Shown here: piece after piece, positions 1 through 64,000 of the stretch | Numbering within the stretch: the first letter of the stretch is position 1 | How the letters are laid out: every line of letters begins with the position of its first letter | Virus record (IMG/VR): IMGVR_UViG_3300049846_000568 | Span: 1-64,000 of that record | Length of the DNA: 64,000 nucleotides | Direction: 5' to 3' (one strand) | Source: a virus | The notes under the pieces: generated by a model | The model's database searches: none | Told to the model about the DNA's origin: nothing | The model's input: only the letters and a program-made list of their open reading frames with translations | Position numbers and translations under genes: made by a program

Positions 1-1
1 T

Positions 2-367
2 GAAAAGATAAAGTTCGAGACCAAAGACGAACAGACAAACATCGCTGCTACCTGCCTTGCTAGCTTCTGGGGTCAGACCCACAACAATGACGGCGAAAAT
101 CATTACCACAGCAAGATCTTCGACGCATTCGCAAGCCCCTATGGTGTAGACTTAGATCGTGAGAGCGACTATTACGATGAAGACTGGGGTTTAGACCTCT
201 CTGGTTTCTTCGAGGGGCTTTCGAAGATGAAGGTCAAAGAACTTCTCGAAATGCCTCAGTGGAAGAAAGAACGCCAAGATACCCTCTTAAACTTTGGCAT
301 CTATATCCCCAAAGACGAAGCAGAGGTTGCAAAACAAGTGGACAATCAAACGTATTCCATGTACTAG
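2..367 (+). CDS. 5'-truncated CDS, possibly the C-terminal half of another Prok-E2-like paralog
   Basis: Open frame from the window start to TAG 365-367. Contains ASFWGQTHNND, resembling QGFWSSQFNND (16146) and MVWNSGFNLD (16922). Confidence 0.5.
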   Translation, partial: EKIKFETKDEQTNIAATCLASFWGQTHNNDGENHYHSKIFDAFASPYGVDLDRESDYYDEDWGLDLSGFFEGLSKMKVKELLEMPQWKKERQDTLLNFGIYIPKDEAEVAKQVDNQTYSMY

Positions 368-376
368 AGTAAGCGC

Positions 377-450
377 GCCCACCTAGCCCAACTGGTAGAG
401 GCACATGCCTTAGGAGCATGCAAGTCTGGGTTCGAATCCCAGGGTGGGCA
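377..450 (+). tRNA. tRNA-Leu(TAG), short variable loop
   Basis: GCCCACC/GGTGGGC acceptor, CATGC-CT-TAG-GA-GCATG anticodon arm, GGTTCGAATCC T-arm. Confidence 0.92.
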
Positions 451-454
451 CACA

Positions 455-604
455 ATGAACTACTTACGCTACTTATTAGCAAAAACAATCAGAAACCATC
501 GAGAATCAGTAGTCGACTTCTGCAGCCTGATCATCAGTACGTATGACGATTTGCTGTGGAAGCTCGAATTTGAAGTCGAACCACTAAACCACGACTTCGA
601 ATAA
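455..604 (+). CDS. small hypothetical protein (49 aa)
   Basis: ATG..TAA ORF filling the gap between two tRNAs. Confidence 0.5.
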   Translation: MNYLRYLLAKTIRNHRESVVDFCSLIISTYDDLLWKLEFEVEPLNHDFE

Positions 605-609
605 CCTAA

Positions 610-685
610 CGGGACGTAGCCCAGCTTGGTCTAAGGCGCCTGCTTTGGGAGCAGGAGATCGCAGGTTCAAATCCTGCCGTCCCGA
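610..685 (+). tRNA. tRNA-Pro(TGG)
   Basis: CGGGACG/CGTCCCG acceptor, CCTGC-TT-TGG-GA-GCAGG, GGTTCAAATCC. Confidence 0.95.
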
Positions 686-687
686 CT

Positions 688-981
688 ATGATCTTACTAC
701 GTAAGGCAGCCGGAGCATATGCAAATATGCCTCCGGCTTTTTCCATTGAGTGGTCCGAAGACCAGAAGTACTATCACCTCATATGCAACACTTGTGGGGA
801 TAGGTCTGGACAGTACATATTGTACGCCAAGGATGCGCTTTATATAGCCGCTCAATTTGCCGGACGGCATGACCGCTGCCAGCAAGACCGACTAGCCTTG
901 GCGTATGAATATGTCAGAGCTTCATTCGGGCCAGACGTCGATCCCTTGATCGAAAAGTCCAGGGAGCTCTATCCAGCATGA
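688..981 (+). CDS. small Zn-finger protein (CxxC..HxxC)
   Basis: CNTCG...FAGRHDRC; ATGA overlap with the next gene. Confidence 0.65.
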   Translation: MILLRKAAGAYANMPPAFSIEWSEDQKYYHLICNTCGDRSGQYILYAKDALYIAAQFAGRHDRCQQDRLALAYEYVRASFGPDVDPLIEKSRELYPA

Positions 982-1271
982 TAGTACTTCGGTCGAAGCA
1001 TGATCTTGACGACACCAAAGTTCTCACTGTCGCCTACGGCACCCGCGCAAGGGCCGATGGTTCGACAGCGCCCACAATGTATTTTCGATGCACCGTGTGT
1101 GGGGGAGAGTCTAGCAGATACTGGCTCAGAGCGATTGACTGTGGCGGGCTGGCCGAAGCCTTCGCTCACGAGCATCGTAATTGCACGAGAAATTTGTGGA
1201 GACATGCTTTCAACGCGGTCTTCGACCAAGAGATCGAACAGCTTGTTCGGCTCCACGAAAAAGGTATATAG
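978..1271 (+). CDS. small Zn-finger protein, paralog of 688..981
   Basis: CTVCG...FAHEHRNC. Confidence 0.65.
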   Translation: MIVLRSKHDLDDTKVLTVAYGTRARADGSTAPTMYFRCTVCGGESSRYWLRAIDCGGLAEAFAHEHRNCTRNLWRHAFNAVFDQEIEQLVRLHEKGI

Positions 1272-1367
1272 GGCAAAAATGGGGAAAATAAAAAAGCCCT
1301 TAAACCACTTTCGCAATTCGGTTTCGAAATCGGGAACTCCCCCTACCATTACACTTGGAGATAGAAC

Positions 1368-2186
1368 ATGAAGGGTACCTGCGGCAAGTGCACCGCCAAC
1401 ATGGATCCGCCGCTGATGTCGGTGGTTGTGACCCATCTTGAGCACGGCAGCGTGATGGGTTACTACTGCAAGGCTGAGTGCATGCTAGAGGATACCACCC
1501 TCGCAATGCGCCACCTCATTGAGACGAACAGTCTCGATGATATCCCGAACGAGTACCTTGCAGAAGGGATGGAGCCCCTACTCATCGAAGACACCGGGTC
1601 GTTCGATGCCTCCAAGGTAATCGATATCGAGACGCTCAGCGGCTCTCGCAACCCTTATTACAACGCACGGCTATACAAGCGTGCGCACGATGCGTGGACT
1701 GGAATCTGCCACTTCTTTGATATGGCCAGGATGACTGGCGTGACTGATGTGACCGACGAAGACGGTAACGTAGTCGATGCCCTTATGGTGGTCACCAAGG
1801 ACTGGACCAAGAATATAGCCACCGGAACGGTAAAGTCCGAGCGGAACTTTCTCATCCCCAATCATACCGCCACGTACAAAGATGGCAGCTCCGACATGGA
1901 GTTCTCTCTTTCTTACGACGACCGCCACATCTTCATGACCTTCCCCGAAGGCGCATATGATGTGGTGATTAACGTCACCGAGTACAGCACCGGCATACAC
2001 CAGCACTTGATGGGATATGTTGGCCTGGTGAGAGAGAACATCAAGGGTGCCAAGAGTCTTGAGACCAATGCCGAAGCGCTAAGCGAGACCGAGGTTCTGA
2101 TCGCTGAAGCCGAAGTAATGGTGATGGATGGTGGAGCAAGCCCAACCTTCATCTCAGAGGATGTCCCTGAAGACTCCACAATGTAA
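1368..2186 (+). CDS. hypothetical protein with N-terminal Cys motifs
   Basis: 272-aa ORF with GGAG SD. Confidence 0.75.
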   Translation: MKGTCGKCTANMDPPLMSVVVTHLEHGSVMGYYCKAECMLEDTTLAMRHLIETNSLDDIPNEYLAEGMEPLLIEDTGSFDASKVIDIETLSGSRNPYYNARLYKRAHDAWTGICHFFDMARMTGVTDVTDEDGNVVDALMVVTKDWTKNIATGTVKSERNFLIPNHTATYKDGSSDMEFSLSYDDRHIFMTFPEGAYDVVINVTEYSTGIHQHLMGYVGLVRENIKGAKSLETNAEALSETEVLIAEAEVMVMDGGASPTFISEDVPEDSTM

Positions 2187-2233
2187 TAGCATCTGGTACA
2201 GACGCCAGGTGAACCCAGACACAAGGAATACAA

Positions 2234-2587
2234 ATGAGCAAGTTCATCGATCAAGAGCTGGCGGCGTCTGTGTCAGTCGTTTCTAGCTCGGAAGCAACCA
2301 TCGCAATGATTGCGATCACCTACCCCGATGGGGTCACCCACACCTGGACCGGCACTGCTAAGCGCGATCCTGAAGACAAGTTCAACGCTGAGGTTGGTAC
2401 CAAGCTTGCACTGTCGCGCGCTTTCCGCTCCGCCGCGAGCCAGCTTGACCGTCAGGCCAACGGCTTGGTCAAGAACATCGAAGACAACCTGCGCCAGCGT
2501 GAGCAGCAGATGAGGCGTCCTCGAAAGGGCATGGTATTTCCCGTAGCTCGACGCAGCCGTAGGGCCGCAAAGGAAGCTCGTGCCTAA
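2234..2587 (+). CDS. DUF1876/Rv2632c-like dsRBD-fold protein
   Basis: GTAKRDPEDKFNAEVGTKLALSRAF motif; AAGGA SD. Confidence 0.7.
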   Translation: MSKFIDQELAASVSVVSSSEATIAMIAITYPDGVTHTWTGTAKRDPEDKFNAEVGTKLALSRAFRSAASQLDRQANGLVKNIEDNLRQREQQMRRPRKGMVFPVARRSRRAAKEARA

Positions 2588-2876
2588 GGAGTACTCAGAC
2601 GATGAAGTACGCGAGATAATTGAGTACTATCAGGACTTCATCGGACTCTCCACAGCAGTCATGGCGGGTGACCAGCAGGTCGTAGAGATGTTACTCGACT
2701 CTATTGACCTGCGGTCATTTGCCCGCATGACTGTGACGCTCATGCTAAACGATCTTGAAGAGACTTCCGAGGAAGACATCGCCAAGATCATCGAGATGAT
2801 GCGCAAGCCACCGTCCGAGATGCTACCAGAGATTGGACACAAGGTCGCAGAGATGCAGACCTGGTTCAACGAGTAA
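2580..2876 (+). CDS. hypothetical protein
   Basis: ORF overlapping upstream stop, AAGGA SD. Confidence 0.65.
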   Translation: MPKEYSDDEVREIIEYYQDFIGLSTAVMAGDQQVVEMLLDSIDLRSFARMTVTLMLNDLEETSEEDIAKIIEMMRKPPSEMLPEIGHKVAEMQTWFNE

Positions 2877-2880
2877 GACC

Positions 2881-3399
2881 ATGTTAGACCTTTTGTTCTA
2901 TGCGAGAAAGATGGGACTGATTCCCGAGACAAGTATGAGTGATCATAAGCACAATGAAATTCTCAAGTGCGATTATCCTCGTCCATCTAAGGACACATTC
3001 ATCTCGGATGAACTAGAGGCACGTCGCATAGAATTCATTTCACACCCAGCCAACGCAATGATGCTGCTTCAGTTCATGGGGTGGAGCTTAGAGGACTACT
3101 GGAACACCTCGAAGCCCTATAACCAAAAGATCTGGACACCTGATGTTGGCAGGATCTTGAGCTGGTTGGGTGCTGGCATGAACCCCGGCCGTCCACCTAT
3201 CAGTAAAGTGGGAATGAACGACGTGCTGAGATGGTGGCAGGGGATGCCTGGTCCAGTCAAGGATCTCGTAGAACCAATCATCATTCAGTGGAAGATCTTT
3301 GTCCATTACTGTGACGATGAGTGGCATCAGTACTACAAGGAAGAAGAAGCCACCGTTTACAACTTCGAGAGCGGCGTTGGAGTCGTCGCGAAGCCCTAG
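2881..3399 (+). CDS. hypothetical protein
   Basis: ORF from ATG just after the upstream stop. Confidence 0.65.
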   Translation: MLDLLFYARKMGLIPETSMSDHKHNEILKCDYPRPSKDTFISDELEARRIEFISHPANAMMLLQFMGWSLEDYWNTSKPYNQKIWTPDVGRILSWLGAGMNPGRPPISKVGMNDVLRWWQGMPGPVKDLVEPIIIQWKIFVHYCDDEWHQYYKEEEATVYNFESGVGVVAKP

Positions 3400-3457
3400 C
3401 ATAAGTGGTTTTCCTGGGTTACTATGGTAGTATACTTACTACTTTCAGGAGCCTTTT

Positions 3458-3895
3458 ATGCTGATTCAGGTTTACTGTGACGGTGCTTCTCGCGGCCAAG
3501 GTCAAAAGACAATAGGCGAGGCCGCTTGTGCTACTGTCGTGTATAAAAACGGCAAGGAAATAGCACGCTACGCACGTGGTTTGGGCAAGCGTACAAACAA
3601 TGAGGCGGAGTACGAAGCCGTCATCACGTCGCTCCTGATCTGTTCAATGGCGGACCTGTATGATCCGATCATCTATTCAGATTCAGCGGTCGTCGTAAAC
3701 CAGATTACTGGCAAGTGGGAGTGCAAGAACGAACACCTACTTCCTCTGCTCCAGTCTATCAAGATCATACAGGAGCAATTCAGATTCCGCATAGAGCAAG
3801 TACCCCGTAAGGTGGTCTCGGAGGCGGACTTCTATGCCAATCAGTTCCTCAACCAGCTTGAAGAAGTTAAAGCAGAGATTGAGGCTAACCGCTAG
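3458..3895 (+). CDS. rnhA: ribonuclease HI
   Basis: YCDGASRG, TNNEAEY, YSDS, ADxxAN catalytic motifs. Confidence 0.92.
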   Translation: MLIQVYCDGASRGQGQKTIGEAACATVVYKNGKEIARYARGLGKRTNNEAEYEAVITSLLICSMADLYDPIIYSDSAVVVNQITGKWECKNEHLLPLLQSIKIIQEQFRFRIEQVPRKVVSEADFYANQFLNQLEEVKAEIEANR

Positions 3896-3927
3896 TTCTT
3901 TCGGACTTATCATAAGGACTCAAACCA

Positions 3928-4569
3928 TTGAGTATGGATCCACTCTACAGTGACGATGACGATCTGCTCGAAGAGCAGTACGAACGCAAGCGTCAGGCCG
4001 CAGAGCGTAAGTCGCTGAACATCCGTGGTCCCGGTGGCGAGAAACTACCCGACGAGCTGAACCAGGCTCTGGCTGACTACATCGACAACACTCGTGCATC
4101 AGCAGAAGCGGTTACTCCTATCGAGTTCCGTGCAACCGCATCCATGTTGGACTACTTCTCCAGGATGGATAGCTTTCTTAGGCCTGGCCCCGCCATGCTT
4201 GCGATGTGTGAGATCCTCGATGAAATGACCGAGGGTTACTTCTACACCCTTGTTAGGTACCACGAGACGCGTCGCGTGATCATGTGGACCAAGAATAACA
4301 TCGCAAGTGTCCGTCAGATCATGTCGATCATCGACATCGCCGCGGAACACGCCACCTACATCAAAGAGATCTGGCTCTTCTTTGATATCTACCTCGACTA
4401 TCTCTACTTCACTTACGAATCCGCTGTAGCTATGTATCGCGAGCTATCAGAATGGTGTGGCAAGGAAGTAGATGAAACATTCATCGAAACCGGTTATGTC
4501 TCTGAGCGTAGCTACTGGGAACGAGCAGTGTTCGGAAGCCCACTAGCATACAAGGATGAACTGGAATAG
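3928..4569 (+). CDS. hypothetical protein
   Basis: 213-aa ORF with AAGGA SD. Confidence 0.7.
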   Translation: MSMDPLYSDDDDLLEEQYERKRQAAERKSLNIRGPGGEKLPDELNQALADYIDNTRASAEAVTPIEFRATASMLDYFSRMDSFLRPGPAMLAMCEILDEMTEGYFYTLVRYHETRRVIMWTKNNIASVRQIMSIIDIAAEHATYIKEIWLFFDIYLDYLYFTYESAVAMYRELSEWCGKEVDETFIETGYVSERSYWERAVFGSPLAYKDELE

Positions 4570-4952
4570 AAACAGAATCACTCAACAGTTACAGAGCATA
4601 CCAGCGTTACCTGTCGAACCAGCGTGTTCTCAAATCCAGATGGGCCCAAAACGCGCGCTGCATTGATCGAACCACAGAGATGTTTGAATCCTCGGTTAAA
4701 GATCAGCGCGAGGTAATCGCCAATGTATGTACCGGTTGTCCCGTGCGCCGAGAGTGTCTTCATCTAGCAGTGCTAGGTAGCGAGACAGAGGGTGTGTGGG
4801 GAGGAACAACCGAAGCCGAACGCAAGACGCTAATAAACCTTGCGTGGGATGTTGTGAACCCCAAGGAGTGTTGGGATTCAGAAGCCGCCGCACTTATCTA
4901 CGACATGGTGGAAGTCTACGTAGACGAACACCCGTTGGTGTATGCGGAGTAA
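4566..4952 (+). CDS. whiB: WhiB-family Fe-S transcription factor (probable non-ATG start; first ATG at 4680)
   Basis: WAQNARC (upstream of 4680)...CTGCPVRREC...GVWGGTTEAER. Confidence 0.88.
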   Translation: METESLNSYRAYQRYLSNQRVLKSRWAQNARCIDRTTEMFESSVKDQREVIANVCTGCPVRRECLHLAVLGSETEGVWGGTTEAERKTLINLAWDVVNPKECWDSEAAALIYDMVEVYVDEHPLVYAE

Positions 4953-5056
4953 GTTATAGAAGTATGTCCAGCTTCATAGTTTAATCATTCTCTTTCACTT
5001 TTCTGCAACCAAAAACACAGACACCGAATGATCAAACAACAAATGAGCAAGAAGAC

Positions 5057-5335
5057 TTGGACAACTATTCAGAAATTGAAACCAAGGTAAGGAACTGGTT
5101 GAACCATACCTCGTTCGACTTCCAAACGATTGCACCTGACGGTCAGGTACTTTCGGAAGCGGGCGCCCAGCTAGCCGAAAACGCTTTCGTCAAGTTGGTA
5201 ACAACCGTGTTAGTAAACCTTTGCGCAGCTTGGGTAAGCATTAAAGAGTTGTGGCAGTACGTCAGCAAGAGTCAGTCGCTGAAGGAGATCCTCGCGTATG
5301 TCAGACCAAGTCCGGCCGGAAGCGCTGCCGGATAA
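5057..5335 (+). CDS. hypothetical protein
   Basis: TTG-start ORF. Confidence 0.55.
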   Translation: MDNYSEIETKVRNWLNHTSFDFQTIAPDGQVLSEAGAQLAENAFVKLVTTVLVNLCAAWVSIKELWQYVSKSQSLKEILAYVRPSPAGSAAG

Positions 5336-5705
5336 CTTAGATCCGGTTTCAAAGTTTACCTTCAACGCATCCCTCGCAGCCGACGCCAAGGCGGCGAACG
5401 ATGCGATGATTGATGCGATGCAAAACAGGATCGACAAGATCATCGACCTGTTTACCGTGTCGGACATCCCTGTCATCAGGGGAATTCTAGGCGTAAGCCA
5501 CGACAAAGACGAGCTTAAGGGGCTCGCCAAAGGACTTGACCGGGTGGCCGATCTCATAGGCGTCCTTGACGAACTAGAACTTCGCAAGAAGATTCTAGAG
5601 TACGCCGAAGCAGATCCCACCTGGTTTGCTAGCGCTTTCGCTGATCTCGAATCAGAGGTTGAGCGCGTCATTACCTTAGACACCGAAGATCAGGATTTAA
5701 CGTAG
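5298..5705 (+). CDS. hypothetical helical protein directly upstream of the Ubl operon
   Basis: AAGGAG SD, 135 aa. Confidence 0.7.
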   Translation: MSDQVRPEALPDNLDPVSKFTFNASLAADAKAANDAMIDAMQNRIDKIIDLFTVSDIPVIRGILGVSHDKDELKGLAKGLDRVADLIGVLDELELRKKILEYAEADPTWFASAFADLESEVERVITLDTEDQDLT

Positions 5706-5709
5706 CGCT

Positions 5710-7047
5710 ATGAAAAGAAGCATCTCCCTAGATGAATCAGGGCTGAAGTCGATCATTGATATGGGTGCGGGAGCATCCAGATCCGATGACATTGATCTTG
5801 TCTCAGCCCTCAAGGTAATGGGTAACATGGGATATCTCAACACCGGATTGATGCCTACCGATGGCTCCGGTGTGGTCAGTGTGCGACGCGCACTTGGATA
5901 CACCCAGGTTGCATTCCAGATGGCTCCAGGTGCATACTTCACCATCTGGGGCGAGTATGAAGGTGCAAGTAGCGCCAAGAACTACATGCTCGCCCACCCT
6001 TACAGACTGTTTGTCGTTGATTTCAACGGCAACCAGTTCATGGGTGCTCGCCATTTCCTTGCAACTGCACCGATCAATTCACTTGATCAGCAGTTGTACC
6101 ATGTCAACCTACCGAACACGAACTGCCGTGGTTACAGCCGAGGAGTAACCGTTGGTTGGACGTGTCTGTATGGTCACGACATCCCCACCAAGCTAGAAAC
6201 ATTTGGTGAGTGGATTCACTGGGCGGTGCTTCGAATGAGCGGTGACGAAGCCTACAACGACGGTAATATGTACAAAACCGACGGGCCGCGTACATACCAG
6301 GAATGGCTCGGAAACGATTCCAAGAAATCATTCTTGTGGAATCCAACCGCTTGGGCAAAAAAGACAGAGGTTGAGGGATGGGAATGGACCCTAGACGAGA
6401 GTCTATGGATGCCCATCAAGGTCGCCAACAAGGATGCGCAAGAGCGTCACGACGCCAATGGCGTACCGTTTACAGTTGAGTTTGCACTGTACGGAAACTA
6501 TTCCGCACAGTACAACGACACCCCCATCCCTCGCCCCTTCAATGTGATTGATCGAGACGACCTTAAGGAACTCGATCCCAAGCTAATTGTCTCGACCATA
6601 ACCGCAGCTGTTGTTGCCGCCAAGAGCGGTAATCCCGCCAAGACGCCTATTGGTTATTGCGCAGCCTCTGGGGCGCCAATCTACAATGGTGATAGGACCT
6701 ACTGGGGCTACGATGCAGGAGGCAAGAAGGTCACCCTACTCGTTGAAGCTGCTGATCCCAACGGTTGGGTGCAAGAGTCGTCCACTGGCGGGTTCATGCA
6801 TAAGGACACGCTCTACCGCGACGTCATCACCAGTAGGTACTACAAGCATGAGGTAAACGGTCAGTCCGTCGCCAAGCGCTGCAACAAATGCCGCAAAGAC
6901 GGCTCTGTCTACTCTGTTCGTTACGGCTCTCGGAAGACCTGGTGTGCTCCATGCTTCCGAAAGTCGGAGCAGGAGAAGATGGCCAAAAGCCAGGCAACAT
7001 CCGCCACCGATACAACCACGGTCAAGCAGGCCAGCACCGACTTCTAA
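5710..7047 (+). CDS. prokaryotic E2-like conjugating enzyme (Prok-E2 family D / PRTRC protein B-like) with C-terminal Zn ribbon
   Basis: GLMP..HPYRLF..LYHVNLPNT..GWTC motif series, C-terminal CNKC/CAPC, adjacent to JAB, E1 and Ubl. Confidence 0.7.
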   Translation: MKRSISLDESGLKSIIDMGAGASRSDDIDLVSALKVMGNMGYLNTGLMPTDGSGVVSVRRALGYTQVAFQMAPGAYFTIWGEYEGASSAKNYMLAHPYRLFVVDFNGNQFMGARHFLATAPINSLDQQLYHVNLPNTNCRGYSRGVTVGWTCLYGHDIPTKLETFGEWIHWAVLRMSGDEAYNDGNMYKTDGPRTYQEWLGNDSKKSFLWNPTAWAKKTEVEGWEWTLDESLWMPIKVANKDAQERHDANGVPFTVEFALYGNYSAQYNDTPIPRPFNVIDRDDLKELDPKLIVSTITAAVVAAKSGNPAKTPIGYCAASGAPIYNGDRTYWGYDAGGKKVTLLVEAADPNGWVQESSTGGFMHKDTLYRDVITSRYYKHEVNGQSVAKRCNKCRKDGSVYSVRYGSRKTWCAPCFRKSEQEKMAKSQATSATDTTTVKQASTDF

Positions 7048-7071
7048 TAGTCTGAAAGGTTATTCATTAAG

Positions 7072-8337
7072 ATGTCTGATACCCCCGACGATCTCATCGC
7101 AGAAGAGGATATCCCCTTCTTTATGCTCGATGAGTGGACGAAGTGCTACATCGCGCTTGACTCTCTCGAAGATACCTGCAAGCACCTCGATGCTGCTGGT
7201 CTAGAGAACTACTACGTTCTCGCCATGGAGAAGCGTACGTTCGACTCCACCAACTCTGCTGGCGCAACCACGACTTCGGTGCGCTATAACCCGCAGGTGT
7301 TTGCGGTCAACACCACGATCTGTTACCGCGCGATCTCGCCAGTGGAGCACAAAGAAGTGCCGCTGGAGGAGATGGAGACTCGTGCGTCCTTTACCCTCCC
7401 AAGGATCCCCGCAGATATCGTCAATAGGCTTGACGATTTCTTCCGTCTGGTTGATCGCACTCACGGCACTGAATCTATCGTTCTACTTACCTTCGACCCG
7501 AATGCGGTCGATGAGGACGGTCGATGGAGCAGCGATGGCTGGGGTGTGCTTGTCCCCGACCAGGAGAACACCGCCACCGACTGCGAGTACGATCCAACAA
7601 GCGCCGCAGACAAGAAAGATGAGGACGTCTACATCGTAGGCTCGGTGCACAGCCATCCTCACATGAGCGCTTTCGCTTCGGGTACCGACCACAAGGATCA
7701 GAAGCACTTCGACGGTCTGCATATCACCTACGGTTGGCAGTCAAGCGTACAGAACGGCGCCACGCAGTATCATATCGAGCTGCAGATCAACGGCACGGTT
7801 TGGAGCCTCAAGCCCGAGCAGGTGTTTGAGTCTGAGCCCCCTCGTGTTCCTGACCCCTCCGTAGAGGAGTGGATGGCGAACGTCAAAAAAAAGACATACA
7901 GCACAGGGTACTCACGGCAGGGGAGCTCTCACAGCTCGCATGGGAGTACTACGGGTACATCTAGTCACCGCAGTGGCGGTTCTCTACAGCGAAGCATGCG
8001 CCTCCAGGAGATCAAGGGGCTTCCCACCGGTGCCCCCGACTGGAAGGAGAACATCCTCGTAGGACGCCTAAAAAGCACTACTGAAGAGGATTGCCCGTTC
8101 TGCAACCAGCCCCTGATCTCGCCGGACCGGACCAATCGTCTGTGCTCCGCATGCCACATGTACCTCGCAATGCCTGGCGAGACGGTCGAGGATGTGTTCA
8201 AGCAGCGCAGTGACGAGCAGCTCTACACCTGGGATATCGACCTCGAAGAGAACCCGACCAAGCCCATCGTGCTCTGGGAGCGCGACGTAGATGAGGCGAC
8301 CTTCACCAACGTCTACACCCCGGCGGGAAAAGACTAG
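7072..8337 (+). CDS. JAB/MPN+ (Mov34) metallopeptidase with C-terminal Zn ribbon
   Basis: E..HSHPHMSAFASGTD is an intact JAMM motif (HxHx7Sx2D); CPFC..CSAC. Confidence 0.92.
   Translation: MSDTPDDLIAEEDIPFFMLDEWTKCYIALDSLEDTCKHLDAAGLENYYVLAMEKRTFDSTNSAGATTTSVRYNPQVFAVNTTICYRAISPVEHKEVPLEEMETRASFTLPRIPADIVNRLDDFFRLVDRTHGTESIVLLTFDPNAVDEDGRWSSDGWGVLVPDQENTATDCEYDPTSAADKKDEDVYIVGSVHSHPHMSAFASGTDHKDQKHFDGLHITYGWQSSVQNGATQYHIELQINGTVWSLKPEQVFESEPPRVPDPSVEEWMANVKKKTYSTGYSRQGSSHSSHGSTTGTSSHRSGGSLQRSMRLQEIKGLPTGAPDWKENILVGRLKSTTEEDCPFCNQPLISPDRTNRLCSACHMYLAMPGETVEDVFKQRSDEQLYTWDIDLEENPTKPIVLWERDVDEATFTNVYTPAGKD
7887..7893 (+). other. candidate -1 frameshift site A_AAA_AAG inside the JAB gene
   Basis: A8G run at 7885-7893; downstream GTACTC..GAGCT/AGCTC..GAGTAC stem; -1 frame stops at 7962-7964. 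Confidence 0.45.
8325..8331 (+). other. candidate programmed -1 frameshift site G_GGA_AAA
   Basis: In-frame heptamer one codon before the JAB stop; -1 frame is open into the Zn-finger ORF; hairpin CTTCTC-TACA-GAGAAG follows. Confidence 0.7.
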
Positions 8338-8957
8338 GAGGCGTCTTCTCTACAGAGAAGGTAAACGGCGAAGAGCTAGGGTACTGCCCCACATGCTCAG
8401 CCGTTCTCTTGTCTGAGTATGAGCGAAGCCTCCCCAAATGCCCATACTGCGAGGCGCCTCTTAATGTGGAGGCAGGGTGGTACATCAAGTGCGAAAAATG
8501 CAATGCGCCACTCGAAATAGAATCTCCGATGTGCGAGAACTGCCACGAGATCTACTACGACGATTTCTGGACGAAATTCCTAGATGAATGGGATCCAGAG
8601 TTGGACCTTATCGACTTCGATGAGATGGAAGAGGTCGAAGTAGACTACACCAAGATGTACAAAGACTCTCACAACCTATGCTGCAATATGCCGCCTGAAC
8701 AGTGTGAATGTTTGCGTAAGGCAACATGGAACGACCTATACGACGTTGGTCTTGACTATGTCGAGCAGTACCAAGGAGATATGGATTCACCGTGTTGGCA
8801 GTGCAATAGGGTATGTGAAGCATCGTGTCCACCACTTCGAGTGTGGGCGCGCGAAGCAATCTTGGGCGCTAGAGATATCGGGAAGATATCTCCGTGTTCG
8901 GAGTTTGTTTCTTGGGATTCCGTTTCCGTTGGTCCAATACAGGACTACGAATACTGA
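8331..8957 (+). CDS. multi-CxxC Zn-finger domain, probably expressed as a -1 frameshift extension of JAB
   Basis: Frame is open from 8295 with no ATG/GTG/TTG until 8409; first CPTC motif (8385-8396) precedes the TTG. Confidence 0.75.
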   Translation, partial: RLGGVFSTEKVNGEELGYCPTCSAVLLSEYERSLPKCPYCEAPLNVEAGWYIKCEKCNAPLEIESPMCENCHEIYYDDFWTKFLDEWDPELDLIDFDEMEEVEVDYTKMYKDSHNLCCNMPPEQCECLRKATWNDLYDVGLDYVEQYQGDMDSPCWQCNRVCEASCPPLRVWAREAILGARDIGKISPCSEFVSWDSVSVGPIQDYEY

Positions 8958-8974
8958 TAGGATCAGACTAACCA

Positions 8975-9778
8975 ATGGCTGACAAGGCATATAGGTTCGT
9001 AGTGATTGGCGCAGGCGGCATCGGATCGTCCCTGTGCAATTACCTCGCGATGATGCTGGAGTACAAGGCACCATTTTCGGGCCTACTCATCGTAGATGGC
9101 GACACATTCGAACCAAAGAACAAAGAGCGCCAGCTCTTCAAGGAGTATGGCAACAAGGCTGAGTCTCTCGCAGCCGATCTCGCACCTCAATACTCCAAGA
9201 CCGCCATCATTCCCATTGGGAAGTGGGTGGTGGAGACGGTTCCAGAGGATGCGGAGAGCGATACTCTGATCACCGCCGCGAGCCTACTACAGGAGGGTGA
9301 CGTAATCTTCCCCGTAGTAGACAACTTCAAGGCACGTAAGCTCATCTTCGACGTTGCTTCCACCATGGACAACATCGATGTAATCTCTGCTGGTAATGAC
9401 GACGCGCTATTCTGTAGCATGTACCACTACCAGCGTCGAGATGGTAAGGATGTAACCATGCATCCGCGCCACCTTCACCCGGAGTATGAGAACCCACCGG
9501 ATCGAAACCCGGGTGAACTCAGCTGTCAGGAGCGAGCCGCTATCGAAGGCGGTACTCAGCTTCTGGCAGCAAATGTTGGAGCTACCGCACTCATCCTAGG
9601 AAAGGTGCAGACGGTAGTATTCGACGCAGCAGAGCGAGACGACGAGAATGAGGACTACCCAGACGAAACGTTCTGGCAGATGGACCAGGGTCTCGCCGCA
9701 TCGTTCAACCGTTCAGCTGAACAACTGGCGTCGGCGGAAGTCGAGGCTGGTACTCTTACAACTACAGGAGTAAGTTAA
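8975..9778 (+). CDS. ThiF/E1-like adenylyltransferase (PRTRC-type, no Zn-binding CxxC)
   Basis: GAGGIGS, DGDTFEPKNKERQ, NKAE, VVDNFKAR, candidate catalytic Cys in ELSCQE. Confidence 0.93.
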   Translation: MADKAYRFVVIGAGGIGSSLCNYLAMMLEYKAPFSGLLIVDGDTFEPKNKERQLFKEYGNKAESLAADLAPQYSKTAIIPIGKWVVETVPEDAESDTLITAASLLQEGDVIFPVVDNFKARKLIFDVASTMDNIDVISAGNDDALFCSMYHYQRRDGKDVTMHPRHLHPEYENPPDRNPGELSCQERAAIEGGTQLLAANVGATALILGKVQTVVFDAAERDDENEDYPDETFWQMDQGLAASFNRSAEQLASAEVEAGTLTTTGVS

Positions 9779-9779
9779 T

Positions 9780-10037
9780 ATGGCTCAGGAAGCGCAGGGT
9801 AGCGCAGCACAGCAGGGCAGCCAGAACGCTCGCGTTCGTTACGGCGTCCACAACCGTCAGGGTGAACTGGCGGGTAAGAGCATTGCGCAGGTTCGCGCAG
9901 AGCTTGGTCGTCCTTGGCAGCTGCCAACGGATGCTTCGGCATTCAAGGGCACCGAGAAGCTTGATGAGGACTACGTCATCAAGCCCGGTGAGTCGATCGA
10001 GTTCCACCGTCGCCAGGGTGAGAAGGGTCTCGCCTGA
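9780..10037 (+). CDS. ubiquitin-like (beta-grasp) protein, precursor ending GEKG-LA
   Basis: GKSIAQVR...DYVIKPGESIEFHRRQGEKG pattern typical of MoaD/PRTRC-C-like Ubls; directly after E1; strong AGGAG SD. Confidence 0.85.
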   Translation: MAQEAQGSAAQQGSQNARVRYGVHNRQGELAGKSIAQVRAELGRPWQLPTDASAFKGTEKLDEDYVIKPGESIEFHRRQGEKGLA

Positions 10038-10066
10038 AGCTCGGTAGGGCCTAACTAAGGTCCTGT

Positions 10067-10107
10067 AGGAGATAGCCCCAGGGTGTTCGCGCCCTGGGGC
10101 TATTCCT
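10067..10107 (+). terminator. strong hairpin ending the E2-JAB-E1-Ubl unit
   Basis: ATAGCCCCAGGG/CCCTGGGGCTAT 12-bp stem with TTCG in the loop, no U tail. Confidence 0.65.
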
Positions 10108-10133
10108 CAAATCCCGGTACTAGAACGCCCGGT

Positions 10134-10814
10134 ATGCCATTGAAGACTTCTCAGAAAATCTCATCTGTTGAGCGAGCCTGTAGGTTTGAAGGATGGGAGC
10201 CCAAGCAGAAGGCTAATCGGGCTGCAAGATCAAACTTTCCAGACATCATCTCTACCGGCTCGGCGGTTGGACTTTTGGGTCCCGCTGACGTACGGTTCTA
10301 TAGCTCCGTTGGTTATGAACAGGATCAAATAACCACCGTCGAGCGCGTTTACTTCCCCAATTACATCACACTGAAGAACGACTTGACCACGTGTGGATAC
10401 GGCGGAGTAAACGTTGTCAACGAAGACATCTTCGTTTACCTGTCTACTGTCAAAGACGGTAGCATTAGCGCTTTGTTCTTAGATCTCTTTGGTTTTGCAG
10501 ACCTGTGCTCCAATTCCAAAACAAAGTCTCGCAATGCTAATCTCGAACTCGTCTGCTCAAAGTTGGCCGACAACTTTCACCTGCAGTTCACGTACGAGAA
10601 CCAACGTTCTGCCCCCCTCTGGCAACAAAGGGCGAAAGAAGCCCTTATAGACCAGGACCGCTCCGTGTATGTCCTGCGAGTCTGCAAGAAGTTGTTAGAG
10701 AAAAGGGGCATTGAAGTAGACAACGGTATTACCTGTGAGTATTCCGGTCTACTTTCCGATGGGCGTCCTCAGAGAATGATCACGTCCTCTTTTGTTGGCC
10801 ACAAGGCTAACTAA
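10134..10814 (+). CDS. putative class I SAM-methyltransferase-fold protein
   Basis: GLLGPAD, ITTVER, VNEDIF, ALFLDLFG resemble Rossmann MTase motifs. Confidence 0.45.
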   Translation: MPLKTSQKISSVERACRFEGWEPKQKANRAARSNFPDIISTGSAVGLLGPADVRFYSSVGYEQDQITTVERVYFPNYITLKNDLTTCGYGGVNVVNEDIFVYLSTVKDGSISALFLDLFGFADLCSNSKTKSRNANLELVCSKLADNFHLQFTYENQRSAPLWQQRAKEALIDQDRSVYVLRVCKKLLEKRGIEVDNGITCEYSGLLSDGRPQRMITSSFVGHKAN

Positions 10815-10849
10815 CCCATATCAGTAACACAAGGATACACACAAACAAG

Positions 10850-11155
10850 ATGACCGATAAGCAGAGAGAGAAGGTATACGAGCTGATCGCTCAGGGTCTC
10901 ACGACTCCTCAGATCGTTAGCCGTATGCGTGGTAAGGTAACCCCAACTCAGGTTGCCGCATACCGTGCTCACTGGACTCTATCGAACTCCCCCAAGGTGT
11001 TCGAGGTTCAGGGTACCTTCATCGTAGAAGCAACTTCCAAGGAAGAGGCTCTTTCAGTGGCCAGCGCTCGCCGTGTACGCGGCACTCGCGTTCTGGACAG
11101 CTCGCTGAGCGCATCCGTCCTGCCATCTTCGCAGGCTGAGGGCTACCTGAGCTAA
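10850..11155 (+). CDS. putative HTH DNA-binding protein
   Basis: VYELIAQGLTTPQIV..TPTQVAAYR; AAGGA SD. Confidence 0.6.
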   Translation: MTDKQREKVYELIAQGLTTPQIVSRMRGKVTPTQVAAYRAHWTLSNSPKVFEVQGTFIVEATSKEEALSVASARRVRGTRVLDSSLSASVLPSSQAEGYLS

Positions 11156-11171
11156 TCCCGGTCTTACATAG

Positions 11172-11201
11172 CTTGGGGGTTGCGATGGCGTAACCCCCAA
11201 G
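11172..11201 (+). terminator. hairpin terminator candidate
   Basis: CTTGGGGGTTGCG-ATGG-CGTAACCCCCAAG 13-bp stem. Confidence 0.6.
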
Positions 11202-11238
11202 TGTACACTGGACAACATACACGAAGAATTGAGACGAT

Positions 11239-11775
11239 TTGGGATTAACAGAAGCAAGAATAACCGAGCTGCAAGAGACACTTCATGCCTTGTTGGGCCC
11301 CGAGCTTAACCAGGTTATTGATATGATGCGTCCAGGCAACGCTGCTTCTCCCTTCCTTGAAATACCTTCGGCCGATAAGGTGGATCTCCCACCCTCCGTT
11401 CTCGCTGATCTTGTAGCAAGAACATCTAATGCTTACGTACGTGCTGCCCGTCTCAATGGCATTGCCAGAGCGGAATATAAACTAGCCGAAGGTAACTACA
11501 AAAAGAAGCTCAAGCAGTCTGTTGGAACTGGCAGGAATCGCGAAGAACGCGAAGCCAATGCCATGGCAGCAGCCTCTGCTGAGTACGGAGCATATATGAC
11601 TCTTGAAGCAATTGTTGAGCTCTCTCAGGCCGCTGAGAACGCTGCTCGCATTGCATCAGAGTCAGCACGAAAGCTCTTGGACAAGGCGTCTGCTATGTAC
11701 ATGGGTTCTGCAAGAGAAGAGCATGGGAACCTTGGTCAGGGCACTTATGGTGGACGCGCAGGATCTTCATACTAA
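11239..11775 (+). CDS. coiled-coil protein (weakly UvsY-like)
   Basis: Ala-rich helical 178-aa ORF. Confidence 0.6.
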   Translation: MGLTEARITELQETLHALLGPELNQVIDMMRPGNAASPFLEIPSADKVDLPPSVLADLVARTSNAYVRAARLNGIARAEYKLAEGNYKKKLKQSVGTGRNREEREANAMAAASAEYGAYMTLEAIVELSQAAENAARIASESARKLLDKASAMYMGSAREEHGNLGQGTYGGRAGSSY

Positions 11776-12002
11776 TGGCACTTGGGTACTACGGAATCTA
11801 CAGAACGCGAAACTCAACAGCCTCGCTCTCCATCGCTACGGTTAAACAGGAGGAGAATAGTTTTCCTCCCGGCATTACCTACGGTGGGTTGCAGTATGCT
11901 CTCGTAAATGCAGTACAGGTTGCTACACCTGGCCAAGAACGTGCGTTTCAGCAATACTGCGAAGCGCATAACATCGAAACAGACGTAAACATTTACTATT
12001 AG
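11775..12002 (+). CDS. hypothetical protein
   Basis: TAATG coupling to the upstream gene. Confidence 0.6.
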   Translation: MALGYYGIYRTRNSTASLSIATVKQEENSFPPGITYGGLQYALVNAVQVATPGQERAFQQYCEAHNIETDVNIYY

Positions 12003-12011
12003 GGGACTCTA

Positions 12012-13604
12012 GTGAGCCTTGTCGAGCACCTGAAGATCCGCACCCCCCTCGTGTGGGTTAACACTCCTGAGCCAAACCGGTATCAGGATGTTGTTATGCG
12101 GTTCTGCTCATCCGACCTTTATGCAATCGATCCCAAGCTCGGTTTTTCGATCTGGGATCGCAAGTCCAAGCAGTGGAAGCCGATCCTCTTTGAGATCGAG
12201 AACCCCGCCACCGGTGAGGTAATCGAGGCAGCCACCTTCGAGATGAGCTTAGCGATTGGTTATGTGCTGGACAATCCAGGCACCATGATCATTCACTTCG
12301 CTCACAAGGTAGCGGAAGAGATGTCGGGATTGTTCGCGTGGGTCTTTGGCGATTATCGCAAAGCTTTCCACCAGGACGACAAGGCTCTGCTGGGTCCTCA
12401 GTTCGTTCTGTTTAGCCACGGTGCAGATATCCCTCAGGATCTGACGCACCTGCTAACCGTAGTTGAGCCCGCTCTACCAACCAGCACCGAGCTTGCCGAA
12501 ATCGCCGCTCATGTTGAAGCTAGCATTGGCGAGCACCTCACCTCCGAGGTGGACCTTTCCAAGGTTGGTATGTGCGGTATGGGTCTGACTGAACCAGAGT
12601 TCATCCAGTCTTGCTTGTTGAGTGTGCGGGAGCGCAAAGCGCTTGATCCACAGTTCATCAACGAGTACAAGATGGCCAAGATCCGTGCTGGTGGTAACCT
12701 GGAGATCCGCCGTCCTGGCAGTGGTCTTGATAGCATCGGCGGTATGGACAACGCCAAGAAGATGATTCGGCACATCAAGTGGATGTGGGACAATGAAGCG
12801 GAAGCCCACGAGCTTGGCCTCGAGCCGCTACGACGAGTGCTGCTCGTTGGTGTTCCTGGCACTGGTAAGTCTGCGATCTGTGAGGCAACTGCCAAGGAGC
12901 TGGATCTCGATCTTGCTAAGACCGGCATTAGCCAGAGCCTGAACAAGTTCATCGGTCAGTCCGAAGAGAACATGCGTCAGGTCTTCCGCCAGATCCGTGC
13001 CCTTGCTCCTATCGTCTGCTGGATCGATGAGTTCGGTCGAGACGTCTCTCAGGGCAACTGGCAGGGCGATGGTGGTACCACCTCTCGCGTGCACGGAGAG
13101 TTCCTGACTGGTATTCAGGAGCTTCCCAAGAACGTCTTCCTTATGTGCGCCGCCAACCAAATCGGCCACGTCGCCCCCGAGATGCTTCGCGCAGACCGCT
13201 TCGACAAGATCCTCTTCGTCGGCTTCCCGACCAAGTTGGAGCGAGTCGAGATCTTCAAGATTCATCTAGGCGCATCCGCCAACGACTTCGACCTGGAGGC
13301 GCTCGCGGATAACTCTCCAATGTTCACCGGTGCAGAGATCAAGGCCCTCATCCGTGAGACCAAGAGCAATGTCCACATGGAAGAGCGCCGACCCATCACA
13401 ACCAAGGATCTTCTGGACTTCATTCCAAACATGAAGAACAGGATCTGGCTACGCCACCCCAATGAGGTTCGCGATATGTATATCCGAGCACTAGAAGACT
13501 GGGATTGGGCTTCAAGTGCCCAGCAGGGCGAAGCGGCACTAGTCATCGACGGCCGAGCTGGTCAAATCGTAACCAGCGGCAGGCACGCATACTCAGGATT
13601 CTAA
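12012..13604 (+). CDS. AAA+ ATPase, Ycf46-like
   Basis: Walker A GVPGTGKS, Walker B CWIDE, Arg finger LRADRFD, FTGAEI; N-terminal degenerate domain (PLVWVNTPEPNR). Confidence 0.93.
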   Translation: MSLVEHLKIRTPLVWVNTPEPNRYQDVVMRFCSSDLYAIDPKLGFSIWDRKSKQWKPILFEIENPATGEVIEAATFEMSLAIGYVLDNPGTMIIHFAHKVAEEMSGLFAWVFGDYRKAFHQDDKALLGPQFVLFSHGADIPQDLTHLLTVVEPALPTSTELAEIAAHVEASIGEHLTSEVDLSKVGMCGMGLTEPEFIQSCLLSVRERKALDPQFINEYKMAKIRAGGNLEIRRPGSGLDSIGGMDNAKKMIRHIKWMWDNEAEAHELGLEPLRRVLLVGVPGTGKSAICEATAKELDLDLAKTGISQSLNKFIGQSEENMRQVFRQIRALAPIVCWIDEFGRDVSQGNWQGDGGTTSRVHGEFLTGIQELPKNVFLMCAANQIGHVAPEMLRADRFDKILFVGFPTKLERVEIFKIHLGASANDFDLEALADNSPMFTGAEIKALIRETKSNVHMEERRPITTKDLLDFIPNMKNRIWLRHPNEVRDMYIRALEDWDWASSAQQGEAALVIDGRAGQIVTSGRHAYSGF

Positions 13605-14197
13605 TGGAAGAAGCAACGCTCGAAACAGCAATACAAAACACAGAGGGTGGTAGCTTTGAGCAGCCACTCTACAAGGAGTGGTTCAAGACCAAGGCCGCTT
13701 CTGGATTCATCTCCATTACACCGTGGCGCACAGCTCGCAAGGTAGTGGTAGAGATCGGTAGCATTGGCGCAGACAATAGTGTTACTTCGGCAACGAAGTG
13801 CTATGTCGACGCCTTTGACCTGGCGCTGTACCTTCGTATGGTGACATTGGGTCGCGGCGACCTGCTCTACCCGAAGCGTCATGGTGTTTATTCTCCGGAG
13901 AGCTTCATTCAATTCGGCGGAAGTGCAGGAGCAACACCCATCGCTCGTGTCTTCAAGGTCGAATTTTGGGGAGCCAACTCTGAAAACATTGGCGACCCAA
14001 CTGGTTTCGCTTGGAAGTGTGGCCACTTCGACGGTACCGTTACCGACTCGGGTGCAATTCAGCCGAATTACTCCAAGCCTAGAAGTGGCGATAAGATCAA
14101 GCGGACCAGACTTCAGATGGCTGAGATCAGCAGTAAGATGGATCTGCTGCTGATAGGATGGGCTGCACAGGATCCAAACTGGTACCACAGTGACTGA
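13604..14197 (+). CDS. hypothetical protein
   Basis: TAATG-coupled to the AAA gene. Confidence 0.7.
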   Translation: MEEATLETAIQNTEGGSFEQPLYKEWFKTKAASGFISITPWRTARKVVVEIGSIGADNSVTSATKCYVDAFDLALYLRMVTLGRGDLLYPKRHGVYSPESFIQFGGSAGATPIARVFKVEFWGANSENIGDPTGFAWKCGHFDGTVTDSGAIQPNYSKPRSGDKIKRTRLQMAEISSKMDLLLIGWAAQDPNWYHSD

Positions 14198-14498
14198 TGA
14201 TCTAGATGACGTAAGCGTATTACGCCGCGAACTACAGGGTGTTTTTGCTGAACTCGATAAGCGATTCACGCTTCTTGAGCAGATGCAGGAAGCCACTGAC
14301 CAGCAGATGGGCATGATTGTTGCCGCTTATGCGGAGATAGCAGCCATGTGCGACGCGCTAAGTGTAATCATGCGTCATTCAGATCCCGAGATCGCTGAAC
14401 GGTTTGATGAAGAACTGGCCAGCTCTCGAAAGAGGATGCTATCGGTGCTCGAAAGGATCAACCAGAGTGTGGAAGACGGAAGTACAACAACTTCCTAA
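14190..14498 (+). CDS. coiled-coil hypothetical protein
   Basis: overlapping ORF, helical. Confidence 0.65.
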   Translation: MTDDLDDVSVLRRELQGVFAELDKRFTLLEQMQEATDQQMGMIVAAYAEIAAMCDALSVIMRHSDPEIAERFDEELASSRKRMLSVLERINQSVEDGSTTTS

Positions 14499-14751
14499 CC
14501 CATGGAGAACTTGGCTTTCTGATACCGAATTGATAGGTCCTTCCTCGGGTGTGGCGGTATTGTATATACCCCACGCCCTGGAGGGATTATCTGACAGTTT
14601 CGAGTTTTGCGCGAAAGCGTGGGGCCTCGCCAAGTCTGTCCATCCAGACCTCAAGTCGTTGATTGTAAGCTCAGACGTGATTTATGGACTGGTCCTTGAA
14701 GGAACAGTTGTCTTATCGGATGTAAAGGTACATCATGGTCGACCTGACTAA
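14467..14751 (+). CDS. hypothetical protein
   Basis: GTG start with AAAGGA SD. Confidence 0.5.
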   Translation: MWKTEVQQLPNPWRTWLSDTELIGPSSGVAVLYIPHALEGLSDSFEFCAKAWGLAKSVHPDLKSLIVSSDVIYGLVLEGTVVLSDVKVHHGRPD

Positions 14752-15316
14752 AAAGGCTAATCTATTTCTCAAACACTACTTCAATACGGCGACGCCGTTA
14801 TGGAAGGTGGGTGTTACCGAGGCTTATGTCGGCACCGAAGGGGCCACACACGCCATTGAGCTAACCCAAAAGAAAGTCAACAAGCTTGGGTTGGACAGTG
14901 CGAATCTTAGGGTTGTTGGTGGTGGTCCCAGACATCTGGCGAAGAAATACTTCACCGAGATTGACGAAAGCCCCGAGAAGTGTCTGCCATCCGAAATCGA
15001 GCAGATCATCGAGATCCTCAAGCAGTCAAATGGGATCATGCAAATTGGTGGCGGTCACGGCAGGGCTACCCTGTTCAACCTCGAAGGTCTGATCGATTCG
15101 TATGAAGCCAACAAAACAACCCTTCTCACCGTACATAAAAGCGATGTCGGTGGACTCGCTGATGCAATGATCTCCGCTATTGCTCGCCAGCAGGACGACA
15201 TCACCGTACTGCGCAAAGAGAATCAAGAATATCAAGATGAAATCGCTCGGCTCCAGTCTGAAGTTGGTAACCTCCGATCTGAGGTCGCGATTTACTCATC
15301 GGCTACATGGGCTTAA
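14735..15316 (+). CDS. hypothetical protein with C-terminal coiled coil
   Basis: 193-aa ORF. Confidence 0.7.
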   Translation: MVDLTKKANLFLKHYFNTATPLWKVGVTEAYVGTEGATHAIELTQKKVNKLGLDSANLRVVGGGPRHLAKKYFTEIDESPEKCLPSEIEQIIEILKQSNGIMQIGGGHGRATLFNLEGLIDSYEANKTTLLTVHKSDVGGLADAMISAIARQQDDITVLRKENQEYQDEIARLQSEVGNLRSEVAIYSSATWA

Positions 15317-15326
15317 GGAACAATAC

Positions 15327-16127
15327 ATGAACAACTTTAACGGCCCGGAGCCGAAGAAACTCAGCTACACTGATATCGTCAAGATGATGGGTATCAAGCC
15401 GTCTGGGTCCAATCTTCAAGAGATCTCCAACGAAGAGATCGCTGAGCATATGAGGCCTCCGTCTGTTGACTATGAGGTCTATAACGACAGCAGTCACCCC
15501 GACGTTAAGAAGGCTATCTACAGTAGCGAGGATTCGATCCTGCGCTTCTATCTGCCTGATGGCTGGGAGGTTGTTGACGTCAACCATGTCGCAGTCCTCA
15601 GGGGTGTCAACGCTGGGGTTGAGACGTTTGGCGCCGCCGAGGTCGCATCTATAAAGATCGACTCCGAGAATCAGCGTACTTGTATGTACTTCAGTCCAAA
15701 CAAGTACATGATCGAAGATGATCCAAGTCTTCAGCTAGCCGAGGATTTCGCATTCCACAAGCCCGCTTCGAGCTGCTCGTGCTCGCACCCTATGGCACGG
15801 GAAAAGCGCCCCCACATCAACGCTCCATGCAACTTCTTGGAGCAGCAGCAGCGTTGTAATCTGTATACCCCGCAGGAGTGGACGCCGGTAGAGATGGTCA
15901 AGGCTACCTCTGGTGAGGTCGAGGAGGACCTTCTTCTAGAGGAAACCCGCATTGGCTACGGCAAGGTGCAGTATCGCATGAGTGTCAACGGTAGCACCGG
16001 TGACCCCTACGATACGCGCGATCACTTCGACGCTGCAGTTCAGGCATATGATTCTGCCCAACAGATCGCTGCCGATGAGGAAGAGGTCACAAAGGAGTCC
16101 TTCCTCGCATCCATTCTTTCCGACTAA
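15327..16127 (+). CDS. hypothetical protein with Cys/His cluster
   Basis: AAGGA SD; CSCSH..PC..C. Confidence 0.7.
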   Translation: MNNFNGPEPKKLSYTDIVKMMGIKPSGSNLQEISNEEIAEHMRPPSVDYEVYNDSSHPDVKKAIYSSEDSILRFYLPDGWEVVDVNHVAVLRGVNAGVETFGAAEVASIKIDSENQRTCMYFSPNKYMIEDDPSLQLAEDFAFHKPASSCSCSHPMAREKRPHINAPCNFLEQQQRCNLYTPQEWTPVEMVKATSGEVEEDLLLEETRIGYGKVQYRMSVNGSTGDPYDTRDHFDAAVQAYDSAQQIAADEEEVTKESFLASILSD

Positions 16128-16145
16128 TCGGAGTACCTTATCACT

Positions 16146-16922
16146 ATGCCTAAGTTTATCGAAGTAACCATCGGAAACAACTGGACGCAGATCCGCAACG
16201 GCCACGAACACATAGACGTTCACAGCACGGATGTGATTCGTGAGCTGTTTGGATTCCCTGTCGAGCACAGCAATATCTTGCCTCCTGTAGTTCGATGCTT
16301 CAATCCATCCATGTCGGCTTTCCTGGTAGAGCGTACCCCCTTTGTTGCCTCCATCTGGTACAAGAACGCCGGTACACATGATCATGGCGAGTTCGTTAAC
16401 TACAAAATCCCTATCCCGTGGACTGTGTACTTAGTCATACTAGACGCAGAAAACAACCCAATAGAACTTGGGGCTTGGGCTCGCCCTTCGCAGATGTACG
16501 TAGAGGAAGACGAGCTTTATCACCTTCCGATGCCTAACGTCTATGACGGTGGTGGCACGTGTTTCGGTACCGCAAAGCTCGATAGTGGTCGCGATAAAAT
16601 GACCATTGGAGACGGTATTACCGCGGCCATCCAGGGATTCTGGTCTTCCCAGTTCAACAACGATCTTTCATGGTACCCCTACATTGCCGAGTGGATTGGA
16701 GCGGATCCATCGAAATATGATTGGGGAGATGTTGCGTTAGCTATGGAAGCTTGGTCTCAGCTTGGGATCCAAGACGTCATGAACGCCCCAATGCGTAAAG
16801 AAACCACCGTCGGAACCGTCATCCAACATCGCCTCTCGACCAACCCAGCGAAGTTGAGCCCGGCTGGTGCGGTGATGAAGCTGGAGATGTTGTTCCAGCG
16901 TTGGCTCTCAGGAGGCAAGTAA
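16146..16922 (+). CDS. Prok-E2 family D-like protein (paralog 2)
   Basis: ILPP..IPIPWTVYL..LYHLPMPNVYDGGGTCFG..FWSSQFNNDL. Confidence 0.75.
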   Translation: MPKFIEVTIGNNWTQIRNGHEHIDVHSTDVIRELFGFPVEHSNILPPVVRCFNPSMSAFLVERTPFVASIWYKNAGTHDHGEFVNYKIPIPWTVYLVILDAENNPIELGAWARPSQMYVEEDELYHLPMPNVYDGGGTCFGTAKLDSGRDKMTIGDGITAAIQGFWSSQFNNDLSWYPYIAEWIGADPSKYDWGDVALAMEAWSQLGIQDVMNAPMRKETTVGTVIQHRLSTNPAKLSPAGAVMKLEMLFQRWLSGGK

Positions 16923-25938: not shown

Positions 25939-26200
25939 CCCCGGTGATGTCGTCGGCCAGGCCGTCGTCAACGTGCGGACGTGCGAGCAAAGCAACCCGC
26001 CATGCATGGACGACTACCCCGAGAACGTGTGGCTTTGCCCCGGTTGTCAGGGGGACGGCACCTACAACGCCGAACAGGTGGAAAGAGTGGAACCAAAAGA
26101 CAGTCCTTTTGTGGTCGTCGGACGAGACAACCCAGAAGGGCCGTCGCTTGTTGCTCGTACGGACGGCTACTACCCAGTGGGGGATAAGGAAGATGAGTGA
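25931..26200 (+). CDS. hypothetical Cys protein
   Basis: coupled ORF; GC drops in the 3' half. Confidence 0.5.
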   Translation: MPDPGDVVGQAVVNVRTCEQSNPPCMDDYPENVWLCPGCQGDGTYNAEQVERVEPKDSPFVVVGRDNPEGPSLVARTDGYYPVGDKEDE

Positions 26201-26321
26201 GCGCAAGAAGCCGAAGACAATTGCTGTTATTGGAATTGGTTTCGCCAAGAAGAAGACCCCAAAGGCTAAGGCAAAGAGTGACAAGTAGTTCGTCTCTTAA
26301 GCCGATCAGTCAAGGTAATAC

Positions 26322-26495
26322 ATGGTTCTAAAGAAACACGCTCGACCATCTGATGCTTCTATCAATCAGACGCTTACTAAGTATCAAGCAAAGATAGATG
26401 AGTTGATGGCAGAATTGAAGCGCAAGGATGAAACCATCATCGAGCTCCAAGCCGAGATCTCCTATCTCAAATCCGCTATGAGAAGCGGATACTAA
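26322..26495 (+). CDS. small coiled-coil protein (57 aa)
   Basis: MVLKKHARP..KIDELMAELKRKDETIIELQAEISYLK; AAGG SD. Confidence 0.55.
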   Translation: MVLKKHARPSDASINQTLTKYQAKIDELMAELKRKDETIIELQAEISYLKSAMRSGY

Positions 26496-26498
26496 TCT

Positions 26499-26573
26499 GG
26501 TCCGTTAGTTCAGCCTGGTCTAGAACACTGGCTTGTCACGCCAGCGACACGGGTTCAAATCCCGTACGGACCG
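26499..26573 (+). tRNA. tRNA-Asp(GTC)
   Basis: CTGGC-TT-GTC-AC-GCCAG. Confidence 0.95.
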
Positions 26574-26575
26574 CT

Positions 26576-26629
26576 AGTGAGAGAATTCCCTGGGGCAGTT
26601 AACTCCAGAGGCTGCAGCTCTCACTGCCA
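26576..26629 (+). ncRNA. minihelix-like hairpin RNA ending in G-CCA
   Basis: AGTGAGAG/CTCTCACT stem followed by GCCA, abutting tRNA-Glu. Confidence 0.45.
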
Positions 26630-26705
26630 GCCCCGTTGGTCTAGTTTGGTTTAGGACGTCTGCCTCTCACGCAGAAGATCGCCGGTTCAAATCCGGCACG
26701 GGGTG
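26630..26705 (+). tRNA. tRNA-Glu(CTC)
   Basis: TCTGC-CT-CTC-AC-GCAGA. Confidence 0.95.
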
Positions 26706-26707
26706 CT

Positions 26708-27007
26708 ATGGCTAAGATAGCATCAATCGTCCCAGAAGTTGGTGACGTCATCTACGAATCGTATATGGCGGGTATTCCTCTCCTGGTTGTCGAGGTTAAA
26801 GAGCGTTCGTACGTTTGCAAAACCGTCAATGGTGACACAAAGATTTTGAGTAGGTACTGGACTTCTCGCGGCCCGCTTGGGTCGAGCGAACATGAAGTAA
26901 AGTACTCTTCTTACGTTGACCTTTGTGAGCAGAACGAGCGCAAAGCCAATAACATGCGAGAAAAGCTGAACAAGCTGCTCGCTATAGAAATCTCCACGCC
27001 CTCTTAG
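26708..27007 (+). CDS. hypothetical protein between tRNAs
   Basis: starts 2 nt after tRNA-Glu, stop inside tRNA-Arg. Confidence 0.6.
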   Translation: MAKIASIVPEVGDVIYESYMAGIPLLVVEVKERSYVCKTVNGDTKILSRYWTSRGPLGSSEHEVKYSSYVDLCEQNERKANNMREKLNKLLAIEISTPS

Positions 27008-27071
27008 CTTAATTGGATGAAGCACCTGACTACGGATCAGGAGATTACAGGTTCGAGTCCTGTAGAGGGTG
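26998..27071 (+). tRNA. tRNA-Arg(ACG)
   Basis: CCTGA-CT-ACG-GA-TCAGG. Confidence 0.95.
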
Positions 27072-27092
27072 CAACGAGTAAGAAGTAAAGCC

Positions 27093-27842
27093 ATGAAGAT
27101 CCTAGTATGTGGAGACTGGCACGGAAACACAGTCTTTGTAGAGAACATATTTAACGCCATCGCCCGGGAGGGGTGGGAGGTTGACGTCATCGTACAGGTG
27201 GGCGACTTTGGATTTTGGGAACATAGGGATGAAGGCGTTCACTTTCTCGACTCACTGAGTACCTTCTCCCAGGAATCTGGGATCCCCATCTATTGGGTTG
27301 ACGGCAACCACGAGAACTTTGAAATCTTGTACGACCAGTATCTCAAGGGTCGTTACGATGAGTTCATTGAAATCCGCCCCAGCATCTACTACATCCCAAG
27401 AGGCAAGACCTGGGAGTGGGATGGGGTGAAGTTCATGGGGTTTGGTGGAGCTTACTCCATCGACAAGAATCATCGTACCCCCTATATCTCCTGGTGGCCA
27501 CAAGAAATGGCATCAGACGAAGAGATAGAGCGGGTGAGAAGCAAAAACGAGCAGGTTGATGTTCTCTTCAGCCACGATGTTCCTCAGGGCGTGGACGTTC
27601 TAACAGCCTCTGGTGGTTTTTTGCTACCCATCGCTTCCGCTGAACATTCACGGTACCTGATTCGTCAAGTCGCAGAAGTTGCACGGCCAAAACTCATTGT
27701 CCACGGTCATTACCATTTCAGATATGGGATGTTGTGGGGGGCGCCCTGGGGCGAAGTGAGTGTCATAGGTTTGACCTGTGATGGACGGCAGTTTCGTGCT
27801 GCTACCTATATGCTTGATACTAACGAACTTCTTCCTAGCTAG
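27093..27842 (+). CDS. calcineurin-like metallophosphoesterase
   Basis: GDWHG, GDFG, GNHE, SHD, HGHYH. Confidence 0.92.
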   Translation: MKILVCGDWHGNTVFVENIFNAIAREGWEVDVIVQVGDFGFWEHRDEGVHFLDSLSTFSQESGIPIYWVDGNHENFEILYDQYLKGRYDEFIEIRPSIYYIPRGKTWEWDGVKFMGFGGAYSIDKNHRTPYISWWPQEMASDEEIERVRSKNEQVDVLFSHDVPQGVDVLTASGGFLLPIASAEHSRYLIRQVAEVARPKLIVHGHYHFRYGMLWGAPWGEVSVIGLTCDGRQFRAATYMLDTNELLPS

Positions 27843-27855
27843 ACAAAGAGCAGAC

Positions 27856-28443
27856 ATGATTGCACTGAGCAAAAAGGCCAAGTTTCCTAATAACGCAAAC
27901 ACCGACAACGTTGCCGAGTGTCTTGATGGTCTGTTCGATAGCCTAGACAAGTTCTTCTTTGACCACGAGGTAGATTACCGCTACATTGATCGTCGCGATT
28001 TCGAAGATATACTCGAACGATGCCTTACGGACGACGAGTGGGAAGGCATAAAGCACCAAATCCGTGAGCCCCTCGCACACTTTAGTGAGGCTATCGACAA
28101 TGCCATGGTGGATATCTTGGTCTCTAATGGGCTTTTAGATCCAGAATCTGTCAATGTGGGGTTGGAGCATACGAGCGTGGCGCAACCATCTACATCAACA
28201 TCAGAGACAAGCTGGCATTATTCTCCGGAAGAGGTCTGGGGCACCGGTACCGGCTTTCAGCCCTCGACCGCGTCGACAGGGTCTTGGGGGATCACAAACC
28301 ATTCATCGCCCATGCTTCCAACCACTGTCATGAATTCGGTTCAGCAGCTCGTAGACGACATTTCAAACGTGGTAGTGGGCGGAACCTCCGTTCCACCGCC
28401 CGAGGAGCAAGAAGATCCCGTAGAAGGACCAAGTGATGAGTAA
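27856..28443 (+). CDS. hypothetical protein, low-complexity C-terminus
   Basis: ORF. Confidence 0.6.
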   Translation: MIALSKKAKFPNNANTDNVAECLDGLFDSLDKFFFDHEVDYRYIDRRDFEDILERCLTDDEWEGIKHQIREPLAHFSEAIDNAMVDILVSNGLLDPESVNVGLEHTSVAQPSTSTSETSWHYSPEEVWGTGTGFQPSTASTGSWGITNHSSPMLPTTVMNSVQQLVDDISNVVVGGTSVPPPEEQEDPVEGPSDE

Positions 28444-28657
28444 ACCAATTATCCCTGCTCCAGGTAGTAGAATCCGTCTCATCGAGATGAAAGACGTTTC
28501 CCCCGTGGAGCCCGGTAGTACGGGTACCGTAACCGATTACTCCCACGAAGATCAGGATCATGGTGTTGTGTTTGTGGGCGTCGAGTGGGACAACGGACGC
28601 AGCTTACAACTTGTAGTTGGCTTGGATGAGTGGGAATTCATTAAGAATGAAGGCTAG
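28433..28657 (+). CDS. DUF4314-like protein
   Basis: GSRIRLIEMKD..PGSTGTV..VEWDNGRSL. Confidence 0.7.
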   Translation: MMSKPIIPAPGSRIRLIEMKDVSPVEPGSTGTVTDYSHEDQDHGVVFVGVEWDNGRSLQLVVGLDEWEFIKNEG

Positions 28658-28856
28658 GAAAGTCTACACCAACTCTGAGCTTGAAGACCTAATCGAGAAG
28701 TGGCATACCAGTCACGACGTGGCGTGTAGTCTGTATAGTTACCTTGGTTGGACTCGTGAAGAGTATGAGAATTGGCTGGAAACCAACAGGCAGCCGGGTG
28801 AACTAACTCTTCGTGACAAGTTGAAACTTCATAGAAAGCGCTTGGTTAAAAGGTGA
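28647..28856 (+). CDS. hypothetical protein
   Basis: KWH..LYSYLGWTREEYENW. Confidence 0.6.
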   Translation: MKARKVYTNSELEDLIEKWHTSHDVACSLYSYLGWTREEYENWLETNRQPGELTLRDKLKLHRKRLVKR

Positions 28857-29146
28857 TCAGACCCGGAATCAAACCAGATCCGCGCATGAAGATTCTCACA
28901 GAAAGACCTTCGAGGTACCAGGCGGAGAACACACTACTGGCTGAATACATGGCTGGCCGTGCAATCTACTTTTGCATGCCTGCGTCGTATCCAGAAGAAG
29001 TGCTTGGGCGCGAATTTGCCCTTGAAGAGTGGGACGAAATCATCGAGTCTGGCATTCTCGTGCAGATTTCTGATGATAACGACATCTGGTCTTTGATCAA
29101 TGCGACGCTGCGCGAAAAGCTCTCAAGCATAGGTATAGCGCCTTAA
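28853..29146 (+). CDS. hypothetical protein
   Basis: GTGA overlap. Confidence 0.6.
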   Translation: MIRPGIKPDPRMKILTERPSRYQAENTLLAEYMAGRAIYFCMPASYPEEVLGREFALEEWDEIIESGILVQISDDNDIWSLINATLREKLSSIGIAP

Positions 29147-29150
29147 ACCA

Positions 29151-29237
29151 GGAAGGTTGGCAGAGTCAGGCTTAATGCACCTCCCTGCTAAGGAGGAGTG
29201 GGTAACACCACCACAGGTTCGAATCCTGTACCTTCCG
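29151..29237 (+). tRNA. tRNA-Ser(GCT)
   Basis: CCTCC-CT-GCT-AA-GGAGG, long variable arm. Confidence 0.95.
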
Positions 29238-29310
29238 CTATGGACAATGAACCCTCCAGGTCTCAGAGACATCAAACAACTTTTCCCATCGTGTACACTC
29301 TTGGTCTTCA

Positions 29311-29532
29311 ATGATAAGTTTGAATCGTAAGTCTAAAATCTCCCAAGATGCTCCGTTCGTAATCATGTACACGGTTAGCAATGATGAAAATGGTGAGGGT
29401 CCTTTTGGGTTGTACCAAGACTATGACATAGCTCTTGAACAGGCGTACGACTACGGATTTAAATATGTCTTTAGTCAGCGTTACTATCCTGATGGTGGAT
29501 CCACTCGTCTTGAACGTAGCATTGACTACTAA
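29311..29532 (+). CDS. hypothetical protein
   Basis: ORF. Confidence 0.55.
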   Translation: MISLNRKSKISQDAPFVIMYTVSNDENGEGPFGLYQDYDIALEQAYDYGFKYVFSQRYYPDGGSTRLERSIDY

Positions 29533-29563
29533 GAGGACGAATACAACGAAGACATATAGTCAC

Positions 29564-29651
29564 GGAGGGTTGGCAGAGCGGCCGATTGCACTAGTCTTGA
29601 AAACTAGAGGGTGTCACAGCCCCGTGGGTTCAAATCCCACACCCTCCTCCA
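29564..29651 (+). tRNA. tRNA-Ser(TGA), CCA encoded
   Basis: CTAGT-CT-TGA-AA-ACTAG, long variable arm. Confidence 0.95.
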
Positions 29652-29660
29652 AGGAAATAG

Positions 29661-29957
29661 ATGTTCAACACAGAGTTCTTCACTGGCTTCAAGCCTAACG
29701 AGATACGCACCATTCATAAAGCACTCGTTAATCTCAAAAAGTACTGCTATGCAACGTCTCAAGAGATTAACGAGGATCCGGATCTCGCTAATGTCGACTT
29801 CGACTTCCCAGATTACGGTGGTTTACCAGAGAAGATTTCTGGCAAATTAACTACCGATCAGGTGGATGCAATTCAAGATCTTATTCAATGGGTTGATCCT
29901 GAAAAGGTTACGCTTGAGATGACAGCATATGCGCTAGCTAGTGGGTGGACTTCCTGA
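29661..29957 (+). CDS. hypothetical protein
   Basis: AAGGA SD. Confidence 0.6.
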   Translation: MFNTEFFTGFKPNEIRTIHKALVNLKKYCYATSQEINEDPDLANVDFDFPDYGGLPEKISGKLTTDQVDAIQDLIQWVDPEKVTLEMTAYALASGWTS

Positions 29958-30337
29958 TGTATGATTACACTGGACGTGTCATCCGAGTTGTCGACGGCGA
30001 CACCCTTGACGTAGAGATCGACTTAGGCTTCCACGTCTCTGTAAGGGAGCGGGTTCGTCTAGCTGGCATCAACTGCCCAGAAATCAACACGGACGAGGGC
30101 AAAGCTGCTGCCGAATATGTTAAGGCCTGGGTGTCTGGACTAGATGTTGTGGAGATCAGTACTATAAAGACACCCAAAGGTGACCGTCAGGAGAAGTACG
30201 GACGATACCTGGCCGTCATCATGAAGGGTGACGCTGCTAAACCTTCTGGTTTTAGCTGCCTCAACCAAGACCTTATCAAAGAGAATCACGCAAGCTTTTA
30301 CGGCAAGGTGGACATCGATAAGGTCGTAAACCCATAG
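29957..30337 (+). CDS. thermonuclease (SNase) family nuclease
   Basis: VVDGDT, RVRLAGINCPE, EKYGRYLA. Confidence 0.92.
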   Translation: MYDYTGRVIRVVDGDTLDVEIDLGFHVSVRERVRLAGINCPEINTDEGKAAAEYVKAWVSGLDVVEISTIKTPKGDRQEKYGRYLAVIMKGDAAKPSGFSCLNQDLIKENHASFYGKVDIDKVVNP

Positions 30338-30422
30338 AAGGTTGCTAGAGCGGACGAATAGGCTACCCTGGAAAGGTAGTGTGGCTTCACGGTCACCGTG
30401 GGTTCGAATCCCACACCTTCTG
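30336..30422 (+). tRNA. tRNA-Ser(GGA)
   Basis: CTACC-CT-GGA-AA-GGTAG, long variable arm. Confidence 0.93.
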
Positions 30423-30438
30423 CTGATACAATAAGACT

Positions 30439-31020
30439 ATGATTTACTTTACTTCAGACCTTCACTTTGGTCACGCAAACATTATCAAGTACTGCGACAG
30501 GCCATTCGATAACACCGATGAAATGGCCAAGGCTCTTATCGGAAACTGGAACTCTGTGGTTGACCACGAAGATACGGTTTTTGTGTTGGGCGACTTTGCA
30601 ATGGGGGATCGCGAAGCGAATGTCCCTCTTGCCCGCCACCTAAACGGTAAGAAGATTCTTGTTGCAGGCAACCACGACCACTGCTGGCGTGGGTTAGTAC
30701 CCAAGAAGGGACAGGACTTTGTGGACTGGTGGCGCCAGTTCTTCCTTGACAACGGTTTTACCGCCGTCTTGGACCATGTAGACCTGTACTTCGGGGAGCA
30801 TGATCTGAAGCTCACGCTAAACCATTTCCCTTTTACTGGAGACTCCTACGACGAAGACCGGTACAAGCGGTGGCGTCCAGTAGACGACGGACAATGGGTT
30901 ATCCACGGACACATCCATGACCTCTGGCGCGTAAACGGGCGGATGATCAACGTTGGTTGTGATGTGTGGGACTTTACCCCGGTTCCTATGGAGACGATCC
31001 TAGAACTGATTGAGAGGTAG
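30439..31020 (+). CDS. metallophosphoesterase (phage type)
   Basis: SDLHFGH, GDF, GNHD, HGHIH, INVGCD; TGn-TACAAT 6 nt before ATG. Confidence 0.92.
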   Translation: MIYFTSDLHFGHANIIKYCDRPFDNTDEMAKALIGNWNSVVDHEDTVFVLGDFAMGDREANVPLARHLNGKKILVAGNHDHCWRGLVPKKGQDFVDWWRQFFLDNGFTAVLDHVDLYFGEHDLKLTLNHFPFTGDSYDEDRYKRWRPVDDGQWVIHGHIHDLWRVNGRMINVGCDVWDFTPVPMETILELIER

Positions 31021-31083
31021 TTCAGTTGGCAGAACGCCAGGCTCTGGTCCTGGATGTCGGGGGTTCGAACCCTCCCCTCTCAG
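31011..31083 (+). tRNA. tRNA-Gln(CTG)
   Basis: CCAGG-CT-CTG-GT-CCTGG. Confidence 0.93.
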
Positions 31084-31086
31084 CTC

Positions 31087-31281
31087 ATGAAGAAAAGACC
31101 AAATAGACGCAGGCGCATCTGCAATGGTCGCAAATGCGAACTAGAGTATTCTTTTGAGTACGACTCTTACTATTGCACAAAGCATGATACCTGGATTGAG
31201 GATAGATGTGATGATCCAGAGTGCGTATTTTGTGCAGACCGCCCTGATAATCCCGGAGTAGTAAATGATCAGGCCGACTAA
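31087..31281 (+). CDS. Cys-rich small protein
   Basis: YDSYYC..WIEDRCDDPECVFCADRP. Confidence 0.65.
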   Translation: MKKRPNRRRRICNGRKCELEYSFEYDSYYCTKHDTWIEDRCDDPECVFCADRPDNPGVVNDQAD

Positions 31282-31582
31282 GTCCCATAATGAAGGTTCT
31301 ATTGAGTTTTCAGATGACGTGATCTCCTACGCTTATGCCAGGGATCTACTATGTGAGTCATCCTACGATGGGTGGACGTGTTCACTCCATAAGGGACACA
31401 AGGGCGATCATGAGGGTTGGCCTTCTCATCTCGTAAATAGGAGCAGAAAGCCCGGGAGGAAATGGAAAAAGGTGACGGTCCGAAAGTCGACAAGCGCCAG
31501 CAGATTTGTTTACGTTCCGCGACTTTCTACTAGCAGTGTAACGCTTGGCAGTGCGACCACTACGTGGACTGATCCACAATAA
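31265..31582 (+). CDS. hypothetical protein (C..C..H..H)
   Basis: CSLHKGHKGDH. Confidence 0.55.
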   Translation: MIRPTKSHNEGSIEFSDDVISYAYARDLLCESSYDGWTCSLHKGHKGDHEGWPSHLVNRSRKPGRKWKKVTVRKSTSASRFVYVPRLSTSSVTLGSATTTWTDPQ

Positions 31583-31589
31583 TTACCTT

Positions 31590-31663
31590 ACTGGTGTAGC
31601 TCAGCCGGTTAGAGCGCTACTCTGATAAAGTAGAGGTCACAGGTTCGAGTCCTGTCACCAGTA
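31590..31663 (+). tRNA. tRNA-Ile(GAT)
   Basis: CTACT-CT-GAT-AA-AGTAG. Confidence 0.95.
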
Positions 31664-31677
31664 CCGCAATACAACAA

Positions 31678-31751
31678 GGTTCTGTAGCTCAGTTCGGAAG
31701 AGCGGCCGGCTGAAAACCGGTAGGTCGGTGGTTCGAATCCACCCGGAACCA
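31678..31751 (+). tRNA. tRNA-Phe(GAA)
   Basis: GCCGG-CT-GAA-AA-CCGGT. Confidence 0.95.
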
Positions 31752-31756
31752 CTCAA

Positions 31757-31894
31757 GCCCGCCCAGGAAAACGCTTTGCGTTGGGATAGCCAGATGGGTG
31801 TCATAGGCTGCCAAATACCAACTATGACAGGCCGGTAGGAAATGGTTTGGCTAAGCTCATCAATTGGCGAGAAGTTCGATTCTTCTCACGGGTA
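31757..31894 (+). ncRNA. 138-nt tRNA-like structured RNA
   Basis: GCCCG/CGGGT-A terminal stem, AGAAG-TTCGATT-CTTCT T-arm, large pseudoknotted insert. Confidence 0.65.
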
Positions 31895-31896
31895 CT

Positions 31897-31970
31897 GTGG
31901 CCGTAGCTTAGATGGTTAAAGCGTCGGGATGTGGCCCCGAAGATCGTGGGTTCGAGTCCCACCGGTCACC
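31897..31970 (+). tRNA. tRNA-His(GTG)
   Basis: TCGGG-AT-GTG-GC-CCCGA, C73. Confidence 0.93.
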
Positions 31971-31982
31971 CTTGGAGGTGCA

Positions 31983-32228
31983 ATGAAGTTCGAATACGAT
32001 AATGAAGCATTGGCTGTATTGTTGACGGGAGAAGACATCCCCAGTCCACATCAGATGGCCCTGACTAGGGTCATCATCGGGTTACTGGAGAAGAACCCAG
32101 AGTTCATACGGGCAGTGTACGAGCAGTGTATGTGCTCGTCGGGTTTTCTGGATAGATTTACGAAGGTGCTAGAAGATTTTGGCGCCTTTCAGGCCATAAA
32201 CGATGTCGCACTTTACGAGCCGGTATGA
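31983..32228 (+). CDS. hypothetical protein
   Basis: GGAGG SD. Confidence 0.6.
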   Translation: MKFEYDNEALAVLLTGEDIPSPHQMALTRVIIGLLEKNPEFIRAVYEQCMCSSGFLDRFTKVLEDFGAFQAINDVALYEPV

Positions 32229-32491
32229 AGCCAACACCTATAACCGAAATCTTATCTTGGGATAATGACCACTTCAATATGGTCATCTACGGTGCCGAGA
32301 TTGAATGGGTCGTAGAACTTCAGGAAAGAATGATAGAGTTCAGCGAGGCTCTATTCACTCCTGGTTCTATAGAATCCTACCGAAGAGATAGATACGATTT
32401 GCACGATTTGTGTGTGGTTCGTCTTCGCGCCATAAGGAAAGTCCTACATGGCTACCACCCAGATGATGACGTAAAGGCAGTGAGTGCTTAA
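32225..32491 (+). CDS. hypothetical protein
   Basis: ATGA overlap. Confidence 0.6.
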   Translation: MKPTPITEILSWDNDHFNMVIYGAEIEWVVELQERMIEFSEALFTPGSIESYRRDRYDLHDLCVVRLRAIRKVLHGYHPDDDVKAVSA

Positions 32492-32687
32492 GTACACCAT
32501 CGAAGTAGAGCTTGAAGCCGATGATGAGAACATCACCGCCGCTGTTGTTTCGAGCTTCTACATCAAGATGCTTGAAGCCTTAGCCCTGCAAGGGTGTACA
32601 AATCTCACGGCTTCCCTAAATGGCAATGGACTGCCAGACCCAATCGAAATAGAACACAATCCAGTTAATTTCGAGTGGGGAAACTAG
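32484..32687 (+). CDS. hypothetical protein
   Basis: coupled ORF. Confidence 0.55.
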   Translation: MLKYTIEVELEADDENITAAVVSSFYIKMLEALALQGCTNLTASLNGNGLPDPIEIEHNPVNFEWGN

Positions 32688-32719
32688 TACTATGTATGAC
32701 ATGAGCTTTTGGAGGTTTC

Positions 32720-32893
32720 ATGTCAGACAGGTACGACTTCCTTCGTCTTAGGGTAGAAGAATACTTCGACGTAGTGCTTCATGTCTTTGAGGCTAGTAAG
32801 CATGATTTCACGGGCTGCCGCAGATGCTTTCTGCCTGAGCGCCATCCAGTTCACTTAGAGGTACAAGATGGCAGGGCAGGGCGCACGGAATAG
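32720..32893 (+). CDS. small Zn-finger protein
   Basis: GGAGG SD; CRRC..HPVH. Confidence 0.5.
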   Translation: MSDRYDFLRLRVEEYFDVVLHVFEASKHDFTGCRRCFLPERHPVHLEVQDGRAGRTE

Positions 32894-33233
32894 ACGCAAG
32901 ATCCAGCGAGCCAAAGAGCGCGACCAACAGCGTCGTCCTTATGGCAGACAGAATCTTGAGGCCCGGTATGCCCAGGTTGGCGGGAAGCACTTCTACATCT
33001 GGGGAGAAACAGCTACATTCAAGTCTCTTAGAAGGTCCCAACCTTTGGGGCCTTTTTGTTATGTGCGCATGGCTTCTGAGATGGTGTTCGTTAACAAGAC
33101 GCCATTCAGCGAAGAGAGTATTGCTGCTTGGTACGACGAAGACAGGGGGATGTGGATAATTAACCACAGAGACGCTGACCCACGCGGCTACTACGAGGTG
33201 TTGTTTTCAGTTGAGCCACCAAAAACCCAATAG
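32868..33233 (+). CDS. hypothetical protein
   Basis: GAGG SD. Confidence 0.6.
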   Translation: MAGQGARNRRKIQRAKERDQQRRPYGRQNLEARYAQVGGKHFYIWGETATFKSLRRSQPLGPFCYVRMASEMVFVNKTPFSEESIAAWYDEDRGMWIINHRDADPRGYYEVLFSVEPPKTQ

Positions 33234-33777
33234 GGTTTATCTATGGAATAGCAACGTAGATAACCCTACTCCTCCACCAGACCCCAACGCCAACCAGTAC
33301 ACCCCTAAGCCAGAAGAGATTGTGTTTGAGTGCGCCCCTGAGGCCGCAAATCTGGTCACCTCTGAGGTTGCTGGTAAGGCCAAGATTCACGCCCCCGTCA
33401 TCGACTTTGACATCCCCATCATGGCTGTGCCTTCCTCTCAAATGGGGCACTGGCACCTCTACATTGATGGAGAGTGTTCAGATGAAATGCACTTTGAAAT
33501 CCTCGACACCCTCGCAAAAGCAGGATTCGTAGAGGAGGGTTATGCCAAGGCTTCCAGAACCAAGGGTTACAGCGCTGTGCGCCCCCCTGGTGTCAAGAAG
33601 CCTAACGCAGATGAAAGCGTAGCTACTCTCCGCATGGCGCATGCCATGACATTGTCAGAAGTGTTCCTATTAGAATGCAAGCTACAAGACGCGTTGAAGC
33701 GTATAGAAGAGCTTGAAGCAGAGAATCAAAAACTCACCTCGGCACTCGACAGTGCCCAAGCACACTCTTGGACTTAA
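33211..33777 (+). CDS. hypothetical protein with C-terminal coiled coil
   Basis: HAPVIDFD..PSS..GHWHLYID. Confidence 0.65.
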   Translation: MSHQKPNRVYLWNSNVDNPTPPPDPNANQYTPKPEEIVFECAPEAANLVTSEVAGKAKIHAPVIDFDIPIMAVPSSQMGHWHLYIDGECSDEMHFEILDTLAKAGFVEEGYAKASRTKGYSAVRPPGVKKPNADESVATLRMAHAMTLSEVFLLECKLQDALKRIEELEAENQKLTSALDSAQAHSWT

Positions 33778-33780
33778 CCT

Positions 33781-34089
33781 ATGACTACTAAGCGACAGCA
33801 GCGAATGGATAATAAGTACCGGGGACAGCTTCTCTGCGAGAACTGCAACCGTTGGACCTCCGTTCCTATGGACGTATGGCGCGAGGCGCTTAAGAACTAC
33901 CGTGAACGGGGTACCCAGTACATCTGTCTGTGCGATCGCAGAACCTGTAAGATGACCCGTCCAGAAGGCCTTCTGGATAGGCTAAGTCCTCGGCAGAGAG
34001 ACAACATCATCTATGCCACGAATTACAACTCTTCGTCCCAAAAGGATCAAGAGAATCCACGTAAACAAGCACATAATCTCTTCGAATAA
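33781..34089 (+). CDS. Cys-rich hypothetical protein
   Basis: CENC..CLC. Confidence 0.5.
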   Translation: MTTKRQQRMDNKYRGQLLCENCNRWTSVPMDVWREALKNYRERGTQYICLCDRRTCKMTRPEGLLDRLSPRQRDNIIYATNYNSSSQKDQENPRKQAHNLFE

Positions 34090-34288
34090 GAAGAACAACC
34101 AACACGAACCTCCCCTTAGGGTGAAGACTTCCGACGGAAACTATGCCGGACACAGGATAGACATCCTAGATGAGGAGGGTGAGGTCATTGCTTACGTGGT
34201 TTACTCTAAGGGCAATCCCTTGTCTTGCGGGGCGGAGGTGTGGATAGAAACACACAACGAAGTAAGAGTAAGGGAAGAAGATGCCTGA
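34013..34288 (+). CDS. conserved phage hypothetical protein
   Basis: RIHVNKHII..PLSCGAEVWIET. Confidence 0.65.
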   Translation: MPRITTLRPKRIKRIHVNKHIISSNKKNNQHEPPLRVKTSDGNYAGHRIDILDEEGEVIAYVVYSKGNPLSCGAEVWIETHNEVRVREEDA

Positions 34289-34940
34289 ACGTAAGACCAT
34301 TCTTGAGGGCGTCGTCGGCTCTCAGGCATATGGTCTTGCCACGGAGAGTAGCGACGTTGATCTCCGTGGAGTGTTCGTATATCCGCTTAAGGATATACTA
34401 AGCATTCGCAACCTAGAAGAAACCATAGACTCCCACGAACCAGACGTAACACTACACGAGCTTGTCAAGTTCTGTAGATTGGCGGCCCAGGGCAATCCAA
34501 ATATCTTGGAGCTTCTATGGCTGAACAATTACACTACCCTCACCGACGAGGGTATGATGCTAATTGGTATCCGCCACGCCTTTTTCTCACAGCGTGTGAG
34601 AGAACGCTACATCGGTTACGCATTGAGTCAGGCGAGACGTCTTGTAAGCCGAGGAAACTTTGACTCGGACCTCAAGAAGCGCCGCGCAAAGCATGCCCGT
34701 CATTGTTTTAGACTAATGATACAGGGCAAGGAAATTCTCTCCACCGGCACACTGACAGTTGATTGCAGTGAATACCGGGATATGCTATTCAGTGTTGGGG
34801 ATCTCAGCGACGAAGAGATCCTTGATCTGTTTAATCGTTACCATCAGGAACTAGAGTCTTTGGAATCTTTCCTACCTCTAGAGCCTGATTATCAGATCAT
34901 AAACGACGCATTGTATAGTATTCGGATGATGAACAAGTAA
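34281..34940 (+). CDS. Pol beta-superfamily nucleotidyltransferase (YcgL/RlaP-like)
   Basis: GSQAYGLATESSDVDLRG, GNPNILELL. Confidence 0.88.
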   Translation: MPERKTILEGVVGSQAYGLATESSDVDLRGVFVYPLKDILSIRNLEETIDSHEPDVTLHELVKFCRLAAQGNPNILELLWLNNYTTLTDEGMMLIGIRHAFFSQRVRERYIGYALSQARRLVSRGNFDSDLKKRRAKHARHCFRLMIQGKEILSTGTLTVDCSEYRDMLFSVGDLSDEEILDLFNRYHQELESLESFLPLEPDYQIINDALYSIRMMNK

Positions 34941-35752
34941 TGAGCCATTTTGCAGTATGGGTTGTTGGCGACAACGTTGACGAACAACTCGCACCATATG
35001 ATGAGGGTCTTCATATCGAACCCTACAAGGAGTATTGGAACGGCAAACAAGAAGAAACGGTCATCAGACTCCTTGGTAAGGATAACGAAGAGTTCGTTAA
35101 GGAACTAGAGACAAAAACATCCAACGCCGAGCGTTGGAGTTTCATGGTCAATACATGGAACGAACACTACGAGATCCAGCCGGGCGACAGCGAGTACCTC
35201 TACTTCGATGAGTTCGGCATCTACGCAATGTCCACCTATAACCCAGACTCCAAGTGGGATTGGTATCAGATTGGTGGACGTTGGGCCGGAGAATTCAAGG
35301 CTAAGGATGGCTTTGAACATCTAGGAATTGTGGGCGAAAAGTCGTGGGGCATGGAGGACGAAGATCCATATGCCAACAACTACTTCGATGGACTGCCATT
35401 CGCCGCGATAGACTTCGACGCAATGATCACCTACCGGGTTAACCGAGCTGGCCAGCTTTGGGATGAGTGGCATGAGAAGGATGCCCTAGGAGAGAAGCAG
35501 CTTCCTAAGAGTTGGGCGCTAGGCGCCGATCCCGAGGAAACTAAAGAGGAATACCTAGAGCGTGTGCAGAAGACCTGCATTACCCCATTTGCCATGTGCG
35601 TAGACGGTACTTGGTATGAGAAGGGTAAGATGGGTTGGTTCGGCGTGTCAACCGACGAAGTAAGTCAGGATGACTGGGTAAAGTTCGTCCACAAAACGCT
35701 TAACGAGCTAGATGGCAACACCATGGTTACCATGGTAGATTGCCACATCTAA
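34940..35752 (+). CDS. conserved phage hypothetical protein
   Basis: MSHFAVWV, NPDSKWDWYQIGGRW, VDCHI. Confidence 0.8.
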   Translation: MSHFAVWVVGDNVDEQLAPYDEGLHIEPYKEYWNGKQEETVIRLLGKDNEEFVKELETKTSNAERWSFMVNTWNEHYEIQPGDSEYLYFDEFGIYAMSTYNPDSKWDWYQIGGRWAGEFKAKDGFEHLGIVGEKSWGMEDEDPYANNYFDGLPFAAIDFDAMITYRVNRAGQLWDEWHEKDALGEKQLPKSWALGADPEETKEEYLERVQKTCITPFAMCVDGTWYEKGKMGWFGVSTDEVSQDDWVKFVHKTLNELDGNTMVTMVDCHI

Positions 35753-35753
35753 A

Positions 35754-35942
35754 ATGACGCAGATATCAAACATCAAACTCTTCAAAGAAGAGGTAAAGGA
35801 GCACGCAAGGGTACTTAGGGAACTCATCGAAAGAGAGGACTATGAACCCGGCAAAGATCCTGAATACGATTCAGCGGTAGAGGAGATGGCTCTAGGCTTG
35901 TGCGACATGGTGGCAATCCTAGAGAAGTTTGGCGTCATATAA
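35754..35942 (+). CDS. hypothetical protein
   Basis: last gene before the terminator. Confidence 0.6.
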   Translation: MTQISNIKLFKEEVKEHARVLRELIEREDYEPGKDPEYDSAVEEMALGLCDMVAILEKFGVI

Positions 35943-35992
35943 GAGAAGCCCTTGGGTATTAAATACCCTTGGGCTTTCTCTTTACTTCTTTC
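35943..35992. terminator. terminator between convergent gene blocks
   Basis: GAGAAGCCC..GGGTATT/AATACCC..GGGCTTTCTC followed by a T-rich tail. Confidence 0.75.
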
Positions 35993-35995
35993 ACT

Positions 35996-36755
35996 ATCGT
36001 CCTTAGATCAGGCGCTTAAATGATCGTTTAATACTTTGGCAAGTAGTCCAGCATCCCTCATACTTATAGCGGATGTACCATGATCACCAGAAACTGACTG
36101 AAGTACCACGTTCTTCTTTGCGGCCATCCTACCAGAATGGAACCTATCCACCCTATCGTCGTGGCCATATAAAATCTCGATCTTCGTCCTACTCTTAGTC
36201 ATGTTGAGGTTGAGTAGATCGTGGTATACCGTCTCTGACGGGTCACACCATTTGAGCATGTATAAGTTGCCGTGCGCTATACATTCAATGCCGGGCTTTA
36301 GTAGTGTCTGCGGATTGATGGCTATAACGCTGTCTGCGCCTAGTAACACCCCATAGAGTATAGCCGAGTATCCACCCGCTGACGCGCCAACTGTGATCAA
36401 ACGCTGCGGGCTGAGGTCATCTATGATCCTATGTAGGGCCGCCAATGTCGTGCGTACGTTTGTCGAAACGCCGCGAACACCATTCAGAAACCAGACCTGA
36501 TAGTAGTCCCTAAGCTGAATAAGGTTTACACCATACCTCTCTGGTAGGTGACCAAACGAATAAATGGCCTCCCCATCTGGCGTCTTACCAACGCCACTGA
36601 AAGAAATAACAAGGGAGTCAGACCCAGTGCTATGAACAACATAGTCTGGCGACTCCCCGTCTAAACGTCTACCTTGAAACCCATGTGGCATGGGCATGTT
36701 TTCGTTTATGTCTCCCTCGTAATAGGGGATTTCCATCGTCCCTAGATCAGGCGCT
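35996..36755. repeat. 21-bp direct repeats (1 mismatch) flanking the hydrolase gene
   Basis: ATCGTCCTTAGATCAGGCGCT 35996-36016 and ATCGTCCCTAGATCAGGCGCT 36735-36755. Confidence 0.85.
36008..36736 (-). CDS. alpha/beta-hydrolase (esterase-like)
   Basis: GASAGG nucleophile elbow, NPQT, DH near the C-terminus. Confidence 0.8.
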   Translation of the reverse strand: MEIPYYEGDINENMPMPHGFQGRRLDGESPDYVVHSTGSDSLVISFSGVGKTPDGEAIYSFGHLPERYGVNLIQLRDYYQVWFLNGVRGVSTNVRTTLAALHRIIDDLSPQRLITVGASAGGYSAILYGVLLGADSVIAINPQTLLKPGIECIAHGNLYMLKWCDPSETVYHDLLNLNMTKSRTKIEILYGHDDRVDRFHSGRMAAKKNVVLQSVSGDHGTSAISMRDAGLLAKVLNDHLSA

Positions 36756-37665
36756 ATCGTACGTGTGGTAGACGATGCCAGTATGCGTCGAGGGCGTTGT
36801 CTCCCGCGGCCATCTGACGAACAAAGCCTGGCTTTAGATGCCCATCAGCATAGAGCTGGGAAAGATCTTCTGGGCTAGGGATGAGACGGAAGTACTCTGT
36901 TACCTTGTTAATTGTCGCAGGGCGAGGTGTACCGTTGGCGTCTTCCACCTCGGCGTTTGCAACGTATCCGGAACATAGCATCCATAGTTCGGTGCTATTA
37001 GGGAACTTGTAAACTGCTTTCATTGGGTTTGTAACCTCCGGTTTTGGTGCTGTGGTTGGTGGCTTTGTGCCTATAAATGTGTTTGCGTGTTCGATTACTC
37101 TTGCGATATTTAGCTTGCCTGGATCCCAGTGATCGTTTTCCGGTACGTGCTGATGACCACATACGCCATTGAACGAATTCCACTGATCTGGCTTAAACCT
37201 CTGGAAGCCACTAGAGGAGGCGATAAGGCCATCTCCAGAGCCATAGAACTTAGGGTAGTTGTTAATGTCTACTGGGACACCAGCGTTTACAACGTCTGCA
37301 ATGAAGCTACCAATAAACTTGAGCCAATCATCTGACCAGGTATGTGTTTCTGCGGCCCTACCAACAATCTCAACCTGTATAGCATGAGCCCTATTTGTTT
37401 CTACGCCACCAGGAGCATTGAAGAGCGCTGCGGCGGAGTATGTTAGCGGTATATACTGGACCTTCCTCTTGGAGGACGGCTCAATCGCAAAGTGGGGAGT
37501 GGAGCATGGTCGTCCCGCAAAGAAGCCATTGAGAGTGTCCATGGACCCTTGACCGCTCTCTGTCGTGTGTAGTACTATTCTCCACGGAACCGAATTCTGA
37601 TACGTATTCGGGCCAGTGCAACCCAAGATTGGGTACTTTTCATACCCATCTAACCAATCTTTCAT
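36754..37665 (-). CDS. endolysin, N-acetylmuramoyl-L-alanine amidase
   Basis: VLHTTE, PHF, QVEIVG, GHQHVPENDHWDPG (actinophage amidase type). Confidence 0.9.
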   Translation of the reverse strand: MKDWLDGYEKYPILGCTGPNTYQNSVPWRIVLHTTESGQGSMDTLNGFFAGRPCSTPHFAIEPSSKRKVQYIPLTYSAAALFNAPGGVETNRAHAIQVEIVGRAAETHTWSDDWLKFIGSFIADVVNAGVPVDINNYPKFYGSGDGLIASSSGFQRFKPDQWNSFNGVCGHQHVPENDHWDPGKLNIARVIEHANTFIGTKPPTTAPKPEVTNPMKAVYKFPNSTELWMLCSGYVANAEVEDANGTPRPATINKVTEYFRLIPSPEDLSQLYADGHLKPGFVRQMAAGDNALDAYWHRLPHVR

Positions 37666-37716
37666 GAAGATTATCCTTCCTTATGCTCGATTCATTTCAT
37701 ATAGTAACCGCAATCC

Positions 37717-37725
37717 TGCTATAAT
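37717..37725 (+). promoter_or_regulatory. extended -10 promoter, leaderless transcript
   Basis: TGC-TATAAT 6 nt before ATG 37732, no SD. Confidence 0.65.
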
Positions 37726-37731
37726 CTACTC

Positions 37732-38511
37732 ATGACTAGATCACTAAACCACAACGAACCTATTGTGCTGGGCCTTTGCGGCCTTGCTGGCACTGGGAAA
37801 ACCAGTACTGCCAGGTCCATTGTTCCGGCCGATATTGTAAGGGAAGTAAAGAACCGCGAAGACGAGATCCTTTACATCATTGACCATCTTGTGCTAGCCA
37901 CACCGCTATACGAGATGGCCTCAATTAGACTTAAGACAGAGGGCGACCTAAGTAGGGATCGGATCCTATTTGGGATTCACGATGTCCTGCTTGACCTGTT
38001 TAGTCACAGCCCTCTTTATGGTGCCCCACCTTATGATGAGCTTGTTGCCGTCGTACATACAATTGCATCCATGCCAATTGAAATGGACACAAAGCCACGA
38101 AGCTTTATGCAGGACGTGGGCACGGTGTGCAGGAGCTATGACCCCGACTGCTTTGTGAAGTGGATCAAGAGACGCATCAATGGTTCCGCCATCAGCCACA
38201 TCGCGCAAGACATACAGCCGATCTATATAGTTTCTGATGTCAGATTCGACAACGAAGCCCGTATGGTGAAGTCGTTCTCGAACGGCCTACTTGTTTGCTT
38301 TGAAGCAGATGAGGAAACAAGGCAGAATCGCATTGAGCTAAGAGATGGCGTGCGCTTGACCGAAGATCAGTTAAGTCACGAATCTGAGCAGATGGAGATA
38401 GATCCGTCACTAATCGATTTAAGAATTGATACGACAGAACTAACACAGAAACAGCAGGCTGAGGAAACTCAGAATGCTTTGATCAAAACATTTGACCTAT
38501 ACCCATTCTAA
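37732..38511 (+). CDS. deoxynucleoside monophosphate kinase
   Basis: GLAGTGKTS, PRSFMQDVG, SDVRFDNEA, HESE. Confidence 0.85.
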   Translation: MTRSLNHNEPIVLGLCGLAGTGKTSTARSIVPADIVREVKNREDEILYIIDHLVLATPLYEMASIRLKTEGDLSRDRILFGIHDVLLDLFSHSPLYGAPPYDELVAVVHTIASMPIEMDTKPRSFMQDVGTVCRSYDPDCFVKWIKRRINGSAISHIAQDIQPIYIVSDVRFDNEARMVKSFSNGLLVCFEADEETRQNRIELRDGVRLTEDQLSHESEQMEIDPSLIDLRIDTTELTQKQQAEETQNALIKTFDLYPF

Positions 38512-38523
38512 GGAGTATCTAAT

Positions 38524-38844
38524 TTGGCAACAGTACCAAGAGATATGGACGACGAAGTCGCCCCACTCGCTGAAGTAGTAGAGAGAGCATTAAGCACTAT
38601 TGCCATTACTACAGAACCAGTAGTAATCATTGGCGTTAACCGTAAGGTAAACATCGGCAACTATGAGAACATTGATGTTTACGCCGGATTAGCACTCCCA
38701 ATTCCCGGTGCCTCGGTGGAGAGGTTGGATGAGCTGCGGGAAACGGTAGAGCAGGTGGCAGATGAAGGAATGAAGATCGCGGCTGCCGAAACCTATAAGC
38801 GATACGCCTCCATCAAAGAGCTAATTACAGGACAAGCGTCATAA
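38524..38844 (+). CDS. hypothetical protein
   Basis: AAGGAG SD; RKVNIGNYENID. Confidence 0.65.
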   Translation: MATVPRDMDDEVAPLAEVVERALSTIAITTEPVVIIGVNRKVNIGNYENIDVYAGLALPIPGASVERLDELRETVEQVADEGMKIAAAETYKRYASIKELITGQAS

Positions 38845-38847
38845 AAT

Positions 38848-38882
38848 GACGAAGCCCCCGCTAAGGCGGGGGTTTTGTCTTT
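38848..38882. terminator. intrinsic terminator between convergent genes
   Basis: AAGCCCCCGC-TAAG-GCGGGGGTTTT. Confidence 0.8.
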
Positions 38883-39590
38883 CTAGGCTACTTGTGTGAG
38901 TGCTCCCACAAAACCTTTCAGTTCTCCGTTTTCAACTATAGGAGTCGACCTTGCTACGACTGCCTTTTCTTTGCCAGATCTATCATGCACTCTAAAGCGG
39001 TAGTAAAATCCTGTCTTGTTTGTCACCGCTGCGTGTGTGGCCTCCAATAGGCCCATGAGATCGTCCTGATTTACGAACTCCACCCACTTATTTTCCATGG
39101 CTTCGTGGTATGCGATGCCAAAGAGTTTTAGGTATGCGTCGTTAACATATACCACATCGGCCTTAGAGTCCAGCTCAAACCATGCGAGCTGTGGATCTGA
39201 GGCCGTTAGTGCATCTACGACTGCCTTGTTCTTGATTACTGCATCAAAGATGAAATCTATTTTGTCCCTGATATGCTTCATAGAGCTTTGGTAATCTGCT
39301 CTGATCTCTTCCAATTGAGTAGAACGATCTGCAAAGGACTGCTTTAGCTCTGCGGTATCACCAGCCAGCTTGTCTACGGCATCGCGCATAGATGAGCCAC
39401 CATTGTTTTGGAACTGCTGCTTGATGGGATCTAGCTGGTCACGAATTGCGTTCCTCATGACATAGCGCAAAACTACGCCAAGGGTCATCAAAGCAATGAT
39501 GATGGGCCAAGCATTAGCTAGCTCTCCACCAAAGTCCTCTAACCAGTCGGGAACTACATCCGCCGCCAAGATGAATAGATAAGGGTGCAT
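38883..39590 (-). CDS. membrane protein (actinophage lysis-cassette type) fused to a PAS domain
   Basis: TM helix, NGGSSMRDAVD, coiled coil, then YVNDAYLKLFG..WVEFVNQDD..RFRVHDRSG..GFVG. Confidence 0.8.
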   Translation of the reverse strand: MHPYLFILAADVVPDWLEDFGGELANAWPIIIALMTLGVVLRYVMRNAIRDQLDPIKQQFQNNGGSSMRDAVDKLAGDTAELKQSFADRSTQLEEIRADYQSSMKHIRDKIDFIFDAVIKNKAVVDALTASDPQLAWFELDSKADVVYVNDAYLKLFGIAYHEAMENKWVEFVNQDDLMGLLEATHAAVTNKTGFYYRFRVHDRSGKEKAVVARSTPIVENGELKGFVGALTQVA

Positions 39591-39607
39591 TGATTTCTCC
39601 GGTGAGT

Positions 39608-39820
39608 CTAATCATAGAAGTCGGTATAGTACGATACAAACTCACTAACATCTTGGTCTGCGTTATCAACCTCTTTTTGTGCCGCAAATGTGGCCTCATC
39701 AAACCAGGATATCTCAATGCCGTCACCACTATCTCGGTGAGGCCCCGGGTGCCCACTGCTCCTGTTGCATATGGAGCCTGACAACAAATCCACTGCTCCA
39801 CAAACTTCTCGTACTATCAT
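39608..39820 (-). CDS. hypothetical protein
   Basis: AGGA SD; C..C..H..H. Confidence 0.55.
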   Translation of the reverse strand: MIVREVCGAVDLLSGSICNRSSGHPGPHRDSGDGIEISWFDEATFAAQKEVDNADQDVSEFVSYYTDFYD

Positions 39821-39832
39821 ATCTATCCTAGT

Positions 39833-39867
39833 AAAAAGAAAAGCCCCCTAGTACAATACTAGGGGGC
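39833..39867 (-). terminator. intrinsic terminator
   Basis: GCCCCCTAGTA/TACTAGGGGGC stem followed by TTTTCTTTTT on the - strand. Confidence 0.85.
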
Positions 39868-39883
39868 AAGATTCGTCTTGATT

Positions 39884-40099
39884 CTACTGATTGCTAGAAC
39901 CTAGCACGTTGCTAGCTGACCTGTATACTGTATGGGCTGGGCTCGGTAGTACGTTTATGGAGCCGCTAGTAAGTGTCGGGGCGGTTAGGCCAATACTGTT
40001 TGTTGTGTATGTCCACCCCGGATTAGGGTTGGTAGCCCCAATAATCTTAGTAGTAACCGTCGTATCTTTGACGGCGGTAGTATCCAGGTCAAACCCTAG
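39884..40099 (-). CDS. startless -1 frameshift extension (71 aa, Thr/Ser-rich) of the 40096..40305 protein
   Basis: C_CCT_TTC heptamer before the stop; -1 frame is open almost to the terminator. Confidence 0.6.
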   Translation of the reverse strand, partial: LGFDLDTTAVKDTTVTTKIIGATNPNPGWTYTTNSIGLTAPTLTSGSINVLPSPAHTVYRSASNVLGSSNQ

Positions 40100-40305
40100 A
40101 AAGGGCGCACCACCAACTCTACACGATCAAGAGCATCGAGGTACTCTTCGTCAATCTGTCGCGCGGCAATCAGTAGAGCGGTATCCTCATCGGATGCCAG
40201 CACTGTCTGAACCTCAACAATAAGCTCGGAACGAGCACCGTTCTCTGCCTGCTTCTCGGTTGGGTGCAGAATTGCTGCATACTGAAATAGTCTACTCTGT
40301 GTCAT
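40096..40305 (-). CDS. conserved small phage protein ending VRPF
   Basis: GAGGAG SD; LFQYAAILHPT..VRPF. Confidence 0.75.
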   Translation of the reverse strand: MTQSRLFQYAAILHPTEKQAENGARSELIVEVQTVLASDEDTALLIAARQIDEEYLDALDRVELVVRPF

Positions 40306-40336
40306 TTCTTCTCCTCGTTTGGTTGAGGCCAACAAT

Positions 40337-41158
40337 CTACCACATCTCCATATCTGCGTCAAATGATTCCTTGATCTTTTCACGCAATCTATTGAAGTGT
40401 TCTCTTACCGTATTGGGATGTTCGGTTACCTTACGTGCGATATCGCTAGCGCGCATACCGTCAACATAACGCCACTTAAGGAGCTGACGTTCCTGGATTG
40501 TTAGAGTATCGAATGGTGGGTATGCTGTATCCCCTAAGACCCAATACTCATCAATCTCATCAGGACCAAGAGTCTCCTCGGGGGATGGCTCGGGTGGTGC
40601 AGGGAATCCGGGGTAGAATTCCTCTATCTCATCAGACATAGCATCCTGATCCTGTAGGGGGAACGTTTTACGGCCCAACTGGTCAATGAGGAAAGTGTCC
40701 ACATTGCGCTTTAGTAGGTAGTAGAAGTAGCTGTAGATGTAGCCGCTGAACGGTACCCAGCCACCCCTTTTCGATTCGCGCCTCTTGTAGATAGAGATAC
40801 AATAAAGGAATGTCATCTGCACAGTCTGGCGAACATCGTCCTCATCGCCATAGCGCCGGGCCATACCTTGAATCCTCTGCATGATCTCGGCTACGTGCCT
40901 ACGGCCACCGTCGTTTAGCTTGTTGCGTAGGAGATGGAAACGAACAACGGGATCTTTAACAAACAACGAGATGAACTTGCGCATGTCGTAGTTGTTTACG
41001 TCGTACACGCCGTAATATAGCAATGAAACATACTTGGACAAGAACGGCTCAAACTTCTGCAGTAATTGTGCCTGGACTTTTTGATCGCCAGCCTTAGCCC
41101 TCTCCAGAAGCTCTTGAATTTCGTCCTCTGGAATCGTGTAATAGTCTTTAGTACCCAT
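40337..41158 (-). CDS. sigma-70 family RNA polymerase sigma factor
   Basis: RAKAGD..LLQKFEP (region 1.2/2), LTIQERQLLKWRYVDGMRASDIA..TVR (region 4). Confidence 0.85.
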   Translation of the reverse strand: MGTKDYYTIPEDEIQELLERAKAGDQKVQAQLLQKFEPFLSKYVSLLYYGVYDVNNYDMRKFISLFVKDPVVRFHLLRNKLNDGGRRHVAEIMQRIQGMARRYGDEDDVRQTVQMTFLYCISIYKRRESKRGGWVPFSGYIYSYFYYLLKRNVDTFLIDQLGRKTFPLQDQDAMSDEIEEFYPGFPAPPEPSPEETLGPDEIDEYWVLGDTAYPPFDTLTIQERQLLKWRYVDGMRASDIARKVTEHPNTVREHFNRLREKIKESFDADMEMW

Positions 41159-41161
41159 AAC

Positions 41162-41596
41162 CTACTCCCAATTCTTAAGCTTATCTTTGTACTCTTTAAC
41201 AAGGTCGTCGTAGTAAGCAAGTATTGGGATGTTGAGTTCCTGGTAGAACTTAGTTGCCGCGTTGTTAGCGTTCTTCGTGATGACCTTCAGTTTTGCGAAC
41301 TCTTCTGGATAACGTTTCTTGAAACGCCTGATCTTCGTTTTGTCTTGGGGCTTTAGATACCCTTTTACCTCTATCCAAAAGTAGTCAGATTTCTTACCCT
41401 TCCAGACTTTCATGTCCGGCGTGTAGCCACGAGTGCCACGCTTGATGTCTTCAAAGTAGAATATCTCAGGTTCATACTCCCACTTGTACTTCTGCTTGTT
41501 AAGCCATAGGAGTACGTTGTTCTCCCACGAACTACGCACAGATACTCCAAGGTGTTCTCTGTACCCTTGATGTGAATTCTGGTAATTCCTACGCAT
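41162..41596 (-). CDS. PD-(D/E)XK endonuclease
   Basis: RSSWE, WEYEP, YTPD, IEVKG; AGGAG SD. Confidence 0.82.
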   Translation of the reverse strand: MRRNYQNSHQGYREHLGVSVRSSWENNVLLWLNKQKYKWEYEPEIFYFEDIKRGTRGYTPDMKVWKGKKSDYFWIEVKGYLKPQDKTKIRRFKKRYPEEFAKLKVITKNANNAATKFYQELNIPILAYYDDLVKEYKDKLKNWE

Positions 41597-41627
41597 AAGC
41601 ATACTCCTATATAGCCTTATGGTATAT

Positions 41628-41689
41628 AGAGTACCATACCAAAAAAAGTTCGTCAAATACTTGACATGGGTATTCTGCGGTGATAATGT
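41628..41689. promoter_or_regulatory. back-to-back SigA promoters
   Basis: - strand TTGACG-N17-TACTCT; + strand TTGACA-N17-TAATGT; both with TGn. Confidence 0.75.
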
Positions 41690-41696
41690 ATCGGCC

Positions 41697-41924
41697 ATGA
41701 AGAACATTAACAACAACACAAACGCAAACCTAACAGCCGCCATTGAGAACCTGAACGAGGCACTTCTAGACTCAGTCTATTGTGGCCTACTAGATGCAGG
41801 TTACACACCAGGCGAGGCTTACGAGTCTACCTTTGGTACCGGCGCAGTCGCTCTAGTGAGCAGCGTGTCCGGCGACGAGGTTGACGTATCCAACGACGAG
41901 GGTCCTATCTGGGGCGCCTTTTAG
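41697..41924 (+). CDS. small hypothetical protein, leaderless
   Basis: ATG 7 nt after the -10; isolated + strand gene. Confidence 0.55.
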   Translation: MKNINNNTNANLTAAIENLNEALLDSVYCGLLDAGYTPGEAYESTFGTGAVALVSSVSGDEVDVSNDEGPIWGAF

Positions 41925-42693
41925 CCCCAGTAGGACAAACACCGGACTTAGCATGGTCGCAGAAGGAGCAGATTGATTTGTCCGAGGTTGTCTTAAAGTG
42001 CTTTTTATAGATAATCTCATTGACTAAGTCCAACAACCTAGATTCAACGGCTTCAAGGTCACCATCTGTAAAGAGGTGGCCTTTTTGCCGTCCGGACTTT
42101 AGGTAATACAACTCTGCGTAGACATCCTTATCGGGGTAGAACTTCTTCATCGCCAATGCATAGATGCCCAACTGTAGGTCATCCGGTACATTCTTCGCTG
42201 CGACCTCACGACTACCAGACTTGTAGTCTGTGATGTAGAGGGTGTTGTTGCTAATGTCAACGCGGTCGATGTAGCCCCTCAGCAGTGCGGAACCAACCAC
42301 AATCTCAAACCCCATCTCCTTAGCGATGATGGGGAACGCTTCACCATGATGCTTGTCCAAGAAATCTTCCAGGATCTTGAAGCCAATCTCGATGTAGCGA
42401 TCAGAGATTATCTTGTCTGGGTCGTAGCTGTCGCGCTGCTTGAGGAACTCATCAATGTACTCTTCTCCTCGGCTTTTATCTACGGGCTGATCAGGCTCTA
42501 GTAGGTTCTCCAAGACTGCGTGAATGATGTTACCAAGCTTGGCGGCCTCGCCAAAGAGGCTCTCTTCCTTTTGGATATAGGAATAGAAGTACATGGCCTC
42601 GCACATCTTGTATGTGTTCAGCCTTGAATAACTAAGTGGCGTCAAACTCAGACGTTCCAAATCAGTTAATTCGTCAAGCAGTCTTACTGTCAT
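41905..42693 (-). CDS. RecB/Cas4-like PD-(D/E)XK exonuclease
   Basis: SYSRL..C, GYIDRVD, DYKSG, QLGIYA, CSFC..C. Confidence 0.9.
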   Translation of the reverse strand: MTVRLLDELTDLERLSLTPLSYSRLNTYKMCEAMYFYSYIQKEESLFGEAAKLGNIIHAVLENLLEPDQPVDKSRGEEYIDEFLKQRDSYDPDKIISDRYIEIGFKILEDFLDKHHGEAFPIIAKEMGFEIVVGSALLRGYIDRVDISNNTLYITDYKSGSREVAAKNVPDDLQLGIYALAMKKFYPDKDVYAELYYLKSGRQKGHLFTDGDLEAVESRLLDLVNEIIYKKHFKTTSDKSICSFCDHAKSGVCPTGAKRRPR

Positions 42694-43049
42694 TATTCTC
42701 CTAGTAGGTACTTTGTTGCTTGGGGGTTCCTTCTTAGCGTATCTAAGAGAGTGGAGCCTATATGCATGATCATCTTTTCTTCTGTTTCATTACCAAATTC
42801 ATTCGAACCACCAGTAATGTAGAAGATGTAGTGTAGAATTTCGTGAAGCAGGGTGTCGGCTTTTGAGTCGTCTCCCTGTTCTGGAGCTATCAATATCTGC
42901 TGTAACTCAGGAGAACAAAACCCGACCGCTTCGGTTATGTCGTTCTCCACACGAGCCTTATGCATGGGGGCATCTTTGTATAGGATCTTTACGTCATACG
43001 GACCGATCTTCATCCTTGTCGGTTTCGGGGTCTTCTTGCTCTTCGACAT
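42693..43049 (-). CDS. HExxH metallopeptidase-like protein
   Basis: DTLLHEILH. Confidence 0.75.
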   Translation of the reverse strand: MSKSKKTPKPTRMKIGPYDVKILYKDAPMHKARVENDITEAVGFCSPELQQILIAPEQGDDSKADTLLHEILHYIFYITGGSNEFGNETEEKMIMHIGSTLLDTLRRNPQATKYLLGE

Positions 43050-43132
43050 GCTCTAAAAACTCCTTGGTCTTAGGATTGAATAGTCCGCCGTCTTTAGCGA
43101 CGAATCCGGTCTCACCGATCTCCATGAAATCA

Positions 43133-43309
43133 TCATCCATCTTTCAGCTCCTTCAAAGCCCAACCATAAAGGTCATCAATTAACTCCACCAAGTCACTCA
43201 TCTCTTCTTCCTTAAACCACAAGCCCATAACGCCGTTCTGTAGCCAGATACGACCATCGTCATAGTACTCGATAAGAACTTGGTTGTTCTTGTATTGTTC
43301 TTTAGCCAT
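43133..43309 (-). CDS. hypothetical protein
   Basis: coupled ORF. Confidence 0.55.
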   Translation of the reverse strand: MAKEQYKNNQVLIEYYDDGRIWLQNGVMGLWFKEEEMSDLVELIDDLYGWALKELKDG

Positions 43310-43724
43310 TGTTGCGCTTCTGGCTCCACCACTTATCGGTAGAGGTGCCGTCATTGAACTGAATTGGATCCCAATCTGGGTCACCAATACGCTCTCTCGT
43401 GTCTGCCAGATAGCTGTTCCAGTCGGCCTCATCCTGTGAGATGTTGTCGTACTTAACAACGGCGGCAAACGGATCAGACTGCATACGGACAACGACGAGC
43501 TGGCCCTCCTGGGTAACCCACTGCAGGATCCCCTGAGCGCAACGGCAGTAATCGTCGGCGTGTGGCACTCTGCAGCCAGCCTTGTCTAGCCTGCCACTGC
43601 ATTTCTCGCCACAATTGTACCTATCCTTGTTAGAGCAGCGACCACAAGATGTGCAGTACTTCCAGCAGTGCCTTTCTGTTGGATCCCTGTATGTCCCCGG
43701 CGGGGCACTCATTGGCTTACCCAT
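43302..43724 (-). CDS. Cys-rich hypothetical protein
   Basis: multiple Cys motifs. Confidence 0.65.
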   Translation of the reverse strand: MGKPMSAPPGTYRDPTERHCWKYCTSCGRCSNKDRYNCGEKCSGRLDKAGCRVPHADDYCRCAQGILQWVTQEGQLVVVRMQSDPFAAVVKYDNISQDEADWNSYLADTRERIGDPDWDPIQFNDGTSTDKWWSQKRNNG

Positions 43725-46700
43725 TCAAAACCTCATTCAAACTTACGATCTGTTCTAGTGTTTCTCTTATGCTGTAGGATGTGGCCTTCTTGAATCTGAA
43801 TGTCACATCATGATTGCCCTCTCGCATCGTGACATAGACTGGAGAGGTACCGTTTACCCTTCCAATTATATCATTTAGACGTTCTATTTGCTTAGGCGTT
43901 AGCCTGCTTTCTGTCTTAAGCATGATGGGAGGGCCTGCGTTGATTGCCGAATCGCTCAACTTTGTGAAGCCGTTGAAAGCCAGCTTAACAAAGACGTTCT
44001 CACCATCCTCGTCAGTCTCTCGCATAACTCGACCTGACATGATTCCGATGTGCCCCTCTACAAGATCACTAGTATCTACCTTGTCGATCATGCCGGGAAA
44101 CACGAGGGATGTGATGTCACCCGTGAGATCCTCGAAGCTCATGATGATCATCTGCTTATTGGCTTTGGTTACCTTCTTCTGGACGTTCGTGATAATGCCG
44201 CCCAACCTTACCGGCTCACTAGCCGTGTAGGTCATTAGGTCGGCAATTTCATGCGACACATCCTTCTCTAGATAGGGCCAGATATCGCTTAGCGGATGCT
44301 CCGTAACATAGAGTCCAATCTCTTTCTTTTCTTCCTCAAGAATCTCTAGCATATCCTCTCTACCGACTTCGGATTCTGGGTCAAACCAGACCAATGTGTC
44401 TAGAGCGCCAGATCTCGTAAGGTGTTCGATAGCCGCCTTGTTTAGCACGGCTTTGTCAGCGTGGCGCAGGAAGCCATACAGCGTGCCGAAACCATCTTCT
44501 GGCCTGCTTGCTAGCAGTGGGTCAACAATCTTGTCGCCAAGGCCATCAATAGCCGATAGACCGAAGACGATCTGCCCACTGTCGTTCACTGTAAACTCTG
44601 ACTCAGAGATATCTACCGATGGAGGAAGGACCTCAATACCCATCTTGCGGCAGTGGTTGAGGTACTGCGCCAACCTGGGTTTCTTGTTGGCGGTAGAAGT
44701 CAAGCATGCTGCCATATACTCGGCGGGGTAGTGTGTACGTAGCCATGCGGTCACATAAGACACCATTCCATATGATGCGGCGTGGGCCTTGTTGAAGCCA
44801 TAACCGGCAAAGTACTCAATATCGGAATAGATCTTGTTGCTGATCTTCTCTTCGATATCGTTATCTTTGGCGTCGCTTACGAACTTTTCTCTGTACTTAC
44901 CTACCTTCTCCATCAATTTCTTACCAATGACTTTGCGCAAGTCGTCAGCCTGGTCTGCACCCCAACCGGTAACTGCCCTAGTGGCGTTAAGTACATCCTC
45001 CTGGTAGAGCATGATGCCATACGACTGGTCGAGCACGTTCTCTAGGATGGGGTGAGGATAGGCTACAGGCTCACGCCCATGCTTGCGGTTGATATACATC
45101 TTGTCCATGCCGGAACCCATAGGACCAGGACGATAAAGGGACACAATAGCCATCAGGTCGTCAACAGATGATGGTCGCACTGCTGCGGTCATCTCCTGCA
45201 TGCCTGGTGACTCCATCTGAAACACACCCATCGTGTCGCCACGAGACAGTTCCGCAAATACATCCTCATCGTCTAGCGGCAGGTTGTCTGGATCAATGTC
45301 GATGCCCGAATTCTCTTTAATGGCCTTCACAGTCATATCAATGACGCCAAGGTTTCGCAGTGCGAGGCAGTCAACCTTCAGCATGCCGACCTCTTCTAGG
45401 CGTCTCATGTCCCACTGGCTTACGAGCGGTGTATTCTCACCCTTCTGCATGACGGGAACGTAGTCTGTCAACGGACCAGGAGCGATGACAACACCAGCAG
45501 CGTGGATACCGGTCTGCCTAAAGACGCCCTCTAGACCTCTTGCCGAGTCGATGATGTCTCTCGCGTCTGCGTCACCGTCATATAGGGCCTTCAACTCGGG
45601 AGTGATGCTGAGGGACTCTTCTAGCGACTTTGACACACCAAGAACTGGAGGGGGCATGAGTTTGGAGATTCGATCAGCCAACTCATACTCATACCCAAGC
45701 ACTCTGGCGGCATCTCGTACGGCAGCGCGAGCGCCAACAGTTGAGAATGTGGCGATCTGACAGACCCTATCCTCACCGTACTTGTCGCGAGCGTATTGAA
45801 TTACCTTGTCTCTGTAACGGTCATCGAAGTCCAAGTCGATATCTGGCATAGACTTTCGCCCTTCCACCAGGAATCGCTCGAAGATGAGACCAAACTTGAT
45901 CGGGTCCAAGTTGGTGATCTTAAGTGCATATGACAGGATACTTCCTGCCGCCGATCCTCGGCCAAACCCTACACGAATGCCGTTGTTCTTAGCCCACCTA
46001 ACAAGGTCGCCCACTACGAGGAAGTACTCGATAAAGCCCATTCGCTTTACTACGCCCAACTCATGGTTGGCACGGTCAATTACCTCTTGCGGAAGAGGAT
46101 CACCGTAACGGTCCTTAAGTCCTTCCCATAGCTGTTCCTCTAGAAACTCATCAGGAGTCTTTTCCTTTGGAACGTCTGGGAACTTAGGGAAGTGAAACTC
46201 CCCAAACTCTAGCGCGACGTCGACCATATCTGCTAGGTCGCATGTGTTTTGTAGCCACTCTGGCTCAAACTTCTTCAACATCTCATCATAGGAGTGCAGG
46301 AAGAAACCATCGCCCTCAAACTTGAATCGCTTCTCATCAGCGAAGGTGGCCTTAGTGCCAGCGCAAAGCATAACGTCGTGGCTATGTGCATCTTCCTTGA
46401 GCACGTAGTGGCAGTCGCCTGTGGCTACTACCTTGGCCCCGATCATCTTTGCGATCTTGAGAGTATCTTCCTTGACGCGGCGCTGCTCTTCAATGCCGTG
46501 ATCCTGGATCTCGATGAAGTAATTGTCTTTGCCGACGATCTCCTGCATGGTTGACGCATGCTGAAGTGCTGCGTCGAAATCGCCACGCAAGAGAGCCTGC
46601 TGTACCGCACCACCAAGGCAGCCGCTAAGTACGATGATGCCCTCAGCGTGTTGTGAGATAAGGTCTAGATCAAGACGGGGCTTTACAAAGTAGCCCTCTG

Positions 46701-47061
46701 TGTAGGCACGTGAGGAAAGCTTGATCAGATTCCTGTAGCCCGCTGCATTCTGTGCAATGACGCCAAGATGGTACGGGCCTCGCTGATCCCACTCGTTGCG
46801 TGCAGGACCGGAGCGCTCTTCCTCATCTCTGTCGAACCTAGACTTACGAGCCTGGTATGCCTCTAGGCCAAGGATGGGCTTGATGTCGTGTTCCCTGCAG
46901 TGCTCGTAATGGTCTAACCAGCCATGAATATTGCCGTGATCCGTAATCGACAAAGCGCCCATCTGTAGTTCTTTGGCGCGCTTTGCGTATCGCTCTGTTG
47001 TGCCATGTCCGTCAAGCAGACTGAAGGTTGTGTGGTTGTGTAGATTAACCCAATTCTTCAT
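43717..47061 (-). CDS. dnaE: DNA polymerase III alpha subunit
   Basis: LHNHT..SLLDG, TDHG, DCHY (PHP); GRGSAAGS, PDIDLD, GIHAAG, FNKAHA; OB fold. Confidence 0.98.
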   Translation of the reverse strand: MKNWVNLHNHTTFSLLDGHGTTERYAKRAKELQMGALSITDHGNIHGWLDHYEHCREHDIKPILGLEAYQARKSRFDRDEEERSGPARNEWDQRGPYHLGVIAQNAAGYRNLIKLSSRAYTEGYFVKPRLDLDLISQHAEGIIVLSGCLGGAVQQALLRGDFDAALQHASTMQEIVGKDNYFIEIQDHGIEEQRRVKEDTLKIAKMIGAKVVATGDCHYVLKEDAHSHDVMLCAGTKATFADEKRFKFEGDGFFLHSYDEMLKKFEPEWLQNTCDLADMVDVALEFGEFHFPKFPDVPKEKTPDEFLEEQLWEGLKDRYGDPLPQEVIDRANHELGVVKRMGFIEYFLVVGDLVRWAKNNGIRVGFGRGSAAGSILSYALKITNLDPIKFGLIFERFLVEGRKSMPDIDLDFDDRYRDKVIQYARDKYGEDRVCQIATFSTVGARAAVRDAARVLGYEYELADRISKLMPPPVLGVSKSLEESLSITPELKALYDGDADARDIIDSARGLEGVFRQTGIHAAGVVIAPGPLTDYVPVMQKGENTPLVSQWDMRRLEEVGMLKVDCLALRNLGVIDMTVKAIKENSGIDIDPDNLPLDDEDVFAELSRGDTMGVFQMESPGMQEMTAAVRPSSVDDLMAIVSLYRPGPMGSGMDKMYINRKHGREPVAYPHPILENVLDQSYGIMLYQEDVLNATRAVTGWGADQADDLRKVIGKKLMEKVGKYREKFVSDAKDNDIEEKISNKIYSDIEYFAGYGFNKAHAASYGMVSYVTAWLRTHYPAEYMAACLTSTANKKPRLAQYLNHCRKMGIEVLPPSVDISESEFTVNDSGQIVFGLSAIDGLGDKIVDPLLASRPEDGFGTLYGFLRHADKAVLNKAAIEHLTRSGALDTLVWFDPESEVGREDMLEILEEEKKEIGLYVTEHPLSDIWPYLEKDVSHEIADLMTYTASEPVRLGGIITNVQKKVTKANKQMIIMSFEDLTGDITSLVFPGMIDKVDTSDLVEGHIGIMSGRVMRETDEDGENVFVKLAFNGFTKLSDSAINAGPPIMLKTESRLTPKQIERLNDIIGRVNGTSPVYVTMREGNHDVTFRFKKATSYSIRETLEQIVSLNEVLNG

Positions 47062-47077
47062 TAAAGTTCTCAGACCC

Positions 47078-47293
47078 CTAAGCAGACCTTTCTATCTCTA
47101 GTTCTTTCCAGCCAGGAGATTCCAGCATAAGAACTCTGAGATCGGTAACCTCAATATCTTCGTCTTCGAAAAGCTCCTTAATGTAATCAGTTACCTGACT
47201 AATAGACTCCTCAAAGTAATACCATCCCTTAACTGGCTTATCGTCCTCGTCGTTCTTATTGACTACAAAAAATTCTACCTTATAGATTCTCAC
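47078..47293 (-). CDS. hypothetical protein
   Basis: GGAGG SD, GTG start. Confidence 0.55.
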   Translation of the reverse strand: MRIYKVEFFVVNKNDEDDKPVKGWYYFEESISQVTDYIKELFEDEDIEVTDLRVLMLESPGWKELEIERSA

Positions 47294-47466
47294 GATACCT
47301 CCACTACGTCCCATTCATCAAACTCCGGCGTTGCCAGCACTGCCAGCACGCTAATACCTTCCTCTTGCACGAAACGAGAAAGTACCGCTCTTACGTCTCG
47401 GGCCTTTTCGATGTAATAGTCAGTGCGCTGACCATCAATCATCAATTCGATTTTGTATACTCTCAT
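47290..47466 (-). CDS. small hypothetical protein
   Basis: MRVYKIELMIDG.. ORF filling the gap. Confidence 0.5.
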   Translation of the reverse strand: MRVYKIELMIDGQRTDYYIEKARDVRAVLSRFVQEEGISVLAVLATPEFDEWDVVEVS

Positions 47467-47686
47467 GGTTCACTTTCCATTTGCGCCAATGCTGGAACGA
47501 TATCACAGCATAGACTGTAGTGTTGATCATAACGGGAACACTGTGGATGAACAGACCATACGGGAACCATAGGGCCCAAACCAGGGCACTGATCAGCCAC
47601 CCAACTCTATACCTACCAGATAGATAAAGGGCTAGCCAACCAATTAACATAGCCGCCCAGCCCAATATCTCAACCCAATCAACCAT
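47435..47686 (-). CDS. small 3-TM membrane protein (PnuC/SWEET-like)
   Basis: three hydrophobic helices, Trp-rich. Confidence 0.6.
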   Translation of the reverse strand: MVDWVEILGWAAMLIGWLALYLSGRYRVGWLISALVWALWFPYGLFIHSVPVMINTTVYAVISFQHWRKWKVNHESIQNRIDD

Positions 47687-47918
47687 CTTGACTCTTAGAT
47701 GTCCACTTTGGATTATCTGTTCGATAGAACCCACCACCTTTTAAGATCGTACCAGAAAACGAATAAACCCTCTTGAACTTACCATGACACATGGAGTTAC
47801 CTGAAGCTTCATCGTAGGGCTCACCACCGGCATGGTGGTCGATCTTTACAAATAGATCTGGCTCATCGAATTCCACAGTGAACTGACAGTCACTGCAGCG
47901 ATAATCATATTTAGGCAT
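47679..47918 (-). CDS. FmdB-like zinc ribbon protein
   Basis: MPKYDYRCSDC..LKGGGFYRTD. Confidence 0.8.
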   Translation of the reverse strand: MPKYDYRCSDCQFTVEFDEPDLFVKIDHHAGGEPYDEASGNSMCHGKFKRVYSFSGTILKGGGFYRTDNPKWTSKSQDG

Positions 47919-48150
47919 CGTCGTCCCCGGTAGACGGAGGATGGTAGATCCCACGCTCCACATCCTTGTTGTTCAGGAAGTTTTCGCGATTGCGGCGATG
48001 ACGATCTTCCTCGCCAACGTGGCGAATAACCTGAACTACGCCTCCACAAAACTTGCATGGCGGCTCATTAAATGGCGAGCGCTCCATGTATGCTGCTGGC
48101 TGATCAGAATGGCATTCTGTACAAACGCCAACATAAAATGATTCATCCAT
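47911..48150 (-). CDS. zinc ribbon protein
   Basis: CTEC..CKFCG. Confidence 0.6.
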   Translation of the reverse strand: MDESFYVGVCTECHSDQPAAYMERSPFNEPPCKFCGGVVQVIRHVGEEDRHRRNRENFLNNKDVERGIYHPPSTGDDDA

Positions 48151-48181
48151 AACTATTCCTAACTTTCTTGATGTATTTCAA

Positions 48182-49408
48182 CTAATTCCTAACCGACTTG
48201 TATGCAAATCGAACTGGACTAGGCTTGGATTCTTCGTCAGACTCAATCCAACTATCACCCACCTTAACCCATTTCTTACGTGGCTCCAAATTACAGTTGC
48301 CACATCCAATACCGGCGGCGTTTGCCCGCTCGCAAGAGAATGGACGGCCACCGATACCCATCTCCCTACGCCTAATCCAGTCGTCAACATGCGCCTGACT
48401 CTTCTCAAAGTTGTAGTCGCTACAGTTAGACAAGATGGCGTGCAGATACTCTAGTGCCTCATCTGTATAGGAGAGGATTGAGCATAGGAACAGGCGCTCT
48501 TCGTGCTCTAGATGATGCTTTGTTTCAGCCTTCTTCCAGAGTTCGTAGATTGCCTTGCAGTTGTCGAATAAATCCACCGGGTCAAACTGTCGCTGCATGT
48601 CGCCAACACCGCGCAGCATCGTGCTGCCGTGCTTGTTGAAGCGCTCTAGCATGTCTTCGGTGGTGTACTTCTTCGGGAGCTTCGCCTCTTCAAACTTATA
48701 GGTATACTCCCTGTACCATTCGTTTGCTGCTAGGTTGAAGGTTTGTTCAGGTACCTCATAGTCTGCTGGTCCAGTGGCGATTTGCTGAATTCGCTCCACT
48801 GGCAGTCCCAACTCTTCGTAGGAAAGTTCTCGTTTATAGAGTCCCGTAGATTGATGTACCGTGTTGGGGAGGCGCCACATCCTTCGAAGGTCATAGACTT
48901 GGAAGTCGAGGTATTCCAAATCAAACTTTGCTTTAAGGTCGCCAGCAATGTGTCTAAATATTGCTGGGAGTTCATTTGATCCGGTAATACCGAGGGCAAG
49001 AGCTTCAAGTTCAACATGGAAGCCCTTCTTCCCAGTGAAGTAAATTCGTACAGCGTCTCTGGGTATGAACGACAGAAAGAACTCAGCCAAGATGAGAGTT
49101 TCTCGTCTGGATCGTTCAATGTCGTCCGAATCGATATCGAAGTATAAAGACCCGAGACGTACAGCGCGATTGAGATCTGTACTGTCGTAGTTGAAGACCG
49201 ATGTATAGATACCCAGTCTTTGATGTTTGTTAGCGTATTCCTCAATGTCTTTCCATTCATAGATACGAGGAAGAGATGGCTTGCCGTCACCCTGACGTAC
49301 CATCTCTCTCATAACTTTCCAGTTACCGTCTTTATCCTGACGCCATCTAGCTGCCTCTATGTACTTCCACCTGTTGGAGTACTTCTCGGGATCGTCTGGC
49401 AATCTCAT
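48182..49408 (-). CDS. archaeo-eukaryotic-type primase with PriL-like C-terminus
   Basis: FDID, TGKKGFH, RMWRLP; HLEHEERL, PFSC..CGNC..SP. Confidence 0.82.
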   Translation of the reverse strand: MRLPDDPEKYSNRWKYIEAARWRQDKDGNWKVMREMVRQGDGKPSLPRIYEWKDIEEYANKHQRLGIYTSVFNYDSTDLNRAVRLGSLYFDIDSDDIERSRRETLILAEFFLSFIPRDAVRIYFTGKKGFHVELEALALGITGSNELPAIFRHIAGDLKAKFDLEYLDFQVYDLRRMWRLPNTVHQSTGLYKRELSYEELGLPVERIQQIATGPADYEVPEQTFNLAANEWYREYTYKFEEAKLPKKYTTEDMLERFNKHGSTMLRGVGDMQRQFDPVDLFDNCKAIYELWKKAETKHHLEHEERLFLCSILSYTDEALEYLHAILSNCSDYNFEKSQAHVDDWIRRREMGIGGRPFSCERANAAGIGCGNCNLEPRKKWVKVGDSWIESDEESKPSPVRFAYKSVRN

Positions 49409-49540
49409 AAAGGTCTACTTCCTGCCTCACTACCTACCTCCCAAAGAGGCTCAGCTGGTAGCATTAGATCTTCACCGTTAGATCGGTGATATGTCACATG
49501 CACCAACAAAACATTGAGCCGGTCTCTAATCCACTTACGC

Positions 49541-49738
49541 CTAGCGATACGTTCTTTTGCTGTTAAGGTATCGTTTTGCGAGTTGTGGCCAACTTCCACT
49601 TGTCTTACACTCCTTACAAAGGTATCCCCAATACACCTTACTGTTAGATACGTAGGTGTTGTAGGCGTACAAATCAGCGCCGCACTCTTCGCATTCGACG
49701 CGAGTATTCCAAACTCTATCTTTCTCGTTCTCTGCCAT
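49541..49738 (-). CDS. zinc ribbon protein
   Basis: CEECG..CKEC. Confidence 0.55.
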   Translation of the reverse strand: MAENEKDRVWNTRVECEECGADLYAYNTYVSNSKVYWGYLCKECKTSGSWPQLAKRYLNSKRTYR

Positions 49739-50378
49739 ACTTAATGTTGTCCAGATTTGCTGCTGTTAGGTTGGCTAGATGCACGATCATATCACTTGTG
49801 GTCATTGGAATCGTCTCCGGAACCGGAGAACCAATGCCAAGATGTACCCTTACTAGACGGAGGATCTGCTCGATCACATCATCCTTAAGGTACATCACAC
49901 TAGACTGACTCTCATCACCAAAGATCTTATCGTCATCACGAACGGCCCTCACAAAAGCGCCCACAGTATAGGGGTGCATGGGGTCAAAGAACAATTCATC
50001 ATCCTCTGATCTTAAATGAATCGCCTTAGTCGTATCATGCAGAATGCATGCGGCGATGATCATATCACGTTCGTCAGTATCAACGCAATAAGCTTCACAC
50101 AAAAGTTTGGCTGCCCTTACAACCCTCTTTGTGTGGAGTAGTAGTCCTCCAGCCGTGTACTCGTCGTCAGGGTGGGTACCGATCATATTGTCGGAGGGTG
50201 CATACCAAAACTCATCAGCCTTTAGAAGCACTGAGCGCACAAAATACTGGACGGATTGATTCTGTATTTCCTCAATCTCATCCAGCAATGGGCGAAGAAC
50301 TTCGTTCTCCTGCAAGAACTCTGTCTCGTGTATGTCTTTTAGCACGAATTCATCTAGTAGTCTATCTGCGTTCGGCAT
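49716..50378 (-). CDS. HD-domain protein
   Basis: HP..GGLLLHTKRVV..ILHD. Confidence 0.85.
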   Translation of the reverse strand: MPNADRLLDEFVLKDIHETEFLQENEVLRPLLDEIEEIQNQSVQYFVRSVLLKADEFWYAPSDNMIGTHPDDEYTAGGLLLHTKRVVRAAKLLCEAYCVDTDERDMIIAACILHDTTKAIHLRSEDDELFFDPMHPYTVGAFVRAVRDDDKIFGDESQSSVMYLKDDVIEQILRLVRVHLGIGSPVPETIPMTTSDMIVHLANLTAANLDNIKYGRERER

Positions 50379-50523
50379 GTGCGGCCTCTCGGTTCTTGTA
50401 TACGTCTGCCATCTTGTCTACCGCTAAGGATAAGAACTCGTGGGGATCCACCCCAAGGCGCTCACAGAGTTCTACTATCTTCTGCGAGCGATCCTCGTCA
50501 AATAGGAACCCTATTCGTCCCAT
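50362..50523 (-). CDS. small putative ribbon-helix-helix protein
   Basis: MGRIGFLFDED..LCERLGVDPHEFL. Confidence 0.45.
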   Translation of the reverse strand: MGRIGFLFDEDRSQKIVELCERLGVDPHEFLSLAVDKMADVYKNREAAHAERR

Positions 50524-51332
50524 CCTGCGCGCCTTATCTCAAGCATCTTTTCTGTCAAGGTAAATTCTCGACAAGGCGCATCAAAGGGGCAGCTCCTACA
50601 GTAGTTGGTAAGGCCTCTACGCGGTACGAAAACCTGAGTTCCTGCCGCTTCCTCTAGCCAATAATGGAGAGAGTTGACATCTACCGTTGGCACGTCGACA
50701 GGGTGGAACCCAAACTTACCGGGCGAAACAATATCGTAATACCCATAACGCACGTTCATTTTGCGATTGTCATTGCGATAATCAAACGCCATACGAAGGG
50801 CAGCGAAATCCATCATTAGCGAACTTGCCGGTATCCTCTTGGTATTAGTAACCCATTTAATGACCGTAAACATGCCCTTCTTATCCCTCAATACGAGGTC
50901 AAAACTACCGATTAGGCGGATGTCGTGGCCAACCGGGACAACAAAATCCTCGTTGATCAACACGGGGTCGTTATGTGTATCCTCTGCAAACTCCTCATAG
51001 AAGCGGAGTAGTGATCTTGTAGCTTCTGAACTATAGCTAGCCAGATTACCGTGAATGATCTCATGCTGCTCCACCGCAAGATCGTAAGCCGTCATATCCT
51101 TGGGGAACCAATGCTTCTCCCAACGGTTTAGGATGGCGGATACAGATGGGATAATGCCCGACTGTTTCTTGTAGAAGAAGAAGGACAGAATCCTTTTCAT
51201 CGTGTTCTCAAACCTTATGGACAACTCGTCAGCCCTATTGACAGGCTCATACATCTCCTGAAGATGGCGGAAATCGTATAAGAGAGCACAAGTTTGGAAG
51301 TCCTTCAGTGCATCAATGTGAATGTCTATCAT
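50511..51332 (-). CDS. PD-(D/E)XK-fold protein, catalytic motif degenerate
   Basis: DFQTC, GSFDLVL..VIKWVT, CRSCPFDAPC. Confidence 0.75.
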   Translation of the reverse strand: MIDIHIDALKDFQTCALLYDFRHLQEMYEPVNRADELSIRFENTMKRILSFFFYKKQSGIIPSVSAILNRWEKHWFPKDMTAYDLAVEQHEIIHGNLASYSSEATRSLLRFYEEFAEDTHNDPVLINEDFVVPVGHDIRLIGSFDLVLRDKKGMFTVIKWVTNTKRIPASSLMMDFAALRMAFDYRNDNRKMNVRYGYYDIVSPGKFGFHPVDVPTVDVNSLHYWLEEAAGTQVFVPRRGLTNYCRSCPFDAPCREFTLTEKMLEIRRAGWDE

Positions 51333-52789
51333 AGGTTAAAATCGTCTCCGAATACATCTAGCTCTTCTAGATAGTCGTTGTCGTATAGAGCCTGATCAAC
51401 CTGTTCAAACTCCTCATACGATTTCGTCTCATCATTATACATCACAAGTGGGGGGTCATACGTAAATGTTGAACCAGTAATTCGGTTCTTTGGAATCTGT
51501 AACTGCATGAGGAACTCGTCTTCCGAGTCGTCCCCACTCAGTAACTTCTTCTCCGTAATGAAGGTGATAACAGAGCACTTCTGCACGATGCTGATAGAGC
51601 CGCCAACATCCTGCTGCTCAATCAGTTCTCGCTTCTCCTTCATTGCGTTAACGTTCTGCTGTGCGGTCAGGATAAACACTGCATTCATATCCTTCGCCAG
51701 CTTCTCTAGACGAATCATCATACGCTCATACTGCTCCCAGCGTGGACCGCCACCACGACCAAGCATTGACTGGATGGTGTCGATGATTACCACATCTGGA
51801 ATCCTAGCGTTGTGACCCATGACATCGCGCAGCCATAGTTCAAGATCATCGTAGTAAGAACTGTCTGGACTGTGGCGGATCATCATTCGATCGCCCCATT
51901 CATTCAGTTTCTCCTTGAAAACCTCAAGGCGATATTCTTTTTCCTCTGGTGTCCACAACCTTGAATGGGCATAGACGTTCTCCTTGATGATCTGGGTCAT
52001 CAGGATGCGCTCCCAATGGGCTTGGGCTTCCTCGTAATTCACGTAGCATACGGTGTAGCCGGAGTCTAGCCAGTGATTGGCGAGGATCTTAGAGAACGTA
52101 CTCTTACCCTTACCGGATGGAGCGACAATGGCGTGTACCGCGCCCCTGAAATAGCCCCCCTCTTCGGTATACCCGAGAGCCCTATTGTAGGAAGGGAAGG
52201 GAGTAGAGAGGAAATCTGGCACATCCATCAGAGACTCTGCCCTAGCTGCGATGTCGTCTCCTGTGACCACTACATCCAGCGGATTGTAGTCTAGATTGCT
52301 CTCTAATGAGCGAATCTGATCTGTTAGCTGTAGGATCTTCTCGACTTCTTCATCTGTCTTGTGGCCCTTTTTGGCCAGCAGGCTCTGAAGCGTCTGCATG
52401 TTGTTCAGCTGCTTGCGCTGATTGGCGCGGTAGCGTAAAACCTTAATGACAGAATCGACAGTGGTGAGATCCAGACTCATCACAGTATCTACAAAGTAGG
52501 TGATCGGACCCATGCCGCCGAGAGCATCAACGATGTCTGTCTCTGTCTGAACCCACGCCTTCCAGGCAATGGGGTCAATTGGGTCTAAGCCAGTCTTCTC
52601 GTAGAAGTGAAGGAATGCCTTGTAGAACTCATGGATTCCTGTATCGCCGTGAATCGCGCCAACATAATCTGGTGGGAGTTCATCAGCGAATCTCTCAATT
52701 GCACCCTCTTCCTTAAATGCTAGGGCAAAAACCTGGTATTCCAGGGGTGTTACTTCTTCCTCAATCTCTAGTTCTAGACTAGCCGTCAC
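51329..52789 (-). CDS. dnaB: DnaB-like replicative helicase
   Basis: APSGKGKST, NYEE, IIDTIQ, TAQQN, KNR. Confidence 0.9.
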   Translation of the reverse strand: MTASLELEIEEEVTPLEYQVFALAFKEEGAIERFADELPPDYVGAIHGDTGIHEFYKAFLHFYEKTGLDPIDPIAWKAWVQTETDIVDALGGMGPITYFVDTVMSLDLTTVDSVIKVLRYRANQRKQLNNMQTLQSLLAKKGHKTDEEVEKILQLTDQIRSLESNLDYNPLDVVVTGDDIAARAESLMDVPDFLSTPFPSYNRALGYTEEGGYFRGAVHAIVAPSGKGKSTFSKILANHWLDSGYTVCYVNYEEAQAHWERILMTQIIKENVYAHSRLWTPEEKEYRLEVFKEKLNEWGDRMMIRHSPDSSYYDDLELWLRDVMGHNARIPDVVIIDTIQSMLGRGGGPRWEQYERMMIRLEKLAKDMNAVFILTAQQNVNAMKEKRELIEQQDVGGSISIVQKCSVITFITEKKLLSGDDSEDEFLMQLQIPKNRITGSTFTYDPPLVMYNDETKSYEEFEQVDQALYDNDYLEELDVFGDDFNL

Positions 52790-53408
52790 GCCTCTTCCTC
52801 TTTAGCTCTCTGTAGCGCTTCTTTCGATACTCTCTATCAGACTCTTTACGCTTCTCGTAGTAAGCGTTTCCCTTGTAGCGGCTCTCTCGTTTCTCTTTGA
52901 CATAGGGGGTGCTGTTTAGAGCGCCTACTATTCTCTCAAATACAGCCTCCTGTGTCAACTTATCTGTGAACCTAAATACAACAAGCGCAATACCTTGCTC
53001 TTTGCACAGTTCTATCTTGCGCTCGTCACGCTTCTGTGCGTCGAGGAAGTCCTGACGATCCTTGAAGAACAGGTTAGAGTAGAAGAAGTGCTGCCTACCG
53101 TGATACTCGATGCCTAGCTTATACTGTGGCAGGTAGATATCTAGACGTAGCTTCTCCCCAACTTGATATTCGTTGATGATCTCAGCCTTAGGGATGAGTT
53201 GCCTAACAATCTTTGTAAGTGCAGCCTGTCCGCGTGAAACCTTGCGACCCCTACTGGCAACCCAATCAAGACCTAGAGCCTTAATGCGTCGATTAAGTTC
53301 AGCTATTGTAATCCCCAACTCATCAGCGATTTCCGGATACGAGACATTGCTGTCAAAGATCCGATCTTTGATGATCGCATCCTTGTCCCAAAACTCATCG
53401 TCCTTCAT
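52779..53408 (-). CDS. HTH plus DUF559/Vsr-like endonuclease
   Basis: EIADELGIT; RLDIYLP..IEYHGRQH..DERK. Confidence 0.8.
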   Translation of the reverse strand: MKDDEFWDKDAIIKDRIFDSNVSYPEIADELGITIAELNRRIKALGLDWVASRGRKVSRGQAALTKIVRQLIPKAEIINEYQVGEKLRLDIYLPQYKLGIEYHGRQHFFYSNLFFKDRQDFLDAQKRDERKIELCKEQGIALVVFRFTDKLTQEAVFERIVGALNSTPYVKEKRESRYKGNAYYEKRKESDREYRKKRYRELKRKRRDG

Positions 53409-53416
53409 AAGGACTC

Positions 53417-54202
53417 CTAACTGTATGGTGGTGAAATGATTAGGTGCTGTAGCTGGTCTTGATTCTCTTGAACCCACCTAGGGTAAAAGTAGTTGATGGG
53501 AGTATACCTTAACGGGAACCTGTCAAATGGGTCGATGCCGTTCTTAGCGCATCTGTGCATGTGCGATGCAGCCTTAAATTCCTCTGTGTTCATCTCAGTG
53601 TGAGCAAAGGATTCAATTTTCTTGCGCGCTCTTTCTTGATCTCCCAAGAACGAGAAGTGCCACCCACCAATATTGTGCCCAACTATCGGAAGGTTTGCTG
53701 CTCTTAATTCCTGCGGCGAAGGGCCATTCTGTAGGTCGCCATTCAGAACCGCAACCGGACGAGCACCCTGGTTACAGTGTTTCGGCACTTGCCAGTTAAG
53801 ATTCCAGAAATACTGCACATTGTCAATACGAACCGGAAAATTCTGAAGCCATCTCTTAGCCCCTAAAACTGTGGGGCTAACAATTTCGTCAGCGTCTGAG
53901 ATTAGAATGGTAGCGTCGCTTGGGGCCCACTCAACGGCGCTCCTAATAGCGTTGCGCTGATAATACTCTCGTTCCCATGGTGTCATATCCTGACTCGGAA
54001 AACTGATTTGATAACGGAGAATCTTATGTCTCCATTTGTCAACCCAATTCGGTAGATCGTCAAAGTAAAATGGCTTGGGCAGACCGGTAAATGTTTGGTC
54101 TGCCTCTACCACCACAAACTCGTCTACCACATCACCAAGCTCTTCAAGGCGAATCCTAAGAACGTCAGTCTCATTGTAGTATGTGAATGCGTCAACTATC
54201 AC
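53417..54202 (-). CDS. glycosyltransferase family 17-like
   Basis: YNETDVLRIRL, TFTG, REYYQRN, SDADEI, GWHFSF. Confidence 0.88.
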   Translation of the reverse strand: MIVDAFTYYNETDVLRIRLEELGDVVDEFVVVEADQTFTGLPKPFYFDDLPNWVDKWRHKILRYQISFPSQDMTPWEREYYQRNAIRSAVEWAPSDATILISDADEIVSPTVLGAKRWLQNFPVRIDNVQYFWNLNWQVPKHCNQGARPVAVLNGDLQNGPSPQELRAANLPIVGHNIGGWHFSFLGDQERARKKIESFAHTEMNTEEFKAASHMHRCAKNGIDPFDRFPLRYTPINYFYPRWVQENQDQLQHLIISPPYS

Positions 54203-54702
54203 TTTTCAAACACCACCACTTCTTCGTGCGCCAACATTGCATACGAACGAAATAGATCCTCTGCGTGATAGTTTCTACTGAAGACATCAAACAAACCCGA
54301 CGCCCAAAAGGCTGGATTCACAAGCACGATGACGCCACCACGCTTCATAAGTTCGTATATCTGATGACTTAATTGTTCTGGCGAACCAAAGTTAATGGGA
54401 TGGGCGTAGTTCACCGACACAAACGTGTCACAATAATCGTGACCAAAGTAGCTGTCGTTGATCTCTGGTAGCCAGCTAAAACTATGCTCGTATGGACTAT
54501 CGCCTTCACCATAGTAAAGATGCCAAGATTCCACACCAAACTCAGGATCACGAAGAACGGGTACAAGGTCGTAATCGTCCCCATAATAAATGAGTGGACT
54601 GCGTGGGTCTACAACATCCTTTAGGATGTGTGCAAAGAATCGCCAGTTAAAGCTTGACTCCCTCGCAGCGTAGCCAGCCCCAATCGCTTCCTCTCTTGAC
54701 AT
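54199..54702 (-). CDS. methyltransferase-like protein
   Basis: LMKRGGVIVL; lies in the glycan cluster. Confidence 0.45.
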   Translation of the reverse strand: MSREEAIGAGYAARESSFNWRFFAHILKDVVDPRSPLIYYGDDYDLVPVLRDPEFGVESWHLYYGEGDSPYEHSFSWLPEINDSYFGHDYCDTFVSVNYAHPINFGSPEQLSHQIYELMKRGGVIVLVNPAFWASGLFDVFSRNYHAEDLFRSYAMLAHEEVVVFEK

Positions 54703-55180
54703 CTACTACCTCCAAACCAGCCTGCTCAAAGAAGTGAGGCAGGGTCAAATGCGTGATTCCCGCAAAGTGAATATCGTATGGGTTCAACTGCTCAGCGAAG
54801 AAGATCTGCTGCATTGCTAGATGGTTCTCTAACGTCTCTGTAGCAAGTAGCTGAGCGCAGGCTGCCGCAAAGTCGGGCGCCTCAATAACCATTGTACCAC
54901 CAGGCTTTAGAATTCGCGCCCATTCCTTGATGACATCACCAGTTTTACGCCAGGAGAAGTGCTCGATTGCCTCACTAGAGAACACAAGATCAGCGAAGTT
55001 GTCGGCAATCTGTAGGTTCTCGGCGTCACACACAACATCAACCGGCATGCGCCTCTTGGCTACTGGATCCCATAGCGGAAACTCGTCAATGTCCACATGA
55101 ATCCAGTCTTCACCGACCCATGTCCTTGTGCCAATTACAACCTTAACACCATCGCTCTGTGGGATGGTTTCAAGTCTCAT
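54647..55180 (-). CDS. SAM-dependent methyltransferase (type 11)
   Basis: IHVD, CDA, SEAIEH, RILKPGG. Confidence 0.88.
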   Translation of the reverse strand: MRLETIPQSDGVKVVIGTRTWVGEDWIHVDIDEFPLWDPVAKRRMPVDVVCDAENLQIADNFADLVFSSEAIEHFSWRKTGDVIKEWARILKPGGTMVIEAPDFAAACAQLLATETLENHLAMQQIFFAEQLNPYDIHFAGITHLTLPHFFEQAGLEVVDVKRGSDWGWLRCEGVKL

Positions 55181-55358
55181 ATCTGTTTTCCCATTCTTCC
55201 TTTGTTGCACAGTCCCAATGTAGGCCTTCACGCCACCCACACTCTTTGTGTGGACAATTGTGAAGCCATATCCAGGAATCGTCTATCTCTAGCTCATCAA
55301 ATTCTACTTCCGACCCACACCATGGGCATGGATCGCAGCATTTGTACGTGAACGTCAT
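55170..55358 (-). CDS. Cys-rich small protein
   Basis: CPWCG..CPHKEC. Confidence 0.5.
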   Translation of the reverse strand: MTFTYKCCDPCPWCGSEVEFDELEIDDSWIWLHNCPHKECGWREGLHWDCATKEEWENRYET

Positions 55359-55783
55359 CAGCAGAACGTCAATCTCTCTTCGGGATAATTACTTACCGCA
55401 CTTACTCCCTGCTTAGCGCCATATTCGCTGAGAGTCCAAACCTTATCTGTGCCAGCGAAAGTGATATTGACTGGTTCCACTTCGTCAAGTAAGGACTGCA
55501 GTGTTCTCCGCATTGTCTCAACATTAAACTTATCGTAGTCCTGTGGCTTTTTATCACCAAGCAGGGTCGATACCTTGTGGTACAGTACGTGAATTTCGTC
55601 CTCACGTCGTTTCAATGCACCCTTGTAGTTCAGGATGTCGTTATCGTAATCGCGCAGAAGATCATACGCCGCCTGCTTGGCCTCTCGTGCGTTGGCCAAC
55701 TCCTCTTTTAGTCTCTCATTTTCCTCTAAGATTTCACCCAAACTCGAAAGAGCAGCGATTACACTATCAACTTCAATATCCAT
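55358..55783 (-). CDS. coiled-coil hypothetical protein
   Basis: coupled ORF. Confidence 0.6.
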   Translation of the reverse strand: MDIEVDSVIAALSSLGEILEENERLKEELANAREAKQAAYDLLRDYDNDILNYKGALKRREDEIHVLYHKVSTLLGDKKPQDYDKFNVETMRRTLQSLLDEVEPVNITFAGTDKVWTLSEYGAKQGVSAVSNYPEERLTFC

Positions 55784-56646
55784 TAGATGATTCTTCCTCG
55801 ATACAAGTGTTGCCACCTTGGCACCTTAATGAGGTCTACCTCACGGCCAAGGCCTGCGATGTATACTGTCTCAGGCTCTTCGTTGAGCCCCTGTAGCTCA
55901 GGCTGCAGATGATACCACTCTTCCATGTACAATGCAACTGGTGGCCAATCTTCATAACGAATCACATTAGGTGAATGGTAGTGTGTCTGCCCACTGAAGT
56001 ACTTGTTCCACTTGTTTACCCAATTGATAACGCCCTGATTGATGCGCTCCTGTGCTGCTGGGTTGCGCGTGCTTGACGCGTCGTGGCGCACGTGTACTTC
56101 TGGTGCCGCGGCCATTCTCCAACCACCAAGACGTAGCCTGGTCTGGAAATCTACCTCTTCCTGATGGCCAATCTCTGTGTCGAAACCACCGATCTCCTTG
56201 TAGCGCTGACGGTTCAGCATCCAACAGAACCCCACACCCCAAAGGATCTCGGCGTAACGTGGACGTTGAATCATATACGATCCACCATTGGGGAACACCA
56301 TGGCGAGTTCGTGATTGGCCTCTAGATAGAGTGCCAACTTCTCATCCCAGCCATGTGTTTGTACGTAGGCGTCGTTGTCGATGTATCCTACGTTGTTTGT
56401 TTCGGCCCACTCTAGAATCTGATTGACCGCCCCAGCATATCCCAGGTTCTCATCAAGGAACCGTGGGATGATGCGGGAGTCCTGGTCTGCGTGCTTGCTA
56501 ATGACTTCCTTCACCAGAGGATCAGGAGAGTTGTTATCAACAACAAGGCAGCGCCACTCAGATGTAGAGAGGTGCCTTAGGGCGCTGAGCGCCCTGTCCA
56601 GCTTATCGGGATTCTGATACGAGGCTGTGCCAAGATCAATCCTCAT
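55783..56646 (-). CDS. glycosyltransferase family 2
   Basis: VVDNNS, NLGYAGAVN, IDNDA, GGFD..EEVDF. Confidence 0.9.
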   Translation of the reverse strand: MRIDLGTASYQNPDKLDRALSALRHLSTSEWRCLVVDNNSPDPLVKEVISKHADQDSRIIPRFLDENLGYAGAVNQILEWAETNNVGYIDNDAYVQTHGWDEKLALYLEANHELAMVFPNGGSYMIQRPRYAEILWGVGFCWMLNRQRYKEIGGFDTEIGHQEEVDFQTRLRLGGWRMAAAPEVHVRHDASSTRNPAAQERINQGVINWVNKWNKYFSGQTHYHSPNVIRYEDWPPVALYMEEWYHLQPELQGLNEEPETVYIAGLGREVDLIKVPRWQHLYRGRII

Positions 56647-57377
56647 TACGGCTTCCTCCACCATCCATTGTCGTTGTTCTTGAATCCAATTGATTCTAGC
56701 AGGGGAATCCAGTCATGCTCAAATCGGTTGTTAACCGAGAGGTGCATTGGGATACTGTTGCCGTGCTCTTCGTCGCCAATTGCAAAGGCGTTCTGCGCCA
56801 TGAACTGGCCATTCTTCTTCAATGCCTTGAAGACTGCGTTTGCCCAATCCTCTACATTGACAAGATGCTCGAAGAAGTCCAGTGCCACTACGGCATCAAA
56901 CTTACGAGAGCCAAGATCTGGATTCCAGTCAGGCGTAAAGAGTGTTGCGACCTCTACGTTGTACTTGTTGAAGAGGAACTGTGCGAATGCTGCCGTGCGG
57001 CCACCCTCAAGGTCGTTATAGGTTGGACTTAGTCCCTCCTGCGCACAACGGATTGAGAGATCACCCACGCCATCACCAAGAATCAGCACGTTCTTCTTTT
57101 TGTTGGCAGAAAGGTACTGTGCGATACCGTCGCACATGCCGCTATAGTTGAAGCCAGGCTCTAGATGGTATGCGCTAAGCTCCCAAATGTAGGCTTCTGT
57201 ATTGCGGTACCAGTTAAGTAGTGACTCGGGGTCATTGACGTCTGCGCCAGCAGCGAAGAAATCCTCCGCCACCATTCTATGGTTCTCGTGAAACCCCTTG
57301 GCAAGGCGCCCGAAGACTGGCTCCGGATCCGTACCAAAGAACTCGATTAGATCCCATGCTCTTTGTTCTAGATTCAT
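56646..57377 (-). CDS. SAM-dependent methyltransferase
   Basis: LILGDGVG, FDAVVALDFFEH. Confidence 0.85.
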   Translation of the reverse strand: MNLEQRAWDLIEFFGTDPEPVFGRLAKGFHENHRMVAEDFFAAGADVNDPESLLNWYRNTEAYIWELSAYHLEPGFNYSGMCDGIAQYLSANKKKNVLILGDGVGDLSIRCAQEGLSPTYNDLEGGRTAAFAQFLFNKYNVEVATLFTPDWNPDLGSRKFDAVVALDFFEHLVNVEDWANAVFKALKKNGQFMAQNAFAIGDEEHGNSIPMHLSVNNRFEHDWIPLLESIGFKNNDNGWWRKP

Positions 57378-58243
57378 TTCTGTAGTCTACTCCATTCAAT
57401 AAAGGATGAGATTAGCCCATCCTCATATTCCATACCGTATCGTGAGCCAATTTGCCACGTCGTATCACGTGGACGGGGAGCTATACCCTCAAAGTATTCG
57501 TGTGAGATAGGCTGAATATCAGCTTCAATTATCCCATGTGTGTGATATTTAAGATCCGCCGCCACCCTAAACCTGGAGACCGTAATCGGGATACCAATAT
57601 GAATTGGCCAACTACCGGGATTCATAGCCTCGTCCCACAGTCGATATGCGGCGTCCTTGGCGAACACGGGTGAGAAAAACCTGTCATCAACCTGCAGCTG
57701 CTTTGGGTTCTCAATCATATGCTCTAGCGGATTCTTACGGCCAATATCCTGAAATGGACGAACACCAAGCACAAATGTCAATCTTGCGATGCTTGACCGC
57801 ACGCCAAGAATTTCCTTGACGGCTAGTTCGGCGGCGTACTTTTGCTTACCGTATTCGGTAATTGGATCGGGCTCACTTAATGCGTCGTAGGGTGGGTTTT
57901 CACCAGAGAATACCCCTTGACTACTAACCTGAATCATGTGCGCATCGTTTTGCTTGCACCAGTTAGCAATCACCTTAGGGATGTTGACGTTGATATTCTC
58001 ATACTTACCAGGATTACCCTCTACTACGTCAACCCTATTCTCGCCAGCCAGATTCACTACCACATCGGGGTGAAACAAACGCAAATGCTCAAGGAGGTCT
58101 TTTGTGTTCTCCATGTCTAGAGCATCGTATTCGGGATGGGGTGTACGGCGAACAAAACTAGCCACCACATTATCTGGCTTTGTCAGGATCATGTGCTGCC
58201 CGACGACGCCGCCCGCCCCAAAAACTAAAACTCTACGAGCCAT
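57374..58243 (-). CDS. RmlD-like NDP-4-keto-sugar reductase
   Basis: GAGGVVG, NLAG, YGKQK. Confidence 0.85.
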   Translation of the reverse strand: MARRVLVFGAGGVVGQHMILTKPDNVVASFVRRTPHPEYDALDMENTKDLLEHLRLFHPDVVVNLAGENRVDVVEGNPGKYENINVNIPKVIANWCKQNDAHMIQVSSQGVFSGENPPYDALSEPDPITEYGKQKYAAELAVKEILGVRSSIARLTFVLGVRPFQDIGRKNPLEHMIENPKQLQVDDRFFSPVFAKDAAYRLWDEAMNPGSWPIHIGIPITVSRFRVAADLKYHTHGIIEADIQPISHEYFEGIAPRPRDTTWQIGSRYGMEYEDGLISSFIEWSRLQK

Positions 58244-58931
58244 AATTCCAAAGCTCCAGGGTAGGATTAGGGTCGATAATTGACTCCAAGTGTGCACGGG
58301 CGTGGAAATCTCCACCGTCCAGGTTCATATACCGCTCGTACTTGGCCTGCTTGTCCTCGTCCCTCACGTAGCCGAGGTGCTGCATGATGAGCCCGGAGTC
58401 TAGTAGATAGCGACCACGACGCATGAGTGTCTGTACGTAATTGGGTTCTGATCCACAGGCTAGCCTGCGGTCAACGAACTGACCACCAAGGAAGTAGCGG
58501 AACATGCGCGAACTATTTGTTGGCGCCCATGCCTTATCTACGCGGAAATGTGTCTCATTCCACATGTGGAAGAACTTAATGTTGATGACGTCCACATCTG
58601 AGCGACGCATTAGTTCGCGGATATCTACGTTAGGACGTTCTGCCCAAAGCTTCTCGTCACAATCAATTGCAAGAATCCAATCACCAATCTCTGCGTGGTT
58701 TGAGAGGTTCTTCCACGAAGAGTTTCGCAGGACTCCCTCATGCGTACCAAACATGGGCTCTGGCATTCTATATACATTGGCGCCACATGATGCGGCAATC
58801 TCTGCCGTATCGTCATCCGAGCAGTCATCTGTAAAGACGATCTCGTCAGCGATATGGCCAAGGTGTTCTAGAACCTCTTTTAGATAGCGGCCCGACTCAT
58901 TACGTCCGACCATATTAGCTACAAGCTTCAT
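58233..58931 (-). CDS. glycosyltransferase family 2
   Basis: RNE, DDCSDD, IDCDE, HLGY. Confidence 0.88.
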   Translation of the reverse strand: MKLVANMVGRNESGRYLKEVLEHLGHIADEIVFTDDCSDDDTAEIAASCGANVYRMPEPMFGTHEGVLRNSSWKNLSNHAEIGDWILAIDCDEKLWAERPNVDIRELMRRSDVDVINIKFFHMWNETHFRVDKAWAPTNSSRMFRYFLGGQFVDRRLACGSEPNYVQTLMRRGRYLLDSGLIMQHLGYVRDEDKQAKYERYMNLDGGDFHARAHLESIIDPNPTLELWNYGS

Positions 58932-59098
58932 TTCTTGTTTTCCTCTACATACACAATAACTGGGGATGTTACCTGTTTTACTTCTTTTGGGTTTACCTCT
59001 TCGTCGTCCACCATACGCTGTGCCTCAGTCTTGTTTGGTGCGTCGAATTCATATACATGAGAGTATAGCACATCTGCATATATCTTGTAGTGCGGCAT
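58928..59098 (-). CDS. small hypothetical protein
   Basis: coupled ORF. Confidence 0.5.
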   Translation of the reverse strand: MPHYKIYADVLYSHVYEFDAPNKTEAQRMVDDEEVNPKEVKQVTSPVIVYVEENKK

Positions 59099-59355
59099 TA
59101 GGCGCTCCCAAAGATAATACACTCCAAGTGCGCTACAGCTACAGCGGCCACCTGCACTAGCTCGTCAACAAGATCGCCCTGATCCTTGTCTCCAAAGTGT
59201 GAACGAAGTACCTCTTGTGCCGCCTCACCAAATTCTTCAGCGAGAACAGTGATCCACTCTACGTTTGAGTGACTCTGCTCGCCCCATTTAGCTAACTGGC
59301 GCTCACGTTCAGCCGCTACCATTTCCAAAACCACATCTGTATTAGTCATGCTCAA
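59098..59355 (-). CDS. MazG-like NTP pyrophosphohydrolase
   Basis: LAEEFGEAA..ELVQVAAV. Confidence 0.85.
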   Translation of the reverse strand: MSMTNTDVVLEMVAAERERQLAKWGEQSHSNVEWITVLAEEFGEAAQEVLRSHFGDKDQGDLVDELVQVAAVAVAHLECIIFGSA

Positions 59356-60178
59356 TTCCTAACATGTCACAAGCCCGACGGAAGAGCGATTGACTCTCCT
59401 GCCAATACTTGTCTGCTTCACTTCCCTTACTGTGCGACGCATGCCAACTATGCCCGATAGAGATACGACCATCATAGTAGACACCGTATCCACGATGCCT
59501 AGCAAAGTAGGCGCAGAATGTCTCTTCGTAATAGTGCTTGGTTGGAAGGAAGGGTCCTAGATGGGCTGTTCTCTCCCTCGGAATCGAACCCTCCTCTACA
59601 AACAAGTCGACTACCTTAAGGTAATCTTCATCCGAAGCCAGAGCTTCCCACGTACTACGTCTCACAAAGAAGGCTGAACCTGAAACTGTCACCATCTCAA
59701 CCTTATCCCTGAACTGGATATCGTGTGGATCGTCCATGTGCCAGCCACGGTGTTTTGGTGCGGTGTTTGTCCCGCCAATACCCGCATGCGTAATCCTGCC
59801 GCGCTCATCGCGCTGTTTTGGTCCAAGGATATGAACATTGGGATCATCCTCAAACGACTTGGCGATAGCCATGACATCCGAAGTTGTCATCCAGACATCA
59901 GAATTGAGCAGGCCGATGATATCACCGGTACCCTGTGACGCAAGCTTATTGCATGCCGCAGCGTACCCCACGTTCTCGTCCAGATACCAATCAATATACG
60001 TTGACGGTATCGGGAAGTTGTAGCCGGTTAAATAATCTGGGCTGTCATCTTCTGACCCATTATCTGCCACATAGGCTTTCCATGGTGGGTTATCCGGCAT
60101 GTCGGAATTCAGGGTCAGCAGGAACCTGTCCAGCTGCTTCACCGTGTTATAGTTCACGATGCATAGATCTACGTTCAC
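59342..60178 (-). CDS. glycosyltransferase family 2
   Basis: IVNYN, DNGSED, NVGYA, LNSD, YYEE. Confidence 0.9.
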   Translation of the reverse strand: MNVDLCIVNYNTVKQLDRFLLTLNSDMPDNPPWKAYVADNGSEDDSPDYLTGYNFPIPSTYIDWYLDENVGYAAACNKLASQGTGDIIGLLNSDVWMTTSDVMAIAKSFEDDPNVHILGPKQRDERGRITHAGIGGTNTAPKHRGWHMDDPHDIQFRDKVEMVTVSGSAFFVRRSTWEALASDEDYLKVVDLFVEEGSIPRERTAHLGPFLPTKHYYEETFCAYFARHRGYGVYYDGRISIGHSWHASHSKGSEADKYWQESQSLFRRACDMLGIEHD

Positions 60179-60341
60179 TTATCACTACCTCAAATGCGTA
60201 TTCTGGATCAAGTCCACATTCTACCAAACACAGGAAGTCTTTGCAGACGTCCACGATTTCTTCGTTAACTACCCACTCCGATATTCGATTCATCAACTGG
60301 AGTAAGCTCAATTGGTTCGTCGTCTTGTTCTCGTACTCCAT
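60147..60341 (-). CDS. hypothetical protein
   Basis: ORF; start uncertain. Confidence 0.4.
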   Translation of the reverse strand: MEYENKTTNQLSLLQLMNRISEWVVNEEIVDVCKDFLCLVECGLDPEYAFEVVISERRSMHREL

Positions 60342-60549
60342 ATATCTTGACGTCAATCCCTTTAGGGAGGATGATGATCTGCTTGTTGACGTGCTCAAAT
60401 GCGCGATTAAGCTGATCTATCTGTTCATTGTCTAGCGGGAGATCGACATCCACAAGCATAAACTCGCTCCACTCTTTAGCGTGGAAGATGTCAATGACAG
60501 TTTCTTTGCCGTGCTCCTCATAGACATACAGCTTTACTTTAGATTTCAT
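60265..60549 (-). CDS. hypothetical protein
   Basis: coupled ORF. Confidence 0.6.
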   Translation of the reverse strand: MKSKVKLYVYEEHGKETVIDIFHAKEWSEFMLVDVDLPLDNEQIDQLNRAFEHVNKQIIILPKGIDVKIYGVREQDDEPIELTPVDESNIGVGS

Positions 60550-60757
60550 CCTCAAACTCTTCGGTGAACTGGTTATCCTGGTACTGGACCGCGATGGTAT
60601 CTGCGATATAGTTCCAACCGTCTGCCTCTTCGGTGCCCTCCCTATGCTGTAGGGCCAACTCCCTAAAGACGCTTACTAGGTAAGACCACGTATCAACGTC
60701 CAACACCACAAAGGATTCCCCTTCATATAGGGTCACCTTTCTTCTACTCCTGCTCAT
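60539..60757 (-). CDS. hypothetical protein
   Basis: coupled ORF. Confidence 0.6.
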   Translation of the reverse strand: MSRSRRKVTLYEGESFVVLDVDTWSYLVSVFRELALQHREGTEEADGWNYIADTIAVQYQDNQFTEEFEDEI

Positions 60758-60992
60758 TCTTTTCCTTCTTTTTGTGAGCCTTTAATTCCGCTGCCTCTAC
60801 TTCTTCCTGTGGAAGCCTTCGCCAAACAAGCATCTTGTTGTCTGGCTCTACCGTCACGTAGTAGACGCGCTTGTCTGCTAGCGTGAACCCCTCAGGAGGC
60901 GGAGTACTGAGGGCGATATCCTTGCTTGCACAACCATATACTTGTGGGTCGTGCTCGTATACAATCAAGTAGTTTACCTTACCTGCTGGCAT
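60744..60992 (-). CDS. hypothetical protein
   Basis: coupled ORF. Confidence 0.6.
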   Translation of the reverse strand: MPAGKVNYLIVYEHDPQVYGCASKDIALSTPPPEGFTLADKRVYYVTVEPDNKMLVWRRLPQEEVEAAELKAHKKKEKNEQE

Positions 60993-61423
60993 AGAGTTAT
61001 ACCGTTATCCTTCATGAACTTTTCTACTCTTTCCCAGTCCTTATAGCTGGGATCGACAACATAGTGTACTTCCTCAACCGTGCTGTTCACTATCAACTTA
61101 GCGCAAGTATAGCATGGTGGTCCGTTGACAAACAGGATCTTGGGATCAGCTACGCAATTCAGGAATGCGTTTTGTTCTGCGTGAATTGCAATGCAATTAT
61201 CATAGTTAGAGCCCGATGGTGAGTTCTCTAGGAACCTAGGACACCCACCATCCTCACAATGCTCCATACCACTAGGACCACCGTTGTATCCCACACCAAC
61301 AACGCGATGACGGCCATCTAAGAGAACCGCCATATACCTACGCTTACCACACGTCGAGAAGATCTTCGCTCCAGCGATACAGAACTCCATATACTGGAGT
61401 CTCTTGTTAAGAGATAGCGACAA
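60974..61423 (-). CDS. dCMP deaminase
   Basis: GYNG, HAEQNA, PCYTC. Confidence 0.92.
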   Translation of the reverse strand: MSLSLNKRLQYMEFCIAGAKIFSTCGKRRYMAVLLDGRHRVVGVGYNGGPSGMEHCEDGGCPRFLENSPSGSNYDNCIAIHAEQNAFLNCVADPKILFVNGPPCYTCAKLIVNSTVEEVHYVVDPSYKDWERVEKFMKDNGITLCQQVR

Positions 61424-61586
61424 GGCTGATCACCGCCAATGGTAAAAGTACGAGTGCGATGTAGATAAACTGTACTCTGCGCTCATCATGGGCTCTGGCA
61501 ATCAAGGTGATTACCCAAAGGAAAATGTACGCAATAACCACAGCGAGGACAGGCTGCCACCATGCTGTGATAGCGGCTATTACCAT
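61407..61586 (-). CDS. small 2-TM membrane protein
   Basis: MVIAAITAWWQPVLAVV.. 59 aa, AAGGG SD. Confidence 0.55.
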   Translation of the reverse strand: MVIAAITAWWQPVLAVVIAYIFLWVITLIARAHDERRVQFIYIALVLLPLAVISLVAIS

Positions 61587-62299
61587 GTCTTACCCTTCAT
61601 AAGCTCGTTGATTGTCACTGGGAATCGTGGCTGTACAAGTCTATAGATAGCCCGTGCGTAGTCCTGAATCTCCTTCTGTGCGTCATCTTCTAGGCGCTGA
61701 GCCAAGAAGAAGCATACAGACTGTAGACTTGCGGACCAACGATAGTTGGTGTATAGCGCATAGGCGGGGAGAAATAGGCGGGCCATCTCCGGCGCCACAC
61801 CAAGCTCCATAGCCCATGCGTATAGGTTGGCGGACTTTACAATGTGCTCCTGTAAAGCAGTTGTAACCTGTGTGCCCTCCCAAGGGCCAATTGGTCCCCC
61901 AGAACCCTGCTTACGATTGTCTGGCGCGCTTCTCCACTCATCTGAGGCTGGCTCATAGAACTCTGGCTCCATTGTCACATAGCGACGAGAAGCCTCGTTC
62001 CAGCCATCCATAGTGTGGTCCGATCCAACAATGTACTTCCAATGCTGGCGAGCAACTAGTAATGGTGCCTTAAACTCGAAAGTCATAAAGGCGTGGCGGA
62101 AAGGGCTCATGTGGCCTTCACGAATCAGAAAAGACAGAAGCCTAGCATCATTTGGGCCAAACTCATCACTCTCCTTTGCAAAGGATGCACGGGCGGCATT
62201 CACAACACTAAGGTCCGAACCCATCACATCTATAAGACGAACATACCCCTTATCAAGTACCGGGATATGTGATTCTCTCTTGTCAAATCCAGTTAACAT
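61580..62299 (-). CDS. thyX: flavin-dependent thymidylate synthase
   Basis: NAARAS, HMSPFRH, ARQ, NEASRRY, AQKEI. Confidence 0.95.
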   Translation of the reverse strand: MLTGFDKRESHIPVLDKGYVRLIDVMGSDLSVVNAARASFAKESDEFGPNDARLLSFLIREGHMSPFRHAFMTFEFKAPLLVARQHWKYIVGSDHTMDGWNEASRRYVTMEPEFYEPASDEWRSAPDNRKQGSGGPIGPWEGTQVTTALQEHIVKSANLYAWAMELGVAPEMARLFLPAYALYTNYRWSASLQSVCFFLAQRLEDDAQKEIQDYARAIYRLVQPRFPVTINELMKGKTW

Positions 62300-62301
62300 T
62301 T

Positions 62302-62634
62302 CTACTCTTCTTCGTCGTCCTCGTCATCTTCGATGACAATGCTCTTTTCGAAATCATCTTCAAACACATGTATCAAGTCCCCCGCTATATCACACATCTG
62401 ACGCATCAACATGATGCTTGCGGGGGATAGATAGCCACTTTCTTCTACTACTTCATCTTCATCTTCGTCTTCAACGAGAGGGCATTCTACCATGTTTGCG
62501 GCGTACCTTGCAATTTCATCTAGGGCACTGGTGATAAGAGACATAGTAAGGACCAACTCTTCTAAGGTTGGCTGTTCCTGCTCGCCCATATCATTCTGAT
62601 TCATGATAGATTCAAACTGCTCGTCTTCGTTCAT
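62302..62634 (-). CDS. acidic hypothetical protein
   Basis: GAGG-like SD, Glu/Asp-rich. Confidence 0.6.
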   Translation of the reverse strand: MNEDEQFESIMNQNDMGEQEQPTLEELVLTMSLITSALDEIARYAANMVECPLVEDEDEDEVVEESGYLSPASIMLMRQMCDIAGDLIHVFEDDFEKSIVIEDDEDDEEE

Positions 62635-62635
62635 C

Positions 62636-64000
62636 TTACGCCTTTAGAGGAATCTCACATACATCATTAGCGCAGAACTTCTCACCCTCGGCGTCTAGCG
62701 CTGCGCCGTTGTATAGATCGTCCCACAGGATACCAAGTACGTTGCCGGTCTTGGTTTCCCACACATCCTCTGGAATGCGCTCGTAAGGCATCTGTGCGTA
62801 AGCCCCACCCTCTTCCAGCAGTGGAAGCATGCTGATGGACTTTAGCTGCCCATCAAAGGTGCGTAGAAGCGCACCAATCTGGTCCTTCTCATCATCCTGG
62901 AATGTGATGGTAACGGAAACCTGGTTGTCTGCCCAATAACGCTGTGCTAGAACAGCAAGGTTTGCCTTTTCCCACATAGAAACCTCGCGCTCTGTACGAA
63001 CCTGCGGACCTCTCGTTGGTAGCTCAACCACCATCGTGTTCTTGGGATCCATAACGTCGGGTTCGACGTGGTATCCAGCCATCTCAAGCGCACTCAGCAG
63101 TGGATCGTTGACTGCCAGTCTCATACGGCGAATATAAACATCTGCCGTAGGCCAGTGTACGCCTGGGGTTACCCCAAACAGTAGTGAAACGGTCCCAGAT
63201 GGCTTAACAGAGGTTGTCTTGATAGACTCGCGCACACCAAGCCAATCAGAGTATACGCGGTCATAACGTTGAACCTCATCATAGCCGCTGTTTAGCCATG
63301 TGCGTAGGTCTGTTTGACCGTGGCGCTCAGTGAATTGTGCGACACCCGAGACAGAGCAACCGATACGACGGTTACGCTGCATGATGGAGTTTGTCTCTGG
63401 CCAATGAGTCGGCAGTAGCGTAACAGACTTGGCATACAGATAAGCGACCTTGATGGTCCTCTTGTAGTCATCGAGCGTCTCGTGCTTAATGGGGAAGGTC
63501 TCAACCAGAGTGCAGCATTCAAAGGACTCTAGTGTCTGCTCACCGCATGGATTTGTGCCAGCAGCACGGTAATCGCGGTTATTCGGGGGATCAATTAGGC
63601 GACCATACTTACGGCATAGGTCCAGATAGATCAACCCTGGTTCACCATTGGCGGCGATACGCTCAGCAAGGTGGTCATAGTTGCCGCCTACCTCTGCGAA
63701 AACAGAGTTGTTTGATGTAAAGCCCCAACCATTGGGACCCATACGCTCAGGGTTGACCTCCCAATTCTTGAGATCAAGAAAGTCCTTATCATCTGCCGCG
63801 CCGAGGGCAATCTCCGCAGAACGACGTACATTACCAGCAACAACACACTTGCCGACAAGGTTCATCACATCAACAATATCTGTCGACGTAATGAAATCTC
63901 CCGCACGGCCACCCAAGATTTCACGAAGCTTTTCGTGCAGATCCTTTAACGGGGCATAGCCTGCTGCAATGCCTCCGAAACCCTTAATCGGCTCTCCAGC
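62636..64000 (-). CDS. nrdJ: class II (B12) ribonucleotide reductase, 5'-truncated by the window
   Basis: VAGNVRRSA, TNPCGEQ, VKPSGT, C-terminal CxxxxC; frame is open to the window edge. Confidence 0.95.
   Translation of the reverse strand, partial: AGEPIKGFGGIAAGYAPLKDLHEKLREILGGRAGDFITSTDIVDVMNLVGKCVVAGNVRRSAEIALGAADDKDFLDLKNWEVNPERMGPNGWGFTSNNSVFAEVGGNYDHLAERIAANGEPGLIYLDLCRKYGRLIDPPNNRDYRAAGTNPCGEQTLESFECCTLVETFPIKHETLDDYKRTIKVAYLYAKSVTLLPTHWPETNSIMQRNRRIGCSVSGVAQFTERHGQTDLRTWLNSGYDEVQRYDRVYSDWLGVRESIKTTSVKPSGTVSLLFGVTPGVHWPTADVYIRRMRLAVNDPLLSALEMAGYHVEPDVMDPKNTMVVELPTRGPQVRTEREVSMWEKANLAVLAQRYWADNQVSVTITFQDDEKDQIGALLRTFDGQLKSISMLPLLEEGGAYAQMPYERIPEDVWETKTGNVLGILWDDLYNGAALDAEGEKFCANDVCEIPLKA

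What the first reader, a model, noticed from the sequence alone, without database searches (positions are those of the whole stretch)
5710..10107. Complete phage-encoded ubiquitin-like conjugation operon (E2 - JAB - ZnF - E1 - Ubl)
Seen: contiguous co-oriented genes for an E2-like protein (LPN..G.C), a JAB peptidase with an intact JAMM motif, a multi-Zn-finger domain, a ThiF/E1 with candidate catalytic Cys (ELSC) and an 85-aa beta-grasp protein, closed by a strong hairpin. Established: bacterial E1/E2/JAB/Ubl cassettes exist (PRTRC on mobile elements; Bil/Bub-type systems, of which Bil is antiphage). Inference: here a large lytic actinophage itself carries the machinery. It may covalently tag host or phage proteins for takeover, counter-defence or phage-phage competition. 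No thiamine or molybdopterin genes are present, which argues against a sulfur-carrier role. I know of no characterised phage system with this architecture, but that needs a literature check.
Basis: partly seen in the sequence, partly recalled or inferred. Interest (0 to 1): 0.95.

Follow-up and report, generated by a model that had tools for sequence, protein, structure and literature searches.

The report
Phage-encoded ubiquitin-like protein-tagging cassette
A large uncultured phage, probably of actinobacteria, carries its own conserved gene set for attaching a small ubiquitin-like tag to proteins, machinery that in the papers I could search is characterised only on the bacterial side; what it tags is unknown.

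Summary
Window 5298-10107 holds a tight, co-oriented operon conserved in gene order across a large clade of uncultured big phages.

- **Tag:** the 85-aa protein has a ubiquitin fold. 118 of 120 homologs end exactly at the Gly of ...HRRxGEKG; here two extra residues (Leu-Ala) follow.
- **E1:** a minimal ThiF-type enzyme with an invariant Cys184.
- **JAB:** it has a perfect JAMM motif.
- **E2 candidate (5710):** it founds a Pfam-less family of about 200 clusters. Its active-site-like motif is PN...GW[IV]CLY. Cys152 is 100% conserved, so it is the likely catalytic residue, not Cys139. The link to Prok-E2_D is indirect, through two paralogs at 16146-17779.

New points:
- The zinc-finger "gene" has no start codon and lies in the -1 frame of JAB behind a conserved GGGAAAA heptamer (4 loci); in other phages it is fused in frame. 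It is probably a frameshift extension of JAB.
- A conserved 135-aa gene upstream belongs to the operon.
- One relative lacks the 5710-type gene within the 20 kb of it that was read but keeps the paralogs.
- A Cdc48/p97-like AAA ATPase is linked.

It is not a member of PRTRC, Bil or Bub. No sulfur-relay genes occur in the 146-kb contig. Conjugation itself and its targets are untested. The scan has met this family before on about 12 other genomes.

The parts
5298..5705 (+). Conserved 135-aa protein of unknown function; the first gene of the operon, with its stop 4 nt before the next start.
   Evidence: Syntenic directly upstream of the cassette in L002, L003, L005, L007, L012 and L013 at 28-87% identity. 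It is also kept in L012, which lacks the 5710-type gene. No family or fold match was found.
5710..7047 (+). E2-like protein of 445 aa. Residues 1-300 form the N-terminal catalytic-type domain, with P135-N136 (6112-6117) and the invariant Cys152 (6163-6165). A C-terminal CxxC-x17-CxxC zinc ribbon lies at C391-C415 (6880-6954).
   Evidence: The family has 200 cluster representatives, 178 of them at E<1e-30, and no Pfam hit. C152, N136, G149, W150 and Y154 are 100% conserved, while C139 is only 86%. hhalign to the paralog-2 family gives 97.1%, E 5.7e-11. The model topology is helix, 4-strand meander, loop, helices. About 32 of the 50 pdb_via rows are UBC E2s, but Z is at most 3.2. 125 of 129 long forms have at least two CxxC after residue 300.
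7072..8337 (+). JAB/JAMM metallopeptidase of 421 aa with a C-terminal CxxC...CxxC ribbon (C341, C344, C358, C361).
   Evidence: Pfam Prok-JAB E 2.8e-5 (24.4 bits, cut-off 25). The JAMM motif is invariant in 5 orthologs. The nearest solved sequences are the Caldiarchaeum Rpn11-like protein (E 8e-4), Rpn11 and AMSH. hhalign to Bacillus jumbo-phage gp215 gives 95.7%.
8325..8331 (+). GGGAAAA slippery heptamer (G_GGA_AAA in the JAB frame), 4 nt before the JAB stop codon: the candidate -1 programmed frameshift site.
   Evidence: An identical heptamer sits at the same place in L002 (8909-8915), L007 (10520-10526) and L012 (8557-8563). L003 has the weaker GGTAAAA.
8331..8957 (+). Cys-rich multi-zinc-ribbon domain in the -1 frame of JAB. 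Frameshifting would give a JAB-ZnF fusion of about 628 aa.
   Evidence: The -1 frame is open from 8295 and has no ATG, GTG or TTG before 8409. It still encodes a conserved GK.[LI].G...YCxxC-x14-CPxC ribbon in the window, L002, L007 and L012. In L012 the gene caller left this stretch uncalled. In L005, L006 and L013 the JAB and the Cys-rich domain form one ORF of 551-577 aa. Pfam DZR gives a weak match.
8975..9778 (+). Minimal ThiF-type E1 adenylating enzyme of 267 aa: GAGGIG (9008-9025), D116 (9320-9322), invariant Cys184 (9524-9526).
   Evidence: Pfam ThiF 54.2 bits, cut-off 28.1. All NCBIfam sulfur-carrier and PRTRC E1 models score far below their cut-offs. Conserved residues are shown. The nearest solved sequence is Uba4, E 0.007, over residues 7-131 only.
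9780..10037 (+). Ubiquitin-like beta-grasp protein of 85 aa ending ...HRRQGEKG-LA. Gly83 (10026-10028) is the presumed conjugation end.
   Evidence: 118 of 120 homologs end exactly at the Gly. The fold is confirmed. There are 241 clusters at E<=1e-3, many on contigs of 100-240 kb.
10042..10107 (+). Double stem-loop closing the operon (probable terminator or RNA-stability element; no U-tract).
   Evidence: dG -46.2 kcal/mol, z -5.3; sequence.
12012..13604 (+). Single-domain AAA+ ATPase of the Cdc48/p97/VAT type, 530 aa. It is linked to the cassette but may be functionally independent.
   Evidence: Nearest solved sequences are VAT and p97 D2, E 4e-55 to 1e-49; NCBIfam CDC48 and PAN models match below cut-off. 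It lies directly after the Ubl gene in L005, L006 and L013, and 1.6-2.4 kb downstream in the window, L002, L003 and L012. Relatives also occur in phages where no cassette was seen.
16146..16922 (+). E2 paralog 1 (258 aa), Prok-E2_D-like.
   Evidence: Pfam Prok-E2_D 28.2 bits, above the cut-off of 25 (E 1.8e-6). hhalign to the 5710 family gives 62%, E 7.6e-5.
16901..17779 (+). E2 paralog 2 (292 aa). Its family has an invariant P152...N155...L162-C163.
   Evidence: hhalign of its family (A11) to the 5710 family (A9) gives 97.1%, E 5.7e-11. 3 of 24 members hit Prok-E2_D. Orthologs sit on the same contigs as the cassette.

Best explanation
This is a virus-encoded ubiquitin-like protein-conjugation system. 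The proposed mechanism follows; only the sequence features are shown, and every step is inferred.

1. The 85-aa beta-grasp protein is made with a two-residue Leu-Ala cap in this phage. The JAB peptidase removes the cap and exposes Gly83.
2. The minimal ThiF-type E1, probably a homodimer, adenylates Gly83. It probably then takes the tag as a thioester on Cys184.
3. The tag passes to the invariant Cys152 of the 5710 E2-like protein, and/or to the equivalent Cys of the two Prok-E2_D-like paralogs at 16146-17779.
4. The charged E2s transfer the tag to lysines of target proteins. The variable zinc-ribbon tails of the E2-like protein and the Cys-rich domain attached to JAB are the likely target- or partner-recognition modules.
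5. JAB also reverses conjugation. A -1 frameshift at GGGAAAA makes both plain JAB and a JAB-ZnF fusion in a fixed ratio.

The targets, whether host or phage proteins, are unknown. Because the cassette sits in the early/replication arm, next to WhiB-type regulators and a Cdc48-like unfoldase, I favour host takeover or counter-defence over virion assembly.
For: - All four enzymatic and substrate roles are present in one tight operon that is conserved in order across seven contigs.
- The tag has the ubiquitin fold, and 118 of 120 homologs end exactly at a conserved Gly. The rare 1-2-residue caps imply peptidase processing.
- The JAMM motif is intact and invariant, and the JAB is nearest to deubiquitinase-type JAMMs.
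- The E1 passes the Pfam ThiF cut-off and keeps an invariant Cys.
- The E2-like family keeps PN...GW[IV]CLY with a 100% conserved Cys over 161 sequences. It links to Prok-E2_D through its paralogs, through a language-model neighbour search, and through consistently E2-type though weak fold matches.
- Fusion of JAB and ZnF in some phages, and a frameshift in others, ties those two parts together.
- No sulfur-relay partner genes occur in the 146 kb.
Against: - No biochemical evidence exists.
- The UBC fold of the 5710 protein is not established structurally (best Z 3.2-3.7, Foldseek E>=0.04), and its active-site loop is modelled with low confidence.
- The spacing from the PN motif to Cys152 is 16 residues, against 8 in canonical E2s.
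- The position of E1 Cys184 in a crossover loop could not be checked, because only residues 7-131 align to solved E1s.
- Bub systems show that E1/E2 chemistry can differ from expectation (PMC11601596).
- One relative (L012) has no 5710-type gene in the 20 kb that was read, so this protein is not essential to the core.
- The contig is about 69% complete, and the host could supply sulfur-transfer enzymes.
Confidence: 0.7

Rival explanations
1. Sulfur-carrier system. The E1 adenylates and thiocarboxylates the beta-grasp protein, which then donates sulfur, for example for thiolation of the phage's many tRNAs (as with TtuB/TtuC or Urm1/Uba4) or for a cofactor. JAB only trims the carrier.
For: - ThiS, MoaD, TtuB and Urm1 share the same fold and the C-terminal Gly. 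TtuB is among the Foldseek hits.
- The nearest solved E1 sequence is Uba4, and the best NCBIfam hits are MoeB, ThiF and UbaA, all far below cut-off.
- The window encodes 18 tRNAs.
Against: - The 146-kb contig has no rhodanese, no PP-loop thiolase (TtuA/Ncs6 type), no ThiG, no MoaE and no cysteine desulfurase, while the control genomes ring.
- The E1 has no rhodanese domain (267 aa, a single ThiF domain).
- Three E2-like proteins with invariant Cys, and Zn-ribbon modules, have no role in sulfur transfer.
Confidence: 0.1
2. The cassette conjugates, but with different chemistry or wiring than proposed. The real E2s would be the Prok-E2_D-like paralogs, and the 5710 protein would be a non-catalytic or E3-like adaptor that uses its Zn ribbons to bring targets. 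Alternatively, the intermediates are not thioesters on the named Cys residues.
For: - L012 keeps E1, Ubl, JAB-ZnF and both paralogs but has no 5710-type gene in 20 kb.
- Only the paralogs reach Pfam Prok-E2_D.
- The paralog family has the more canonical N-x7-C spacing.
- Bub systems use Tyr/Ser oxyesters (PMC11601596).
Against: A 100% conserved Cys in a GW[IV]CLY context preceded by PN, across about 160 diverse sequences, is hard to explain without catalysis. In most loci the 5710-type gene is the one that sits in the operon.
Confidence: 0.15
3. Assembly-type use, as in phage lambda gpI/gpK. The beta-grasp protein and JAB would act in a proteolytic maturation or chaperone step of virion or replisome assembly, without general protein tagging.
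For: Ubl + JAB pairs exist in tail-assembly clusters (PMC1779556). gpK is reported to cleave the Ubl domain of gpI (PMC12908700, meeting report).
Against: - The cassette is in the early/replication arm, not among the structural genes.
- It includes an E1 and E2-like proteins, which the lambda module lacks.
- The Ubl is free-standing with an exposed C-terminal Gly rather than fused to a structural domain.
Confidence: 0.04

Closest known systems
Type I/II Bil (BilABCD) bacterial anti-phage Ubl-conjugation operons
   Same: The same four roles sit in one operon: Ubl, E2, JAB/JAMM peptidase and E1. There is no dedicated E3, so the E2 is thought to select targets (PMC11601596). The expected chemistry is the same: a thioester cascade ending in a Lys isopeptide.
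   Different: - Bil is host-encoded and acts against phage; this cassette is phage-encoded.
[quoted passage not shown]
- No Bil model matched in PADLOC.
- Further differences here: the 300-aa E2-like domain with Zn-ribbon tails, extra E2 paralogs, JAB extended by a frameshifted Zn-finger domain, and a different gene order.
PRTRC cassette (ParB-Related, ThiF-Related Cassette) of plasmids and mobile elements
   Same: It is carried on a mobile element and combines JAB (PRTRC_A), an E2-like protein (PRTRC_B) and a ThiF-type E1. These are the only named models that give any hit to the JAB and to paralog 1.
   Different: All scores are far below the curated cut-offs: 24 against 102, 15 against 131 and 21 against 145 bits. 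The Ubl has no hit, and no ParB-like gene occurs in the 146 kb.
Pfam Prok-E2_D / Prok-JAB / ThiF gene neighbourhoods of Iyer, Burroughs and Aravind (2006)
   Same: The predicted association of E1-like, UBC-like, JAB and small beta-grasp proteins in prokaryotic mobile gene clusters (PMC1779556). Paralog 1 is a Prok-E2_D member by the Pfam cut-off.
   Different: That paper reports only Ubl + JAB tail-assembly modules in phages, not full E1/E2 cassettes. The 5710 family itself is not captured by any Pfam model.
Bub (6E/DUF6527) operons
   Same: A bacterial E1/E2/Ubl(/JAB) conjugation pathway with a minimal homodimeric E1 domain. The JAB there trims a Ubl precursor (PMC11601596).
   Different: Bub E1 and E2 lack catalytic Cys and use oxyesters, and all Bub operons encode the DUF6527 protease. 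Here both Cys residues are invariant, and no DUF6527 is present.
JAB-ThiF gene pair of Bacillus jumbo phages (vB_BceM_WH1 gp215-gp216, Edson)
   Same: These are cultured phages with a homologous long JAB (hhalign 95.7%) directly upstream of a ThiF-type E1 (28% identity).
   Different: No homolog of the Ubl, the 5710 protein or the paralogs was detected there by tblastn. The similarity of gp214 to the E2-like domain is not significant.

Membership tests
E2/UBC superfamily (Pfam clan of UQ_con and Prok-E2_A-E), for the 5710 protein | Invariant catalytic Cys a short distance after a (H)PN motif that follows the beta-meander | tested here: met
   P135 95%, N136 100%, C152 100% in G-W-[IV]-C-L-Y over 161 sequences. 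The N-to-C spacing is 16 residues rather than about 8.
E2/UBC superfamily, for the 5710 protein | UBC fold (N-terminal helix, 4-strand antiparallel meander, C-terminal helices) | tested here: inconclusive
   The model (pLDDT 75) has this order of elements. About 13 of 50 wide-search rows and about 32 of 50 re-ranked rows are UBC E2s aligned over 105-135 residues, but Z is only 2.5-3.2 and Foldseek E>=0.04.
Pfam Prok-E2_D (PF14460), for the 5710 protein | Score over the Pfam gathering threshold | tested here: not met
   No hit for the window protein or for any of 71 family members. The link is only transitive: its family matches the paralog-2 family at hhalign 97.1%, paralog 1 passes the threshold at 28.2 against 25 bits, and the atlas neighbours carry PF14460 in 13-15% of members.
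JAB/JAMM (MPN+) metallopeptidases | E ... H-x-H-x7-S-x2-D zinc-binding and catalytic motif | tested here: met
   E134, H193, H195, S203 and D206 are invariant in 5 orthologs. Pfam Prok-JAB scores 24.4 bits, just under the cut-off of 25. The Rpn11-like PDB hit has E 8e-4.
ThiF/MoeB/E1 adenylating enzymes | Pfam ThiF over threshold, with the Gly-rich nucleotide loop and the Mg-binding Asp | tested here: met
   54.2 bits against a cut-off of 28.1. GAGGIG and D116 are invariant.
Transthiolating E1 (as opposed to adenylation only) | Catalytic Cys in the crossover loop | tested here: inconclusive
Ubiquitin-like beta-grasp modifiers or carriers | Beta-grasp fold with a flexible C-terminal tail ending in Gly | tested here: met
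   Foldseek probability 1.00 to ubiquitin, NEDD8, SUMO and ISG15, TM 0.5-0.66. 118 of 120 homologs end at the Gly.
PRTRC system | TIGR03735 (A), TIGR03737 (B), TIGR03736 (ThiF) over their cut-offs, and a ParB-related gene | tested here: not met
   24.4 against 101.8, 14.8 against 131.5 and 21.0 against 144.8 bits. The Ubl has no hit. No ParB_N occurs in the 146 kb.
Bil (BilABCD) | E1 with inactive + active adenylation domains and a Cys domain (as described in PMC11601596) | tested here: not met
   The E1 is 267 aa with one ThiF domain. The only PADLOC hits are weak matches to CBASS E1-E2 models.
Bub (6E/DUF6527) | DUF6527 (BubE) protease gene, and E1/E2 without catalytic Cys | tested here: not met
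   No PF20137 in the genome. Cys184 and Cys152 are invariant.
Programmed -1 ribosomal frameshift | X_XXY_YYZ heptamer in phase, a conserved open -1 frame without its own start, and a conserved product | tested here: met
   G_GGA_AAA in phase in 4 loci; the -1 frame encodes a conserved Zn ribbon before any start codon; in-frame fusions occur in other phages.
Programmed -1 ribosomal frameshift | Downstream stimulatory RNA structure | tested here: not met
   RNAalifold consensus of only -1.5 kcal/mol over the 4 loci.

The most novel reading that the evidence does not exclude
The cassette, the two extra E2 paralogs and the linked Cdc48/p97-like AAA ATPase together form a phage-owned 'tag and unfold' pathway. 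The phage would mark selected host proteins (for instance defence or housekeeping factors of an actinobacterial host, which itself uses Pup rather than ubiquitin) with its own Ubl, and then extract or unfold them with the Cdc48-like ATPase. That would be a viral analogue of the eukaryotic ubiquitin-p97 axis. The frameshift-set ratio of JAB to JAB-ZnF would tune deconjugation.
Probability: 0.15. Interest if true: 0.92.

Novelty: new variant of a known kind. Interest (0 to 1): 0.74.

Why it matters
Ubiquitin-like conjugation in prokaryotes has so far been shown experimentally for host systems (Type II CBASS, Bil, Bub), and mostly as anti-phage defence. A widespread, conserved, virus-owned version turns the picture round, because phages would be using the same chemistry on their side of the conflict.

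This clade offers several useful features:
- a small, single-domain tag with a fixed C-terminus;
- a minimal E1;
- three E2-type proteins, one of which founds an uncatalogued family of about 200 clusters;
- a built-in translational device (a -1 frameshift) that diversifies the deconjugating enzyme.

It gives concrete, clonable parts for asking what a phage tags. It also adds a new branch to the history of E2 enzymes. The linkage to a Cdc48/p97-type ATPase raises the testable idea that tag-directed unfolding predates eukaryotes in viruses.

Tried and rejected
- **Direct family assignment of the 5710 protein.** Pfam, NCBIfam, PADLOC and PHROGs gave nothing. Profile searches of PDB sequences gave only insignificant Zn-ribbon hits.
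- **Fold searches of the 5710 N-domain.** Foldseek against PDB found no match at E<=0.001. VIA wide and re-ranked searches gave best Z of 3.4-3.7, to actin capping protein, with E2s at Z<=3.2. No bacterial E2 structure (Cap2, BilB or BubB type) appeared in the lists.
- **Close relatives by DNA or exact peptide words.** There was no match in the phage collection or in viral contigs. These collections may exclude the window's own record and near relatives.
- **Cultured phages.** None had the Ubl or paralog 1 by tblastn.
- **Bacillus phage gp213 and gp214 as E2 equivalents.** hhalign gave 0.2% and 1.3%. The gp214 alignment is collinear and ends at an 'LY..P..NC' string, but it is not significant.
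- **Conserved RNA structure after the slippery site.** None was found.
- **Upstream 135-aa protein.** The atlas gave no usable hit.
- **E1 profile against PDB.** No hit at 1e-3.
- **Cys139 as the catalytic residue.** Rejected, because it is Thr or Asn in 14% of the family.
- **The GTG at 10083 as the start of the downstream gene.** It lies inside the hairpin. I did not resolve the true start.

Full report
**What is there.** The window is the first 64 kb of a 145.8-kb linear IMG/VR viral contig, estimated at 69% complete. It carries 18 tRNA genes. It also carries DnaE, a DnaB-type helicase, a ribonucleotide-reductase fragment, an amidase and an AAA ATPase. A WhiB gene at 4641-4832 scores 62 bits, and among 14 control genomes only Corynebacterium rings. 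The DnaE is nearest to Streptomyces phage DnaE, at only 38% identity. No tyrosine or serine integrase was found. 'Large, probably lytic actinophage' is therefore reasonable, but it rests on inference from an incomplete, uncultured genome.

They are packed with gaps of 24, 71, 17 and 1 nt. A double stem-loop at 10042-10107 closes them (dG -46 kcal/mol, z -5.3, no U-tract).

**Conservation.** The 5710 protein has 14 homologs in the word-indexed database. An exhaustive profile search finds 200 cluster representatives, 178 of them at E<1e-30, with lengths of 297-761 aa. The contexts of seven contigs (L002-L007, L012, L013; 10-238 kb) show the same order: small protein, E2-like, JAB, (ZnF), ThiF, Ubl. 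WhiB, RNase H and Rv2632c-like genes lie upstream, and an AAA ATPase lies downstream. The Ubl family has 241 clusters at E<=1e-3, many on contigs of 100-240 kb. So this is a conserved module of a large clade of big phages, not a chance juxtaposition.

**The tag.** Of 120 homologs, 118 end exactly at the Gly of ...HRRxGEKG. Only two others, plus the window copy (Leu-Ala), carry 1-2 extra residues. The AlphaFold model has pLDDT 80 (core above 90) with beta-beta-alpha-beta-beta-beta topology and disordered termini. It matches ubiquitin, NEDD8, SUMO, ISG15, Caldiarchaeum ubiquitin and TtuB with Foldseek probability 1.00 and TM 0.5-0.66.

**E1 and JAB.**
- The E1 (267 aa) passes the Pfam ThiF threshold at 54 bits. 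It has invariant GAGGIG, D116 and Cys184.
- All named sulfur-carrier and PRTRC E1 models score far below their cut-offs.
- Only residues 7-131 of the E1 align to a solved E1 (Uba4, E 0.007), so placing Cys184 in a crossover loop is an inference.
- JAB has the full JAMM motif (E134, H193-x-H195-x7-S203-x2-D206) and a CxxC...CxxC ribbon, all invariant.
- JAB is nearest to the Caldiarchaeum Rpn11 homolog, Rpn11 and AMSH.

**The E2 question.** The 5710 protein has no hit in Pfam, NCBIfam, PADLOC or PHROGs. None of 71 diverse family members has one either. Four lines of evidence bear on it:
1. **Motif.** Over 161 sequences, N136, G149, W150, C152 and Y154 are 100% conserved and P135 is 95%. Cys139 is only 86% conserved, with Thr or Asn in the rest. 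The motif PN-x15-G-W-[IV]-C-L-Y resembles the E2 signature HPN...G-x-[IV]-C-L with a longer loop. Cys152 is therefore the candidate catalytic residue.
2. **Model.** The N-domain model has pLDDT 75 and pTM 0.77. Its order of elements is helix, 4-strand meander, loop, helices, but the loop at residues 136-148 is poorly modelled.
3. **Fold searches.** No search gives a significant hit. Even so, about 13 of 50 rows of the unbiased search and about 32 of 50 rows of the re-ranked search are canonical E2s. They align over 105-135 residues at Z 2.5-3.2. This is consistent but weak.
4. **Transitive homology.**
   - Paralog 1 passes Pfam Prok-E2_D (28.2 bits against a cut-off of 25).
   - The paralog-2 family (24 sequences, invariant P152...N155...C163) matches the 5710 family at hhalign 97.1%, E 5.7e-11, over the beta-meander up to the PN motif.
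   - Three of its members hit Prok-E2_D.
   - A language-model neighbour search independently places the 5710 domain next to viral clusters in which 13-15% of members carry Prok-E2_D.

I conclude that the 5710 protein is a divergent member of the UBC/Prok-E2_D-like superfamily. Its fold still needs experimental confirmation.

**Zinc modules and a frameshift.** Of 129 long family members, 125 carry two or more CxxC pairs after residue 300. The window protein has one ribbon (C391, C394, C412, C415).

The separate 'ZnF gene' is a special case:
- Its frame is the -1 frame of JAB and is open from 8295.
- It contains no ATG, GTG or TTG before 8409. Yet it encodes GKRLGG...YCPTC-x14-CPYC, a complete zinc ribbon whose first half would be lost if translation began at TTG 8409.
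- A phased G_GGA_AAA heptamer lies 4 nt before the JAB stop.
- The identical heptamer, the same -1 relation, the absence of a start and the conserved ribbon recur in L002, L007 and L012 (27-49% identity in this domain). L003 has the -1 relation with the weaker GGTAAAA.
- In L012 the gene caller left the stretch empty.
- In L005, L006 and L013 the JAB and the Cys-rich domain form a single ORF.
- No conserved downstream RNA structure was found.

I rate a programmed -1 frameshift that yields JAB and a JAB-ZnF fusion of about 628 aa at roughly 0.8.

**Operon limits and variants.** A 135-aa protein of unknown function (5298-5705) sits directly upstream in every locus and probably belongs to the operon. 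L012 has this gene, JAB-ZnF, E1, Ubl, the AAA ATPase and both paralogs, but no 5710-type gene in the 20 kb that was read. The 5710-type E2 is therefore accessory, or the paralogs can replace it.

**Rivals.** The main rival is a sulfur-carrier role, which the many tRNAs make plausible. The contig has no PP-loop thiolase, rhodanese, ThiG, MoaE or cysteine desulfurase, while the controls ring. The E1 has no rhodanese domain, and three Cys-bearing E2-type proteins would have no role in sulfur transfer. I give this rival 0.1. A lambda gpI/gpK-like assembly role is unlikely, given the E1, the E2s and the position in the early arm. A variant of the main model, in which the paralogs are the true E2s and the 5710 protein is an adaptor, cannot be excluded (0.15).

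**Comparison with known systems.**
- Functionally the nearest are the Bil operons, which have the same four roles and no E3.
- By weak sequence hits the nearest named models are PRTRC_A, PRTRC_B and PRTRC_ThiF.
- Membership fails for PRTRC: all models score far below cut-off, and there is no ParB.
- Membership fails for Bil: the E1 architecture differs from the description in PMC11601596, and there are no PADLOC hits.
- Membership fails for Bub: the Cys residues are present and there is no DUF6527.
- Iyer et al. 2006 (PMC1779556) predicted E1/E2/JAB/Ubl clusters on bacterial mobile elements. For phages they reported only Ubl + JAB tail modules.
- An Asgard-virus preprint reports viral E1-like genes presumed to hijack host ubiquitin (10.1101/2021.07.29.454249).
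- My six literature searches found no description of a complete phage-encoded cassette. The library lacks most subscription papers, so this is not proof of absence.
- Cultured Bacillus jumbo phages have a related JAB-ThiF pair, but no recognisable Ubl or E2.

**Earlier notes of this scan.** The same family (Ubl ending RRAGEKG, GWICL E2 with Zn fingers, JAB, ELSC E1, often the AAA ATPase) was already reported on about 12 other genomes. Phage Ubl cassettes of other families were reported many times. My tests agree with those reports. They add the catalytic-Cys assignment, the conserved frameshift, the upstream gene and the locus without a 5710-type gene.

**Limits.** All mechanistic steps are inferred from sequence, fold prediction and context.

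**Verdict.** It is a new variant of a known kind of system. Confidence is 0.7 that it conjugates the tag to proteins. Interest is 0.74.

Noticed in passing
window 12012-13604 (+): A 530-aa single-domain AAA+ ATPase. Its nearest solved relatives are archaeal VAT and the p97/Cdc48 D2 domain (E about 1e-55 to 1e-50). It lies directly after the Ubl gene in L005, L006 and L013, and within about 2.4 kb in all other relatives. Its N-terminal 230 residues have no match.
   Followed up: partly
window 16146-17779 (+): Two tandem, overlapping Prok-E2_D-like genes. They are distant paralogs of the 5710 protein and are conserved on the same contigs as the cassette, including the one locus where no 5710-type gene was found.
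   Followed up: yes
window 377-686 and 20277-31971 (+): Eighteen tRNA genes, sixteen of them spread over an 11.7-kb stretch and interspersed with small ORFs.
   Followed up: no
window 4641-4832 (+), and upstream of the cassette in L002, L003, L005, L007, L012, L013: A WhiB-family gene (62 bits) lies upstream of the cassette, together with RNase H and, in the relatives, Rv2632c-like genes, in a conserved order. This is an actinobacterial host signature and suggests an early-gene block.
   Followed up: partly
window 10083-10814 (+): A conserved 226-256-aa protein of unknown function sits directly after the terminator-like hairpin in the window, L002, L003, L007 and L012. The listed GTG start lies inside the hairpin, so the real start is probably further downstream.
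   Followed up: no
window 53417-60178 (-): A cluster of glycosyltransferase (GT2) and RmlD-like reductase genes, hinting at phage-directed glycan synthesis.
   Followed up: no
L009 (Bacillus phage vB_BceM_WH1, record 182508-184817): This cultured jumbo phage has a long JAB-like gene (gp215) directly upstream of a ThiF gene (gp216). Both are distantly homologous to the window's JAB and E1. A NADAR-family gene and an SPFH/Band 7 gene follow. No Ubl was recognised.
   Followed up: partly
L013 (NCBI GCA_049314295.1, contig of 193 kb): A contig carrying the whole cassette plus WhiB genes is deposited in an assembly whose protein is labelled Flavobacterium sp. It is probably a phage contig binned into a bacterial MAG.
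   Followed up: no

Follow-up and report, generated by a model that had tools for sequence, protein, structure and literature searches.

A probable programmed −1 ribosomal frameshift adds a zinc-binding extension to a phage JAB peptidase

The IMG/VR record analysed here is linear, 145.8 kb in length and estimated to be 69% complete; its first 64 kb, the whole stretch of DNA that was studied, are referred to below as the window. This window encodes a JAB/JAMM peptidase, whose gene overlaps a Cys-rich open reading frame (ZnF) in the −1 frame and is followed by a ThiF/E1-like gene. The features of the region are as follows.

7072–8337, plus strand: JAB/JAMM peptidase gene, zero-frame product 421 aa (ORF; weak match to Pfam Prok-JAB; 434 homologs)
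7648–7689, plus strand: JAMM metal-binding motif, H193-x-H195-x7-S203-x2-D206 (translation; the upstream Glu is E134)
8092–8154, plus strand: zinc ribbon within the JAB protein, C341, C344, C358 and C361 (invariant columns of alignment A1)
8295–8337, plus strand: region shared by the zero frame and the −1 frame, the sole stretch in which a −1 shift can join both ORFs (stop-to-stop ORF list)
8325–8331, plus strand: putative slippery heptamer G_GGA_AAA, in zero-frame phase (X_XXY_YYZ), with the same or an equivalent heptamer in 10 related loci
8331–8957, plus strand: −1 frame extension, 208 codons plus a TGA stop (ORF list, translation)
8335–8337, plus strand: zero-frame stop TAG, one codon past the heptamer; a possible pause element
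8342–8366, plus strand: hairpin with core CTTCTC-TACA-GAGAAG at 8345–8360, beginning 10 nt past the heptamer; a candidate stimulator, unproven
8385–8450, plus strand: zinc ribbon 1 of the extension, CPTC-x14-CPYC, straddling TTG 8409 (weak Pfam DZR match)
8490–8543, plus strand: zinc ribbon 2 of the extension, CEKC-x10-CENC (alignment A2; C68 and C71 nearly invariant)
8679–8897, plus strand: 8-Cys domain, CC-x6-C-x-C ... C-x2-C-x7-C ... C (alignment A2; the part common to a long class of relatives fused in frame)
8975–9778, plus strand: ThiF/E1-like gene, next in the operon (Pfam ThiF, 1.5e-14)

The 421-aa JAB protein scored 24.4 bits against the Pfam Prok-JAB profile (PF14464), for which the curated cut-off is 25. 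The JAMM zinc site is intact, and E134, H193, H195, S203 and D206 were invariant across the 49 homologs of alignment A1. Relative to known JAMM/MPN+ and prokaryotic ubiquitin-like (Ubl) peptidases, the protein possesses approximately 110 additional N-terminal residues. Its gene neighbours encode an unknown 445-aa protein, the ThiF/E1 protein, an 85-aa protein (9780–10037) whose GxKG tail carries a Leu-Ala cap, and an AAA+ ATPase. Membership of a PRTRC cassette was considered and rejected, as both NCBIfam profiles scored far beneath their curated cut-offs (PRTRC_A against JAB, 24.4 with a cut-off of 101.8; PRTRC_ThiF, 21 with a cut-off of 144.8). Assignment as a tail-assembly chaperone G/GT pair was likewise rejected, the neighbours not being major tail or tape-measure genes. 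Elsewhere, the window contains a phage-encoded tRNA-Gly(UCC) at 22125–22198.

Searches of PHROGs returned no match for JAB or ZnF, and GenBank phage records, searched with both DNA and protein, revealed no relative of the JAB locus; all 434 JAB homologs were found among metagenomic proteins. In the ESM Atlas, the best scores (0.84–0.85) were to hypothetical proteins only. Related IMG/VR loci were retrieved by an alignment-based scan, a single-protein scan of IMG/VR having given none.

The JAB ORF ends GCG GGA AAA GAC TAG. This confirms the observation of an earlier note on this DNA that a GGGAAAA heptamer at 8325–8331 is phased as G_GGA_AAA. The −1 frame is open from stop to stop across 8295–8957 (220 codons) and from 8331 it reads RLGGVFSTEKVNGEELGYCPTC..., such that a −1 shift at the heptamer would join 420 residues of JAB to 208 residues of extension, giving a product of 628 aa. 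In the long ORFs of the window, canonical X_XXY_YYZ heptamers occupy 0.19% of in-phase codon positions; the number expected by chance in the 14-codon overlap is 0.027, or 0.006 for the X_XXA_AAN type. Additionally, GGA accounts for 15% of glycine codons and AAA for 22% of lysine codons in the window. Both are minority codons, and a Gly-Lys pair would thus rarely be spelled GGA AAA by chance.

Counting from the shift, no ATG, GTG or TTG occurs in the −1 frame until codon 27, TTG 8409. This codon falls behind the first CxxC (Cys19/Cys22, 8385–8396) and inside zinc ribbon 1, and no Shine-Dalgarno (SD) motif resembling GGAGG lies 5′ of it; the earlier note's statement that ZnF lacks both a start codon before its first CxxC and an SD at the TTG therefore holds in the sequence. 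An arrangement of two separate genes, in which no fusion is made and ZnF is initiated at TTG 8409 or, guided by the SD-like AGGAGG at 8336–8341, at a non-canonical codon, draws some support from the position of the AGGAGG, 5 nt past the heptamer. Initiation at TTG 8409 would, however, halve the first zinc ribbon, and between the AGGAGG and the first Cys there is no ATG, GTG, TTG, CTG or ATH codon. Furthermore, no promoter-like site was found between the JAB and ZnF ORFs. Lying downstream of the heptamer, the AGGAGG cannot serve as an upstream stimulator of the dnaX type, and no SD-like stimulator was seen upstream of the heptamer.

The JAB homologs fell into two length classes, a long one of approximately 540–610 aa and a short one of 396–455 aa. 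Members of the long class are in-frame fusions of JAB with the 8-Cys domain, as found in 46/46 full-length IMG/VR loci, in each of which the fused ORF is followed by a ThiF-sized gene; one more locus of the long type, L012, is cut off by the end of its contig. The short class includes the JAB protein of the window, and 37 of its 49 members end in Gly-Lys plus 0–1 residues, despite the preceding ~15 residues being variable. This GK ending occurred in none of 72 long-class proteins, and its background frequency is 0.4%. In a quick maximum-likelihood tree (IQ-TREE), the long fused class formed its own clade with a support of 100.

DNA from the short clade was compared across 15 loci together with the window. 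Ten of these loci share the layout of the window, making eleven loci of the frameshift type from eleven different samples. In 11/11, a canonical X_XXA_AAA heptamer lies in phase 0–7 codons (mostly 0–1) before the JAB stop codon: G_GGA_AAA in eight (the window, L002, L003, L004, L005, L050, L055 and L063), C_CCA_AAA in two (L022 and L061) and A_AAA_AAA in one (L060). In every one, the −1 frame holds the Cys-rich ORF, which comprises 184–246 aa with 13–20 cysteines. Its first canonical start codon lies behind the first CxxC in 10/11 loci, 19 to ~135 codons past the shift site (the window, +27; L002, +58; L005, +74; L022, +88; L055, ~+135 codons). The exception is L004, which has an in-frame −1 ATG within the overlap, 16 codons upstream of the heptamer. 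In the records seen here, gene callers shorten the ORF to 117–163 aa.

The remaining short-clade loci differ in layout. L056 and L057 contain no heptamer and instead have AAGGAGG or AAGGAG with an ATG before the first Cys; on this sequence evidence they are true split genes and serve as natural controls. In L062, JAB, two ribbons and the 8-Cys domain are fused in frame in a single protein of 655 aa (P0129), which has the architecture predicted for the trans-frame product and retains an in-phase A_AAA_AAA at its junction. L058 is ambiguous, having a non-canonical G_GTA_AAA and a possible GTG start before the first CxxC, so that some lineages may initiate ZnF independently. The contig of L059 is truncated. 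Both kinds of exception, split and fused, were nested in the tree inside the mostly GK-ending clade, with P0129 grouping with P0050, of the A_AAA_AAA frameshift type (support 82). Among loci of the frameshift type, the slippery site is replaced only by other slippery heptamers; relatives lacking a heptamer carry either an SD with an ATG or an in-frame fusion.

These comparisons bear on the two-gene arrangement from both directions. Genuine splitting, with a separate SD and ATG for ZnF, is seen in L056 and L057, and L004 and L058 have conceivable starts of their own. Conversely, in L002, L005, L022, L055, L060, L061 and L063 the first start lies 25–135 codons past the shift and after the first CxxC; no near-cognate start behind an SD-like motif (AAGAGG in L002) is conserved between the window and L002; and the conserved in-phase heptamer and the GK-plus-stop ending would be left unexplained. 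Independent initiation, judged from these sequences, fits two relatives and does not fit the window or most loci of the frameshift type, and as an account of the window we consider it improbable.

L002 is the closest relative of the window locus, with 79% identity in JAB and 50% in ZnF. Comparison with the window over 55 codons lying between the shift and the first start codon of L002 gave dN 0.37 and dS 1.22, a dN/dS of ~0.30, indicating that this stretch is translated and under purifying selection. This value is also relevant to the possibility that a fused JAB-ZnF gene was broken by a one-base assembly or sequencing error, or by a real mutation, an idea to which the prevalence of in-frame fusions, the commonest form in the wider family, lends some substance. 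Against it, the same −1 offset and a canonical heptamer recur in 11 diverged loci (ZnF identity 20–50%) from 11 samples, all eight conserved cysteines are kept, dN/dS is ~0.3, and four consecutive A do not make an error-prone homopolymer. The −1 layout common to the 11 independent assemblies excludes an assembly indel, and artefact or decay as a whole seems to us scarcely credible.

A further alternative is that RNA polymerase drops or adds a base in the A run, with the fusion encoded by only some of the mRNAs. Phage and bacterial polymerases slip on long A or T runs, and in L060 seven consecutive A occupy the site. In the window and in seven other loci, however, there are only four A at this position, as there are in those with C_CCA_AAA, whereas ~7–9 are usually needed; moreover, the conserved feature is the codon phase of the heptamer and not the length of the run. 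Transcriptional slippage is thus, in our estimation, very unlikely. Two other routes to the extension were rejected outright. Readthrough of the stop codon would meet another zero-frame stop 9 codons past the TAG and would not reach ZnF, whose frame is −1. Termination-reinitiation does not accord with the lack of a start codon near the stop in most loci.

We conclude that a programmed −1 ribosomal frameshift is by far the best explanation of the site, and we hold it to be highly probable on the comparative sequence evidence. The earlier note had suggested looking among homologs for a conserved heptamer or for in-frame fusions; the former was found in all eleven loci of the frameshift type, and the latter in the long class and in P0129. 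Its proposal of a JAB-ZnF isoform of roughly 628 aa, arising from a −1 shift at G_GGA_AAA, is supported accordingly, and the phage most likely makes JAB forms of 421 and 628 residues from one mRNA.

The anatomy of the site, its conservation and the complementary fused and split forms are observed; the slippage itself, its efficiency and the role of the tail are inferred. The frameshift would operate as follows. With the P site occupied by GGA and the A site by AAA (8326–8331), a fraction of ribosomes would slip one base back, tRNA-Gly(UCC) re-pairing from GGA to GGG and tRNA-Lys(UUU) from AAA to AAA. Slipped ribosomes would resume at 8331 as Arg-Leu-Gly-Gly..., bypass the TAG at 8335, add 208 residues comprising two zinc ribbons and the 8-Cys domain, and terminate at 8955–8957, shortly ahead of the E1 gene. 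Those keeping to the zero frame would add Asp421 and then terminate.

We also considered elements that might stimulate such an event. The CTTCTC-TACA-GAGAAG hairpin that the earlier note placed behind the site does exist at 8345–8360, but its stability is no better than that of shuffled sequences and its sequence is not conserved. The full hairpin (8342–8366) has a predicted energy of −9.5 kcal/mol, with a z score of −1.5 against 200 shuffles, 16 of which folded equally well. The downstream hairpins of relatives were unrelated (z 0 to −4.7) and none was conserved, the strong ones being those of L003, L004 and L055 (z −3.3 to −4.7). A search of positions 8200–8500 against Rfam identified no frameshift element and no other family. 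Of the features flanking the heptamer, the zero-frame stop codon is the best conserved, lying 0–1 codons past it in 9/11 loci. In bacterial frameshifting, a slowly decoded stop codon can act as a pause site. The adjacent stop codon, and perhaps also the hairpin at 8342–8366, may slow the ribosome at the site.

Within the extension, C117, C118, C125, C155, C158, C166 and C189 of the 8-Cys domain were invariant in alignment A2. An AlphaFold model of the 208-residue extension gave a pLDDT of 75. With this model, no Foldseek match reached E ≤ 0.001 and no VIA-align match exceeded Z 2.5; NZF/RanBP2-type and RING matches lay at Z 2.0–2.5, which is noise level, the best RING-like ones at only Z 2.0. 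The suggestion in the earlier note that the zinc fingers could act as an E3-like module found no support in these searches, and Pfam detected no RING in the extension; we accordingly assign neither an E3 nor a ubiquitin-binding role to it.

The naturally fused protein P0129 was modelled with a pLDDT of 79 and a pTM of 0.48, yielding confident JAB and 8-Cys domains (the latter with a pLDDT of ~90) and disordered linkers between them. The JAB part of this model matched JAMM deubiquitinases in Foldseek at E values from 4e-5 to 1e-3; among the structures matched were a bacterial Ubl-DUB and a complex of archaeal Rpn11 with ubiquitin.

In the sister clade the Cys-rich domain invariably forms one polypeptide with JAB, and in two lineages it is a protein of its own, which suggests that it works physically with JAB. 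It would do so inside a phage ubiquitin-like conjugation module consisting of JAB, E1 and the small GxKG-tailed protein. By analogy with gpG and gpGT of phage lambda, the frameshift would set the ratio of plain to extended JAB subunits; the fixed ratio named in the earlier note is a putative one. A more specific and tentative proposal, which we regard as possible but doubtful, is that of a stoichiometry device. Here, the short JAB would mature or recycle the GxKG-tailed modifier, and JAB-ZnF would be a minority subunit forming asymmetric oligomers with the short form, in the manner of MPN+/MPN− pairs; its zinc ribbons and 8-Cys domain would tether these oligomers to the modifier, to E1/E2 enzymes or to a tagged target. 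Were this the case, one gene would give rise to two peptidase specificities, and lineages with a fused or split domain would have re-tuned the ratio.

The −1 frameshift of the lambda tail-assembly chaperone genes, which produces gpG and gpGT, occurs at the heptamer G_GGA_AAG. The present locus resembles this system and its analogues in other tailed phages in having a near-identical heptamer, a short zero-frame product that ends just past the site, a longer trans-frame product, putative here, that shares the N-terminal part and adds a C-terminal binding module, and conservation by position rather than by sequence. It differs in that the chaperone pair lies upstream of the tape-measure gene, whereas here a JAMM peptidase lies beside a ThiF/E1 gene, and in that the extension also occurs as in-frame fusions and split genes in relatives. 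Escherichia coli dnaX (tau/gamma) and copA resemble the proposed event in their bacterial-type tandem slippage on X_XXA_AAN and in yielding two isoforms of one enzyme in a set ratio; in these genes, however, the shift truncates the protein, whilst here it would extend JAB by 208 residues. With JAMM/MPN+ deubiquitinases and prokaryotic Ubl peptidases (Rpn11, AMSH, CSN5, the Caldiarchaeum Rpn11 homolog, the BilC-type DUB 8tyx and PRTRC protein A), the phage JAB has in common the Glu/HxH/S-x2-D site, the fold modelled for P0129 and an E1-like operon neighbour, and it departs from them in possessing an internal zinc ribbon and a Cys-rich tail linked by a putative frameshift.

Literature searches turned up neither this frameshift nor this phage JAB family. 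Frameshifting of the −1 type at such heptamers is textbook; the JAB gene family and its pathway are new for recoding of this kind. To our knowledge, bacterial and phage genes seldom contain a conserved −1 frameshift, the exceptions being tail chaperones, insertion sequences, dnaX and a small number of others. The comparative support in the present case is unusually clean, resting on three interchangeable heptamers together with natural fused and split controls, and the family is consequently a good test case for recoding predictors. The frameshift reading would also correct an annotation error, namely the ZnF ORF shortened by gene callers.

More broadly, the locus marks out ubiquitin-like-conjugation modules as a large family in uncultured phages of ~200 kb. 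Across this family, the architecture of the peptidase seems to be subject to tight control of dosage, which would offer an entry point to what these phage systems tag.

The JAB peptidase gene and its -1 frame zinc-finger extension are followed in the operon by the E1 gene, a ThiF homolog. Two further genes lie beyond it:

9780-10037: 85-aa protein, directly 3' of the E1 gene
12012-13604: AAA+ ATPase of 530 aa, of the Cdc48/proteasome-activating-nucleotidase type (CDC48 family, 1.7e-35)

The 85-aa protein found no match in Pfam or NCBIfam. Its C-terminus reads ...RRQGEKGLA and extends two residues past the Gly, a type of cap that a JAB peptidase would cleave off; the protein is a candidate ubiquitin-like modifier. 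The AAA+ ATPase gene follows the JAB-E1 module at a distance of about 2 kb, and L002, a syntenic relative, has this gene too.

A second slippery heptamer, A_AAA_AAG, is present in phase within the JAB gene at 7887-7893, where it encodes a conserved Lys-Lys-Lys located C-terminal to the JAB catalytic domain. A shift into the -1 frame at this position would meet a stop after 24 codons. The same heptamer is present in L002, L055 and L056, and the matching site reads A_AAA_AAA in L057 and L060; the JAB genes of L003 and L004 are without any heptamer there. The 7887-7893 heptamer may be a mere by-product of the Lys codons.

At the JAB-ZnF junction of P0129, a natural in-frame fusion of 655 aa encoded by L062, an in-phase A_AAA_AAA is retained (L062 3799-3805). 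Retention of this heptamer is consistent with derivation of the fusion from a frameshift-type ancestor through a one-base change.

Among the products of the ZnF ORFs and the proteins of the long class (JAB homologs fused in frame to an 8-Cys domain), many terminate in short aromatic/acidic motifs, including DYEY, NYEEF, SYYD, SYYE and LYYN (for example, window 8940-8954). These tails may constitute a conserved C-terminal docking peptide.

Eighteen tRNA genes were found within the 64-kb window, none of them a tRNA-Lys. They include the decoder of the GGA codon in the main slippery site (G_GGA_AAA):

22125-22198: phage-encoded tRNA-Gly(UCC)

In several relatives, WhiB-family genes precede the JAB module, with a few genes in between:

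L002 2226-2447: WhiB-family gene
L055 317-586: WhiB-family gene
L062 72-413: WhiB-family gene

The presence of these genes hints that the hosts of this phage group are actinobacterial.

Follow-up and report, generated by a model that had tools for sequence, protein, structure and literature searches.

Stable RNAs shaped like tRNAs have been known from the tRNA clusters of phages T4 and T5 for about fifty years, and they have no assigned function. RNAC of T4 (species 1 RNA, rnaC; NC_000866, 70908-71046) is 139 nt long, and its gene lies within the tRNA cluster in the orientation of the tRNAs. In T4 relatives it takes up a tRNA slot with spacers of approximately 6-8 nt, and in phage EcS1 the order is tRNA-Phe, RNAC, tRNA-Trp. 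RNAC ends in an imperfect terminal helix and carries a canonical T arm 8-9 nt from its 3' end, with approximately 105 nt of other folded RNA replacing the decoding part. RNA1 and RNA2 of T5 (NC_005859, 30501-30644 and 32959-33083), annotated as 'tRNA-like stable RNA with unknown functions', measure 125-144 nt and lie in a phage tRNA cluster; each is shaped like a tRNA and combines an acceptor helix and a T arm with a large insert. In reviews, the roles of T4 RNAC and RNAD are given as unknown (PMC3014915, PMC9697503). None of the T4 and T5 tRNA-shaped stable RNAs has a match in Rfam 15.

Two other described RNAs share parts of this design. In tmRNA (SsrA), the body is unlike a tRNA and holds a short inner frame, and it is enclosed by an acceptor/T-arm domain that resembles a tRNA but has no D stem. 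YrlA (Rfam RF02553), which occurs in bacteria and some phages, mimics a tRNA, and its own ends lie in a Ro-binding stem, not in an acceptor-like helix.

Here we document a 138-nt RNA gene, under selection and with a tRNA-like shell, that is encoded between two tRNA genes of an uncultured lake phage. It resembles RNAC in its length (138 vs 139 nt), in its slot on the tRNA strand of a tRNA array, in its imperfect terminal helix, in the distance of its T arm from the 3' end and in the replacement of the decoding part by other folded RNA. With the T5 RNAs it shares the combination of acceptor helix, T arm and large insert, with tmRNA an enclosing acceptor/T-arm domain without a D stem and a short inner frame, and with YrlA the mimicry of a tRNA.

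The tRNA array and the element between tRNA-Phe and tRNA-His

The stretch of DNA analyzed here, which we call the window, comprises positions 1-64,000 of a contig of 145.8 kb from an uncultured virus. The contig is estimated to be 69% complete, and our results on absent genes cover these ~146 kb. DNA identical to the window was found in lake and sediment metagenomes from three studies, and three lake/sediment DNA runs with this stretch show 0 variants inside 31757-31894; the runs listed with this DNA include none of RNA. The phage polymerase is of the DnaE type, with actinophages as its nearest isolates at merely 38% identity, and a close relative encodes an Rv2525c-type lysin; on these two grounds, the host is probably actinobacterial.

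The window carries 18 tRNA genes, all on the + strand, between 377 and 31971 and dispersed among small, tightly packed ORFs. CCA follows merely two of the 18 tRNAs, and in most the discriminator is followed by C and then by T or A. This common 3' context suggests RNase Z-type processing plus CCA addition. Genes for SmpB, TROVE, RtcB, RNA ligase or a CCA enzyme were not found in the 146 kb of the contig.

Near the end of this array, tRNA-Phe and tRNA-His are separated by a gap that contains no ORF and is filled by the element. It starts 5 nt past tRNA-Phe and ends 2 nt ahead of tRNA-His, on the tRNA strand, so that the tRNA-like spacing remarked on in the first-pass annotation of this DNA is borne out. 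Its features, with those of its neighbors, are as follows (L041 denotes the contig of a related phage, described below).

31678-31752, + strand: tRNA-Phe(GAA), upstream neighbor, called by ARAGORN and Rfam
31757-31894, + strand: whole tRNA-shaped RNA gene, 138 nt, filling the ORF-free tRNA-Phe/tRNA-His gap; homolog in L041
31757-31761, + strand: acceptor-like helix, 5' strand GCCCG, pairing with 31889-31893; pair probabilities 0.93-1.0
31762-31785, + strand: first arm, with a CCCA/TGGG helix (31762-31765 with 31782-31785)
31766-31770, + strand: GGAAA bulge of the first arm, identical in L041
31771-31781, + strand: distal hairpin of the first arm, variable, 11 nt
31794-31838, + strand: 14-codon ATG-to-TAG frame, open in the window and in L041
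31796-31861, + strand: conserved core, 61/66 positions identical to L041 (92.4%)
31870-31886, + strand: T arm AGAAG-TTCGATT-CTTCT, canonical, with a 5-bp stem, a G-C pair closing the loop and the loop UUCGAUU
31889-31894, + strand: acceptor-like helix, 3' strand CGGGT, and discriminator-like A; C and then T follow the A
31897-31971, + strand: tRNA-His(GTG), downstream neighbor, called by ARAGORN and Rfam

The end helix with its unpaired A and the canonical T arm had both been picked out from the letters alone in the first-pass annotation, and both stand, as do the coordinates of all the other helices that it listed. The T stem extends to 6 bp (31869-31887), of which a tRNA-like reading uses 5 bp. 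At 5 bp, the terminal helix is two pairs shorter than the 7-bp acceptor stem of a tRNA, and C-A and C-C mismatches adjoin it in both phages. The A-C-T end of the element agrees with the 3' context of most tRNAs of the array, and it lacks an encoded CCA. The + strand has 21 copies of the T-arm motif, of which 18 lie inside called tRNAs, with ~2.1 expected per genome on both strands. The chance of meeting it in this 144-nt gap is ~1e-3, a figure that leaves out the register of the T arm with the gap end and the 5-bp pairing of the ends. Because this motif is rare outside tRNAs and because the helices show compensatory changes in L041, the shell of the element is beyond chance. Of the tRNA cloverleaf, with its D arm, anticodon arm with a 7-nt loop, variable region, T arm and 7-bp acceptor stem, the element retains the T arm and a 5-bp acceptor helix. 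A T-loop/D-loop elbow would thus lack its D arm, and no anticodon arm was found by ARAGORN in its standard, intron and mitochondrial settings or among 1705 single-deletion variants. With no anticodon arm, the element cannot decode.

Other spacers in these arrays are structured as well. The 55-nt spacer between tRNA-Asp and tRNA-Glu (26575-26629) has a 9-bp terminal helix and an encoded CCA at its end. Its counterpart in a relative (L039:9726-9780) is 80% identical, with compensatory changes in both helices, and this spacer is likely another real small tRNA-end mimic. The spacer between two tRNA-Gly genes (22199-22318) folds very strongly (-52.8 kcal/mol, z-score -5.15), and in the same relative (L039:5735-5855; 64% identity) its 3' hairpin is maintained by paired changes. 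In another lake phage, which has ~38 tRNAs, a miniature tRNA-like unit of 58 nt lies between the genes for tRNA-Asn and tRNA-Gly (L047:3114-3171, also L048:2763-2820). This unit joins an acceptor helix of 5-6 bp to a pair of tiny hairpins and a T arm, and its CCA is encoded; it is uncalled by ARAGORN and weakly matched by our model R3 (16.8 bits, E 0.046).

A homolog in a related lake phage

With a covariance model of the element's single sequence, we identified a homolog at L041:2729-2882 (103.6 bits, E 4e-22). L041 is a 24-kb Logan contig from a related lake phage, and it was reached via the phosphoesterase gene 0.7 kb upstream, whose homolog is 70% identical. The first-pass annotation had named lack of conservation as grounds for rejecting an RNA gene here; the related phage has a homolog with a covarying shell. 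The genes for tRNA-Ser, Gln, Ile, Phe and His follow in equal order on L041 and the window, and the homolog again lies between Phe and His, set off by spacers of 5 nt and 2 nt and ending in A-C-T, as in the window. The Ile-Phe spacer measures 12 nt in the window (31666-31677) vs 205 nt in L041 (2445-2649), where the insert holds a small cysteine-rich ORF. To judge from this comparison, the array is fluid and the Phe-X-His block is fixed. Bacterial tRNA-His usually encodes G-1; position -1 of the adjoining tRNA-His is T, not G, in both phages (window 31896-31897; L041:2884-2885).

From the window to L041, the parts of the element and its surroundings compare as follows.

Acceptor helix: pair 2 from C-G to U-A, pair 1 from G-U to G-C
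T stem: two pairs changed on both sides, A-U to G-C and G-C to U-A; the loop retains UUCRA
First-arm helix: retained (A-U to G-U), with an identical GGAAA bulge
First-arm distal hairpin: 11 nt vs a different 28-nt hairpin
T arm: 68% identity
Adjacent coding DNA: 63-75% identity
tRNAs: Ile 73%, His 85%, Gln 88%, Phe 91%, Ser 97% identity

Within the shell, three pairs are thus changed on both sides, one in the acceptor helix and two in the T stem. The pair closing the T loop in L041 is U-A, not the G53-C61 that is near-universal in tRNAs. Measured against coding-level identity, the conservation of the core has a binomial p of 1e-5 to 3e-4. Together, the compensatory changes of the shell and the 92% identity of the core argue that the element is a selected RNA gene and not a dead tRNA, its shell constrained in shape and its core in sequence, on the evidence of two copies (window and L041) from a single small phage lineage.

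The minimum-energy fold of the element (-47.2 kcal/mol; folding z-score -2.28 for the whole molecule) is a four-way junction of the terminal helix, the first arm (31762-31785), a long branched arm (31789-31868) and the 6-bp T stem. For the interior, the first-pass annotation had drawn a 9-bp helix, an 8-bp hairpin and a pseudoknot. The 9-bp helix (31787-31795/31845-31853) is there as a pairing, but it fares poorly as a fold: its ensemble probability is 0.07, the best fold containing it is 2.8 kcal/mol worse, and a 9-bp helix allowing G-U pairs arises in 32% of shuffles. Between the window and L041, two of its pairs change compatibly on one side and one pair is broken. The 8-bp hairpin (31799-31806/31822-31829) is likewise correctly placed, and a perfect hairpin of this length is rare in shuffles (4.5%), but it acquires an A-C mismatch in L041. 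The 5-bp pseudoknot between CTGCC and GGTAG (31808-31812/31834-31838) shows one change from C-G to U-G in L041. Because 64% of shuffles contain a chance equivalent, it is not evidence. Of the inner helices in the minimum-energy fold (31789-31799 with 31855-31868), one pair is compensatory in L041 (31792 with 31865) and 2-3 pairs break, including two end pairs. RNAalifold on the window and L041 pair yields a different inner pairing, including UACC 31816-31819 with GGUA 31834-31837. Two sequences cannot decide among these competing inner folds.

Searches beyond L041 returned no further copy. Blastn with the element as query yielded T-arm-sized matches alone among 50,697 phage records, and exact-word and pattern scans of viral contigs and bacterial genomes contained no copy. 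A scan for the D-arm word of tRNA-His led to 20 AT-rich phage arrays, all unrelated, and one metagenome scan led to an unrelated tRNA-Lys. Relatives identified by their DnaE (47-65% identity) share the replication module and have no tRNAs. The ORF directly downstream (31983-32228) found no homolog, ten further contigs reached via eight other phosphoesterase homologs hold no copy, and there is no paralog within the 146-kb contig. A 12-bit hit of the element's single-sequence model at L003:5418-5538 was set aside as noise.

Comparison with tRNA, tmRNA, YrlA and the T4 and T5 stable RNAs

ARAGORN made no call on the element in its standard, intron, tmRNA or mitochondrial modes, and Rfam 15 gave no match at gathering scores. 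When Rfam was run in E-value mode, it returned T-arm scraps alone, among them YrlA at 17.6 bits (gathering 69) and beta-tmRNA at 8.3 bits, and the tRNA model RF00005 did not match the element in the E-value listing. The families that the first-pass annotation had singled out for such a scan, tmRNA, YrlA and others, are therefore all unmatched. Single deletions of stretches of at least 30 nt gave 0/1705 variants called as tRNA by ARAGORN, and the element is thus not a tRNA with an intron or insertion. At a 70% threshold, ARAGORN reported a 'tRNA-Met(CAU)' at 31820-31895, which we rejected: its acceptor and D stems are mismatched, its variable region spans 1 nt, C occupies position 37 and the ensemble probability of its anticodon stem is zero.

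The tmRNA mode of ARAGORN did not detect the element at a lowered threshold either. The 3-70 pair is C-G in both phages, not G-U, as the first-pass annotation had correctly observed, and it was also right to call the element too short for tmRNA; to our knowledge, it is far shorter than any tmRNA. Unlike tmRNA, then, the element has no G3-U70, no SmpB gene in 146 kb and no model match, and its pseudoknot is unsupported. An alternative tag frame with a GCU start loses its stop in L041. From YrlA the element differs in its score (17.6 vs 69 bits), in a match that extends into tRNA-His and in that Ro60/TROVE and RtcB genes were not found in the 146 kb, ~69% of the genome.

The RNAC insert consists of two covarying hairpins that align to D-arm and anticodon-arm positions, unlike the element. 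A covariance model of T4 RNAC and four diverged relatives (model R2), run with filters off over window positions 19000-34000, left the element at 31757-31894 unmatched at E up to 10; this model matches ordinary tRNAs weakly. Global alignment of the element to T4 RNAC gave a z-score of 1.5. Both contain AGGA...CTTTGC (positions 9-23), which we take as chance because the structural contexts differ. By these comparisons, the element is not homologous to T4 RNAC, and membership in the RNAC family fails. The T5 RNAs have a recognizable D arm with GG, and none is visible in the element. The single-sequence model R1, which represents the element only, has no match in the T5 tRNA region.

Set against the known stable RNAs as a whole, the element lacks a D arm, stacks acceptor and T helices of 5+6 bp and not 7+5, and has a nearly invariant core. 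In kind it agrees with them: in both phages it occupies a tRNA slot in the orientation of the tRNAs, and it is a selected acceptor/T-arm mimic without an anticodon. As far as such comparisons reach, the element is a new, non-homologous example of the tRNA-like stable RNAs of phage tRNA clusters. The proposal of the first-pass annotation that it is a tRNA-mimicking non-coding RNA is supported by the lack of an Rfam 15 or ARAGORN match, the conservation in L041 and the covariation of the shell. The further suggestion of a new class does not hold, since tRNA-like stable RNAs in phage tRNA slots have long been known from T4 and T5.

Proposed processing and role, and the alternatives

We propose that the element is a small RNA gene of the tRNA operon, excised by the tRNA-processing enzymes, in which the shell frames a conserved, non-decoding core; we put the probability of this reading at about 0.68. 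The processing route, CCA addition, stability and binding role that we infer for the element run as follows. It would most likely share a transcript with tRNA-Ile, tRNA-Phe and tRNA-His. The acceptor/T-arm minihelix of tRNAs is what RNase P, the enzymes of the 3' end and the CCA-adding enzyme recognize, and since the terminal helix and T arm imitate this minihelix, the element may be excised as a unit. RNase P would cut at G31757, the 3' tRNA-end pathway would cut after A31894 and CCA would then be added, releasing an RNA of ~138 nt, probably CCA-tailed. The tRNA-like shell would serve as a frame for processing and stability. The 66-nt core would be the working part and would probably act as a tRNA mimic or decoy that binds a partner, either protein or RNA; its nearly frozen sequence suggests that binding of the partner is sequence-specific. 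Complementarity to antisense targets in the phage genome is at chance level (best E 0.23).

The rival explanations differ in what they make of the core. If the element were a structured operon spacer, it would aid the processing or folding of the neighboring pre-tRNAs and be degraded once excised, having no role of its own. The Gly-Gly spacer with its z-score of -5.15 and the Asp-Glu minihelix are likewise structured and conserved in a relative, as this explanation would have it. However, a mere spacer needs no 66-nt core at 92% identity, above tRNA-Ile, Gln, His and Phe, and the Ile-Phe spacer of the same array has been free to vary between 12 nt and 205 nt; we think this origin unlikely. A decaying tRNA gene or recombination scar, in which the 3' half of a tRNA was fused to unrelated sequence, could explain why the T arm and 3' acceptor strand share an identical 21-nt stretch with a phage tRNA-Lys(UUU) from an unrelated metagenome array and match a tRNA-Arg of Vibrio phages at 21/22 positions. 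Yet tRNA genes are so numerous in the collection that a 21-nt match is expected by chance. The acceptor and T helices, moreover, are maintained by compensatory changes in L041, the non-tRNA core is the most conserved part and no single deletion restores a tRNA, all of which makes a scar very unlikely.

The core might also be conserved for a peptide of 14 residues encoded at 31794-31838, with the RNA structure incidental, or, in a variant of this idea, the element might be a miniature tmRNA-like RNA with the frame as its tag. From ATG to TAG the frame stays open in both phages, two of four substitutions within it are synonymous, and GGGA or GGGG lies 7 nt ahead of the ATG at 31794. Against this, survival of the frame is expected by chance at 92% identity, the proportion of synonymous changes is not significant and the ribosome-binding sequence is weak. 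Conservation extends 23 nt beyond the TAG, and coding is therefore needless to explain that of the core. The tmRNA-like variant has to contend with the C-G pair at 3-70, the silence of the ARAGORN and Rfam tmRNA models, the absence of SmpB from the 146 kb and the missing stop of the other candidate tag frame in L041. We regard a peptide or tag as highly improbable.

The surroundings of the element bear on what the core of a tRNA-operon small RNA might do. The window encodes phosphoesterases at 27069-27842 and 30439-31020, with homologs on contigs L042, L045, L049, L050 and L051. RtcB or an RNA ligase is encoded on the contigs with phosphoesterase homologs, directly adjoining in L049, and genes for RlaP, peptidyl-tRNA hydrolase and an RF-1-like protein occur there likewise, a neighborhood that looks like an RNA-repair and translation module. 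In its 146 kb, the window phage has two phosphoesterases and RlaP, with no ligase. The 159-kb phage contig L045 also carries an ARAGORN tRNA with a CTA anticodon (L045:6769-6841; amber-reading suppressor type, labeled Pyl). Since the region is tied to RNA-end repair through the neighbors of phosphoesterase homologs elsewhere, a role of the element in conflicts over tRNA is plausible. The more specific idea that the 66-nt core is a decoy or inhibitor of a host tRNA-binding factor, such as a tRNA-cleaving defense nuclease or a translation or tRNA-repair enzyme, is a doubtful one at present. If true, it would be the first function for the tRNA-shaped RNAs of phages, which have been unexplained since T4 RNAC.

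The same design as in the T4 and T5 stable RNAs appears here in an unrelated lake phage, probably of actinobacteria. A frame that evolves by compensation around a near-frozen core suggests that the core does the work and that the shell is a handle for processing and stability, and the small conserved core is a concrete bait for identifying a partner. If the pattern is general, the tRNA arrays of phages may hide a layer of RNAs that do not decode and that gene finders pass over.
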